From Macrostomum lignano (taxonomy: Eukaryota): a stretch of DNA of 64,000 bases. Positions 1 to 64,000 of the stretch are shown here, one piece after another. A program made the position numbers and the translations under genes. Location of the stretch: the NCBI GenBank assembly GCA_002269645.1, contig NIVC01000244.1, positions 142,484 to 206,483 on the forward strand. Reading direction: 5' to 3'. A model generated the notes under the pieces. It made no database searches. It was not told the DNA's origin and was given only the letters and a program-made list of their open reading frames with translations. Numbering within the stretch: position 1 is the first letter of the stretch; every line of letters begins with the position of its first letter.

Positions 1-1263
1 CATGGATACAGCATAGCAACGGTATCTTAATCCAAGTGTGTGACCATGGATACAGCATAGCAACGGTAGCTTTATCCAAGTGTGTGACCATGGATACAGC
101 ATAGCAACGGTAGCTTTATCCAAGTGTGTGACCATGACTACAGCATAGCAACGGTAGTAGCTTTATACAAGTGTGTGACCATGATACAGCATAGCAACGG
201 TAGCTTTATCCAAGTGTGTGACCATGACTACAGCATAGCAACGGTAGTAGCTTTATACAAGTGTGTGACCATGATACAGCATAGCAACGGTAGCTTTATC
301 CAAGTGTGTGACCATGATACAGCATAGCAACGGTAGCTTTATCCAAGTGTGTGACCATGACTACAGCATAGCAACGGTAGTAGCTTTATACAAGTGTGTG
401 ACCATGATACAGCATAGCAACGGTAGCTTTATCCAAGTGTGTGACCATGACTACAGCATAGCAACGGTAGTAGCTTTATACAAGTGTGTGACCATGATAC
501 AGCATAGCAACGGTAGTAGCTTTATACAAGTGTGTGACCATGATACAGCATAGCAACGGTAGCTTTATCCAAGTGTGTGACCATGACTACAGCATAGCAA
601 CGGTAGCTTAATCCAAGTGTGTGACCATGACTACAGCATAGCAACGGTAGTAGCTTTATACAAGTGTGTGACCATGATACAGCATAGCAACGGTAGCTTT
701 ATCCAAGTGTGTGACCATGACTACAGCATAGCAACGGTAGCTTTATCCAAGTGTGTGACCATGGATACAGCATAGCAACGGTAGTAGCTTTATACAAGTG
801 TGTGACCATGATACAGCATAGCAACGGTAGCTTTATCCAAGTGTGTGACCATGACTACAGCATAGCAACGGTAGCTTTATCCAATTGTGTGACCATGGAT
901 ACAGCATAGCAACGGTAGCTTTATCCAAGTGTGTGACCATGACTACAGCATAGCAACGGTAGTAGCTTTATACAAGTGTGTGACCATGATACAGCATAGC
1001 AACGGTAGCTTTATCCAAGTGTGTGACCATGGATACAGCATAGCAACGGTAGCTTTATCCAAGTGTGTGACCATGACTACAGCATAGCAACGGTAGTAGC
1101 TTTATACAAGTGTGTGACCATGATACAGCATAGCAACGGTAGCTTTATCCAAGTGTGTGACCATGACTACAGCATAGCAACGGTAGTAGCTTTATACAAG
1201 TGTGTGACCATGATACAGCATAGCAACGGTAGCTTTATCCAATTGTGTGACCATGGATACAGC
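1..1263. repeat. Minisatellite, 43/44/47-bp units with a frequent 90-bp (47+43) dimer
   Basis: Unit catg(g)atacagcatagcaacggtag(tag)ctttat(c/a)caagtgtgtgac runs from the window start to ~1263; the ORF track shows a 30-aa (90-bp) period. Confidence 0.95.
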
Positions 1264-2095
1264 CTAGGTGCGGTGCAACTACACTAACCGATTAGTTGAA
1301 CTCACCCGCTAGCAATGCACATTTTATAATACTCAAGCTCTAATAACTGATTCTGCTTTAGCTAAAATGCTGCGGCTGCGGATTAGCTAATCTCATTACA
1401 CGGCTTATTGATTTTCTGTTTGCTCTCTCTTATTCTTTTCAGAGGCTATCATCGCTGTCGAGACGGTCTTGAGTGAAAGCTAGTCAGTTAGTGCTTTAGC
1501 AGCTTTTCATTTATATTTTTTTGTTAATCTCGTGTGCCATCTTTAAACTTGCAATATCGGTGTCCGATTGAAGAGCTTGGAAGCTGGATTGAGCTTTAAA
1601 AGATTCCTCCATCTACCCTGCCCCACCCAGCTTTACAAGTTAGCAGGTTATTTTTCCACTGTCTCCGCTTCTGTGGCTGCCGCATGTTTACTACTAATAA
1701 TAATAAAACTCGCGTTTTGCGTTGGCAATTGACATTGGCTAATATAAGATATATTAGTAGCACCACGAGATCCCTTCGCTTCTTGATATTTTAGTATAGA
1801 TGAAATTCTGAAATTGAGTACGTGTTTTTCGTGGAAAATTGCATCATTTTTCACCCAATTTTTGGTGCGCTTACGTTGCCTCATTCGTGTGCCTGCACAG
1901 AAAATGAGGCTACAAGAGGAAACCCGACATTAATTAGCGACAGAATCTTTGCAAAAATTTTTATGTCAATTTTTAATTGGCATACTCTACTCATAGTGGC
2001 AGTTAACGCATGTTGGCATGCAAAAATTTCCAATGGCTTGTTTTTTTAAGCAGCTAAGCCAAGTGACAGCCCAATCCCGACTTGCCAACTCGCAG

Positions 2096-5000
2096 GAGGT
2101 CGGCGCTTTCGATTCACGCCGACAAGCCACAGACGCTCTGCCCCCCACCCCCGCCGCGGCGACACCGCTGACTGAGGCACCGCCAACACCGCCTCCGCGA
2201 GCGCCTCCACCTTCGACATCTTCGGCCACTATTGGCGATGCAGTCGCCGCCGCCGCTGCAGCAGCCGCAGCCGCCGCCGCAACGGCCGCCGCAGTGTGCA
2301 ACGCCAAGGAGGAGTGCGGAAAGAGGCGGTCCTGCTCGCTGGATGAACTGCTGCTTGAGGACCGGGCGAATAATAGAGAGTAAGATTTCCTTGTGCTGCT
2401 TGCCTCTGCTCAGTGTTTCAGTGCCGTCCGAACCGGTTTTCAGATGTTCTTCCCAGCCATTTCGTGGGTATCTCTAATCGGTATTTGGGTATCCCCAACC
2501 GGTATTTGGGTATCCCCAACCGGTATTTAGGTATCCCCAACCGGTAATTGGGTATCCCCAACCGGTATTTAGGTATCCCCAACCGGTAATTGGGTATCCC
2601 CAACCGGTATTTGGGTATCCCCAACCGGTATTTAGGTATCCCCAACCGGTAATTGGGTATCCCCAACCGGTATTTAGGTATCCCCAACCGGTAATTGGGT
2701 ATCCCCAACCGGTATTTGGGTATCCCCAACCGGTATTTGGGTATCCCCAACCGGTATTTGGGTATCCCCAACCGGTAATTGGGTATCCCCAACCGGTATT
2801 TGGGTATCCCCAACCGGTATTTGGGTATCCCCAACCGGTATTTGGGTATCCCCAACCGGTATTTGGGTATCCCCAACCGGTATTTGGGTATCCCCAACCG
2901 GTATTTGGGTATCCCCAACCGGTATTTGGGTATCCCCAACCGGTAATTGGGTATCCCCAACCGGTATTTGGGTATCCCCAACCGGTATTTGGGTATCCCC
3001 AACCGGTATTTGGGTATCCCCAACCGGTATTTGGGTATCCCCAATCGGTATTTGGGTATCCCAAACCGGTATTTGGGTATCCCTAACCGGTATTTAGGTA
3101 TCCTTAAACGTATTTGAGTATCCCCAACAGATATCTTCCCCAACCGGTATTTTGCTATTCGGCCATGATTCCCAATCAATGGCTAATTAACCCCGCAGCA
3201 GCGCGGCCAGCCCCCCGTCAGGTTGCGGCAGCGTAGTGCAGCTGCGCACCCATCGACCAGCCAGGCGTCGTTCAGCCATCGAGGCAGTCGTCGCTGCCGA
3301 TGTTAACAGCGACTGCGGTGCCAGTTCTACTACGGCGGCTACTTCGTCGGAAACAGCAGGTGCAGCCTTGGAACCCCCGTCGGTGGTCCTAGGTTCGAGT
3401 CTCAATTTTCGTTTCATTTATTTGATTGTATTTTACTCTTCCCTGGAAACTCCCGTCGGTGGTCCTAGGTTCGAGTCCCAATTTTCGTTTCATTTATTTG
3501 ATTGTATTTTACTCTTCCCTGGAAACTCCCGTCGGTGGTCCTAGGTTCGAGTCCCCAAGTTTAATTTAATTATTTTTGTGTTTTTAAACTTGCTTTACAA
3601 CTAGGCAAGTGAATATTAAGCTGGAGTGGGCCAGTGCTGCAAGTTAAGCAGAGTTGGCTGTGGTTAGTATGCTCGGGTCCCCCTACGCCTGCAGGGAGCC
3701 ACAGTGATAGAATGGAAAACTGATCTGAGCTCCAGTCCCCCTGCTGCGATAGGGCGGCAGCGCTTGAGCAGCAGTGAATGGCCAGAGCCTACTATCTTAC
3801 TACTCAACTGATAGTAGCCAGTAGCGAACATCTTTCTGTTGCAATTATTTTACAGCAGCCCCGTTCAGCAGCGCCAGCCGTCCCCAGCAGCAGCAGCAGA
3901 AGCTGTACTACAGCGTGAACAACAACGTTGGTTACGACTCCTCGTCCTCCCGCTCGTCCTCCTCATCCGCCGCTGCTTCTCTGTCCGGCGGCTCCAGCGA
4001 CAACAATGGCAGTGACCATAATAAAGCCGCATCGGCCGATTATGAGAACACGGCCGGTGTGCTCAGGGCGGCTGCTCAGAGCGGATTGCACTGCTTCGAT
4101 CATCTCAATCGGCAGGCTCTGGTGCTGATGGAGCATCGGGCGGAGGCTGTGCCGGTGCCGCTGCCGCCAATTCTGCCACCTACTGTGCCGCTGCCATCCG
4201 GTCTGCCTAGAGAGCAGCGGCAGCACCATCAGCATCCTCCCCAGACTCCTCAGCCTTCGACTCAGTTAAATGCTCAGCCGCCGCAGTCTGGCGGCAAACG
4301 AGGCTTCTTGCGCGGCCTGTTCAAGTGAGCTGATGGCTTATTGATAATTGATTTTTCATATCGACATCTATGATATCCGATCAAAACTCTCCCATGCCTA
4401 ATAACTCCGTTAGGTACCGTTTTAGATGTGTCTTCAGGGATGTGTCTTTAGGGATATTCTTCAAGAATGTGTCTTTCGGATGTGTCTTCAGGGATGTGTC
4501 TTCAGGGATGTGTTTTCGGGATTTGTCTTAAAGGATGTGGCTTCGGGGGTGTCTTTAGAAATGTCTTTAGAAATTTGTCCTCAAGAGTGTCTTCAATTCT
4601 GTGTCTTCAGAGATGTGTCTTCTCAGAAATGGGTCCTCACGGATGGTGTCTTTAAGGATCTTCCGTCTGGTGATGTTTCCAGTTCCGCGTGCCTCAGTCT
4701 TACTGATACCTTTGCTATATCTACCAATTCCCCACTATATTCTCAGACTTCGTCGGCCCGGTCGGTCAAAGTCGCAGCACCAGCACCAGCTGCAGCAGCA
4801 GCAGCTGACGCAGCAGCACCGCAACCAGGGCGGCAGTCCGCGCCCGCTGGCCATCAAGCTGGACAGCTCGGAGCCGCCGTCCAATTCTGGCGGCCTCAGG
4901 CCCGATTCGGGCCACGCCTGGCTTGTCTCCTCCCCGCCGCCGCTGTCCCCGCCGCCTCCGCAACCGCCGCCGCCGCCTCCGCCGCCTACGCAGCCGCCGC

Positions 5001-5215
5001 CGCTGCCACCTCCGCCGCCGACTCCGCCGCCGTTGCCACCGCCGCCGCCGGCGCGCTACAGTCCGCACAGCACGCAGGCGGGGGCTGGCGCGGCCGGTGC
5101 TGCAGCAGCTGCTGGCAGTGCTGGTGGCGCCCCCTCTGTCAGCGCTGTGGTTGGCGAAGAGCTCTACGCCACCGTCATCAAGAATCGGAAACTGCAGCCA
5201 GTTGGCGATTCCTAA
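2096..5215 (+). CDS. 3' part of a multi-exon gene: low-complexity Pro/Ser/Ala/Gln-rich protein, possible signalling adaptor; 5' exons not resolved
   Basis: Exons 2096-2379, 3199-3359, 3856-4324, 4747-5215(TAA). All introns are GT..AG and phases (2,1,2) join in frame: EVGAFDSRR...KRRSCSLDELL...RGFLRGLFK|LRRPGRSK...EELYATVIKNRKLQPVGDS*. No domain recognised. Confidence 0.7.
2474..3150. repeat. Intronic 21-bp minisatellite (cggtatttgggtatccccaac)n
   Basis: About 30 near-identical units inside intron 2380-3198; source of the spurious LGIPKYR/WGYPNTG ORFs. Confidence 0.95.
3372..3557. repeat. 76-bp tandem repeat x2.4 containing a tRNA-type B box (GGTTCGAGTC)
   Basis: cgtcggtggtcctaggttcgagtc recurs at 3378, 3454 and 3530. 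Confidence 0.85.
4425..4680. repeat. Degenerate ~14-bp intronic repeat (gatgtgtcttcagg)
   Basis: Decaying units inside intron 4325-4746. Confidence 0.7.
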
Positions 5216-5273
5216 TAATTCTTTTAATAATGTGCTTTTGACTGCAGCTGCACCTCTGCTGGCTTGAATCGCC

Positions 5274-5410
5274 TGTCTCCCAGATCCTCAGTTGCTGGGC
5301 CAGCCTTCCAGATCCTCAGTTGCTGGGCCAGCCTCCCAGATCCTAAGTTGCTGGGCCAGCCTCCCAGATCCTCAGTTGCTGGGCCAGCCTCCCAGATCCT
5401 CAGTTGCTGC
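5274..5410 (+). repeat. 28-bp minisatellite (ctcccagatcctcagttgctgggccagc) x~4.5
   Basis: Direct repeats ~60 nt after the gene A stop; reverse complement of the 12880-13960 array. Confidence 0.9.
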
Positions 5411-5807
5411 GGTCAGAATGTGCAATCACTCTAGACTTCATTAAGATAAAAGCTTTCCAAAGTCAGTTAGTTCACACTCGACTGTCATAGGCAAAGCCGG
5501 TGCATGAAGTTTCCACCGATAACGCTGCTGTGATGTTAAAAATACTCTGGATTTTTTAAACTTGTATTCTGTGTTATTCAATCCCTGAGCTTGCTAAACT
5601 AACTTATGCGTATAGAGATGGCGTATTACTGACCTAAAGCATTCTACTACTATAAGTAGGTGCGCAGCGAATTTTGTACAGTTTATTTATCTTAGCTAAA
5701 GTCATTTCGCACGAATTATTTTTACACAGTCTGTGATCCATATTTCAATTTGTTAGAGTCAATCATGCATTGTGAATATCCTAAATGCTGTTCCTATCGT
5801 TTGCAGC

Positions 5808-5811
<4 letters not shown>

Positions 5812-5867
<56 letters not shown>
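5812..5867. repeat. (TC)n microsatellite
   Basis: Perfect dinucleotide run. Confidence 0.95.
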
Positions 5868-5868
<1 letters not shown>

Positions 5869-6013
5869 GTCCGAACTGCAAAGCTTTTCTAGTCGCTTCA
5901 GGGCTCTCAGCCTTGTTTTTTTATTATCTTTATATTTAGAATGCTTTTTACTATTCAAAATTTACTCTCATCCACTGGATCCCTTCCGCTATTGATGTGT
6001 TTTATGTAAAGTC

Positions 6014-6612
6014 GCTGATTGGCCAGCCAATTAGAGACTAGCTAGAGATATACAGGCACTGATTGGCCAGCCAATTAGAGACTAGCTAGAGATATGCAGG
6101 CACTGATTGGTCAGCCAATTAAAGACTAGCTAGAGATATGCAGGCACTGATTCACCAGCCAATGAGAGACTAGCTAGAGATATACATGTACAGGCACTGA
6201 TTGGTCAGCCAATTAGAGACTAGCTAGAGATATACATGTACAGGCACTGATTATCCAGCCAATTAGAGACTAGCTAGAGATGTACAGGCACTGATTGGCC
6301 AGCCAATTAGAGACTAGCTAGAGATGTACAGGCACTGATTGGCCAGCCAATTAGAGACTAGCTAGAGATGTACAGGCACTGATTATCCAGCCAATTAGAG
6401 ACTAGCTAGAGATATGCAGGCACTGATTGGTCAGCCAGTTAGAGACTAGCTAGAGATGTAGGCACTGATTCTCTAGCCAATTAGAGACTAGCTAAAGATA
6501 TATAGGCACTGATTGGCCAGCCAGTTAGAGACTAGCTAGAGATGTAGGCACTGATTATCCAGCCAATTAGAGACTAGCTAAAGATATATAGGCACTGATT
6601 GGCCAGCCAATC
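6014..6612. repeat. ~44-bp minisatellite with inverted CCAAT pair
   Basis: Unit gcactgattggccagccaattagagactagctagagatatacag, ~13 copies with variants. Confidence 0.92.
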
Positions 6613-7299
6613 GGAGACCCGTTGATTTCAGCGCCATATATTTTTGTTCCCTTAATTTCGTTTAGATGGGTATTTTATTTTACCCTGTCTAAATGTGTTA
6701 TTTTGTCTTGTTTGACAAAATTGTCTTGTTTTATACAATCTTTCTTTCTGCTATTTTGTCCCAGCCACATTTGTGTCGAATTGTGTGCAATCATTCATGA
6801 CATTTTGCCCCTTTACTTTCGCGAAATATTATTACCATGGAAGTAATATACAAATTAATAGAATGTAATAGTACTTAATTTCCTTAATGTAATTCTATTT
6901 TAAATTAAATCAATATCTCAGTTCCTCTTCTATTTTTTATATAACTTTGAGAACAGTGCATTGGATTTGGTGGTTATTGTGGTTGCTACGGCCAGCGTCT
7001 CACACATACGAGCATTGGGTAAGAGAAGAAAAAAAATCATATCGTTTTGTTTTAGTGCAGAATTTTTGTGTGCTTCACTGGTCAGTTTGGGCGCATGCTG
7101 TGCCAATGCGAGTAGCAAATATGCAGTGCTTAGGCGTTCCTTGCCACCTCCCCAATGCGAGGGGTGGTGAGTTCTGGCTAAGCTATGCAAGTAAAACATG
7201 CAGGATCTACACCCAAATTGAGAATGAGCAGGGGAGCATTTAGTATAGATGCATGATATGAGATTCACTGATTGCTAATGTAGTCAGACAAGTGAGTGA

Positions 7300-7966
7300 T
7301 TGACTGGGGGATTGGGGTCAGCGTGTCTGGAGTGACTACTGGGGGATTGGGGTCAGCGTGTCTGGAGTGACTACTGGGGGATTGGGGTCAGTTTGGGGTC
7401 AGCGTGTCTGGAGTGACTACTGGGAGATTGGGGTCAGCGTGTCTGGAGTGACTACTGGGGGATTGGGGTCAGCATGTCTGGAGTGACTACTGGGGGATTG
7501 GGGTCAGCATGTCTGGAGTGACTACTGGGGGATTGGGGTCAGTTTGGGTCAGCGTGTCTGGAGTGACTACTGGGGGATTGGGGTCAGCATGTCTGGAGTG
7601 ACTACTGGGGGATTGGGGTCAGTTTGGGTCAGCGTGTCTGGAGTGACTACTGGGGGATTGGGGTCAGTTTGGGGTCAGCGTGTCTGGAGTGACTACTGGG
7701 AGATTGGGGTCAGCGTGTCTGGAGTGACTACTGGGGGATTGGGGTCAGCATGTCTGGAGTGACTACTGGGGGATTGGGGTCAGTTTGGGTCAGCGTGTCT
7801 GGAGTGACTACTGGGGGATTGGGGTCAGCGTGTCTGGAGTGACTACTGGGGGATTGGGGTCAGCGTGTCTGGAGTGACTACTGGGGGATTTGGGGTCAGC
7901 GTGTCTGGAGTGACTACTGGGGGATTGGGGTCAGCGTGTCTGGAGTGACTGGGAGATTGGGGTCAG
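7300..7966. repeat. 35-bp G-rich minisatellite
   Basis: Unit tgactactgggggattggggtcagcgtgtctggag with occasional ttt(g)gggtcag insertions. Confidence 0.92.
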
Positions 7967-9271
7967 TGTGACAGGGCGGGGTGTAGTACGGCTAAGTAAA
8001 TAAGGGGTCTCATGAGGGACCAAACTGTACATGTACGAGCGTAGGAGCTAGTGAATGTGGTACTGGGGAGAGTCACTTAGATGTGAATTGGTTGATTGCA
8101 AGAGTGAAAGAATGGCGGGTGAACGAGTGCAGAGAGTGATAGTGATAAAAGATGAGATCGCTGTGAGCACACAGGCTCTCCCACACGGAGAGACGCGGGG
8201 GAGCCATAGAGGTTAGAGCTGCGGGGCCTCTGGCAACCCCCCCCCCCCCCCCCTGTGCTGAATGGGCGACAGCTTCTGCCGCGTGTATTTGCATTTAGAA
8301 GGGGATTCAAATCCCCTGCGCTTGATCCCTCAGCCGTGGCTATTTACTGTATATTGAAGCCTCTGGCTGGCCCGGGCTGTATTTAAAGCTGGACTTCCCT
8401 CCTGCAGCTGTTACCGCGGCTCCTGCAAACCCTCACGGTTGAACTGCCGCCTCAGACTGCACGCATTGCAGACGCGTTTTTTAACAGTCTGAGCGAGGCT
8501 CTGTAGTACTGCAGACTTCATTGCTGCGCACTGCTCGCTGAGAACAGCTCGAGAGGCATATCGGTTGCCATGGAGCAGCCCTCTGGTTGATGGAGCAATC
8601 GCACGGTCAGGTATATACGTGCTATTCGCGCTAAAAATGAGTGTTAATACAATTCCAATATTCACTAGTTCCATTCCCATAACGAATGTGTTTGCCGAGT
8701 AGCCCAGGGGAGTCTCCCGGTGCTCTTGCCGTTGGAGAGCAAACAATCAATTCCATAGCATGAAGATCTCACTTAAACTACCGCTAGAAGCACTTTTTCA
8801 GTATTTCCCTTTCACCTTGGAGCAGCGGCCAACCAACGGAAACGGAAAACAGTAGAAGAATTCAGAGAGAATTAAAGGGGAGAAATTATTACAGAGGAGA
8901 CCGCAATTTGATTTGGCTGCGACAGCCCTCTCTCTGCCCCGCTATCTTGGCCCAAATCGTGTGCGCTCTCTACTGTCTCGCAACTGTCAGTCTTTCGTGT
9001 GCGCGGCCAGCCATGCAGCAACCCGAAAGAGTAGAGAGAAAATCCTTTAAACTACTTTAGTTTCGGTGAGAGCCGAACGCGACCTCTGCCGCAAGTCGCA
9101 CTTCAGCGCGCGCACAGACAGAGAGGCAGAGAGAAGCGGAGAAACAAGTGGCACGCACCACGAGCGAGTAACCGTTTGGCTCTCTATAGTCCATCCATCT
9201 CAGCCGCTGCTCGCCGTGCGCTCTCTCCGTTAAGAGGCTCAGTTTGCACGCTAGCCGCAATTGCAGCCAGC

Positions 9272-9279
9272 TATAAATA
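9272..9279 (+). promoter_or_regulatory. Candidate TATA box for gene B
   Basis: TATAAATA about 120 nt upstream of the ATG at 9396; motif only. Confidence 0.3.
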
Positions 9280-9395
9280 GGCGACCCCGCGAGTGCAAAA
9301 TTACAACAGCAGCAGTTGCCCCCCCTCTCGACCCAAAGCGATATTAAAAACCCAAAAGCGCTGCAACTGCTACAGTCGATCGCGCGGTCCCCTCA

Positions 9396-12300
9396 ATGCA
9401 GACCTCACTGTGGACTGGCTCAGCTGGTCGAGGAGGCGGCGGCGGCGGTAGCGGCGGTGGCAGCGGCCGGCGGCCCTCCTCTGTGGCTGGCTCTGTGTCG
9501 GCGGCAGCTGGAGGGGCGTCCGCCGGATCTTCATCTGCAGGCGGCGGCTTCCGGTTCGCGCACAGCGAGCACAGCAAGGAGCGCCACCGGGCCGAGAACC
9601 TGTCGGCTTCCCGGTCGCTGCTGGGTGGCTCCGGTGACATTGGCGGCTCTGTGGAGCTGCACCACCCAGCGTCCGCGGCGGAGGCGCACCTGGCCGCCGG
9701 CTGTCCGCGCCTGCGGGTCCTCCGGCTGGCCGAGCCGCCACCGCCGTCGTCAAATTCGGCAACGCCGACGCCGACAACTGGCGGCCGGACTGTGACGCCG
9801 CCGTCGTTTCTGCTGACTCTGCCAAACGACATGGTCGACGGAAACCTCGCCAATTACCACGGCGACGAGGACGACGACGAGCTGCGTCAGCTGCAGCAGC
9901 TCCGGCAGCAGCGGCAGCACATCGAGGCGTCGATCCGCTCGTTGGCCGCCTCTGTCGCTTCGTCAACGCAGCAACAGCTGGCGGCAACCGGCTGCGCCGA
10001 GTCTGCCGCTGCCGAGTTGCACGTGGACTCTAGGCTGACGCCGGACTCACCGGAAGAGCAGCGACGCGTCAGGCGAAAGAAGCTGCGCCAACGGGCCCTG
10101 GTTGGCGTCTACCTTACCGCCGTGCTGCTGGCAGTCCTGGCTGTGGTCTTCCTGGCCGCCAAGGGGGTCTTTTATACGGCGGGTGAGCTGCCAGTGTCAC
10201 TCTGCCTGTCTGCCAGTGTCACTCTGCCTGTTCATGTCACTGTCCGTCTGCCAGTGTGACTCCGCCTGTCTGCCATTGTCACTCTGTAGGTCGGGCTGCC
10301 AGTGTCACTCTAACTGTCTGCCAGTGTCACTCTGTAGGTCGGACTGCCGGTGTCACTCGGACTGTCTGCCAGTGTCACTCTGTCTGTTTGTCACTCTGTC
10401 TTTCTGCCAGCGTCACTCTAACTGTCTGCCAGTGTCACTCTGTATGTCGGGCTGTTAGTGTCACTCCGTTTGTATCTCTCGACTGTCGGTCTGCCAGTGT
10501 CACTCTGTCTGCCAGTGTCACTCTGTCTACCTGTGTCACTCTGTCTACCTGTGTCACTCTGTCTACCTGTGTCACTCTGTCTGCCAGTGTCACTCTGTCT
10601 GTCTGCCAGTCACTTATTCACCTGTGTCACTCTGTCTACCTGTGTCACTCTGTCTGCCAGTGTCACTCTGTCTGTCTGCCAGTCACTTATTCACCTGTGT
10701 CACTGTCTGTCTGCCAGTCACTTATTCACCTGTGTCACTGTCTGTGTGCCTGTCACTTATTCACCTGCGTCACTGTCTGTCTGCCAGTCACTTATTCACC
10801 TGTGTCACTGTCTGTCTGCCTGTCACTTATTCACCTGTGTCTAAGGTCTGTCTGTCTGTCACTTATTCACCTGTGTCAATGTCTGTCTGTCTGTCACTTA
10901 TTCACCTGTGTCACTGTCTGTCTGCCAGTCACTTATTCACCTGTGTCACTGTCTGTCTGCCTGTCACTTATTCACCTGTGTCTAAGGTCTGTCTGTCTGT
11001 CACTTATTCACCTGTGTCAATGTCTGTCTGTCTGTCACTTATTCACCTGTGTCACTGTCTGTCTGCCAGTCACTTATTCACCTGTGTCACTGTCTGTCTG
11101 CCAGTCACTTATTCACCTGTGTCTAAGGTCTGTCTGTCAGTCACTTATTCACCTGTGTCTAAGGTCTGTCTGTCAGTCACTTATTCACCTGTGTCTAAGG
11201 TCTGTCTGCCTGTCACTTATTCACCTGTGTCTAAGGTCTGTCTGTCAGTCACTTATTCACCTGTGTCTAAGGTCTGTCTGTCTGTCACTTATTCACCTGT
11301 GTCTAAGGTCTGTCTGTCAGTCACTTATTCACCTGTGTCTAAGGTCTGTCTGTCTACACCCTTGAAGCCCTCTAAATCCCTCGAAACTGAATTTAGTTTT
11401 CCAAGCGGATTTGCAGACGTTTTCGTGGCACCAGCTCTTTAATGTACATTCAGGAAAAATTATAACGCCTTGCAATATCATTTAAAGCTTAAGTAGCTCT
11501 TTACTTTGCCCAACTTATGTAGTGGCCTCATCCTACGAGCGTATATCTTAGCTGATGTGCTGCCACTAAAGAGATAATTTAGAATTTTGTATTGCAGCTG
11601 TCACCCCAGTTAGTTACTGCTAGTGAATTTCTCAGACAGGCTCAAACCGCCTAAAACGGATGAATTATTCATTTTTATCCCCCACTTCTCCAATTATTCG
11701 ACCCGCTCGTGATGTCGCATGATATTCAGGAAAAATTGAACTCGGGGAGCACGGGGCAAATAAAGCATATAATAAACCAGAACATCCTGTGCAGCAATAT
11801 GTAAGTTATTATTTACCTGTAAAAATTATTTTCCACAGGTGTCACCAATTAATAAATATATAGGGCCACAAGGTGAGGCAATCACGCTCGTAGAACTTGC
11901 AGTGGCTTACTATAAGTAGCGAGTTTGGAATTTGTGTACTAATACGAGCGTAAACAATTTGAAATAATTGTAGACTATAGCAAATTTTGTGGTTTAAATA
12001 ACTGGATTGAATTTGGTTTTGTTCTAATGCGTTTAACTGCTCACACATCTGCGGCGACGCATGCGCTTACCTCCCCATAATTTACAACCTGAGACTGGGT
12101 GAACCCTGAAAAATACCAGCTGATCCTGGGGTAAAAGTACAAAAATGCTAGCAGCTGATCCTGGGGTAAAAGTACAAAAATGCTAGCAGCTGATCCTGGG
12201 GTAAAAGTACGAGCGTACGAAAATGCTATTGTCCTTGAGTAAAAGTACAAAAGTGCTACCCTGGGGCAAAAGTACAAAGATGCTACCCTGACGCTGATCC

Positions 12301-12439
12301 TATCTAGACCCTGGACTAAAACTACATAAATCCAAAGCAGACTCAATGATAGAAATGTAAAGAATCGTACAACTGAAGGACAAACTCTTCAATCCCATTA
12401 ATTTCAGAAGTATCCGGCAAGGAGCACCATCACGACTGA
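9396..12439 (+). CDS. Orphan single-pass membrane protein (type II / near tail-anchored), ~307 aa
   Basis: Exons 9396-10182, 11730-11800, 11839-11872, 12408-12439(TGA); donors gtgagc/gtaagt/gtgagg; 924 nt in frame. Basic stretch RRVRRKKLRQR precedes TM ALVGVYLTAVLLAVLAVVFLAA; short tail ends EVSGKEHHHD*; AATAAA near 12826. The downstream small exons are less certain than exon 1. Confidence 0.6.
10185..11355. repeat. Intronic compound minisatellite, 18-bp units grading into 33-36-bp units
   Basis: Starts at the donor of gene B exon 1; ctgccagtgtcactctg units change into tctgtctgtcagtcacttattcacctgtgtctaagg. Confidence 0.93.
12118..12290. repeat. 35-bp repeat (cagctgatcctggggtaaaagtacaaaaatgctag) x3 plus decayed copies
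   Basis: Visible direct repeats in gene B intron 3. Confidence 0.8.
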
Positions 12440-12879
12440 CCGCCAAGAGTGCCCTTCAGTTATTCCGTGCTACAAGTTTACAGACAAGAAGCCGCAGGCA
12501 AAAACTACGACAAATTGATTCAAATTGCCATGCATTTTCATTTGACGCGTAAAGAAAAAAACTGCACATATCGGCCGCGTTTGAATTTTACTAACTAAGC
12601 ATTACCTATCCTTCACACTCAGCCATTTATCTTTTGCTTAATCCACAAAATTGAACTTTTCCGCCCAAATTAGGCAGACTTGGCTGCGAATGTAAAATTA
12701 TTAATGATTGAAGGGTGTCAAGGTGGATCTTGATTGATATTAGTTTGAATAAATTCTTGAATGCCACTGCTACAAATGCTAGTTTTGCATATACTTATGT
12801 TGGTTTTGTTGCTGATACAACACAAATAAAAGCCTTTTTGCCGTTCGTTTTTTACAAATAGTTTAATTTAAATGTCTGA

Positions 12880-13960
12880 AAATCGGGCCAGTAACTGAGG
12901 ATATGGGAGACTGGCCCGGCAACTGAGGGTCTGGGAGGCTGGCCCAATAACTGAGGATCTGGGAGGCTGGCCCAGCTGATCTGGGAGGCTGGCCCAGCTG
13001 ATCTGGGAGGCTGGCCCAGCTGATCTGGGAGGCTGGCCCAGCTGATCTGGGAGGATGGCCCAGCTGATCTGGGAGGCTGGCCCAGCAACTGATGATCTGG
13101 GAGGCTGGCCCAGCAACTGAGGATCTGGGAGGCTGGCCCAGCAACTGATGATCTGGGAGGCTGGCCCAGCAACTGAGGATCTGGGAGGCTGGCCCAGCAA
13201 TTAAGGATCCGGGAGGCTGGCCCAGCAACTGAGGATCTGGGAGGCTGGCCCAGCTGATCTGGGAGGATGGCCCAGCTGATCTGGGAGGCTGGCCCAGCTG
13301 ATCTGGGAGGCTGGCCCAGCTGATCTGGGAGGCTGGCCCAGCTGATCTGGGAGGATGGCCCAGCTGATCTGGGAGGCTGGCCCAGCAACTGATGATCTGG
13401 GAGGCTGGCCCAGCAACTGAGGATCTGGGAGGCTGGCCCAGCTGATCTGGGAGGCTGGCCCAGCAACTGATGATCTAGGAGGCTGGCCCAGCAACTGAGG
13501 ATCTGGGAGGCTGGCCCAGCAATTAAGGATCCGGGAGGCTGGCCCAGCAACTGAGGATCTGGGAGGCTGGCCCAGCTGATCTGGGAGGATGGCCCAGCTG
13601 ATCTGGGAGGCTGGCCCAGCTGATCTGGGAGGCTGGCCCAGCTGATCTGGGAGGCTGGCCCAGCTGATCTGGGAGGATGGCCCAGCTGATCTGGGAGGCT
13701 GGCCCAGCAACTGATGATCTGGGAGGCTGGCCCAGCAACTGAGGATCTGGGAGGCTGGCCCAGCTGATCTGGGAGGCTGGCCCAGCTGATCTGGGAGGCT
13801 GGCCCAGCAACTGATGATCTGGGAGGCTGGCCCAGCAACTGAGGATCTGGGAGGCTGGCCCAGCAATTAAGGATCCGGGAGGCTGGCCCAGCAACTGAGG
13901 ATCTGGGAGGCTGGCCCAGCAATTAAGGATTTGGGAGGCTGGCCCAGCAACTGGGGATCT
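12880..13960 (-). repeat. 28/20-bp minisatellite, inverted relative to 5274-5410
   Basis: Units gaggctggcccagcaactgaggatctgg and gaggctggcccagctgatctgg, between the converging 3' ends of genes B and C. Confidence 0.95.
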
Positions 13961-14298
13961 GGTAAGAAAAAAGGATGTATTTCTTCTTGGCAGAAAAACT
14001 GAAAAGAAAAAGACAAGCGAAAGAAATTCAAATGAAAATTAGTTCTGTACTTTAATGCTGCAACTGTACACAAAAATGCAGCTGTAGAGAAATAAATTAA
14101 CAGGAGTCATGAAAAGCATTTTGAAAGAAAATCTATGCACCAGCAAAGCAGTTCTCAGGCTGGCAGTGTCACTGAAAGACTAGAAAGTCTGTAGAAGTCT
14201 GCTGCTACTGCATGCAGTTAAGAATAATATTGTACATACAGGCCAATCGGCAACAGAAATGCGAGGCACCAAAAATGATATTGTTGATTAATATTTGC

Positions 14299-17200
14299 TC
14301 AACTGTCGGACAGGCGGACAATCCAAGCGGACAAGTCGGATCCGGCCACTTCAGACGGACTGTCGGCCGTGGCCGCGGAATCTGTAGCTGCCGCTAAGTC
14401 GGACTCGCCGATGTCCCAGAGCTTCTGAATCTGAGGATCAACCGGCTGCTTCTGGGCAGTTGCCAACAGGCTGAGCGCACCAGGTCTCTGGGAGACACCC
14501 GGCTGCTGCTGAGCTGCACCGCATCGGCCCGGAACGGCAGTCACAACAGCAGGGACAGCGGCTCCGCTTTGTGCCGCTCCGCCGCGATAAACTTTTAGCA
14601 CGGGAAACCCGGCCGCTCGATCGCTCCAACGGACTGAAGCAGCCGGCCACGGCGGCGGCTGCTGCTGCTGCTGCGGTTTCCTCGGCGGCCTTGGACGCTG
14701 CTGCAGCACCTGCTGCGTAGCTTCATCTTGGCGCCCATCCTGACGAAATCCCATAGCCATAAACTTTACTATACGCATCTCTGGCGGCGCGAACGGCACA
14801 ATGGGGTAGGCTGTCTTCATTCTACGCCGTTGGTCATCGGCGGCGGCCAAGTCAAAGCAGACGCCAATGTTGGCCACGCCTTCGGTGTCGTCGACGGCGG
14901 AGTCTCCGTCGGCCAGGTTGAAATCGACGCCGACATCCTCCGGTGGTGGTGACCGAGGCTGCGACGACCTCGACGGCTGCAAGCGTTGGGTGCCGAGACG
15001 GCTGTAGCCAACCCGGCGGCTGAGCCGGTCGGCTGGCCTGCGGGCAGGCGGTTTCAGTAGGGTCGGCGATGCTGTGGTTTGCGGCTCGTGTGTACATGTG
15101 TGCCTGGAGCATCCTACTACTTGGGGACGCTGGGAGAAAGCGGCCTCACAATTAGGGATCATGGCAGATAGCGGCCTCACAATTAGGGATCATGGCAGAT
15201 AGCGGCCTCACAATTAGGGATCATGGCAGATAGCGGCCTCACAATTAGGGATCATGGCAGATAGCGGCCTCACAATTAGGGATCATGGCAGATAGCGGCC
15301 TCACAATTAGGGATCATGGCAGATAGCGGCCTCACAATTAGGGATCATGGCAGATAGCGGCCTCACAATTGGGGATCATGGCAGATAGCGGCCTCACAAT
15401 TGGGGATCATGGCAGATAGCGGCCTCACAATTGGGGATCATGGCAGATAGCGGCCTCACAATTAGGGATCATGGGAGAAAGCGGCCTCTCAATTATGGAC
15501 ACTGGCAGATAGCAGCCTCACTACAATGGACACTGGCAGATAGCGGCCTCACTACAATGGACACTGGCAGATAGCGGCCTCACTACAATGGACACTGGCA
15601 GATAGCGGCCTCACTACAACGGACACTGGCAGATAGCGGCCTCACTACAATGGACACTGGCAGATAGCAGCCTCACTACAACGGACACTGGCAGATAGCG
15701 GCCTCACTACAACGGACACTGGCAGATAGCGGCCTCACTACAATGGACCCTGGCAGATAGCGGCCTCACTACAATGGACACTGGCAGATAGCGGCCTCAC
15801 TACAACGGACACTGGCAGATAGCGGCCTCACTACAACGGACACTGGCAGATAGCGGCCTCACTACAATGGACCCTGGCAGATAGCAGCCTCACTACAATG
15901 GACACTGGCAGATAGCGGCCTCACTACAACGGACACTGGCAGATAGCGGCCTCACTACAACGGACACTGGCAGATAGCGGCCTCACTACAATGGACCCTG
16001 GCAGATAGCAGCCTCACTACAATGGACACTGGCAGATAGCGGCCTCACTACAACGGACACTGGCAGATAGCGGCCTCACTACAATGGACACTGGCAGATA
16101 GCGGCCTCACTACAACGGACACTGGCAGATAGCGGCCTCACTACAACGGACACTGGCAGATAGCGGCCTCACTACAATGGACACTGGCAGATAGCGGCCT
16201 CACTACAATGGACACTGGCAGATAGCGGCCTCACTACAATGGACACTGGCAGATAGCGGCCTCACTACAATGGACACTGGCAGATAGCGGCCTCACTACA
16301 ATGGACCCTGGCAGATAGCGGCCTCACTACAATGGACCCTGGCAGATAGCGGCCTCACTACAATGGACACTGGCAGATAGCGGCCAAAAATCTCACCTGC
16401 CCACAGGATGGTTGTGCTCCAAACTGCTGTGAGCCGCCACGTACAGAGCCCGCTGAGCAGCGGCAAGGCGTAGCACCAGCTGAAATGGACAGTTCAGCCT
16501 GGCCCTGGGCAGCCTAGTAGGCCTGCGATGGCCCAGCCTAGGCGAATGATCGCACAGCACAAACACCTGGGCATATTTTAGATGAATTAGATCGGCCAAT
16601 CTACCTGTGAAATTTTGAAAGACAGTAAAAAAAATATTTTAACCGATGAAAATGGGGAATTTGGGGGATAGCGATGTCAAAACAATGGGTCACACTGGGA
16701 AGATAGCGGACTTGCTACAATAAGAAAGCTAGAAGATGGGAGGCCTCACAACAATGGCAAGGCTGCGGACACCCTGGCCTAACGCCTTCGACGAGATCGC
16801 TGAGGCAATTCTGCCCATTCCGCTGACTCCTGAGCACAATACAAGCCCTCTAATACTGTACGCAGGCACGGCACTCATACACGCTCACACAGGGTGTACA
16901 GCGAGAGATGAGAAGAGGAGAAGAGAGAAGGGGAGGAGAGAGAAGAGAAAAGAGAAGAGAAGAGAGAAGAGAAGAAAGAAGAGAAGAGGAGAAGAGAGAA
17001 GAGGAGAAGAGAGAAGAGAGAAGAGAAGAGAGAAGAGAGAAGAGGAGAAGAGAGAAGAGGAGAAGAGAGAAGAGGAGAAGAGAGAAGAGAGAAGAGGAAA
17101 AGAGAGAAGAGAGAAGAGAGAAGAGAGAAGAGAGAAGAGGAGAAGAGAGAAGAGGAGAAGAGAGAAGAGGAAAAGAGAGAAGAGAAGAGAGAAGAGGAGA

Positions 17201-20200
17201 AGAGAGAAGAGAGAAGAGAGAAGAGAGAAGAGAGAAGAGAGAAGAGGAGAAGAGAGAAGAGAGAAAAGAGAAGAGAGAAGAGGAAAAGAGAGAAGAGGAA
17301 AAGAGAGAAGAGGAGAAGAGAGAAGAGGAGAAGAGAGAAGAGAGAAGAGGAAAAGAGAAAAGAGAGAAGAGGAAAAGAGAGAAGAGGAAAAGAGAGAAGA
17401 GGAAAAGAGAGAAGAGGAAAAGAGAGAAGAGGAGAAGAGAGAAGAGGAGAAGAGAGAAGAGGAGAAGAGAGAAGAGGAGAAGAGAGAAGAGAAGAAGAGA
17501 GAAGAGGAGAAGAGAGAAGAGGAGAAGAGAGAAGAGGAGAAGAGAGAAGAGGAGAGAGAAGAGAGAAGAGAGAAGAGGAGAAGAGAGAAGAGGAGAAGAG
17601 AGAAGAGAGAAGAAGAGAGAAGAAGAGGAGAAGAGAGAAGAGGAGAAGAGAGAAGAGGAGAAGAGAGAAGAGAGAAGAGGAGAAGAGAGAAGAGAGAAGA
17701 GAGAAGAGGAGAAGAGAGAAGAGAGAAGAGGAGAAGAGAGAAGAGGAGAAGAGAGAAGAGAAGAGAGAAGAAGAGAAGAGAGAAGAGAGAAGAGAGAAGA
17801 GGAGAAGAGAGAAGAGGAGAAGAGAGAAGAGAGAAGAGGAGAAGAGAGAAGAGGAGAAGAGAGAAGAGAGAAGAGGAGAAGAGAGAAGAGAGAAGAGAGA
17901 AGAGGAGAAGAGAGAAGAGAGAAGAGAGAAGAGAGAAGAGAGAAGAGGAGAAGAGAGAAGAGGAGAAGAGAGAAGAGAGAAGAGGAAAAGAGAGAAGAGG
18001 AAAAGAGAGAAGAGGAGAAGAGAGAAGAGGAGAAGAGAGAAGAGAGAAGAGGAAAAGAGAGAAGAGAGAAGAGGAAAAGAGAGAAGAGAGAAGAGGAAAA
18101 GAGAGAAGAGGAAAAGAGAGAAGAGGAAAAGAGAGAAGAGGAAAAGAGAGAAGAGGAGAAGAGAGAAGAGGAGGAAGAGAGAAGAGGAGAAGAGAGAAAG
18201 AGAAGAGGAGAAGAGAGAAGAGAGAAGAGAAGAAGAGAGAAGAGGAAAGAGAGAAGAGGAGAAGAGAGAAGAGGAGAAGAGAGAAGAGAGAAGAGAGAAG
18301 AGAGAAGAGGAGAAGAGAGAAGAGAGAAGAGAGAAGAGAGAAGAGAGAAGAGAGAAGAGGAGAAGAGAGAAGAGGAGAAGAGAGAAGAGGAGAAGAGAGA
18401 AGAGAGAAGAGAGAAGAGAGAAGAGGAGAAGAGAGAAGAGGAGAAGAGAGAAGAGAGAAGAGGAGAAGAGAGAAGAGGAGAAGAGAGAAGAGAGAAGAGG
18501 AGAAGAGAGAAGAGAGAAGAGAGAAGAGAGAAGAGAGAAGAGGAGAAGAGAGAAGAGAGAAGAGAGAAGAGAGAAGAGAGAGAGAGAAGAGGAGAAGAGA
18601 GAAGAGAGAAGAGAGAAGAGAGAAGAGAGAAGAGAGAAGAGAGAAGAGAGAAGAGGAGAAGAGAGAAGAGAGAAGAGAGAAGAGAGAAGAGAGAGAGAAG
18701 AGAGAAGAGAGAAGAGGAGAAGAGAGAAGAGAGAAGAGAGAAGAGAGAAGAGAGAAGAGAGAGAGAGAGAAGAGGAGAAGAGAGAAGAGAGAAGAGAGAA
18801 GAGAGAAGAGAGAAGAGAGAAGAGAGAAGAGAGAAGAGGAGAAGAGAGAAGAGAGAAGAGAGAAGAGAAGAGAGAAGAGAGAAGAGAGAGAGAAGAGGAG
18901 AAGAGAGAAGAGAGAAGAGAGAAGAGAGAAGAGAGAAGAGAGAAGAGAGAAGAGAGAAGAGGAGAAGAGAGAAGAGAGAGAGAGAGAAGAGAGAAGAGAG
19001 AAGAGAGAAGAGGAGAAGAGAGAAGAGGAGAAGAGAGAAGAGAGAAGAGAGAAGAGAGAAGAGAGAAGAGAGAAGAGGAGAAGAGGAGAAGAGAGAAGAG
19101 GAGAAGAGAGAAGAGAGAAGAGAGAAGAGAGAAGAGAGAAGAGAGAAGAGAGAAGAGAGAAGAGAGAAGAGAGAAGAGAGAAGAGAGAAGAGAGAGAGAA
19201 GAGAGAAGAGGAGAAGAGAGAAGAGGAGAAGAGGAGAAGAGAGAAGAGGAGAAGAGAGAAGAGAGAAGAGAGAGAGAGAAGAGGAGAAGAGAGAAGAGAG
19301 AAGAGAGAAGAGAGAAGAGGAGAAGAGAGAAGAGAGAAGAGAGAAGAGAGAAGAGGAGAAGAGAGAAGAGAGAAGAGAGAAGAGAGAAGAGGAGAAGAGA
19401 GAAGAGAGAAGAGAGAAGAGAGAAGAGAGAAGAGAGAGAGAAGAGAGAAGAGAGAAGAGAGAAGAGAGAAGAGAGAAGAGAGAAGAGGAGAAGAGAGAAG
19501 AGAAGAGAGAAGAGAGAAGAGAGAAGAGAGAAGAGAGAAGAGAGAAGAGAGAAGAGAGAAGAGAGAAGAGAGAAGAGAAGAGAGAAGAGAGAAGAGAGAA
19601 GAGAGAAGAGAGAAGAGAGAAGAGAGAAGAGGAGAAGAGAGAAGAGAGAAGAGAGAAGAGAGAAGAGAGAGAGAAGAGAGAGAAGAGAGAAGAGAGAAGA
19701 GAGAAGAGAGAAGAGGAGAAGAGAGAAGAAGAGAAGAGAGAAGAGAGAAGAGGAGAAGAGAGAAGAGAGAAGAGAGAAGAGAGAAGAGAAGAGAGAAGAG
19801 GAGAAGAGAGAAGAAGAGAAGAGAGAAGAGAGAAGAGGAGAAGAGAGAAGAGGAGAAGAGAGAAGAGAGAAGAGGAGAAGAGAGAAGAGGAGAAGAGAGA
19901 AGAGAGAAGAGAGAAGAGAGAAGAGGAGAAGAGAGAAGAGGAGAAGAGAGAAGAGAGAAGAGAGAAGAGAGAAGAGAGAAGAGAGAAGAGAGAAGAGAGA
20001 AGAGAGAAGAGAGAAGAGAGAAGAGAGAAGAGGAGAAGAGAGAAGAGGAGAAGAGAGAAGAGGAGAAGAGAGAAGAGAGAAGAGAGAAGAGAGAAGAGAG
20101 AAGAGAGAAGAGAGAAGAGAGAAGAGAGAAGAGAGAAGAGGAGAAGAGAGAAGAGAGAAGAGAGAAGAGAGAAGAGAGAAGAGAGAAGAGAGAAGAGGAG

Positions 20201-23145
20201 AAGAGAGAAGAGAGAAGAGAGAAGAGAGAAGAGGAGAAGAGAGAAGAGAGAAGAGAGAAGAGAGAAGAGGAGAAGAGAGAAGAGAGAAGAGAGAAGAGAG
20301 AAGAGGAGAAGAGAGAAGAGAGAAGAGAGAAGAGAGAAGAGAAGAGAGAAGAGAAGAGAGAAGAGAGAAGAGAGAAGAGAGAAGAGAGAAGAGAGAAGAG
20401 GAGAAGAGAGAAGAGAAGAGGAGAAGAGAGAAGAGGAGAAGAGAGAAGAGAGAAGAGAGAAGAGGAGAAGAGAGAAGAGAAGAGAGAAGAGAGAAGAGAG
20501 AAGAGAGAAGAGAGAAGAGAGAAGAGAGAAGAGAAGAGAGAAGAGAGAAGAGGAGAAGAGAGAAGAGAGAAGAGAGAAGAGGAGAAGAGAGAAGAAGAGA
20601 AGAGAGAAGAGAGAAGAGAGAAGAGAGAGGAGAAGAGAAGAGAGAAGAGGAGAAGAGAGAAGAAGAGAAGAGAGAAGAGGAGAAGAGAGAAGAAGAGAAG
20701 AGAGAAGAGAGAAGAGGAGAAGAGAGAAGAGAGAAGAGGAGAAGAGAGAAGAGAGAGAGAGAAGAGAGAAGAGAGAAGAGAGAAGAGAGAAGAGAGAAGA
20801 GAGAAGAGAGAAGAGAGAAGAGAGAAGAGAGAAGAGAGAAGAGAGAAGAGAAGAGAGAAGAGAAGAGAGAAGAGGAGAAGAGAGAAGAGAGAAGAAGAAG
20901 AGAGAAGAGAGAGAGAGAGAGAGAGAAGAGAGAAGAGGAGACAGAAGAGAGCCGAGAAGAGACAAACCCGGGTTTGCCGACCCCTGAGTTAGACCATAAC
21001 GAGCTAAAACAGATACTGATAGTAACTGGCTATTGAATTCAATACCATCAACAGACAAGCCAGCAATTACCAGAGCCCGGATGCCTGGATAAGTAGCTCT
21101 CAATCGACACAGAGTTAGTCACTAGCAGGTTGGCCCCGGTGGCGGCCTCCAGGCCAGTTAGCAGAGCGCCGGCGCACTGCCAACAGCAGATCAGGCTGGC
21201 CTTGTTCGCCCCGGCAGCACCGCTGGCACCCGCGGCGACTCGTTCAGCCAATAAACGAGGCGCCTCGGCCCGCCAAGCGGCAAGGAGCGCGGTCGGATGG
21301 CCGGCGACAGCGGCCGGACAGCCCAAATGCCGGTCGGGGTCGATTTCGAACGGCGTCAGGCAGCGCCGGCGCCTGCTGCCGCTGCCGGCTGAGCGATGCG
21401 GCTGCCGCAGACGCTGATGCCTGATTTCGCCGCCACAATTCGAGCTGGAACGCCTGTTGCTACGGATTAGATTTTATTACATCATGCTTATAGAATCAAG
21501 GCTCCAGTGAACTCTAGCAGCTCCTCTCTCCACAATCACACCTAATGGTCTCGTTCTAGCAGCAAACAGCCCAGCTTCTCCTTTAGGCTTCCTTTCTCTA
21601 GAGCAGAGCCACAGAAGCAGTGCTTCATCCCCGCACACTGTAAATTATGGAAGCATTTGGCTTTTTTCCTTTGTCTTGTTCGCCTTCCATTCTCTCCTTT
21701 TGTTTTCTTTCACTTCCTTTCCGCTTACCTCGTCGTGGCTATGGGAACCATTGTGTCATTGACCACTGCCATGGTGAGTTGCATACAATAATAATAGTAA
21801 TATATAATATTATAGACGAAGTCCCACAAAGCACAGCTTATGAACTTGTTGCAATCCTGGGCCCAATAAAACATAAGACCTTTATGAGCACGATACTAAT
21901 TGTAAATAATTTAAGGCTCTTAGGTTCAAGATTCTATTCAGTAGTAATTAAGGAAAGAAAATAGCAGTTATTTTGAGCAAGGAAGCGACAAGAAAAAATC
22001 AATAATTGTTGTAACTGTTTTTTAGCGCAATATACCGGCTGTCTCAATAAAAAGGAGCCAAAATAGATGCATATTGTGACACAACCTCTCATCGGATAGG
22101 TTTTAGCTATCTGTGGATAGACAATACTTATAAATGATACAAAAATAAAGATTTAAGGCCAAACTACCCGATTAAAAAAGTAGGTTTTGTTATACATAAT
22201 ATATAGGTCTTACATACTAGGGTGGGAATTGAGACCAAAATCTCACCTGGCGCTGTTTGGTCGCACATCTGTCAACTGACTGGTATCCGCCTGTGGAGTG
22301 GTTGGCAAAGCCAACGATGAATCAGGCACAGTCAGACAGGCCATTGTAGACAGCGATTCAGCATCATCAGCAGCCTCAGCATCCGGCTGCTCATGAGCCG
22401 CTGGAGCGGTGACGTCAGCCCCAGCGGAGCCTGATTCCACCGCGAACGAAGCCTGGATGGAAGCTGTAGCAGCGGTCGGTGTCTCCGCTCTTCTCACAGT
22501 CGGCGTGGAGCTGCCGCTGCTGCTACCAAAGCACGGCTGCCGCTCCACCATCAGCGCCTCTATTGTAGATTGGTCCCGAGCTCGATCTCTCGGAGTCAGT
22601 CCGGCCGAATCAGTCTGGCCGGGATCGGCGCCGGCCTTCAACAGTAGCTGGATAGCGCCCGGCTGACAGCCGATAGCGGCCCAGTGCAACGGCGCCAGGC
22701 CCGTGGCGGGGCAGGCGGAGTCGGCCGAATAGCCGCTAGTCAGAAGGCGGCGCGCCGCTGGCAAGTCGCCGCACATACTGGCCTCCCGAAGCGCCATGGA
22801 GCCAAGAGCGCGCAGGCCGACAGCCGACAGGGCCGGGGAATCGTGTCCGGAGTGCGCCAGGCACAGCTGGACAATAACCAGCGCCTGGCGCTTCGGACAG
22901 GCTTTGGCGCGTAGGCCAAACTGGCAGTCTGGCGCCAGCGGACAGGCCAAGTTAAGGAAGCTGTAGCGCAAACTGGCCTCATCAATGCGCATGTAGGGCG
23001 CTTTGACTATGGAATTGTGGCAGCCGGCGCTGCGGGTGCCTGTGCTCTTCACTAGGCGGCTGCCAGTGGCGTCAGACAGGCAATCCGCCGCTGCCTGCAG
23101 TTCGCGATAGGTTGGAAACTCGCAGCCAACAAATATGTCGGCCAT
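14299..23145 (-). CDS. 764-aa protein: ZSWIM3-N/FAR1-like zinc domain + ankyrin repeats + second ZSWIM3-N/FAR1-like zinc domain + low-complexity tail
   Basis: Exons 23145-22247, 21453-21071, 16604-16397, 15103-14299; 2295 nt; phases 2,1,2 consistent; donors gtgag/gtaat/gtgag. Domain 1: MADIFVGCEFPTYREL...LRYSFLNLAC-x5-C-x23-H-x2-H. ANK: GDLPAARRLL...TGLAPLHWAAIGCQPGAIQLLLKAGADP...GLTP. Domain 2: ...LKYAQVFVLC-x20-CPFQLVLRL...LEHNH. Domain names come from motif recall, not a search; the 15103 acceptor is the weakest site. Confidence 0.8.
15135..16385. repeat. Two abutting 31-bp minisatellites in gene C intron 3
   Basis: gcggcctcacaattagggatcatggcagata (15135-~15480), then gcggcctcactacaatggacactggcagata (~15490-16385). 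Confidence 0.95.
16765..16905 (-). mobile_element. Fragment of a dispersed SINE-like family (copy 1 of 3)
   Basis: ctgcccattccgctgactcctgagcacaatacaag...ctcacacagggtgtacagcg matches 48160-48245 and 58460-58550. Confidence 0.7.
16906..20960. repeat. ~4-kb purine-only (A/G) repeat in gene C intron 2
   Basis: aagagag/aagagg(ag) motifs; by eye no C or T between ~16910 and ~20941. Confidence 0.97.
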
Positions 23146-24697
23146 TTGTGCTGGATGTGAAGGAAGACCTGCCTGCCGTCTTGGGCCGCTGAGCGATTCC
23201 CGTATTCTTGGTGTTACAGAGGCAGGGAATATGAGACAGTTGCCAAATATGTCTAGCTCAACTTTTTCTAGTCTGACACTCAACACATGTAGTCATCCAA
23301 TACTTCTATTGTTCTGCATCTCAGTGAGATTTTAATTTTTAGACTAGAATCTCTAAGATGGCTTATAAACTATAATTTTTAGCATATATAATGGATTTAA
23401 GTGTGACTTATATACATTATGTACAATACCACATAGATTAGTGTGGTCAATTTGGCTAATATATGCATTTGGAATAGATTAATTAATCTATAGTTTAGAA
23501 CACTATATGTAGAAAAAGTAGAAAGTAGAAAAAAATCTTTTTTTTTGGTTTACACTGATACACACAGACATTACCTTACACAAAGCTCTAAATTGTCAAT
23601 TAGACAAAGTTAAAAATAAAAATAATAGTTATTTTTGTATAATGTTTTATATAAACAATAAAGAACAAAAGTAAAATTTGGTGCATTTTTTGTTAATTTT
23701 TTAAATCCTTACTTTGTAAAAACATGGAAGTTAGTTTAGTGTTAAATAGTTATCAAATGTTAAGATTATATAATATATATGCATCTAGACAACTATTGTG
23801 ACTAGATATAGATAAAATGATAATGTATTTTTGGTACATCATATCAAAATATTAAATACATATACAAAAAGCCCAAAATAACTTTTTGTATAAACATATA
23901 TGCCAAAATTCTTGAATATACTCTAGAAAAAAAGCATACATGTCTTCTTCCTGACTATGGCATTTAAATTTATACAAAATGACTATAAAATAATATGGAT
24001 AGTATATATAAGTATACTTGTAGTGTTAAAAAAAATAGATTTTTTGTTGTCAAAACTTGTTTACAATAATAAAAACCTTTTCTTATAAAAAAGTTTTTAT
24101 TAGGTCTTATCCTATTGTATTTGTATTATAATAAATATAATACACTATAAATACATATAGACACAAATAAATACAAATACAGTAGGATAAGACCTAATAA
24201 AAACTATTTTCTCTATCTAAAAACATAGGTTAGGTAGCCCCTCCTATACATTAATATTCTATAGTAGGTAAGTAGCCTAGGCCTAGTAAGTAGGATGGCA
24301 ATATAAAGAATCATGTTTGGCTATTTTCTAGAAATACATTTAGCTAGGCCCAATCCAAATCTATTCAGCCTTGTTATATATATTATAAATATGTTTACTT
24401 TTGCTTTTGAAACAAACTAAGATCAAGAAAAATATTATATTAGGCTTTTCACAAAGATTGGTTCCAGAACCAGATTAATTCCAATTCCAAAACCAGAATT
24501 GGTAGGAAAATGAAAAGCATCAATTTTTTTATTTGTATTTAATTATAGTACTTCTCAAAAGTTAAAAAACATTTTTTTTATAAACTATGACCTACACTTT
24601 TGAGCTTTCAGTATTCTTTTTGAAATGTTTGAAATATTATTTTAAATTTGTCCTATTGGCTATTGTTTCGAAAGAAATATGACAAAGGATTGACCCT

Positions 24698-25060
24698 GAG
24701 CCTCTTCATATCGCCGGTTCCAAACTGGTTCGACGCTCTTCATATTGATGGTTTGAAAAACAGAATCAGTTCTGGAACATGGTTCTGGTTCTAGAATATG
24801 GTTCAAGAAATTTTCTTGAACCGTTGTCATGTTTACACTTTAACAGTAAAATATATTTGAAATCATCAATTTTTTTATTATTGTTATAAAATTATTCCTT
24901 TTTTGTCATATCCAAAAGGAAACAAAGTCAAAGAATGACAAAATTAAATTGTAAAGACTGTCAAACATAAAATGGGTTCAAAGCTCCTTATTTCACACTG
25001 GTTCTGGTTCTAGAACTCGAATTTATTCTGGTTCTAGAACCAATTGCCGTGAAGAGGCTC
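24698..25060. mobile_element. Candidate MITE, 11-bp TIR, 3-bp flanking duplication
   Basis: gagcctcttca ... tgaagaggctc flanked by cct on both sides; internal ggttctagaac motifs; similar termini (aggcttttca / tgaaaagcct) at ~24443, ~26602 and ~26952. Confidence 0.5.
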
Positions 25061-25621
25061 CCTATTGGAATATAATCACCAAAACCCATAGACACCATGC
25101 AGGGGTACTTCAAAGGGCTGCACCTGCACAGCATATCAGAATAAATGGCTTGGACACTTGTGCAAGACTGAAAAGAGTTAAGTTACTTATGTGCATTTGC
25201 AACTAGGTAAATGGCTAGAGTCAACTATAACTGTCTTATTAAGGCTAAATGCCTCATTATCTAATTAGTACTACCTCTATATTATTTTTGGGTAAGCATT
25301 TTTGTGACTTCTTGCTAGTCCAATACAATTTACAGTGGCCAGATTAGCTAGCAGTTTTGCATGTATGATTTCTAAAAAACATGATACAATTTAACAAAAT
25401 TTATTATAAATAATAATTGTACTATATTTACATTTTTAGTATTAGGCCCTCCCTAATAAATTAAGTATTAATAAATTTTTATATCTAAGCATTTATTGTA
25501 TGAGATAAAAAGAATGGCTAAACAATAACCCTATTTGGCTAATAATGTTGAATGTTAGGATTTTTAATTACTTTTTAAGATTTTAACATTTGCCTTTTCA
25601 TTTTGCAAATAGAACATAGGC

Positions 25622-25837
25622 CAGTAGTTTTTCAACTTGTGGGTTATGACCCCCAGTGGGGTTATATAACCATTTTTGAGGTTGCAACACTAAGAAATAA
25701 TAAACATTGTATGAGTATATCATACTTAATGATGCATTATATTGATTATAAAAGGGGTTACAAACATTAAAAAATGATGCAATGCAAGTTGCAAGTGAAT
25801 AAATTAAGGTCACCTGAAAAAAGGTTGAGAACTACTG
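25622..25837. mobile_element. hAT (Charlie-like) MITE
   Basis: TIRs cagtagtttttcaac / ggttgagaactactg; 8-bp TSD acataggc/gcataggc (7/8 match). Confidence 0.75.
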
Positions 25838-27659
25838 GCATAGGCCATGCACTCATGTGCGCATGCCCACATATACATGGGGATACCTATAACTAAGCAC
25901 ACTTACGCATGCACACATCTGCCTATACCTGCACCTACCAAATTTCTTAGGTGCACTGCCATGCCAGATGGTATCCAATTGGAATAATTGGATAAGAATT
26001 GCAATTGGAAGACTTATTTGAAGGTTCCTAGTCATTTTGTTATCTGCCATTTCATCATCTGGGTGTCTGGAATGTTCACCTCAACTTTGGTTACTTCATC
26101 ATCTTAGGCCTAATTAGCATACACTAGGCCTACCTGAAGAGAGTCATTTTTGTCTTCCACCAATAGTTCCAAATTCAAGTGAATTAATGTGGCAATCAAA
26201 CATATTTACTTGGAAATCCTAATGATCCCAGTCATTTTGTCATCTCGATTGATAAAACCTATCAATCGATCAGTTCTGTTTGCTGCAGCTTAATAGTAGT
26301 GTGGTTAATAAAAACAAAAAATGGTTTATACTAACTCGGATCTCACACAGATTAATTGGTTGATGAAGAAGTATCTAGAATAACTAAATATTTGGTCACT
26401 TTGTCAAATTAATTTTTCAAGATACTTTGCTTCTGGTCACTTCGTCATCCAATATGACAAAATGGAATATGACAATCTGACCAGGATTGAGTAAATTTCT
26501 CAAACTGAATTCCAGAATTGGATCACAATTTAGGAACTGATTCTAAAAATGGAATAGACAATATGAAAAGCTTTGAACCATGTCTGTTCTGGAATTGGAA
26601 TATGAAAAGCCTATTAAGTATTAGCCTAATCAATTATAAAATTTATCATAAAACATGTTTGCACTTTGCATGTCTTTTTTTAAACAAGCAATTATCAATT
26701 GATTATTTTTGCAATCACAAAATTAATATGAATCATCAAAACATCACCTAAATATCAAGCAACTAACAAACATGACTAGGCCTATCATCCTCCAATGCCT
26801 TGTTTCAAAGTTACACTTGTAATTTGACTAGGTAGGCCCCTAGGCCTAGCACACACATCCAATGATGTACAACCAAAGTGAAAAAGTCAGACGATGTATT
26901 AATTTGCACGATTCTGGTTCTGGAATCGGTAGGGCCTATTATGACGGTAATATGAAAAGCCTATATGACTATAGTATAGTATGACTATTGCACTATGTGA
27001 CTCTGCTCATTTGCTTTTTGCTTGTTTTGATATTGCTTTGATACACTATACACAGAATGATGTCCTATTACAGATTTATTTTGATTGTTAGGTCAATTTG
27101 AAAAGCAGAAATGCAGACTTAGCTAAATATTAAGAATGCTAACTTTTGTCGTTGGCCTACTTGCTGTCACAATGCTGCACGTGGATTAGGCCTACACTTA
27201 ATGATTGTTTCATAGAAAATGAAACCTCCGTTTGCAAGATTTTAGGAGGCTTCATTTCAAACAAATATTTTGTACATAATTTTTAGCGCTGTAGAGGAGG
27301 GTAAAATAAAATTTGATTGTTTTCTTAGCTTTAGTTTTAAAAAGCTATAAGGTCTAATATTTGTTGCAGAAATTTAGCGCAATAACTAATTAAATTCTTT
27401 GAACTTACTCTCGTGCGCGGCTTGAAAATTGATCGAAAATCAACCACAATCTGCAACACTAAAACAATTTGTTTGAATCGGTGACTTAGCGCGGCATTAT
27501 TCAAGAGTCCCATTTGCCTCTAGTTTTTAACTTTAGGACAAAAATGCAGAAAATATTTACTATATAGCCAGCAAATAAATGCAGGGATGTGTTGATAAGG
27601 AATAAATTAAATATCTTTTTCATGCACAGGTTACTGTGTAAATTGCAATGTCAATTCCA

Positions 27660-28081
27660 ACAAACAACAACAAGTACGCTGTCAGTTCGCAAAAGCAGCG
27701 TCAGATGGCGCGCTTCGAAGCTTGGGCGCGAACAAAGGCCGCACCGCCGGCAGAGTCCGGGGCGCCGGCGTCAGCCAGCAGACAGTCGACGTAGCGCCGA
27801 GTCCTCGCCTGTCCCCGCCGGTAGGGTGCCTGCAACGTAAGTAGCAGCACCTCCTGCACCGGCTCCGGACAGTAGGCCTCGGCGCGGATGACGTGGCCTA
27901 CCAGCTGGAGTCGCCGACGGCGCAGCAGATCGCTAGGACGGGCCAGGCCAGCGCGATGATAGAGCGCCGTGTTGGTGACTCGCTCGTTGCCGATCTTGAA
28001 GGCGCCGCCGCGTCGACTTGAGCCTCGAGCGAGTCTATCAGCGTCCAGGTCTCGGCGTTGTATAAGAGGACGGTCTCGATC
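27660..28081 (-). mobile_element. 5'-truncated, frameshifted non-LTR retrotransposon (RTE-like ORF2 C-terminus) with (TTG)n tail
   Basis: ETVLLYNAETWTL... then AALYHRAGLARPSDLLRRRRLQLVGHVIR...KRAI* (stop 27703-27701), followed by ttgttgttgtttgttg. Confidence 0.8.
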
Positions 28082-28438
28082 ATTCTTGCGACAGTTGCTG
28101 ATTCTTATAGTCCATCAAGTCCTGTAACCAAGGACAAATTCTCACAACTGGAAGTTCAATGGTTCGGTCAGCAGAGGACTTTAAAACTTTAAAAAATGTC
28201 GAATTTTTTATTTCGCTTGCGACACTCGACTTTTTCAGAGCTGTACATTGCGACAGCTGGCATTTTCAATTGCCAGATGTCCAAAGAGTATAATTGAGAA
28301 ACTGGCGCATTTGCGACAGCTTCTTTTGCAAGGATATAAAGTCCTCTGCTGACCGAACCATTGAACTTCCAGTTGTGAGAATTTGTCCTTGGTTACAGGA
28401 CTTGATGGACTATAAGAATCAGCAACTGTCGCAAGAAT
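28082..28438. repeat. Perfect ~102-bp inverted repeat with ~153-bp spacer
   Basis: 28082-28183 is the reverse complement of 28337-28438. Confidence 0.92.
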
Positions 28439-29127
28439 TGCCCAAAGCTTAAAATTCCTAAGCCCCAAAAACAAGCCATCCGCACGCTATCCGCACGTAA
28501 CTAATTTTTAACGCCTCCCCACAGACAAGCCAAGTACATGGAACGCTTTGAACCTTCTGATGCATAAATAAAGTGTCTAAATCTTTGCAAATTACCCAGA
28601 TTTATAGCTGTCGCAAACATTTAAATTTTTTATGAGGATGGATGCGGCTAGATTTACGGGAGTCGTTGGGCCAGTGTAGGGACTCGGCGGTTGAACTACC
28701 AACATATCGTAAGATAAGAAGCTTTCCAGAAAGTTATTTCCATTGGAGAAATCAAAATGCTTGACTCTTTTCAGACTGGCTGGGCAATTTAGAAATCGAC
28801 AAACAATATAATTAAAATACAATTTTTAGTACATGTATAGGAGTACCATTTTCAACTTTATTTTAATCAATCTTCAACTTGAGTGCCAAAAAGTATTTTA
28901 GAATTAGCGCAACAATGATCTGTTTCACTCATTCCTTTTGCAATACGGATGATCAATTAGTAAAATGGGTGGAAAATGGAAATTAAAATCAAGTAGATAG
29001 CTTCTATACTTAACGCATCAAAGTATTGCTGCTTCTTGTCAGTCTCTAGCCTAATGATTTGCTTTACTGCGTTAGAAAACGGTCAAACGTCTACTAGAAG
29101 CAAGATACGCTCGTAGACTCCAATAAG

Positions 29128-31655
29128 TTAAGCCAATGTAGGAAAGGTGGCATCAGTTGTAACGCCGCAATTGTTGTTCTTCGTCGACATCAGAACGTAG
29201 CCGTTGTTGCCCCAGTAGAAGCTCCAGCTGTTCTTCACCAGCCAGTAGGGCTCGCCGTTTAGCACGCCGTATCCAACAGCCAAGACGGAGTGGTCCAAAT
29301 CCGTGCTGCTACAGGCCGGCTCAAAATAGACACCCGAACTGTAGAACACGAAGGACAGGTGCGACGCGTCGATGGAAACGCTAATAGGGCCACTGTGGAA
29401 TAGAGCAGCCTTCATCGCCGTAATATTGTTCGGCGGCACCTGGATGTAGCCAGTCACGTTGACAGACGAGTTCACCTTCTCTGCGTGGCAGTAAGCGTCC
29501 TGCATAAGGTAAGGCCCGTAGTCCTCCTCGAACGCCAGGCCATGCTTCTGCATGTAGGAGTAGGACGGAACGTCTTCACCACCGTTGCAGCCGTTGTTGC
29601 CGAATCCCCAGGAGCAGTCAACCAGCTGCTGCTGAGAGAAGCGGACTCGTTTTCCAGTTTTAACAAAATAGGCGCCCTCCAACACTCCGGCAGCGCCGAA
29701 CGACCAGCACGAGCCGCAGATTCCCTGGTCTTTGACTGGCGACACGCCGCCCAGGATTCGCCAGTCCCAGTTGTCCGGCAGACTGTCTCCAGAGCTGGGC
29801 ACAGTAAACGGATGTCGAGTTGCCCTGCCGGCAGATTCCAATACGCCGCCGCGGCTCTTGCGACAACGCGATCGAGTGCGGAGCTCGTCCCTGGACTGGT
29901 CGGCCAGGTGGTTCACAGCCAGCTTGTAGGGCAGACCGGCCCTGTGAAATGTTGAACAAATGCAACTATGCTAACGTGATGTAACAGTATACGAGAGAAA
30001 TACATGTAGGCGGTTCAACACTACTAAAGGTGGCGGCAACAAAAGAAGGGAAACTACTTTACCACTAAGGTAAATACTTTTCTATTGTTTGTTTCCTAGA
30101 GCTTGAGATTTTTTAAAGCAGTAAAGAATTACTCCGATTATCAAGCTTTCTACTAGCTTAAGATATCAACACCCCTTTGAGCATCGACATCACAGAATAC
30201 CCTATAACTTACCCTTAGATGCTTGGCAAGCTACTATACAAAAATCCAGATAGGTTTACATCGTTTTAGTCTGATTTGGCTCAGGTCCAGCTAAGGGTAA
30301 CCTAAAAGCTAGCCTGAATACCAAACTTTCAAGTTTTTCGTGTGAACCGGATCGAAACCTGGTGATTGTGAATCACACTTTGAGTAAGTATGAATGTGAA
30401 TTCACCTGTTCTTCGAATGGATGTAGCGCAGATTCTGACGAAATGCATGAGTTCGTCTCCTCTCTTCTACCTGGCTGTCGTAGGGCTTGAAGCGGCGATG
30501 AACGGTCTGGAATCGTTGGAAATGAGCGTCGACCGAGCGATGATCGCCGCCGCTAACCAGCTCCGACAGCGGGTTCAAAGCAGCGACGCCGTCACTCGGA
30601 GGCGCCGGATGGCAGGTGTTCGGCGCCTTCACCTCAAAGTCCTTAGCCTGCGGCCGCGTCTTATCGTCATACTCCATGTACTCAACATAATAGCGATCGT
30701 AGTGCGAGCCAAGCAAAGAATCGTAGCCAATCATGTCGTAGCGGTAGGGCCTGTTGTCTTTCTGCCCGACCCACAGAGTGTAAGTGTTCACCTTGTCGGC
30801 GAAGACAGTCTTGTTAACAAAGACGTTGCACATCACACCGCGAACTTCCTCGGCGCGGCTATAGGTGAAGTAGCTGGCGTCTGGCAGTACATTCTGGACA
30901 TTGTACACCCCGGCCAGTTGGTAGCAGTCTCGCTTGTTCTTCTCAGTCTCTGTAGATACCGGATGAAGCAAGTAGCCAGAGTGCGAAGCGTTAGCAAAGT
31001 TGAAGCTCTGCACCATGCCCGAGTAATAGTCGATCCTGGATAGCTGCTTCTCATTGTCAACGTAAGCGGAGAACGGCTCGGAGATTTCGGCGTACGGCAG
31101 CTCGATGGTTCCGCTGACGGTGTAGAACTTCGGCATCGGCGGCGGCGTAGGCGGACCCCGACTCTCGTGACGCAGCACTGCGTCCGCTGAGGCGCATCCA
31201 CTGATCTGGAGCAGGACTAGAATAGGAAAATAAAATGGCGAATGAGTAAAATAACTTAAGCTTCTTATGCCGAAATAACAGAGTGACATCAGAATATCCA
31301 TCGACTGAGCTCCAATATTTATTACTCTATAGGTGACTTATACTTAATTCCCACGGGTAACATGTACATACGAGTATTTTTGAAAACTGAAGTAGGATGC
31401 TGGAGACTGATAACGAATGTATATTAGAGAAATTGGACTTTTCTAGAGCGAATTACTATCTATCGACCGAATTGGTCCATTGAGAAACGCGATGCATTTT
31501 CAGAGCTGTGTTCTCTCTAGAGCATGACTAAATGCACTAGCGATACGACAACTCTGTTTCAGTACAAGCTCAACATTGATTTAACGATTATTATATACAT
31601 TTAGAGACAGTCAAAACTTACCAAAGCTCACTATGACTAAGCCTAGACAACGCAT
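29128..31655 (-). CDS. 26/29-kDa proteinase / counting-factor-associated-protein-D-like cathepsin L family (C1A) cysteine protease, 552 aa
   Basis: Exons 31655-31622, 31216-30406, 29941-29128 (1659 nt). Signal peptide MRCLGLVIVSFVLLQISGC; N-terminal extension YTVSGTIELPYAEISEPF...SRIDYY; I29-type propeptide; catalytic QGICGSCWSF, DHSVLAVGYG, KNSWS. Confidence 0.95.
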
Positions 31656-32329
31656 TTCTTCGAAATATCTATAACTAGTAAGTAGATATCCAGCTTTGCT
31701 GCTAACACCTAAAGCCGAGCCTAGTTAAGTCAAGCCAGCAACAATCTTTGCATAAGCATTTTATAACGCATGACACTATATATACATGTATACCTTACAC
31801 GTAAAGCTGCAGCTGCATATCGCTTCGTTTGATCGCCAAAGGACCAACAAGCTAGTTTATAAGCAAAAGCTTGCGCAAGCGCATTTGCCGGGCAGGCACA
31901 AGCTTCGCGCATGTTACATTATCAGCAAGTCTGTGCGCACTTTGTTGCAGCCTGGAAAGTTTTGATAAAGCAAGAATTCCGGCTTTCACTTGCAACGTTA
32001 AGCTCAATATTGATTATTCTGCTAATTGTTGCTGTTAATGCCTGCAAGACCCTGCTGCTGCTTAAGACCCTGGATGCACACCAGCACACGTCTGATTCAT
32101 CAAGGATGAGCGGAAAATGATACGAGTCTGACTTGATTTATTACCACTTTATATGGCAACATTTGAGTAAAATGTGTTAAGATCTGTAAAAATTACTGAC
32201 GCGTCTTAGCACAATCAGCTGTTAAAGTTTACTCCTTTTCTTGAAGGAAATCAAGGAGGCCATGTCCTCCAATTAGGAGGATAGCTACCGGAAATACAGA
32301 TCTAAGCCCTCCCCTCTAATCCGGCAGGT

Positions 32330-32460
32330 AAAAGACGATTTGATACCGAAGACAGACGGAAGTTCAACCAGGAGACAATTGCTGCTGTTCAGACAGCAGT
32401 GGAGTCGGACCGTCGTGTAACAATTGAGGAAATGGCAAGCGAATTCAGCCTCTGTCGGCC
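32330..32460 (+). mobile_element. Possible mariner transposase HTH remnant
   Basis: ETIAAVQTAVESDRRVTIEEMASEFSL resembles the mariner V..DRRxTxxE+A motif; no catalytic domain or TIRs seen. Confidence 0.4.
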
Positions 32461-33699
32461 CTGTCCACTTGCAGGAATGGTTTTCCATTGGGTTAATGCG
32501 CTTGTCCATTCAGTAGCAAGCGTAAGGAGTTTTCTGGTTGGTGGTAACTCAGTCAGGAACGAGTGGGAACGGGTTGTGAGAGGTCTCCCAGCAGATGCCT
32601 TTGCCCTGGTCTTGGCAGGAGATCTTAGAGCAGTCAGCATGGTCCTGTCAGGGCATGGCTGCTTCTCTCAACACCGCTTCAACACCGTCAGGTACAACAT
32701 TTATCTTTCAAAGCACCTCGGTAAGTCCACGATTTATAGGGGGCCATGAAGCAATGAAAAATCAATACTGTAAGCCATGCTGGATTCATTGAGATCAAAG
32801 GATCAGCTGACCTATTCCCAAAAGAAAAAGACATAAAAACGGTCTTATGACCCATCTGACTATTCCTAGAAAATTCATAGATCCGTTTCTCGTGGTCCCC
32901 ATATCTTGCTACTACCTGATCGTTTGCTAATCTATGCTAAGTTAATCGACAATCAGGTGACTAACACCTGACTTCAAAGTTCTTGCAGTACCGAACAAAG
33001 TTGCTTAGCAGTAAAACCTGTTTAGCCTTTAGCTAGTTCATAAAGAGGACTGGCCGGACACCCAATATCAGTCTGAAACAATAAACAACCCCTGGAAAAA
33101 GTCATGTGATTCAATTCTTATCACTTCAGCCCATCGTTTATCGCAACGAAAAGCTTTCTAACACCAGAACCGGAAAAAACCATCAAGACAAGTTAAGGTA
33201 AAATTCTATCTAAAATAGAAATTGAAAAAAGAAAAAAGATTAACAAAGGACTACAAGAAAATGATATTATTTTCAAATGCTTGCTGTTGACCTTGTTAAT
33301 TTAAAATTGAAAATAATTAATAATGCAAGCAAATTAGTTTTGTTTATTTTAATAAAATATCGGACTTAGTCACGGTAAATTACGGCACCAACAATTATTA
33401 TATAGATACTTTATTGATTGCAGTTATTAACACAGCAAAAAAACTAATCAGGCGACGTTGTTTTCGTTTAAGAATAATAAAACATACGCGTGCAAACCAC
33501 TCTTATTGCTGGGTTTTAAAACTAATAAACTAGACAAATAATGGTTTTAGCAACGGAGAAGACAGTCTAAAATGCAGAAAATAATTTAACCGGTCGGTTG
33601 AATTGGACTTAAAATGACAAGGTTAGGAATTTGAAAGCATGTTTATGTGCAGTTCAGCTGTGCTTTAGGTAACGGTAAAGTTTCCAATACGGAGGAACT

Positions 33700-34672
33700 T
33701 AAACCTGCTGTTAATGGCACTAAACCTGCTGTTAATGGCACTAAACCTGCTGTTAATGGCACTAAACCTGCTGTTAATGACACTAAACCTGCTGTTAATG
33801 ACACTCAAACTGTTGATTGATGGTACTAAACCTGCTGTTAATAATGGTACTAAACCTGCTATTAATGGCACTAAACCTGCTGTTGATGGTACTAAACCTG
33901 CTGTTAATGGCACTAAACCTGCTGTTAATGGCACTAAACCTGCTGTTAATGGCACTAAACCTGCTGTTGATGGTACTAAACCTGCTGTTAATGGCACTAA
34001 ACCTGCTGTTAATGGCACTCAAACTGTTGATTGATGGTACTAAACCTGCTGTTAATAATGGTACTAAACCTGCTATTAATGGCACTAAACCTGCTGTTGA
34101 TGGTACTAAACCTGCTGTTAATGGCACTAAACCTGCTGTTAATGGCACTAAAACTGTTGATTGATGGTACTAAACCTGCTGTTAATGGTACTAAACCTGC
34201 TATTAATAATGGCACTAAACCTGCTGTTGATGGCACTAAACCTGCTGTTAATGGCACTAAACCTGCTGTTAATGGCACTAAAACTGTTGATTGATGGTAC
34301 TAAACCTGCTGTTGATGGTACTAAACCTGCTATTAATAATGGCACTAAACCTGCTGTTGATGGTACTAAACCTGCTGTTGATGGTACTAAACCTGCTGTT
34401 GATGGTACTAAACCTGCTATTAATAATGGCACTAAACCTGCTGTTGATGGTACTAAACCTGCTGTTGATGGTACTAAACCTGCTATTAATAATGGCACTA
34501 AACCTGCTGTTAATGACACTAAACCTGCTGTTAATGGCACTAAACCTGCTGTTAATGGCACTCAAACTGTTGATTGATGGTACTAAACCTGCTGTTAATG
34601 GCACTAAACCTGCTGTTGATGGTACTAAACCTGCTATTAATAATGGTACTAAACCTGCTGTTAATGGTACAA
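33700..34672. repeat. 21-bp minisatellite (aaacctgctgttaatggcact) with higher-order punctuation
   Basis: 21/24-bp units broken periodically by (c/a)aaactgttgatt; begins ~120 bp downstream of the NDC1 stop. Confidence 0.95.
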
Positions 34673-34790
34673 AACTCCGCAATTCAAGCACCGCAGACTG
34701 AACGCACTGACGCGAAAAAAGGGTTAGATTTCCAATTAAAATGCACTTTAATATAAGCACCAGCACCAACTTCAAAGCAACAATGCAGTT

Positions 34791-37444
34791 TCAATCAGCA
34801 CTAACAGACGCATGGCCGTTAGAGGTCCCGCAGTCTTCCAAATGCGGGAACAGCAGCAGCAGGCTCTGTCTGGCGTCCGCATCCAAATTGAGTTCGAGCA
34901 GACTTCGGCCGAACCTGGCAACGATAGACTGCAGGCCGTGCTGGCAGGCCTCACGAAGAGCTGCCGGCAGGCGCAGACAGGTGTCATAGGCCTGCGACAG
35001 CGGCAGCTGGTGCTGATAATTAAACTGTTGAAGCTGCTTGTTGGCTTGCTGACTCGCTGGTCGATACCGTCGCTGACTGTCGGAGTCTGACGGCGAGGTG
35101 GCGGCAGCGCGCGCAGCCGGAGCCATCAGCAGCAGCAGCTGGTCAAGTCCGTCGGCTTTAACGGCGGCCTCGAGGGTGCGGCCAAGCCGGAGCAGCAGGC
35201 CCAGCAGTTCGGGTAAGTCGCGTTGGACAACGCCGAACTCGTCCTCAGTGTAGGAGGCTTCGATCAGGGAGCACAGGACTCGCACCATTAGCACGTGCAG
35301 TTGGCAGGGCGCCAGCAATTCCAACAGGTCGCTATGAGGCAGCGGCTCTTTAAGCCAGGCAGCCACACTGGCCAGGGGGTGATACACAAATCCGCCAAGA
35401 GTTGCAGAGCCGGCGCGTCGCTGCTGGCCGTCCAGCGACAAAGCTGAGGCGCCATCACCGACGCCTGGCTGCTGATCGTACTTAGCCGACGAACATGGCG
35501 GAGTCGGAGGCGGCGACAGCGGATCGGTGACGTGCAGCCGGGCGCGCAGGTGCGGCGGTAGCAGGGCCCGCTGCATTGCCACCCGGCCAGGCAGGCGGCC
35601 CTCGCTGCGCAACTGCCGGTGCCGATCGCGAAGTCCGGCCAGCAGGCAGCCGAGCCGCAGCCGGGCCTCGTCGCTGGCCAGCTCCCAGACTCGAGGCCGG
35701 CCGGCTAGCGGGCTGATGGCGAACACCGCCCTGCGGCAGGCCGGCTCGCCCAGCTGCCGGCACAGGGCGGACCAGGCCAGCAGGCGGGTCAGCTCGGGAT
35801 GGCAGCCTTGACCGCCTCCATCGGTCATTGTCGGACAGTTGCCGGACAGCATGGCCGGGCCAGTGACCTCTTCGGGTAGGCCGAACTCAGTCGATGCCTC
35901 CAGCACTAGCGGCGCTTCGGGTCGGCCAAGCCACAGCCTGGCCAGCTCGGCCGCGGCCGAGGCGGACATCAGCAGGTGCAGGCAGAGGAGCATCAGGCGG
36001 ACGGCCAGACGAGGCGACATCGGCACGGCTAATGCGGAGCGGAGAGCCGGCCGGCCAAGGCAGACGGTTAGGCAGGCGTAGATCAGGGCGCTGGCGCAGA
36101 CTAGGCGCAGGGCTAGGCGTTTGTTCCGGCGCCAGGCGTCCCTCAGCTGGGCGGTCATGCAGCGCAAAGCGTGCAGCCTAGGCTGCAGCAGGTGCTGGCT
36201 AGCCGAGGTGGCAGTCAGGGCCGAGGTGACCACCGTGCGACCGTTGGCCAGCAGCAGGCTGGCTAGGCGAGCCGCGCAGGCTAGCTGGCCGGCCAGCATG
36301 GTGACGAGAAAGGCGTCGCTGAATTGCCCGGTGCCGGCGGCAAAGATTTCGCCGCTGCCTGATTAGTGAGGATTAATTGGGGATTATTCGGTTCGCTTAG
36401 CATTTTGGTATGTTTAGTTGTGAGTTAATCCAACAGAACGGCTTTATTGAACTTAGATTGCATAAATAAGTGTAAATACATATTGAGTACATATTGGCTC
36501 ATACAGGTACAATGGAGTGAATATTGGCTCATACAGGTACAATGGAGTGTATATTGGCTCATACAGGTACAATGGAGTGTATATTGGCTCATACAGGTAC
36601 AATGGAGTGTATATTGGCTCATACAGGTACAATGGAGTGTATATTGGCTCATACAGGTACAATGGAGTGTATATTGGCTCATACAGGTACAATGGAGTGT
36701 ATATTGGCTCATACAGGTACAATGGAGTGTATATTGGCTCATACAGGTATAATGGAGTGTATATTGGCTCATACAGGTACAATGGAGTGTATATTGGCTC
36801 ATACAGGTACAATGGAGTGTATATTGGCTCATACAGGTACAATGGAGTTGTATATTGGCTCATACAGGTACAATGGAGTGTATATTGGCTCATACAGGTA
36901 CAATGGAGTGTATATTGGCTCATACAGGTACAATGGAGTGTATATTGGCTCATACAGGTACAATGGAGTGTACATTGGCTCATACAGGTACAATTGAGTT
37001 ACATTGACTCCTACAAGACATAAGATGTAGTTGACAGGTTACTTAGACCACCTGACTATGTTACTATCACTAGACAGATGTACTGTACACAGCCCTAAGT
37101 AAACAAGAACCCAACCAACCTGTCAGACGATAGCAAGCAAGGCAAAACAGAAATGTTGGCACAGCCTGCGAGGCCCACAGGCCCATATTGCGCCAGCGCA
37201 CGTGTTTAGTAACCAGGCTGTGCCTCTCCCTATAAATAGTGTCAGCCAGGGCCGGCCTGCGCCACATATCTGCCACTAGAAGCAACTGGCCAAGCCAGGT
37301 GGCACCTAGGGCGGAAACAAATGGCAGCGATAGTAGCAGACTGACTGGCCTACGCCAAGACAATAGACATTCAGCCAGTGATAGGCCAATCAGAGACAGA
37401 GCCCCAATTGCACATGTCCACAGACAGCAGGCTTGAAGGCGCAT
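34791..37444 (-). CDS. NDC1: Nucleoporin NDC1 (TMEM48) homolog, ~630 aa
   Basis: Exons 37444-37120 and 36358-34791 (1893 nt, phase 1). Multi-TM N-terminal half; RRAVFAISPLAGRPRVW, LCSLIEASYTEDEFGVVQRDLPELLGLLL and ACQHGLQSIVARFGRSL match recalled NDC1 C-terminal motifs. Confidence 0.88.
36490..36995. repeat. 30-bp intronic minisatellite (tatattggctcatacaggtacaatggagtg) x~17
   Basis: Near-perfect units filling the NDC1 intron. Confidence 0.96.
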
Positions 37445-37724
37445 TTTTTATTCAATTTAGATTTCAATAGGCATAAGTTTTTAGTGTTCTTCGCTGAAAC
37501 AATTTAAATGATTTTCAGACATTCTTAAATTATTGTGCTTAAAAGTGAACAAAATTATTTTCAGAAGCAAGGCAATAAATATTGCAAAGTATTATTTTCT
37601 CTAAAAACTGCTTACAAAATAATTTTAATGGAGAAAAAAACTATGTACAAGCATTAATAAGATAGGAGATAGTATGATTAAAGACCACTTGTACACTTCT
37701 TTATCATATTTCTGAAGACCAAAG

Positions 37725-37900
37725 GGGTTGGGGTTGTAGCCATGGAATCATGACTTGAAGGTCAGGGGTTCGATTTCCAATCCCACTGGAACAATGTGTC
37801 CTCGAGCAAGACACTTAACTCTGCACTGCTTCAGTACACCCAGCTGTAAAATGGGTACCGGCATTAGCTGGGGTAATTGAGGGTGTGGCGACCCCCTAGT
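37725..37900 (+). mobile_element. tRNA-derived SINE with CORE/Meta-like central domain
   Basis: B box ggttcgattt at ~37767, followed by tgtgtcctcgagcaagacacttaac...cagctgtaaaatgggtacc, resembling the MIR/CORE consensus. Confidence 0.7.
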
Positions 37901-38011
37901 CCTTGTACTGAACAGCCATATGCAGCCTTCAGATGCATTACACAATAGCTGCAGCTGAGCTGTCAGTTGCACATCTGGCCCAATTGGCAATTGAGGCAGC
38001 CCACTGAAAAA

Positions 38012-38425
38012 CAGAGAAGGATTTTGGTTTGGATTTTTTAGTTCAGCGGGATATTCTCTTTATCCATTCAGTGAGAGAATATCCAGTTGTTTCTTTGGAT
38101 AAGTGATGCCAACTTTACATATCCGGATGTTTTGTTTAGATAAGTGACATATCCGGGTGATAGTCTAGATATTTGTCCGGATACAACTTGTCCAGATATA
38201 GCAGAGTATCCAAACCAAGTGGTTTGGTATCCAGATGAAAAGTTCAGAAATTTTTGTCCAGATAAGTCACATATCCGGGTGATAGTCTAGATATTCATCC
38301 AGGTATGACTTGTCCAGATATAATTCAGATAAAATGTCATATCTAGATATATCTGGCCATTTATTTGGAAAAGTGCCCCTATCCGGATCCAGATACACTA
38401 TATCCAAACCAAATATCTGTCCCTA
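38012..38425. mobile_element. Older hAT-like MITE with subterminal atatcc/ggatat motifs
   Basis: Imperfect TIRs (ttttggtttggat / atccaaaccaaa) and many tatcc(g/a)ga motifs; no clear TSD. Confidence 0.4.
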
Positions 38426-39913
38426 TTTTTTAGCGAGAGATGTAATCAAATTTTATTATTAATGTTATTGAAGACGAACATAATAAATGATCAAGATTTA
38501 TTGCTGCTATATATGCAGAACCAAGTGAAAAGGTTTATGAAGACTAACTTCTCAATAATAATTTAGCTATCAGTATAGCAACATTGCTAGAAAACTATTA
38601 AAGTACAAACCTATAGCATAATTTATTAAGGTTTATTTACAAATATTGCATTAAGTACAGTATATAATACAGGCCTATTAGGATAACAATAATGATTTAG
38701 GCCTATTTATAGTCTTACTATTTATTGAATTAGGCATGTTACATAGACTTATCATTATATAAGTCTTATTATACTTATAATGATTTAAGTCTATGTATAG
38801 ACTTATAATACTTATAATAAGAATTATAATACAAGAATTCTTATATTCTTGTTCTTATAATTCTATAATCTATAATCTTTATCACTAGGACCATGACCAT
38901 GCTTGGGTGCAACCTAAGGGATTCACCTGGCCATTTCTATTGGCAACACACACATGTAAGTTGCTATTGGATGGAATATTAGTCATGTGACTGCTCTCAG
39001 TCAATAGCAACTTACATGTGTGTGTTGCCAATAGAAACAGTTAGGTGAATCCCAAGGTTGCGCATGTATGACCATGACTTTAGACTAAAGGAAGGTCTAA
39101 CAAACATGAAGATCTTATTAAATTTGTATAAAGAAACTTTATTGTTTTTATAGATCAATTTATACCTAGCAATAAAATACTTTTAAATGATAAGAATAAG
39201 CATTTATATTAAGGCTATTACAACCTATATTTTATTCTTGATTTACTTAAGCTAATATCTTTATTTAGGAGAATGGCTAGGTTTATAAATGCATCTTTTC
39301 CTAAGATTCTTTCACTTGAATTGCTACTAAATGTTATATACTTGAATTTACTCCCTACTTTATTTCATTTTAATCTTTTTTAATATTTTACTTATCAATA
39401 GTATACATATATGCACAAACCCTGCGGGTTCTAATTTACAAATATAATTTAAACAATGAAAAGAAACTTTAAGTTGTTTTGTATTTAAAAAATGTACATA
39501 CTAAATATGAATATTGCTACAGAATATTAGCAAATTGAACAGATTTAATATGTTTTCTTGTTTCAAAACTTAATATATAATAAATATAAATTAATAATTA
39601 AATTAAATAGGACAATGACATAACAAAATTCAATGGGGAACATCTTAGAAGTTAAAACCTTAAAAGAAAAAAAAACTGAATAAGCTTACCTTACAAAAAT
39701 TGATCTGCTTCTATATTTGCAATTTTTGTTTCTACCAAAGCAGAGACTAATAATAATAATAATGATAGATTAAGATTTGATAGTTTGCATTTAAAGCCAT
39801 ATTTTGCATAAAAATAATGTTGACTTCAATTTTGAATTTTGACAATTTATTGAAAATAATTTTGAAATTTTGGTTAAGGGGCCCATATTAAACAAGGCAT
39901 TCATGTTAAAAAA

Positions 39914-40761
39914 TAGTGTTCCGCCGTAATTACGGCTACGGCTACGGCAAATTACGGCTACGACACTTTTGAAGCTGTATTTTCATTACGGATTACGGTT
40001 ACGGACATATTTTGAGCTTACGGTTACGGATTACGGAGATTTTTCTAGACTTGCCGTAATTGGTAGCCGTAACAAAAATTATCTATTTTTAACTGTTTAG
40101 TGTTATAAAAGAAAATTTTTTATATCAACTTCAACCAGTTTTCATTTTGTTTTACTAGTTATTATTATTTTTTACATTTGTTAAGTTTCTAAATATCTAC
40201 GAAACTTTTTGAAAACGAAAAATGAATTTTTTCACAAATTTTCTCATTAGGCATCTGGCATAGCATAGCATAGCGATAGCATGATAGCAGCGAGACAGAG
40301 AGAGCCAGTCAAAGCCTGCAAGAGACTAAGAATCTGGCATTCTTATTTCTTAGCCATATGTAGCATTTAGCTCCTTAGCATATTGTAGCGAAACAAAACA
40401 GAATCACAACACAGAAAACTGAAAAAGGCACCAAGCACACAATTGCATACAACAATGCTATAGAATACTTAGATAAAGATATTATATTTACGAAAAAAAT
40501 AAATTAATATTAATGCATGAACGAACAACAAGTACGTTTTATTGCTATCCTTTTATCCTTTTTATCTGTCCTTTTCTGTCTGCCCCACTTTTCATGCAAA
40601 AATATCAATTTTTGTTATACATTACGGCTACGGTTACGGCAAATTACGGTTATGGACTTTTTTAGCCCGTAATGATGGCAAAATTCGGCTACGGAAGTTG
40701 CTTCTTTCTTACGGCTACGGTTACGGTTACGGAGGTCAAAACTTGCAGCGGCGGAACACTA
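39914..40761. mobile_element. Non-autonomous hAT element, 848 bp
   Basis: TIRs tagtgttccgcc / ggcggaacacta; perfect 8-bp TSD ttaaaaaa; clustered (t/c)tacgg subterminal hexamers at both ends; AT-rich non-coding interior. Confidence 0.9.
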
Positions 40762-40882
40762 TTAAAAAATATTGTACATTATATTCTTTATTCAAAGTAA
40801 ATTTTGATTTCTATTCCTATTTTTTAAACTGCAATTTCATGCATATTATTTCTAATAATCTCAATCATTTCTATTATAATAC

Positions 40883-41317
40883 AGTAACAATGACTGTGAT
40901 AGCCTCACTCCAAATCATGTAGTATATGCCCAAAAATTTGGGTATGCATTGGCCTTGCATGACTAAATTAGGCATGCACAATCGGTATACATCACTCCTA
41001 AGAAAATAGTATCCATTAGCGTGCACACCTGGCGTGCACCTGGCATGCACACTATAGAATCACATATAAAAGTTATTGTAAAGTAAAAAAATGAAAAAAA
41101 TATTTTTTAAGTGTAAATTTCTAGCTTTTTGGCTTTTTCAAGCTTATAAAAAGTGTTTAAGCAAATCTTTGTACGTATCAATTTTCTGCTATAGTAACAA
41201 TGACTATGATAGCCACACTCCAAATCATGTAGTATATGCCTAAAAATTTGGGTATGCATTGGCCTTGCATGACTAAATTAGGCATGCACAATCGGTGTAC
41301 ATCACTCCTAGGAAAAT
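40883..41317. repeat. ~125-bp direct duplication (40883-41007 and 41193-41317)
   Basis: agtaacaatgact...atcactccta(a/g)gaaaat occurs twice with few mismatches. Confidence 0.85.
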
Positions 41318-42349
41318 GCTCCTATTTTCCTAAGAGAATACTAAAAAAGCATTAAAATCAACTAAATTATTTGCTAGGCCTAGTAAAAGTCTATAATGCA
41401 ATTTAGAAAAGGTAATTTTTTGTAACAACATAAAAAGGTCATTTATTGTTGCAACATGGCATATTTTTTAGAATAGGCATGCACCAAATTTTTTGGCATG
41501 CATTTAGAAGTAATTATTCAATTTTTATTCAGGTATGCACCCAGCATGATCCAGACTATAGTATGATAGGCCTAATTCTTTAAAAACTTTTCTTAGAAAA
41601 TATTGTGTTTAAATTAAAAGCATGCAAATTTGTTTAAACATATATAATATTGAAATTATTATAAATATTATGAAATTTTGTAGTTTTATTTTAATTAAAC
41701 TGCAATAAATAAAGAAACCTATAAATATAAAGCAATTAGCACAAAAATTATGGAGTACTTATAGGCATGGCAACCATGTCTATAATATTTGAGCTTTTAG
41801 GCACGGCTATAATCATCAATATAAAATGCGTGTTCTATAGGGCACTTGCACAATCAAATGTTGGCTTAATAGATAAGACAATTGCCTCAAGAGTCAAGAT
41901 TGCGTGTAGCAAGGTTTAAATCTTAAGTGGTCATAGTTTTTTAATTTGAATTTTTAGCAAATAAATTTTTGTCTTGAAGTTTTCAAGTTTTTTAATTAAA
42001 ATAAAATAATTAATTAATTTAATTTAATTAATTTCTTTTTAATAAGAATAACATTGAATCTTAAAATGTGGCCAATATATAGCCTAGGCCCCTATCAAAA
42101 AAAATATTTCTTTTTCAGTAGCTACAAGCAATCTAGTGCGGCCCCCCTTCGGGGCGCCCAATAAGAAAGGAGCAAAAATAGTTCATGGAAAACAATAAAA
42201 AAACACATTTTCTTAAACACTAATTCCTTCTTCACATTTTAAAAATCACCTTATTCGTGTAAAATTGTCACGGACTAAGATGTTTGCAAAATTAAAAAAT
42301 CACTTTTTCTCTAAAATTAACAAACAGTCAACAAAATATCGTTTCCCTA

Positions 42350-42790
42350 AATAGAAAATATTCCCAAGACAGCAAGCAACCCCCTCCAAAAGTGAACAAT
42401 CGCAGATAGCAAGCATCCTCTAATGCTCATAGCAAGAATCACCACAGATAGCAAGCATCTGCAGATTAGCAAGCACCCCTCAGATATTATAGAAGCATCC
42501 ACCCAGATAGCAAGCATTCTACAGATAGCAAGCACCCCCAGATATTATAGAAGCATTCTGCAGATAGCAAGCACCCCCCAGATATTATAGAAGCATCTAC
42601 CCAGATAGCAAGCATCCTGCAGATAGCAAGAATCCCTAAATAGCAAGCATCCTGCAGATAGCAAGAATCCCTGAATAGCAAGCATCCCTGGATAGAAAGA
42701 ATCCCATGCATGTAGCCAGTACCCCCTCTCCCAAATAGCAAGTATCCCCCTCGAGAGCAAGCATCCACGAGACAGCAAGTAGCTAGTGCA
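42350..42790. repeat. Degenerate ~20-bp repeat (agatagcaagcatcc)
   Basis: Decaying units adjoining the 24-bp array. Confidence 0.75.
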
Positions 42791-42799
42791 AATGTTACT

Positions 42800-44975
42800 T
42801 CTGCTAATGCAATAATCGCTTTCTCAGGTTGTGCAACAATCCACGTCTCAGCGAGCGCAATAATCTCTTTTTTAGACAGCGCAGTAATCAGCTTCTCAGC
42901 TAGTGCAATAATCCTTGGTTTATTAATAGCAATAATCCTTGATTAATCAAGTGCAATAATCCTTGGTTTATCAAGTGCAATAATCCTTGGTTTATCAAGT
43001 GCAGTAATCTTTGGCTTATAAAGTGCAATAATCCTTGGTTTATCAAGTGCAATAATCCTTTGTTTATCAAGTGCAATAATCCTTGGTTTATCAAGTGCAA
43101 TAATCCTTGGTTTATTAAGTGCAATAATCCTTGGTTTATTAAGTGCAATAATCCTTGGTTTATCTAGCGCAGTAATCCTTGGCTTATCAGGTGCAATAAT
43201 CCTTGGTTTATCAAGCGCAGTAATCCTTGGCCTATCAAGTGCAATAATCCTTGGCTTATCAAGTGCAATAATCCTTGGTTTATCAAGTGCAATAATCCTT
43301 GGTTTATCAAGTGCAGTAATCCTTGGCCTATCAAGTGCAATAATCCTTGGTTTGCCAAGAGCAATAATCCTTAGTTTATCGAGTGCAGTAACCCTTAGTT
43401 TTCCAAGTGCAGTAATCCTTGGTTTATTAAGAGCAATAATCCTTGGCTTATCGAGTGCAGTAATCCTTGGTTTGCCAAGAGCAATAATCCTTGGTTTATC
43501 AAGTGCAATAATCCTTGGTTTATCAAGTGCAATAATCCTTGGTTTATCAAGTGCAATAATCCTTGGTTTATCAGATGCAATAATCCTTGGCTTATCAACT
43601 GCAATAATCCTTGGTTTATCAAGTGCAATAATCCTTGGCTTATCAAGTGCAATAATCCTTGGTTTATCAAGTGCAATAATCCTTGGTTTATCAAGCGCAG
43701 TAATCTTTGGCCTATCAAGTGCAATAATCCTTTGTTTATCAAGTGCAATAATCCTTGGTTTATCAAGTGCAATAATCTTTGGTTTATCAGATGCAATAAT
43801 CCTTGGCTTATCAACTGCAATAATCATTGGTTTATCAAGTGCAATAATCCTTGGCTTATCAAGTGCAATAATCCTTGGTTTATCAAGTGCAATAATCCTT
43901 GGTTTATCAAGTGCAGTAATCCTTGGCCTATCAAGTGCAATAATCCTTGGTTTATCAAGTGCAATAGTCTTTGGTTTATCGAGTGCAGTAATCCTTAGTT
44001 TTCCAAGTGCAGTAATCCTTGGTTTATTAAGAGCAATAATCCTTGGTTTATTAATATCAATAATCCTTGAATAATCCAGTGCATTAATCCTTGGCTTATC
44101 AAGTGCAACATTCTTTACTATCAAGTGCAATAATCCATGGCTTATCAAGTGCAATAATCCTTGGCTTATCAAGTGCAATAATCCTTGGTTTATCAAGTGC
44201 AATAATCCTTTGTTTATCAAGTGCAATAATCCTTTGTTTATCAAGTGCAATAATCCTTTGTTTATCAAGTGCAATAATCCTTGGTTTATCAAGCGCAGTA
44301 ATCCTTGGCTTATCAAGTGCAATAATCCTTGGTTTATCAAGTGCAATAATCCTTGGTTTATCAAGCGCAGTAATCTTTGGCCTATCAAGTGCAATAATCC
44401 TTGGTTTATCAAGTGCAGTAATCCTTGGCCTATCAAGTGCAATATTCCTTGGTTTATCAAGTGCAATAGTCCTTGGTTTATCGAGTGCAGTAATCCTTGG
44501 TTTTCCAAGTGCAATAATCCTTGGCTTCTTGAGTGCAGTAATCCTTGGTTTGCCAAGAGCAATAGTCCTTGGTTTATCGAGTGTAGTAATCCTTGGTTTT
44601 CCAAGTGCAGTAATCCTTGGTTTATTAATAGCAATAATCCTTGGCTTCTTGAGTGCAGTAATCCTTGGTTTGCCAAGAGCAATAGTCCTTGGTTTATCGA
44701 GTGCAGTAATCCTTGGTTTTCCAAGTGCAATAATCCTTGGCTTCCTGAGTGCAGTAATCCTTGGTTTGCCAAGAGCAATAGTCCTTGGTTTATCGAGTGC
44801 AGTAATCCTTGGTTTTCCAAGTGCAGTAATCCTTGGTTTATTAATAGCAATAATCCTTGGCTTCTTGAGTGCAGTAATCCTTGGTTTGCCAAGAGCAATA
44901 GTCCTTGGTTTATCGAGTGCAGTAGTCCTTGGTTTATTAATAGCAATAATCCTTGGCTTATCGAGTGCAGTAATC
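42800..44975. repeat. 24-bp minisatellite (aagtgcaataatccttggtttatc), ~90 units, with block duplications
   Basis: 8-aa period in the spurious ORFs; variant blocks are repeated at 44500-44960. Confidence 0.96.
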
Positions 44976-45479
44976 TAAGTGTTTTTATTTAGTCCTTTAA
45001 TAAAACCTTTTAATAAAAAAATTTACACTACTACTTTTAAACTACTTAGATTTGAACCTAGGTCGCTGCATTAGCAGTCTGGTCTGTTCAGCTCTAGGCT
45101 AGCTCTCATCGAAGTTATCAGTGATGTTGTACCACTTATATAATTCAACACTCACACCAAGTCAGGTAGAGTAAAAAGTCTCACGAAGCAGTTATGACAT
45201 GATCAATTTCTTAGGCAAGTCAGTACCAGTGTCTATGAAAGTTTACAATATGGTTACGTAATATAAATTCAGTACTGCGCTATGCTTTCACACTCAAAGC
45301 TGTGACGCAATTCAATTGAGTGTCAAATTCAGCCAGTACACAGACGATAAATAAAGTGTATTGTGATGCAATCTATTTCAGAATCAGAATTCAACCAGTC
45401 AGTTTTTCTGCTAGCATTCTTACGATGCATTTCAAGTCGAAAGAGCTGCTTGACCTTTGCAAAAAAGCATGTTTTTCGA

Positions 45480-45662
45480 ATATTTAATCCCTTTAGCATC
45501 AAGCAATTTCTTAGCCACGATGCATGTACTGTCACGGGAAAATTTCTGATCGAACAGTGCAAGTTCGAAGAAAATCGGTTGAGCCGTTTTTGCTAAAATC
45601 GATCACACACACACACACATACACATACACACATACCGACAGACCATTTTTAGTATATGGAT
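45480..45662 (+). mobile_element. Possible 3' end of a DINE-1/Lep1-like Helitron/Helentron non-autonomous element
   Basis: aaaatcggttgagccgtttt followed by a (CA/CATA) microsatellite and ...tatatggatat, the typical architecture of these elements. Confidence 0.45.
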
Positions 45663-48099
45663 ATATATAATTGTGGCTGTACTTTAAAATGATTTCGTGT
45701 TACTTTTAAAAATAAAATAAAAAGTCAAAAAAACTCTGACTTTTCAATTAATTGATCTTTTCATCTAATTGATGATTATAGGCCTATACATGGCATGGCA
45801 GCTATGCCTATAAGCTACAATATTAGACATGGCTACCCACTGTGTTTCTAAGTGTGAACCCATTCAATACTAACAACACAGCCACCTACCATGTTTTTAA
45901 GTGTGAACCCATTCAATATTAACAACATGGCTGCTATGCAAGTTTCATTGATATGGTGGCCATGTCTCTAATAATGACTAGGCCCTAGATCCATACTTAG
46001 AGACATGGCGACCATGTCTATAATGTAGAAACTTATAGACACAGTGGCCATGTTTATAAGAATCAACCCAATCACTATTAGGCCTAGAGATATGGCTACT
46101 GTGTCTATAAGTTTCTGCAGTATAGACATGGTCGCTGATGCCATGTCTCTAGTCTAAGTATGGCAAAAAAAATTAGGCCTAACCTTGTTTGCTTTCTTCA
46201 AGCTTCTATCTATATAAAAAGGATTAAGCAAATACTTATTTCTACTTTAGTTATTTAGTAACATTAAAAGCCTTTTGAGATTAGAAAAACTCATTCATTT
46301 AATTCTTAGGCTCAAGCCTCAAGTTAGAGAATGAGACCTGACCTCTAGATTAAATATCTAGAAAATTGCCTAAGAAGGCAGATCTACCAAAAGGTAAGAA
46401 CATCTAAACATAGGGCCTAAGATCTGAGAATTTGCTTCATCAGGGCAGTAGTCCTAAACCTACTAGAGGATAACTATAAGGTATGACCCTTTGAGCTCAA
46501 GGATTCCCAGTAATGCTAATGCCTTAGACTAGGCCCTAAGAAAAAAGTCTCAATAGGAGAGAGCTATGATATAGATCTAAGACATACAATAGGATAAAGT
46601 ACAGTGCCATAAGACTGCTTAGCCCGATAGAACTATACACTACCGTACAAAGTACAGTATTAAAACTATATCAGAAGTTAAATCCGAGACCGAGTCACGA
46701 GATGGGACCTGCATGGGCACATTTTACATTTTTTAAATAATCGCTAGCGTGAGCAAGTTACATTCGTAAACAAATGAAGTTCCTAAAGTTACGGCGTGAA
46801 TGTATTATAGCATGTGCTCTTGATTAAAATAAAATAATATATTTTCTAGATAGAACCTATTTCAGAATATATAGCTATATGTATCATGGTGCAGTGTTAT
46901 AAGTTAAATTAATTTAATATAAGGAATGTTCTACTTCTAGGTACGCCGTTTAGTCAGATGTTTGCCTGCGATTGCTATATGCATGAAACATGCATTTGCA
47001 GTATATCTAGATACACGTAGTACTGGATAACCTTGCATCCCTTACTAGCCAGGTTAGTAGTTTCAGAGTTTGATGCTAGGACGATTCAAGTAAATAAAGG
47101 CTTCAGTGGTCCGTGAAATGAACCACAATTTACAAATCAGCTTGAGTGCATCGACATGCTACAGGAACACTTCCATTATGGTCGCTATACATTACATTAT
47201 CTTCTAGTAGTCCTTGACGTGCATATCTACATGTAGCTACATTATGCCTGTTTGCACTTGTTCCAATCATCACCGCAACACATTCGAGATTGTTTTTACC
47301 GAGGAATCGAATGGAGCGCATTTACATGTATTGACCAACTGAAACGAGTGGTGACGTGTTTTACATGTCTGTAAAATTTCTGCACCGGATTTAGGAAATT
47401 TGCATCGTTTCATCGAATCCCGCAATACAATTGTAGGACAACTATAGATGTAAGCATCTCTTTTCCGCCGCGATATGTCTTCTGGATGTACCAAGCGGCC
47501 GGATTGCTGCTGCGTTTTTAAAGAGCAAAATCGCGAAATCGCGGTTGGCTATATTTTCTTTACTTTAACTCTGTCATTAACTCATAAACGATAAGACTCC
47601 ACTTTGTGAACGGTTGTTTGGACAACTGAGTTCTTCAAAAGCGAGGCATTGCGAGGCAGTGCCGCTCGGGGCTATATCCACTGCCGCCGATGGGGTACAG
47701 ATTACGAGCGTATTATCTCGTTGGTTATAACAACGTCTGAGGTTTACATGTACATAAACAGCGCATGCGATGGGATTAACATTAATTAATCACGCGTGTT
47801 TAATTAGGTGGGCGAGGGGGTGATGCTGTTAAAACGTATCGGTTTTACTCAAGTTGAGTTAAAGCGTTTTGGGGAAGCTAGCTAGTAGTCCTGAGTTCTT
47901 TTGCTGTTCCTCTTGTGCAGGCCGCCCGGGCTGAGCGTCCACCTCTCGGTCAAGGACTACAGTAGCCTTGGCTCTCGGTTGCTGCTCCTCGGAGTTTGGT
48001 GGCCATTGGTGTTGCTCCTCTCCCAGGGGCGGCCGGCTCATAATTTATTCTCCGGCGCGCCATCTCCGCCTGTCTATTTTTTTATTAGAGGCAGGGGGG

Positions 48100-48435
48100 T
48101 TGTGTGCACCCTGGCGCACTTTAAGCGACATAGGCACACAACCGGCGAGAGGCATTACTGCCCATTCCGCCGACTCCCCTGAGCAGGCATACAAGCGCGC
48201 GGATACGTACGCAGGCACACACTCACACAGGAGTGTACAGCGGCCCTAACTTTATTTTATCGTTAGGCATGTACACTTCATTGTGCCTTGGGGGGTTGGC
48301 TCTCAAGGCCGTTAATTGCACGAGCAGAGCCAAGCCGAGATTCCAATTCAGCCCCAAATTAATGTGACTGCACTTGGAATCGAGCCTGGGTCGCTGGCAC
48401 ACCAGAGCCTGCGCTAGACAGCTGGGCTACGTCCC
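48100..48435 (-). mobile_element. tRNA-derived SINE, most complete copy of the 3-copy family
   Basis: Minus-strand head gtagcccagctgtctagcg...acccaggctcgattccaag (A/B-box-like); body shared with 16765-16905 and 58410-58590. Confidence 0.7.
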
Positions 48436-49074
48436 CCCTAATCTCCGCCTGTCAGCCGCCCGGTCAATTTTTTGTCGTCTCATCCTTTGATGGGGGCTGC
48501 TGTAGTTTTTTCGTGCCGCATACCACTGTAGACCCCTACTTATTTGCGAGATTCATCTTGTTCATGGTTGCCTTATCCTTTATCTTAGCTTATATTTACT
48601 CTGCATGATCTTGCCTTACTTACCACTCTTTGGCTTGGCGTCTTTTATGCCAGCTATTCAGGGGAATTTCTAAGCGTCGAATTACAATTGCCTAAAAGCG
48701 ATGTCCCAATGTACGTCAAGCCATCGCGCTTGGTCCTGAGCTAGCAGTACATGCACAATTATAGTCAGTCAACATAGCGATTGATGACATCTTAAATCGC
48801 CTACACGACACGTGGTTCTGCGTTCAGCACCGGCCGCGGGCACCTATTTCGACGTCCTTTACTAGCGGCGGCAACTATTAACGGCCAGGTGCGTAGTCCA
48901 TGAGGAAGTACACTGTACGTCTTACATGCATCTCTAGCTCGTAAGGTCCATATGTCTAACGCCGCCATAGGTTTGCATCTCTTTCCTGAGCTGCCTCGAG
49001 CCGCTTCAGGGCGATTCTACGCTCGTATTACTGGGGATATATCGAAGAGCTGCCTCTCGAGAACTGAACATTCA

Positions 49075-49635
49075 GTAACCTTCACTGACTGCTGCTACCC
49101 CTACTGGACCTTCAGTGACCTTCACTGACTGCTGCTACCCCTAATGGCTCTTCAGTGACCTTCACTGACTGCTGCTACCCCTACTAGACCTTCAGTGACC
49201 TTCACTGACTGCTGCTACCCCCAATGGCTCTTCAGTGACCTTCAGTGACTGCTGCTACCACTACTGGCTCTTCAGTGACCTTCACTGACTGCTGCTACCA
49301 CTACTGGCTCTTCAGTGACCTTCAGTGACTGCTGCTACCACTACTGGCTCTTCAGTGACCTTCACTAACTGCTGCTACCACTACTGGCTCTTCAGTGACC
49401 TTCAGTGACTGCTGCTACCACTACTGGCTCTTCAGTGACCTTCACTGACTGCTGCTACCACTACTGGCTCTTCAGTGACCTTCAGTGACTGCTGCTACCA
49501 CTACTGGCTCTTCAGTGACCTTCACTAACTGCTGCTACCACTACTGGCTCTTCAGTGACCTTCAGTGACTGCTGCTACCACTACTGGCTCTTCAGTGACC
49601 TTCACTAACTGCTGCTACCACTACTGGACCTTCAG
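49075..49635. repeat. 40-bp minisatellite x14
   Basis: Unit ca(c/g)tgactgctgctaccactactggctcttcagtgacctt. Confidence 0.95.
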
Positions 49636-51123
49636 GATCTTACTGGTAGTGTACAGTGCACTGTGTCAATAGATTATTGCTGCGAAACTCAGAAAACATA
49701 TTGAGAAAAAGGCGACACATTTCCATTCACAGTCAGTTTGTTCTTAAAGCTTTTAAAGTGAATGGCATTAATAATGCGATATTCCAATAGCGAGCAGCGG
49801 CCGGTATAAGAAGGCAAAATATGACCTAGCAAACATTAATTGCATGCCCTGTTTTGATTATTTCCGGAATTGGCTAGCTATTAAACATGCCGCCATTATT
49901 GCTTACAAACAGCAACTAATCACGTTTTCCCATGAGAATAATGTAATAGTCCAATTAGCATATTATTTGTTTAATGAAGTCCAGACACACCTGTGGGCAT
50001 GCCCGTATATATGCATTGTCAGGGTCAGTACTTCCCTAGCTAATGCGCCTCAGTTCCACACAGGAAGTCGTCATAGTTTTAATTGATTCCCATGCAAATT
50101 CAACCCCTTTGACGACCTGAACAAAAAATTAATTACTTGCCGGTCAGGCGGAACCAATCTGGATGCATATGACTGCTTGCACTGACTTTCTCTGCATAAG
50201 AAGCGCGTGTTAAATCAAAATTGCGTCCCCTAAAACGATCATTTTCCATGCTTTAACCCCCGCGGCTTGCGAAATAAAATTCAACTGCAAACTATTTAGC
50301 TCGTAATATGCTTTATGGAACTTCTCAGAAAAATATGAGTGGAAAACAACCACGAAGGCAAAGCAAAAAACTAAAATACAAAGAAAAACTTTGCTTATAG
50401 AGACAAATGAAAACAACTAACGACAGAACCTTGAACCTTGAAGGACCTTGAAAACAAAAAATCCGTTAAGTTAGATAACTTGTCGGATCAGTTAGGCTCC
50501 CATGGGATTAAGAGGATAAAACTGGGATTTCATGAGAATCATGACAATTTTTTACCCTTCACTGATTAAGAGGTACCATGTAATTCTTTTGACGTTTAAA
50601 GTCAAAAGACCGGCTTCTAAATTAATATTTAGTGCCAATAATCAATTAATACTGAAACTGAACTTCAATTTAAGTCGATTCTTGTTCTTTTATTTTCTAT
50701 CGTTAGTTGAGTTGCCAACCTGCTCAATCCCCCATTGTTGCTAACGGAGCCGTCAGCTCACGGGAATTCGTTCTAGTGAGGATGGGAACTAAGAAAGCTG
50801 TTGAGTGCATGTTTCTGACAGGTCAGAAGAAGCACCCAGAAATTAGTTCATTAGTTAAAATTCTCCTTCGACCAATAAGAGACGGTCAGTTCGGAGCTCC
50901 AATCCTGTCTCACTGCCTCGTGCACTTGCCCACCTACAAGAGGGATTACAAAAGAGCTTGGATCTAGCAGAGAGCAGATCAGTCTGGTTTTTTCTCTGAA
51001 CAATCTCAGTAAGGTGAGCTCTCTTTGTCAATTGTTTCTTCCTTTAACTTACATGAACTTACAGGCTAAACCTGCATGTCTAAATGGGCTCATCCATTGA
51101 TTACAGGTGTCTTTGAAGGCATA

Positions 51124-56271
<5,148 letters not shown>

Positions 56272-57253
56272 GGCTTCTAGGCGACTCTGATAGGCTCGGA
56301 ATACATTTGGAATTCTGTCAATTGATTACTAGAAATTACTAGAAATTATGATAATTAGTAATTGCTGTGATTGCACCGACTAAACTTTTAGTCACTGTTC
56401 TCGAACTGTTGTATGCTTTGAGTCCCCCCAACAGATAACAAACAGTTGATATAGCTCGTAGTTTAACAAATACTCTTAAGATATTTTCAAATTCATTCCA
56501 CCTATTCTCAAGTCAACTTTTAGTGTCTTTGCTGTGCTAAATTAATAGAAATGATTTGTGACTGCTTTTCACGGCTAGCTAACATGATTATGGTTATTTT
56601 ACACTGACCTCCCTCATTCAGAACCTCGAAGTTTTTTTGCAATCTGTTCAATCCAGTAGTACAATAGTTTGTTATATAATCTTTTAGCTACGAACTTCTT
56701 GCCCGATGACTTGTCAAAGAAAAAATACATTCGAGACCTGCCAGTCGATCTATTCTGCTCGCAAAAAGTCTCACACAAAACTCTTACTAGAAATTTTAGT
56801 CAAGTTTCAGATTCGTTTGTTTAATTAGAGGCTCAGGAAGCTGAGCAGGCAGCCTTCAATACCACGGGAAGCGGATTTTTGCCCATCCCTCTTAGTTGAC
56901 TGAGAACCCTTGATTTCCAGGCTCGCAAGCAGCAACTCAGACGCGCGGTAGATGAAGACAAAAATATCAAATTTCTGCATACAAGCTTTGGTACATAATT
57001 TTGCCGGACTTTGTACTTGTTCAAATTTTTAAAGAAAACTCAAAACATATACGGCCGCAGTTTTGAGTCGGTTAAATACAAATTAACGAAAAAAGCAATG
57101 GTTATTACTTATATTCAGTCGGTATTGTGAAACGCGCGCATAAAGTTTAAGTATTGAAAAGTATTGAAAGGCTGGTTTCGAAATTTTAGCAGGGAATTTT
57201 TGAGGCGCTGCTCTTTCTTAGAAATCGCGCGAATCGGGGGAGATTTCTAAGAA

Positions 57254-58717
57254 TTAAAGCTTGGGCAGCAGCACCCAGCCCATCTGCTGGCTGAGCAGGC
57301 CGCGGCATTTGCCAATCCGGCCGGGGCTGATCGCTCGCAGGATGCAGAAATTTCTGGCGGCGCTGAATTTCCTAGACGGCAGCTCGGAGCGAATCTCGAT
57401 GTCGCAGCAGCTGATGCTGGAGATCTTGCGGATTCGCCGATCGCACGGGTCGCAGATCAGCCGTTCGAGCTGTTCGATAGTCTGGTTCACAATCTGGAAG
57501 GTGTGGCACACCTGGGCCGGCGCTGGCTCCTCACGTAGTCCGAAATCGGTGATTCCCTGCTGCCCGCTTGTTGCCATAGTGATTGGAGTGGCTTCGCTGG
57601 GTGAGCCGCTCGACCTGCTGCTCCGAGTGGCCGGCGAGTGAGCCGCCCGCTTGTCGGTCTGCTGCTCGGCCGGTTGCTGCTCAGCTGAGTCGTCGAGCAG
57701 GAGGCCGTCGATGAGGTTGAAGACCCCCTGGCAGTGCGGGCAGGACATGCGGATTCGCTCGATGGCTGTCAACTCGTCTTCGCCCAGAGTCTTCGACTCT
57801 GAAATGCTTGCTTGAGCCTGCTGAGTCTGCTGCTGAGTCTGCTGCTGAGTCTGCTGCTGAGTCTGCTGCTGAGTCTGCTGCTGAGTCTGCTGCTGAGTTT
57901 GATGTTGAGCCTGATGCTGAGTCTGCTGCTGAGTCTGCTGCTGCTGCCGCTGTTGTGTTGGATGCAGCCCTCCTTGAGCATTGGTAAAGTACCTATGTAG
58001 TTAAAATTAGTTTATAGAATATGCTTTATTATAATATCGATTTTGCAGCAACGGATGAAGACGTCACTTTTGACCCAACGGGTGCTTTCGGCGTCTGAGT
58101 GTCTATTCCGAAAGAATGAAGTGAAAGTCTAGTTCTATGATTATGAAAAACCCATTTGGACACTTTCTATATCACAACGATCCCAACTCGAAGCAACAGC
58201 ATACTAGAGAGACAGAATCTCAACCATACCATTTTGACAAAATCCTCACTTGATAAAGCATATCCCTGTAAATGGGAACATTAAAGTTTGACGAACAATG
58301 GCAGAATGCAAATCGTCTAAGTTAATGAAGGAAACTAATGTTGTCAAATAATTACTTAATTATTACTAGGGCACTGAGAAACCAACAAATAAACAATCAC
58401 AAGAGAGCTGTGGACACCCTGGTGCAATGCCTTCGGCGACACCGTCCATATTCTGCTCATTCCGCTGAGTCCTGAGCACAATACAAGAGCGCCAATACTG
58501 TACTCAGGCACAGCACTCACACACAGCTCACACAGGGTGTACAGCGGCCCTCTGACTGTCTAATCGTCAGGCATGAACACTCTCTGGGCCAATTTTTCAT
58601 GCACAACCCCCATACATGTAGAAGATATCCAACGCACCTTGATTGATGATGCTGGGCCAGAGCAGATTGGTTGTTGATTTGGCCCAAAGCCGCTTTCCTC
58701 ATATCGGCGCTGCTCAT
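57254..58717 (-). CDS. Orphan Gln-rich protein, ~272 aa, with CxxC and a Cys-rich C-terminal region
   Basis: Exons 58717-58638 (donor gtgcgt) and 57992-57254 join in phase 2 (819 nt): MSSADMRK...QSR|YFTNAQ...(QQTQ)n...RMSCPHCQGVF...LICDPCDRRIRKISSISCC...GWVLLPKL*. The true start may lie further upstream. Confidence 0.6.
58410..58590 (-). mobile_element. SINE-family fragment (copy 3 of 3) in gene G intron
   Basis: ctgctcattccgctgagtcctgagcacaatacaag...ctcacacagggtgtacagcggccct. Confidence 0.7.
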
Positions 58718-59582
58718 ATTTTGTTAGCCTCCTTTTTTTAACCAAGGAGCAGCTCTTGTTTTCAGTAAGCTTTGATATTTCTCATCGATGTTTATTCTTA
58801 CATGGACGAGCTGCGAGCCAAGAAAGCGACTTGAGCCATAGACAATAGGAGTGCTAGTTTTTTTACTTATTTATATAATTTGGTCTACTAACAGTAGAAT
58901 GAAATGCAACTAACTTATCCGGAAAAACTTGTCTTGGAATATAGCTCCGGTGCTTACATCGATATTGAAATGCTTTAAAACAACATTTTAAAGGCCAATT
59001 CGAGAAAATTTGCAAAGTTAAGCGCGTGGTAGAGCTTTCTTATTCATTATATTTCACTAGATTCAAATACTGAGCAGAAAAACTTTACTAAACAACTGGA
59101 AAATAGAATAGAAAAGCCCACAAGAGGGTTTGCAGTGAGTAAGATAACTATTCAGACAGCTCTTGATCAGAATGGCAATCATTTAATCAAAGACCACAAG
59201 TATAAAGTGGACTGAGCACTTCGAAATTCAGAAAAACTCATTAGCATGTGTATGATTAAAAATACATTTAAAAAGTTTGTTGCTGAACATTATGTCACGG
59301 ATTACAGGTGAAAACATCTAAAAAATTCTATATTCATATTATACATGCATAATAATTTTTCAAGCAAAATTTTAAAAAGAGTGATTACGCATTGGGCATT
59401 ACTGTCAGTAGCTACGCAACTAACAAAGTAAAAATTTCAAAATAACAAGTAACGATTTAAGCGAGATGTAAAGTCCGCAGTCAAGGCTCATCATGTATGC
59501 TAATAAAAAATTCGCTACTGAAAGTAGCCTATGGGCGCATGATTCAAAGCAACCGAAATCAACAGCTTTCAAGCTGTGAATT

Positions 59583-62500
59583 CTACTCGTATCTGGCCGA
59601 CGCGTCATCAAAAACCTCGTCCAGAATCTTGGTGTCGTGTCGGATTTTCTGTTTGAGATCGCTTCTCATTCGTCGCGAGTAGACAGCGTACACCTGGGCG
59701 AGTAGGGTGATTCGATTATGATGAAGCGGCAATTTATTGTACATTAGAAATTTATTAATAAAGCTGCATTTATATCACCGGCTTTGAGGTTTGAAGTTCA
59801 TGAAGTCTGAGGGACATGCAGTTTGAGGATTATGAAGTTTGAGGGACATGAAGTTTGAGGGACATGAAGTTTGAGGGACATGAAGTTTGAGGGATATGAA
59901 GTTTGAGGGACATGAAGTTTGAGGGACATGAAGTCAGGCGATTACTAGTCAAATATCAAATATTTTTGGAGGCTGCATAGCATATTTTTGGCTGAGTAGT
60001 CACGAATACGAGTGTCAGCATTTAATACATAGATTAACCGCAGATAAACTTACAATAATGAAGATGACGAGAAGCAGTAAGAAGCCGCCGCCCAAACAGC
60101 AGACCAGCACAATAAGGGTCAGATAGCTGGGACTGCTGCCGCCGCCGCCGCCGCCGACACCGCCGCCACCAGGCTGCTGCTGAGTCGTGGAAGCCAGCGG
60201 TGCCGTCGACATTTTGGTTGCAGAAGTTGAAGTCGGACTCGGCGTGGACAAATCTGCGGATTTTTGGGATGGAAACAGTTTGTTAAAAAGAACAGCTGGA
60301 CAGAGGAGCAAAGTATCTCGACTCCGTCTGCGGCCATATTAACTTGGGTCTCGTGTGCGAAAACTGACTTAGGTTAGGTCTTGTCGTGCAATTCTCACCC
60401 ACGAGGGCCAACCCCAAGGCTCAGTATGTACATGCTTGACGATGAGAAAGTCAGGGCCGCTGTACAGCCTGTGTGTGTGTGTGTGTGTGTGTGTGCTCAA
60501 GAATCTGCTGCCAGCAGGTCGACTGTCGCCTTTATTTGCATCATCGCCCAAAGCTTGCAGAGATCGGCAGGCTGATTCATACTGCCAGGCCAGGGCATCG
60601 TCCACAAGCCAGGATTCTGCTTTTGAACCGACCAAAAACATTACCGCTTTGCCTATACTATCCTACCAGCCTGTGTGTAGATAATTAGCTCTTGTAACGA
60701 ATGAAGAGTACTGTTGCACTTTACTAAACTGCATAGTTCAATAAATTTGCAATTTATTGATTTCCAAACGTTGTGCTTCATACAGTTCTTACCTGGCGAG
60801 CCAACACTATCGATAACAATGCCTCCAAGCTCCATAGTGCTGAGACCTTTTTGCAATAAGCTGAGCAGGGTCGCCGCCGTGTTGGTGGGGCTGTCCCGGA
60901 CAACAAGATAAAAGGTTGCCTTGACGCTGCCCTCAGCAAAAACGATGTTAACCACATCCTGCAGCTCTAAATAGAGATCAGTCTGTCTAGCTGCTGCCAT
61001 TATGGTCTCAACGAGATAGTTCGACAGCTGCTTGTATCGCCAAGTACCTGCGTTTAGATATTCGTTGAACCATTGCATATTGGCGAAACGCAGGCTCATT
61101 TTTATGGCCTTTACTCGCGGAAACACTGGCTGGTAATTTGTTGGACAAATGCACGCAGTTGTCGCGCTGGGGACTGTAGTCGTAGTCATGGTTGTTGTTG
61201 AAGTTGTAGTCGGAGTAGTTGTAGTTGTTGTTGGTGTAGTAGTTGTTGTGGGTGTGGTGGTAGTTGTTGTGGGTGTGGTGGTAGTTGTTGTGGGTGTGGT
61301 GATAGTTGTTGTGGGTGTGGTGGTAGTTGTTGTGGGTGTGGTGGTAGTTGTTGTGGGTGTGGTGGTAGTTGTTGTGGGTGTGGTGGTAGTTGTTGTGGGT
61401 GTGGTGGTAGTTGTTGTGGGTGTGGTGGTAGTTGTTGTGGGTGTGGTGGTAGTTGTTGTGGGTGTGGTGGTAGTTGTTGTGGGTGTGGTGGTAGTTGTTG
61501 TGGGTGTGGTGGTAGTTGTTGATGTTGTAGTACTACTTTTAGTCGATGATGTACTGCCTGTTGTTGGTGTTACTAGGGTAGTTTTAGTCGAAGTTGTAGT
61601 CGGTGTAGTTGTACTTTTCGTAGTTGTAGGCGTTGTAGTTGCAGTTGTAGTCGTTGTTGTGGTACTTGTGACGCACACGGGATTAATCGGCGCAAAGCAG
61701 CCTACGATTTCTAAATAAGTTTCAAAATTTGATTTCGACTCTGCGTACGACTTCAGCGCTCTTGGGGTGACAGTAAACTCGGCCACTTGAAAACCAATGG
61801 TGTAGCACAGATCCCTGCCAAAGACATCATTTGACAGAGACAGAGACGATGTAAGGGTTTGGAACAGGACTGTCTGTCTGTACTGAATCGTAGCTTCCTT
61901 GATGTTTCCTGATAGACAGATCTAAAAAGAATCGTTTGGATTCGAGCAGTCTTGAGAATAAAACCCTTGTTTTCTATAAAAAGTTCGCATTGTTGCACGA
62001 AAAACTCTAGGGAATTACCCGATCAACGTAGATAGCGGATCTGCAGTTTCTAGCTGTGAGGTCGATCGCTAGCCGACCGCCGCCCGTCGTGCTAATGCTA
62101 AAGCCTATGGCGTCGTTGTATGCATCGTGGCCAGATATGAACTGCATTGGTAGATACTCCAGCCGGGATAGTGCGTTTACCAATGGGCAGACTGAAAATT
62201 TGTTGAAGAAGGGCGCCCTGAGTTTTCGCAATTGAAAATGTTTAATGGGTCACTACTTTGAAGATAATAATTGAACAGCTGATCTCGCGGTCACCTGGCA
62301 GGCGACTTGCTAAAGGTTGAATTGTTAAGGTTCAAGGCCATCTGTTTTAAGCAAGTCTTATCTGCTAGCTAAAAAATCTACGAGCGTATCTTCTTTCACC
62401 TTCCGTCACCCTAACATTCCCATTTTGGTTCCGATGGCCCTCTGCAGCTCAGAATGCCAGAGGTTGTACAAACGTTAAATTCAATTTTTTCTTACAAGTA

Positions 62501-64000
62501 GAAGTGAAAGTGGTTGTTGTTGGCGTTGTTTGAGTCGTAGTCTGAGTTGTAGTGGTAGTTGAAGTTGTTGGCGGTAGACAGACAGGTAAGGGACTAAAGC
62601 AGCCGTTTATTGAAAGGTAGAACTGAAACACCGTAGTAGAGTTATCTGACGATTTCGGCTCCCCAGGTGCAATAATGACAGTGTGCACGTCGAAGTTGAA
62701 GGTGTAACACAGCACTCCCGGCGTGTCAAGTGTGGCAGTCTCAGATTCTTTTAGCAAGGAAAATCCACCAGTCAACGCCATCCTGTAGTACAAATTTGAC
62801 TGCTTCACATTGCCGCCCGTCATGCAGACCTGAAATGTTTAACGAATTGTTTTGATTATTAGCGTCCCAGAATGAAGTTTATGGAAAACATGATCGAAAC
62901 TCACCGAGAAAACGTAGGTCGGCGCTCGACAGCCGTTAGCTGTCAAGTCTACTGTCAGGAATTTGCCTCTGGCAACGCTGTAGCCAGTGATAGGCGAATA
63001 AGTTCCACCCGTGATCGCCCAGGTCGGCAGATAGGCAGTTGATGATAGAACATTTTCTGACGGGCAACCTATCGGTGGACGAAAGGTTTTAGATAGGCTC
63101 TACGTGGAGTTGAAAAAAACAGTTTATATGTAAGCAGCAAAACAATAATCCTGGCCTTACGTGTCGGAACGGGAGTGGTAGTAGTAGTCGAAGTAGTAGT
63201 TGTAGGTGTTTTAGTAGTACTAGGTGTTTTCGTGGTAGTAGTAGTCGCAGTCGAGGTTGAAGTGGCAGTTGTTGGTGTTGTAGTTGTACTTGTTGTCGTC
63301 GGTGTTGTGGCAGTAGACGTCATAGTGGTACTAGTGCTAGTGCTAGCAGTGCTAGTGGTTGGTGTAGCGGTCGATGTTGATGTGGTTGGAATTTTAGTAG
63401 TTGTCGTAGTTGTAGTCGGTGTAGTTGTCATTGAAGTGGTCGGAGTAGTTGGAGTTGTAGTCGTACTGGTGCTAGTTGTGGTTGATGTAGACGGGACCAA
63501 ACAAGCACTGGGAAGTGGCGTGAAGCAGGCATCAATCCGAACAAAGAAAGCATAGTTGGTTTGTCCACGCGAGGCAGTTTTTAAAAGCAGCGGCGCAACG
63601 CCAATCCTTGCCAAAGATCGGCGCGGGTTGTAGCAAACCGGCATGTTGCTGTCTGACTCGATCATCGGGGAGTTAATGTCAATTTTCAAGTCTGAGCCGA
63701 CGGTGTCAGCGTAGAACATATTAGCAGCTCTAACGTTACCGGAAACGCACACCTAAAATCGAGTTCGATTTTATACAATTATGAATGTTCTGCGATCACC
63801 AAATACGACTAGCTCCATGTACGTTTGTTGATTTAGCCAAAAACAACTTACCCTTTCAACAAATATTGGAGGCCTGCACGAAAAAACAGTAAGATCAACT
63901 ATCAGCGCTCCGGATGCGCCGACAGTCATTATATATCCGGAGAATGTATCGTATCTGGCTCCAGTGACGGCAAATGATGGGATCAATGCGTTCTGACTAA
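59583..64000 (-). CDS. 3' part of a type I transmembrane mucin: at least 3 discoidin(F5/8C)-like repeats, Thr-rich stalks, SEA domain, TM, short tail
   Basis: Exons >64000-63852, 63752-63161, 63068-62905, 62829-62496, 62191-62019, 61921-60793, 60253(or 60295)-60054, 59693-59583(TAG); all phases join. SEA: MSLRFANMQW...FAEGSVKATFYL. TM: YLTLIVLVCCLGGGFLLLLVIFIIVYAVY. Tail ends DDASARYE*. Confidence 0.85.
59820..59935. repeat. 16-bp repeat (gaagtttgagggacat) x~7
   Basis: Direct repeats in the last intron of the mucin gene. Confidence 0.85.

What the first reader, a model, noticed from the sequence alone, without database searches (positions are those of the whole stretch)
14299..23145. Apparently domesticated MULE-type zinc domains (x2) fused to ankyrin repeats, with no transposase core
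Sequence: four exons splice in frame into a 764-aa ORF with two copies of a domain (C-x5-C-x23-H-x2-H and C-x20-C-x24-H-x-H) flanking 2-3 ankyrin repeats. Knowledge: this motif pattern matches the N-terminal WRKY/GCM1-fold DNA-binding domain of Mutator-like transposases, retained in ZSWIM3 and plant FAR1/FHY3. Sequence: there is no DDE catalytic domain, SWIM finger or TIR, and the gene has large introns, one of which splits domain 2. Inference: a host gene built from transposase DNA-binding modules plus a protein-interaction module, possibly a lineage-specific transcription factor or transposon repressor. I do not recall this architecture being described. It is invisible in the ORF track because domain 2 is split by a 4.5-kb intron.
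Basis: partly seen in the sequence, partly recalled or inferred. Interest (0 to 1): 0.8.

Follow-up and report, generated by a model that had tools for sequence, protein, structure and literature searches.

The report
Flatworm ankyrin gene, possible transposase-derived zinc finger
This is a real, expressed, four-exon gene of the flatworm Macrostomum lignano, so far annotated only as "hypothetical protein"; it encodes ankyrin repeats plus one region that weakly resembles the DNA-binding zinc finger of Mutator-type transposases, while the claimed second copy of that finger has no support beyond a Cys/His spacing.

Summary
The window is Macrostomum lignano contig NIVC01000244.1. A four-exon GT-AG gene lies on the minus strand at 14299-23145. 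It is already in GenBank as PAA87201.1 (BOX15_Mlig022608g1, "hypothetical protein, partial"), from a transcriptome-derived annotation.

Pfam confirms two ankyrin repeats plus a cap. Both Cys/His motifs are present. There is no transposase core, SWIM finger or TIR. Four about 98% identical copies keep the same neighbours, so this is a duplicated host gene, not a mobile element.

- Domain 2 has FAR1 as its only Pfam hit (E 0.14-0.22, 13 bits, below threshold). A genuine ZSWIM3 N-terminal domain scores the same against FAR1 (E 0.083, 14 bits).
- Domain 2 aligns in register with ZSWIM3_N on all four ligands (13/5000 shuffles).
- Domain 1 gives no signal in any test.
- The two domains are not detectably similar by BLASTP.
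- An exhaustive HMMER search with domain 2 found no homologue outside this gene.
- AlphaFold without an alignment failed (pLDDT 39).

Verdict: a lineage-specific ankyrin gene with one plausible MULE-type zinc finger. Modest interest, unproven.

The parts
14299..23211 (-). Whole annotated transcript span of gene BOX15_Mlig022608g1 (PAA87201.1). The CDS runs from the ATG at 23145 to the stop at 14301-14299.
   Evidence: locus L002 is identical to the window, and P0166 ends with the 744-aa spliced translation.
22247..23145 (-). Exon 1 (coding part, 899 nt, 63% GC). It encodes residues 1-299: putative domain 1, the ankyrin repeats, and the start of a low-complexity linker.
   Evidence: Donor CAG|GTGAGA.
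22831..23145 (-). Putative domain 1 (aa 1-105) with C68-x5-C74-x23-H98-x2-H101. Its identity is unproven.
   Evidence: Motif present. No Pfam, PDB or HMM signal. AlphaFold2 pLDDT 39.7.
22549..22803 (-). Ankyrin repeat region (aa 115-199): two full repeats plus a C-terminal capping half-repeat.
   Evidence: Pfam Ank_4 34.4 bits, Ank 31.7 bits and Ank_2 28.5 bits, all above their cut-offs.
21071..21459 (-). Exon 2 (389 nt, 67% GC). It holds a basic Arg-rich stretch (aa 302-333), an Ala-rich helical region, and the N-terminal part of putative domain 2 (aa 385-429, nt 21072-21206).
   Evidence: Acceptor 21459 is used in this copy, and 21453 in paralogues where the upstream AG is mutated.
16605..21070 (-). 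Intron 2 (4466 nt), which splits putative domain 2. Most of it is a (GAGAAGA)n purine tract on the + strand at 16903-20951, which is a polypyrimidine run in the pre-mRNA.
   Evidence: The same intron is about 2.9 kb in the other three copies.
16397..16604 (-). Exon 3 (208 nt): the core of putative domain 2 (aa 431-498), with C447, a 20-residue Arg-rich insert, C468, Y484 and H493-N-H495. This is the FAR1/ZSWIM3_N-like part.
   Evidence: Pfam FAR1 E 0.14-0.22, in register. Control ZSWIM3_N against FAR1 gives E 0.083. Shuffle tests. 100% identical in all four copies.
15038..16396 (-). Intron 3 (1359 nt), almost entirely a 31-bp minisatellite (15125-16385, about 41 copies, two sub-variants).
14299..15037 (-). 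Exon 4 (739 nt including the stop): the low-complexity C-terminal third (aa 499-744), with an acidic patch (aa 532-567) and an 'MGF' segment (aa 584-612). No family match.

Best explanation
This is an expressed, Macrostomum-restricted host gene present in about four recently duplicated copies. It encodes a 744-aa protein.

The protein has four parts: (i) an N-terminal Cys/His-containing region of unknown fold; (ii) two ankyrin repeats plus a cap; (iii) long disordered, partly basic linkers; (iv) one domain (aa about 385-498, split by a 4.5-kb intron) that is most likely a highly diverged insert-containing WRKY-GCM1 zinc finger. That is the type found at the N-terminus of Mutator-like transposases and retained in FAR1/FHY3 and ZSWIM3.

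Inferred mechanism: C447, C468, H493 and H495 chelate one zinc ion and hold a small beta-sheet that reads DNA. The Arg-rich 20-residue loop between the two cysteines adds backbone contacts. The ankyrin repeats recruit partner proteins. The protein would therefore act as a sequence-specific nuclear adaptor or transcription regulator.

Shown here: the gene model and its transcript-derived origin, the ankyrin repeats, the absence of any transposase part, the conserved synteny of the copies, and the borderline but in-register similarity of domain 2.

Inferred only: zinc binding, the fold, DNA binding, descent from a MULE, and any regulatory role.
For: Gene model and expression:
- P0166 (PAA87201.1) ends with the 744 residues of the spliced translation.
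- The GenBank models come from a genome-guided transcriptome (PMC5730564).

Host-gene status:
- Four copies have conserved neighbours.
- No TIRs.
- The neighbours in the window are ordinary genes: cathepsin, Ndc1, a SEA-domain gene.

Ankyrin repeats score above Pfam cut-offs.

Domain 2:
- Its only Pfam hit is FAR1, on profile positions 49-88, at 13 bits.
- This equals the 14.1-bit FAR1 cross-hit of a true ZSWIM3_N.
- Against a FAR1+ZSWIM3 HMM, 1/2000 and 2/3000 shuffles reach the real score.
- The semi-global alignment to ZSWIM3_N has Z=4.3 (13/5000) and pairs all four ligands, YAQVFVLC with YVQVKFVC, and NCPFQLVL with RCPAYLLL.
- With the ligands held fixed, 25-34 of 3000 shuffles reach the real score, the same as the ZSWIM3-versus-FRS5 control at 24/3000.

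Family features in Babu et al. 2006 (PMC1702500) that domain 2 matches:
- a basic insert of 20-70 residues between the cysteines;
- HxH;
- an aromatic residue in strand 4 (Y484 here, F in ZSWIM3);
- solo, transposase-less versions exist in animals and fungi.

Context: MULEs occur in Platyhelminthes (PMC6446971). Exon 3 is 100% identical in all four copies and no amino-acid change falls in aa 345-624.
Against: - No test reaches conventional significance. Pfam FAR1 is 15 bits below its gathering score.
- hhalign probability is about 1%.
- Exhaustive phmmer of domain 2 against 1.84 billion representatives returns only the gene's own paralogue. If it descends from a MULE, no intermediate is visible.
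- AlphaFold2 models are low confidence and the exon 2-3 construct came out all-helical. Foldseek on the domain 1 model gives no WRKY, GCM or FLYWCH match.
- The shuffle tests are partly anchored on a motif that was selected beforehand, and several comparisons were tried.
- dN/dS between copies is 0.32-0.45 on about 22 substitutions, too few to prove constraint.
- Three of the four copies carry frameshifting single-base indels. These could be assembly errors or real decay.
Confidence: 0.55

Rival explanations
1. Orphan ankyrin protein. The gene is a young or fast-evolving, lineage-specific ankyrin-repeat gene. Both Cys/His spacings are chance features of a Cys-rich (22 Cys), GC-rich coding sequence, or they belong to unrelated or novel metal sites. 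There is no transposase ancestry.
For: - No significant hit to any WRKY-GCM1 family member in Pfam, PDB sequences or hhalign.
- No homologue outside the species.
- Domain 1 is indistinguishable from shuffles.
- Domains 1 and 2 are not alignable by BLASTP.
- One such motif arises in about 5% of shuffles of this protein.
Against: - Two motifs occurred in 1/5000 shuffles.
- Among 24,736 Pfam families, the only one touching domain 2 is FAR1, in the correct register and at the same score as a true ZSWIM3_N cross-hit.
- Similarity to ZSWIM3_N persists when the four ligands are held fixed.
Confidence: 0.33
2. Both regions are WRKY-GCM1 fingers, so the protein is a two-finger plus ankyrin factor built from duplicated MULE DNA-binding modules.
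For: - Domain 1 has the ordered C..C..H..H ligands.
- H-x2-H spacing is reported for a subfamily of animal MULE transposases and for solo C. elegans proteins (PMC1702500).
- Its N-terminus GCEFPTYRELQ resembles ZSWIM3 GSCFKTYEDFK (hhalign's best local match, not significant).
- The C-terminal halves of domains 1 and 2 align in register: 24/3000 shuffles reach the real score, or 88/3000 with the ligands fixed.
- The low-confidence AlphaFold secondary structure is beta-alpha-beta...beta-beta.
Against: - No Pfam hit for seven different fragments of domain 1.
- HMM and pairwise scores against FAR1 and ZSWIM3 are no better than shuffles.
- It mixes features of different subfamilies: a short 5-residue Cys spacer, but HxxH and an N-terminal helix.
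- It has an aliphatic, not aromatic, residue at the strand-4 position.
- The model is unusable (pLDDT 39.7), and the Foldseek top hits are glyoxalase-fold at E 0.2.
Confidence: 0.3
3. It is still part of a mobile element, such as a non-autonomous MULE, a Pack-MULE-like capture, or a TE-derived multi-copy ORF, rather than a host gene.
For: - Four copies exist in the assembly.
- Three of them carry frameshifts.
- The locus is embedded in tandem repeats.
Against: - All copies are collinear over more than 15 kb, including introns and flanking genes, at 93-98% identity. This is what the duplicated DV1 karyotype and the redundant assembly predict (PMC5730564).
- No terminal inverted repeats.
- No transposase ORF anywhere nearby.
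- The GenBank gene set excludes transcripts overlapping repeat annotations.
Confidence: 0.03

Closest known systems
FAR1/FHY3 and FRS proteins of plants (Pfam FAR1, PF03101)
   Same: Domain 2 shares the ordered C...C...HNH ligands, a basic insert between the cysteines, an aromatic residue in the last strand, and a weak in-register Pfam match. Both are host genes thought to derive from MULE transposases.
   Different: FAR1 and FHY3 keep the MULE transposase core and the SWIM finger, and they have no ankyrin repeats. The match here is 15 bits below the family threshold. No orthology is detectable.
Vertebrate ZSWIM3/ZSWIM1 N-terminal domain (Pfam ZSWIM3_N, PF21599)
   Same: This is the best pairwise partner of domain 2 (Z=4.3), with all four ligands and both flanking strands in register. 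It is as distant from Pfam FAR1 as domain 2 is.
   Different: ZSWIM3 retains an RNase-H-like core and SWIM. PF21599 itself does not hit the flatworm protein at E<=10.
Solo insert-containing WRKY-GCM1 proteins (C. elegans solo versions; fungal Aft1/Rcs1, Aft2, Rbf1) described by Babu et al. 2006
   Same: They share the architecture principle: a MULE-type zinc finger without the transposase, recruited as a transcription factor. HxxH variants exist in animals.
   Different: None of the described architectures includes ankyrin repeats; the word does not occur in that paper. Membership of the flatworm domain is not established.
FLYWCH and classical WRKY fingers (short Cys spacer)
   Same: Domain 1 has a short C-x5-C spacer and about 23 residues to the histidines, as in these families.
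   Different: Domain 1 has no W two residues before the first Cys, no WRKYGQK motif, and HxxH instead of HxH. There is no Pfam hit.

Membership tests
Insert-containing WRKY-GCM1 zinc finger (FAR1 / ZSWIM3_N type, MULE transposase DNA-binding domain) | Four zinc ligands in the order Cys, Cys, His-x-His | tested here: met
   Domain 2: C447, C468, H493, H495. Domain 1 has C68, C74, H98-x2-H101. HxxH is reported only for one animal MULE subfamily.
Insert-containing WRKY-GCM1 zinc finger (FAR1 / ZSWIM3_N type, MULE transposase DNA-binding domain) | Insert of 20-70 mostly basic residues between the two cysteines (PMC1702500) | tested here: met
   Domain 2: 20 residues, DHSPRLGHRRPTRLPRARLN, with 6 Arg. 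Domain 1 does not meet this, having only 5 residues.
Insert-containing WRKY-GCM1 zinc finger (FAR1 / ZSWIM3_N type, MULE transposase DNA-binding domain) | Conserved Trp in the fourth strand | tested here: inconclusive
   Domain 2 has Tyr484 at the aligned position. ZSWIM3 has Phe and FAR1 has Trp. Domain 1 has Val/Ile.
Insert-containing WRKY-GCM1 zinc finger (FAR1 / ZSWIM3_N type, MULE transposase DNA-binding domain) | Profile match above the curated threshold (PF03101 28.1 bits; PF21599 27.8 bits) | tested here: not met
   Domain 2: FAR1 12.7-13.4 bits, E 0.14-0.22. No PF21599 hit. Domain 1: nothing. For calibration, a true ZSWIM3_N half gives 14.1 bits on FAR1.
Insert-containing WRKY-GCM1 zinc finger (FAR1 / ZSWIM3_N type, MULE transposase DNA-binding domain) | Four-stranded zinc-stabilised sheet (WRKY-GCM1 fold) | tested here: inconclusive
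   AlphaFold2 without an alignment gave pLDDT 39.7 and 39.0. Foldseek on such a model is meaningless and showed no WRKY-type hit.
Insert-containing WRKY-GCM1 zinc finger (FAR1 / ZSWIM3_N type, MULE transposase DNA-binding domain) | Zinc-dependent sequence-specific DNA binding | not testable with these tools
   Needs recombinant protein, metal analysis, and EMSA, SELEX or DAP-seq.
Autonomous or non-autonomous MULE transposon | DDE/RNase-H-like transposase core (and usually a SWIM finger) | tested here: not met
   No MULE, transposase or SWIM Pfam hit on the protein. No other long ORF in or beside the gene.
Autonomous or non-autonomous MULE transposon | Terminal inverted repeats, and dispersed copies with different flanks | tested here: not met
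   No flanking inverted repeats in 11500-26500. All four copies share flanking genes and introns.
Ankyrin repeat proteins | Tandem 33-residue repeats matching Pfam Ank models above threshold | tested here: met
   Ank_4 34.4/22.7, Ank 31.7/21.1 and Ank_2 28.5/27.3 bits on aa 115-199. The Ala-rich region of exon 2 that looks ankyrin-like by eye gives no hit.
FLYWCH / classical WRKY fingers (considered for domain 1) | [quoted passage not shown] | tested here: not met
   Domain 1 reads ...NLAC68..., has no WRKY motif, and has HSGH. No Pfam hit.

The most novel reading that the evidence does not exclude
A Macrostomum-specific regulator in which two Mutator-transposase-type WRKY-GCM1 zinc fingers have been exapted and joined to ankyrin repeats. 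This architecture is not among those catalogued for the superfamily. It would show de novo assembly of a transcription factor, or a transposon-targeting repressor, from transposase DNA-binding modules in a regenerating flatworm.
Probability: 0.25. Interest if true: 0.55.

Novelty: new variant of a known kind. Interest (0 to 1): 0.3.

Why it matters
If domain 2, and possibly domain 1, really is a MULE-type zinc finger, this gene would add an animal example of a known route. In that route transposase DNA-binding domains become host regulators, as in FAR1/FHY3 in plants, Aft1/2 in yeast and the solo versions in nematodes. Here the module would be combined with a protein-interaction module (ankyrin) in a way not previously catalogued.

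M. lignano is a transgenic, RNAi-amenable regeneration model, so the function could be tested directly.

The value is limited for three reasons. The homology is unproven. The gene has no detectable orthologue outside the species in current databases. Solo WRKY-GCM1 domestication is itself well known.

Tried and rejected
1. Word-indexed homologue search with the full protein. It found only two M. lignano entries plus generic ankyrin proteins.

2. The same tool with a chimeric query of domain 1, domain 2 and the C-terminus. It returned nothing, not even the paralogues. Hit lengths suggest the tool only returns proteins of similar length to the query, so this null result is uninformative.

3. Exhaustive phmmer with domain 2. 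It found only the paralogue P0002. Domain 1 could not be searched this way because the cap is one job.

4. PDB sequence searches of domain 1, domain 2 and the C-terminal region. There was nothing except one chance hit to a response regulator (E 0.64).

5. AlphaFold2 on domain 1 and on the exon 2-3 region without alignments. Both gave pLDDT about 39. Foldseek on the domain 1 model gave glyoxalase-fold hits at E 0.2 and was rejected as meaningless. I did not feed FAR1 sequences as a pseudo-alignment, because that would force the answer.

6. hhalign of single sequences against FAR1 and ZSWIM3 reference sets obtained. Probabilities were about 1%, but the ZSWIM3-versus-FAR1 positive control also reached only 4%, so the test has no power.

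7. An alternative reading that the C-terminal part of domain 1 (LCLAHSGHDS) is a degenerate N-terminal ankyrin cap. The Ank_2 alignment starts at residue 92, but fragments without the strong repeats give no Ank hit. Neither supported nor excluded.

8. UBA-like reading of the C-terminal 'FMAMGF' segment. No Pfam or PDB support.

9. dN/dS between the four copies. Values were 0.32-0.45 on about 22 substitutions. Non-synonymous changes look concentrated in the linker (aa 193-344), but the numbers are too small to be significant.

10. Metagenome scan for relatives. It found only an ankyrin match.
Full report
**What is in the sequence**

The region 14299-23145 carries a gene on the minus strand. Reading the minus-strand frames and splice signals independently, I obtained four exons with canonical GT-AG borders that join in frame. 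The exons are 58-67% GC and lie between AT-richer or repeat-filled introns.

A homologue search identified the organism as the flatworm Macrostomum lignano. A cluster look-up then showed that the window's own product is already deposited. It is PAA87201.1, locus tag BOX15_Mlig022608g1, "hypothetical protein, partial", 766 aa (P0166).

The locus fetched for that protein (NIVC01000244.1:146782-175694, assembly GCA_002269645.1) is base-for-base identical to window 4299-33211. The last 744 residues of PAA87201.1 equal the translation of exons 23145-22247, 21459-21071, 16604-16397 and 15037-14299. The extra 22 N-terminal residues are 5'-UTR read-through of a "partial" CDS. No in-frame ATG lies upstream of 23145.

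The GenBank annotation of this assembly was made from a genome-guided transcriptome (StringTie/TACO plus a de novo assembly). It was filtered to remove transcripts overlapping repeat annotations (PMC5730564). The three junctions therefore rest on RNA evidence, which I could not inspect directly.

- Acceptor 21453 is the one used in paralogous copies, where the upstream AG is mutated (gtag to gtaa).
- Acceptor 15103 adds 22 residues (66 nt) not present in any deposited model.

**Anatomy of the protein (744-aa numbering)**

| Residues | Content |
|---|---|
| 1-105 | Cys/His-containing region, C68-x5-C74-x23-H98-x2-H101 |
| 115-199 | Two ankyrin repeats plus a capping half-repeat |
| about 200-345 | Low-complexity Ser/Ala/Thr/Pro linker, ending in an Arg-rich stretch (302-333) |
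| about 345-385 | Ala-rich, probably helical segment; ankyrin-like by eye, no Pfam hit |
| about 385-498 | Putative domain 2, with C447-x20-C468-x24-H493-N-H495 |
| 499-744 | Low-complexity tail with an acidic patch and an "FMAMGF" segment; no family or PDB match |

All three main Pfam ankyrin models score above their gathering scores when the ankyrin fragment is scanned alone: Ank_4 34.4, Ank 31.7 and Ank_2 28.5 bits.

In domain 2 the 20-residue loop between the cysteines holds six arginines. The 4466-nt intron 2 interrupts the domain after Ser430.

The protein gives no MULE, DDE or SWIM hit. The surrounding 15 kb has no flanking inverted repeats. No other ORF nearby could encode a transposase.

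**Host gene or mobile element?**

The assembly holds four copies:
- the window;
- L001, at the start of the same contig in inverted orientation;
- L003, on NIVC01000242.1;
- L004, on NIVC01000243.1.

They are collinear with the window through exons, introns and intergenic DNA at 93-98% identity. They keep the same neighbours, a cathepsin-type protease upstream and a 266-aa gene downstream. This is what the duplicated karyotype of the sequenced DV1 line and the redundancy of this assembly predict. It is not what transposition would give. Other genes in the window are ordinary: papain-family protease, Ndc1 nucleoporin, a SEA-domain protein.

The three other copies carry one to seven single-base indels. 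This explains the truncated deposited proteins of 544, 402 and 295 aa. In L001 the indels are mostly one-base length changes in short C/G runs (five of the seven), confined to the first 1.7 kb of the contig, which suggests consensus errors. Real decay of redundant copies cannot be excluded.

Between copies dN/dS is 0.32-0.45 on about 22 substitutions. Exon 3 is identical in all four, and no amino-acid change falls between residues 345 and 624. This is compatible with constraint but too sparse to prove it.

**Is there a MULE-type zinc finger? Domain 2**

Of 24,736 Pfam families, the only one that touches domain 2 is FAR1 (PF03101). The match is at E 0.14-0.22 and 12.7-13.4 bits, aligned to profile positions 49-88 of 90. 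That is exactly the second Cys, the last two strands and the HNH. It is far below the 28.1-bit threshold and on its own is not evidence.

I calibrated it with a positive control. The C-terminal half of a genuine ZSWIM3 N-terminal domain, obtained and recognised by PF21599 at 1e-19, hits FAR1 at E 0.083 and 14.1 bits on positions 50-87. Domain 2 is therefore as FAR1-like as an accepted MULE-derived domain of another family.

Shuffle tests against reference sequences retrieved (plant FAR1/FRS fragments and mammalian ZSWIM3) gave these results:

| Test | Domain 2 (shuffles reaching the real score) | Control, ZSWIM3 vs FAR1/FRS5 |
|---|---|---|
| hmmsearch --max, FAR1+ZSWIM3 HMM | 1/2000 and 2/3000 | - |
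| hmmsearch --max, FAR1-only HMM | 48/2000 | 44/2000 |
| Semi-global BLOSUM62 vs ZSWIM3_N | 13/5000 (Z=4.3) | - |
| Ligands held fixed, vs ZSWIM3 | 25/3000 | 24/3000 |
| Ligands held fixed, vs an FRS5-like FAR1 domain | 34/3000 | 24/3000 |

The alignment to ZSWIM3_N pairs YAQVFVLC with YVQVKFVC, NCPFQLVL with RCPAYLLL, and HNH with HIH.

[quoted passage not shown] They also note transposase-less solo versions in animals and fungi (PMC1702500). MULEs are known in Platyhelminthes (PMC6446971).

Against this:
- hhalign gave about 1% probability, but its positive control also failed at 4%.
- Exhaustive phmmer against 1.84 billion representatives found only the gene's own paralogue.
- AlphaFold2 without an alignment gave pLDDT 39 and an all-helical guess.

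I put the probability that domain 2 is a diverged member of this superfamily at roughly 0.6.

**Domain 1**

Nothing beyond the Cys/His spacing supports domain 1.
- Seven different fragments give no Pfam hit at E<=10.
- The PDB sequence search is empty.
- HMM and pairwise scores against FAR1 and ZSWIM3 are no better than shuffles.
- BLASTP finds no alignment between domains 1 and 2.

The only positive signs are weak. There is an in-register alignment of the C-terminal halves of the two domains: 24/3000 shuffles reach the real score, or 88/3000 with ligands fixed. There is a local resemblance of GCEFPTYRELQ to ZSWIM3 GSCFKTYEDFK (not significant). The HxxH spacing has a precedent in one animal MULE subfamily.

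Domain 1 also mixes traits of different subfamilies: a short Cys spacer together with an N-terminal helix and HxxH. The AlphaFold model is unusable (pLDDT 39.7), and its Foldseek matches are non-significant glyoxalase-fold proteins.

"Two copies of a domain" is therefore not established.

**Most likely function**

The best-supported reading is a lineage-restricted nuclear protein. One zinc-stabilised beta-sheet module (domain 2) would bind DNA and the ankyrin repeats would bind partner proteins, connected by long disordered linkers. It would be a transcription-factor-like adaptor of possible transposase ancestry.

Everything after "ankyrin repeats" in that reading is inference.

The main rival, at about one third, is that this is simply an orphan ankyrin gene whose Cys/His motifs are coincidental or form an unrelated metal site. 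That it is still a transposon is effectively excluded.

**Novelty and score**

The gene is already annotated, but only as hypothetical, with no domain call except a faint ankyrin hit. Solo MULE-type fingers recruited as host factors are a known phenomenon. Fusion to ankyrin repeats is not among the architectures catalogued in the reference survey (one search shows no mention of ankyrin).

If real, this is a new variant of a known kind. Given the borderline evidence and the lack of any orthologue, I score interest at 0.3.

The decisive work is comparative (orthologues from other Macrostomum species feeding HHpred and AlphaFold) and biochemical (zinc content and DNA binding of the isolated domains).

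Noticed in passing
window 16903-20951 (+ strand), inside intron 2: A 4-kb uninterrupted purine-only tract, (GAGAAGA)n, with GC and AT skew of 1.0. It makes a 4-kb polypyrimidine run in the pre-mRNA. It is about 1.5 kb longer here than in the three paralogous copies, where intron 2 is about 2.9 kb.
   Followed up: partly
window 15125-16385 (intron 3) and 12893-13962 (just downstream of the gene): Two large minisatellites. One has a 31-bp unit in about 41 copies with two sub-variants and fills intron 3. The other has a 22/28-bp unit in about 40 copies, 340 bp past the stop codon. Copy numbers differ between the paralogous loci.
   Followed up: partly
NIVC01000244.1 positions 1-19084 (L001) versus 146782-175694 (window): Two copies of the whole locus lie on the same 552-kb contig in inverted orientation, about 130 kb apart. 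This is either a real inverted segmental duplication or a mis-join of homeologous haplotypes at a contig end.
   Followed up: no
L001 1188-1730; L003 exon 2; L004 exons 1 and 4: Three of the four copies carry single-base frameshifting indels. In L001 five of the seven are one-base length changes in short C/G runs. These indels truncate the deposited proteins PAA87197.1, PAA87224.1 and PAA87221.1. It is undecided whether they are assembly errors or decay of redundant copies.
   Followed up: partly
window 21453-21461: Tandem acceptors 6 nt apart (tccgtAG|CAACAG|G). This copy uses the upstream one, which adds Ser-Asn. The paralogues have gtaa instead of gtag and use the downstream one.
   Followed up: yes
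window 23146-23165: A pyrimidine-rich stretch ending in AG lies 5 nt upstream of the start codon (cttccttcacatccAG|cacaaATG). It could be a spliced-leader trans-splice acceptor, which is common in this species (PMC5730564).
   Followed up: no
window 29128-29916 (-), 34791-36299 (-), 60653-61786 (-): Neighbouring ordinary genes: a papain-family cysteine protease (Peptidase_C1, 6e-72), the C-terminal part of the Ndc1 nucleoporin, and a SEA-domain protein.
   Followed up: partly
tool behaviour: The word-indexed homologue search appears to return only proteins of roughly the query's length. A 285-aa chimeric query missed 544- and 655-aa paralogues that contain identical segments. Negative results from that tool are weaker than they look.
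   Followed up: partly
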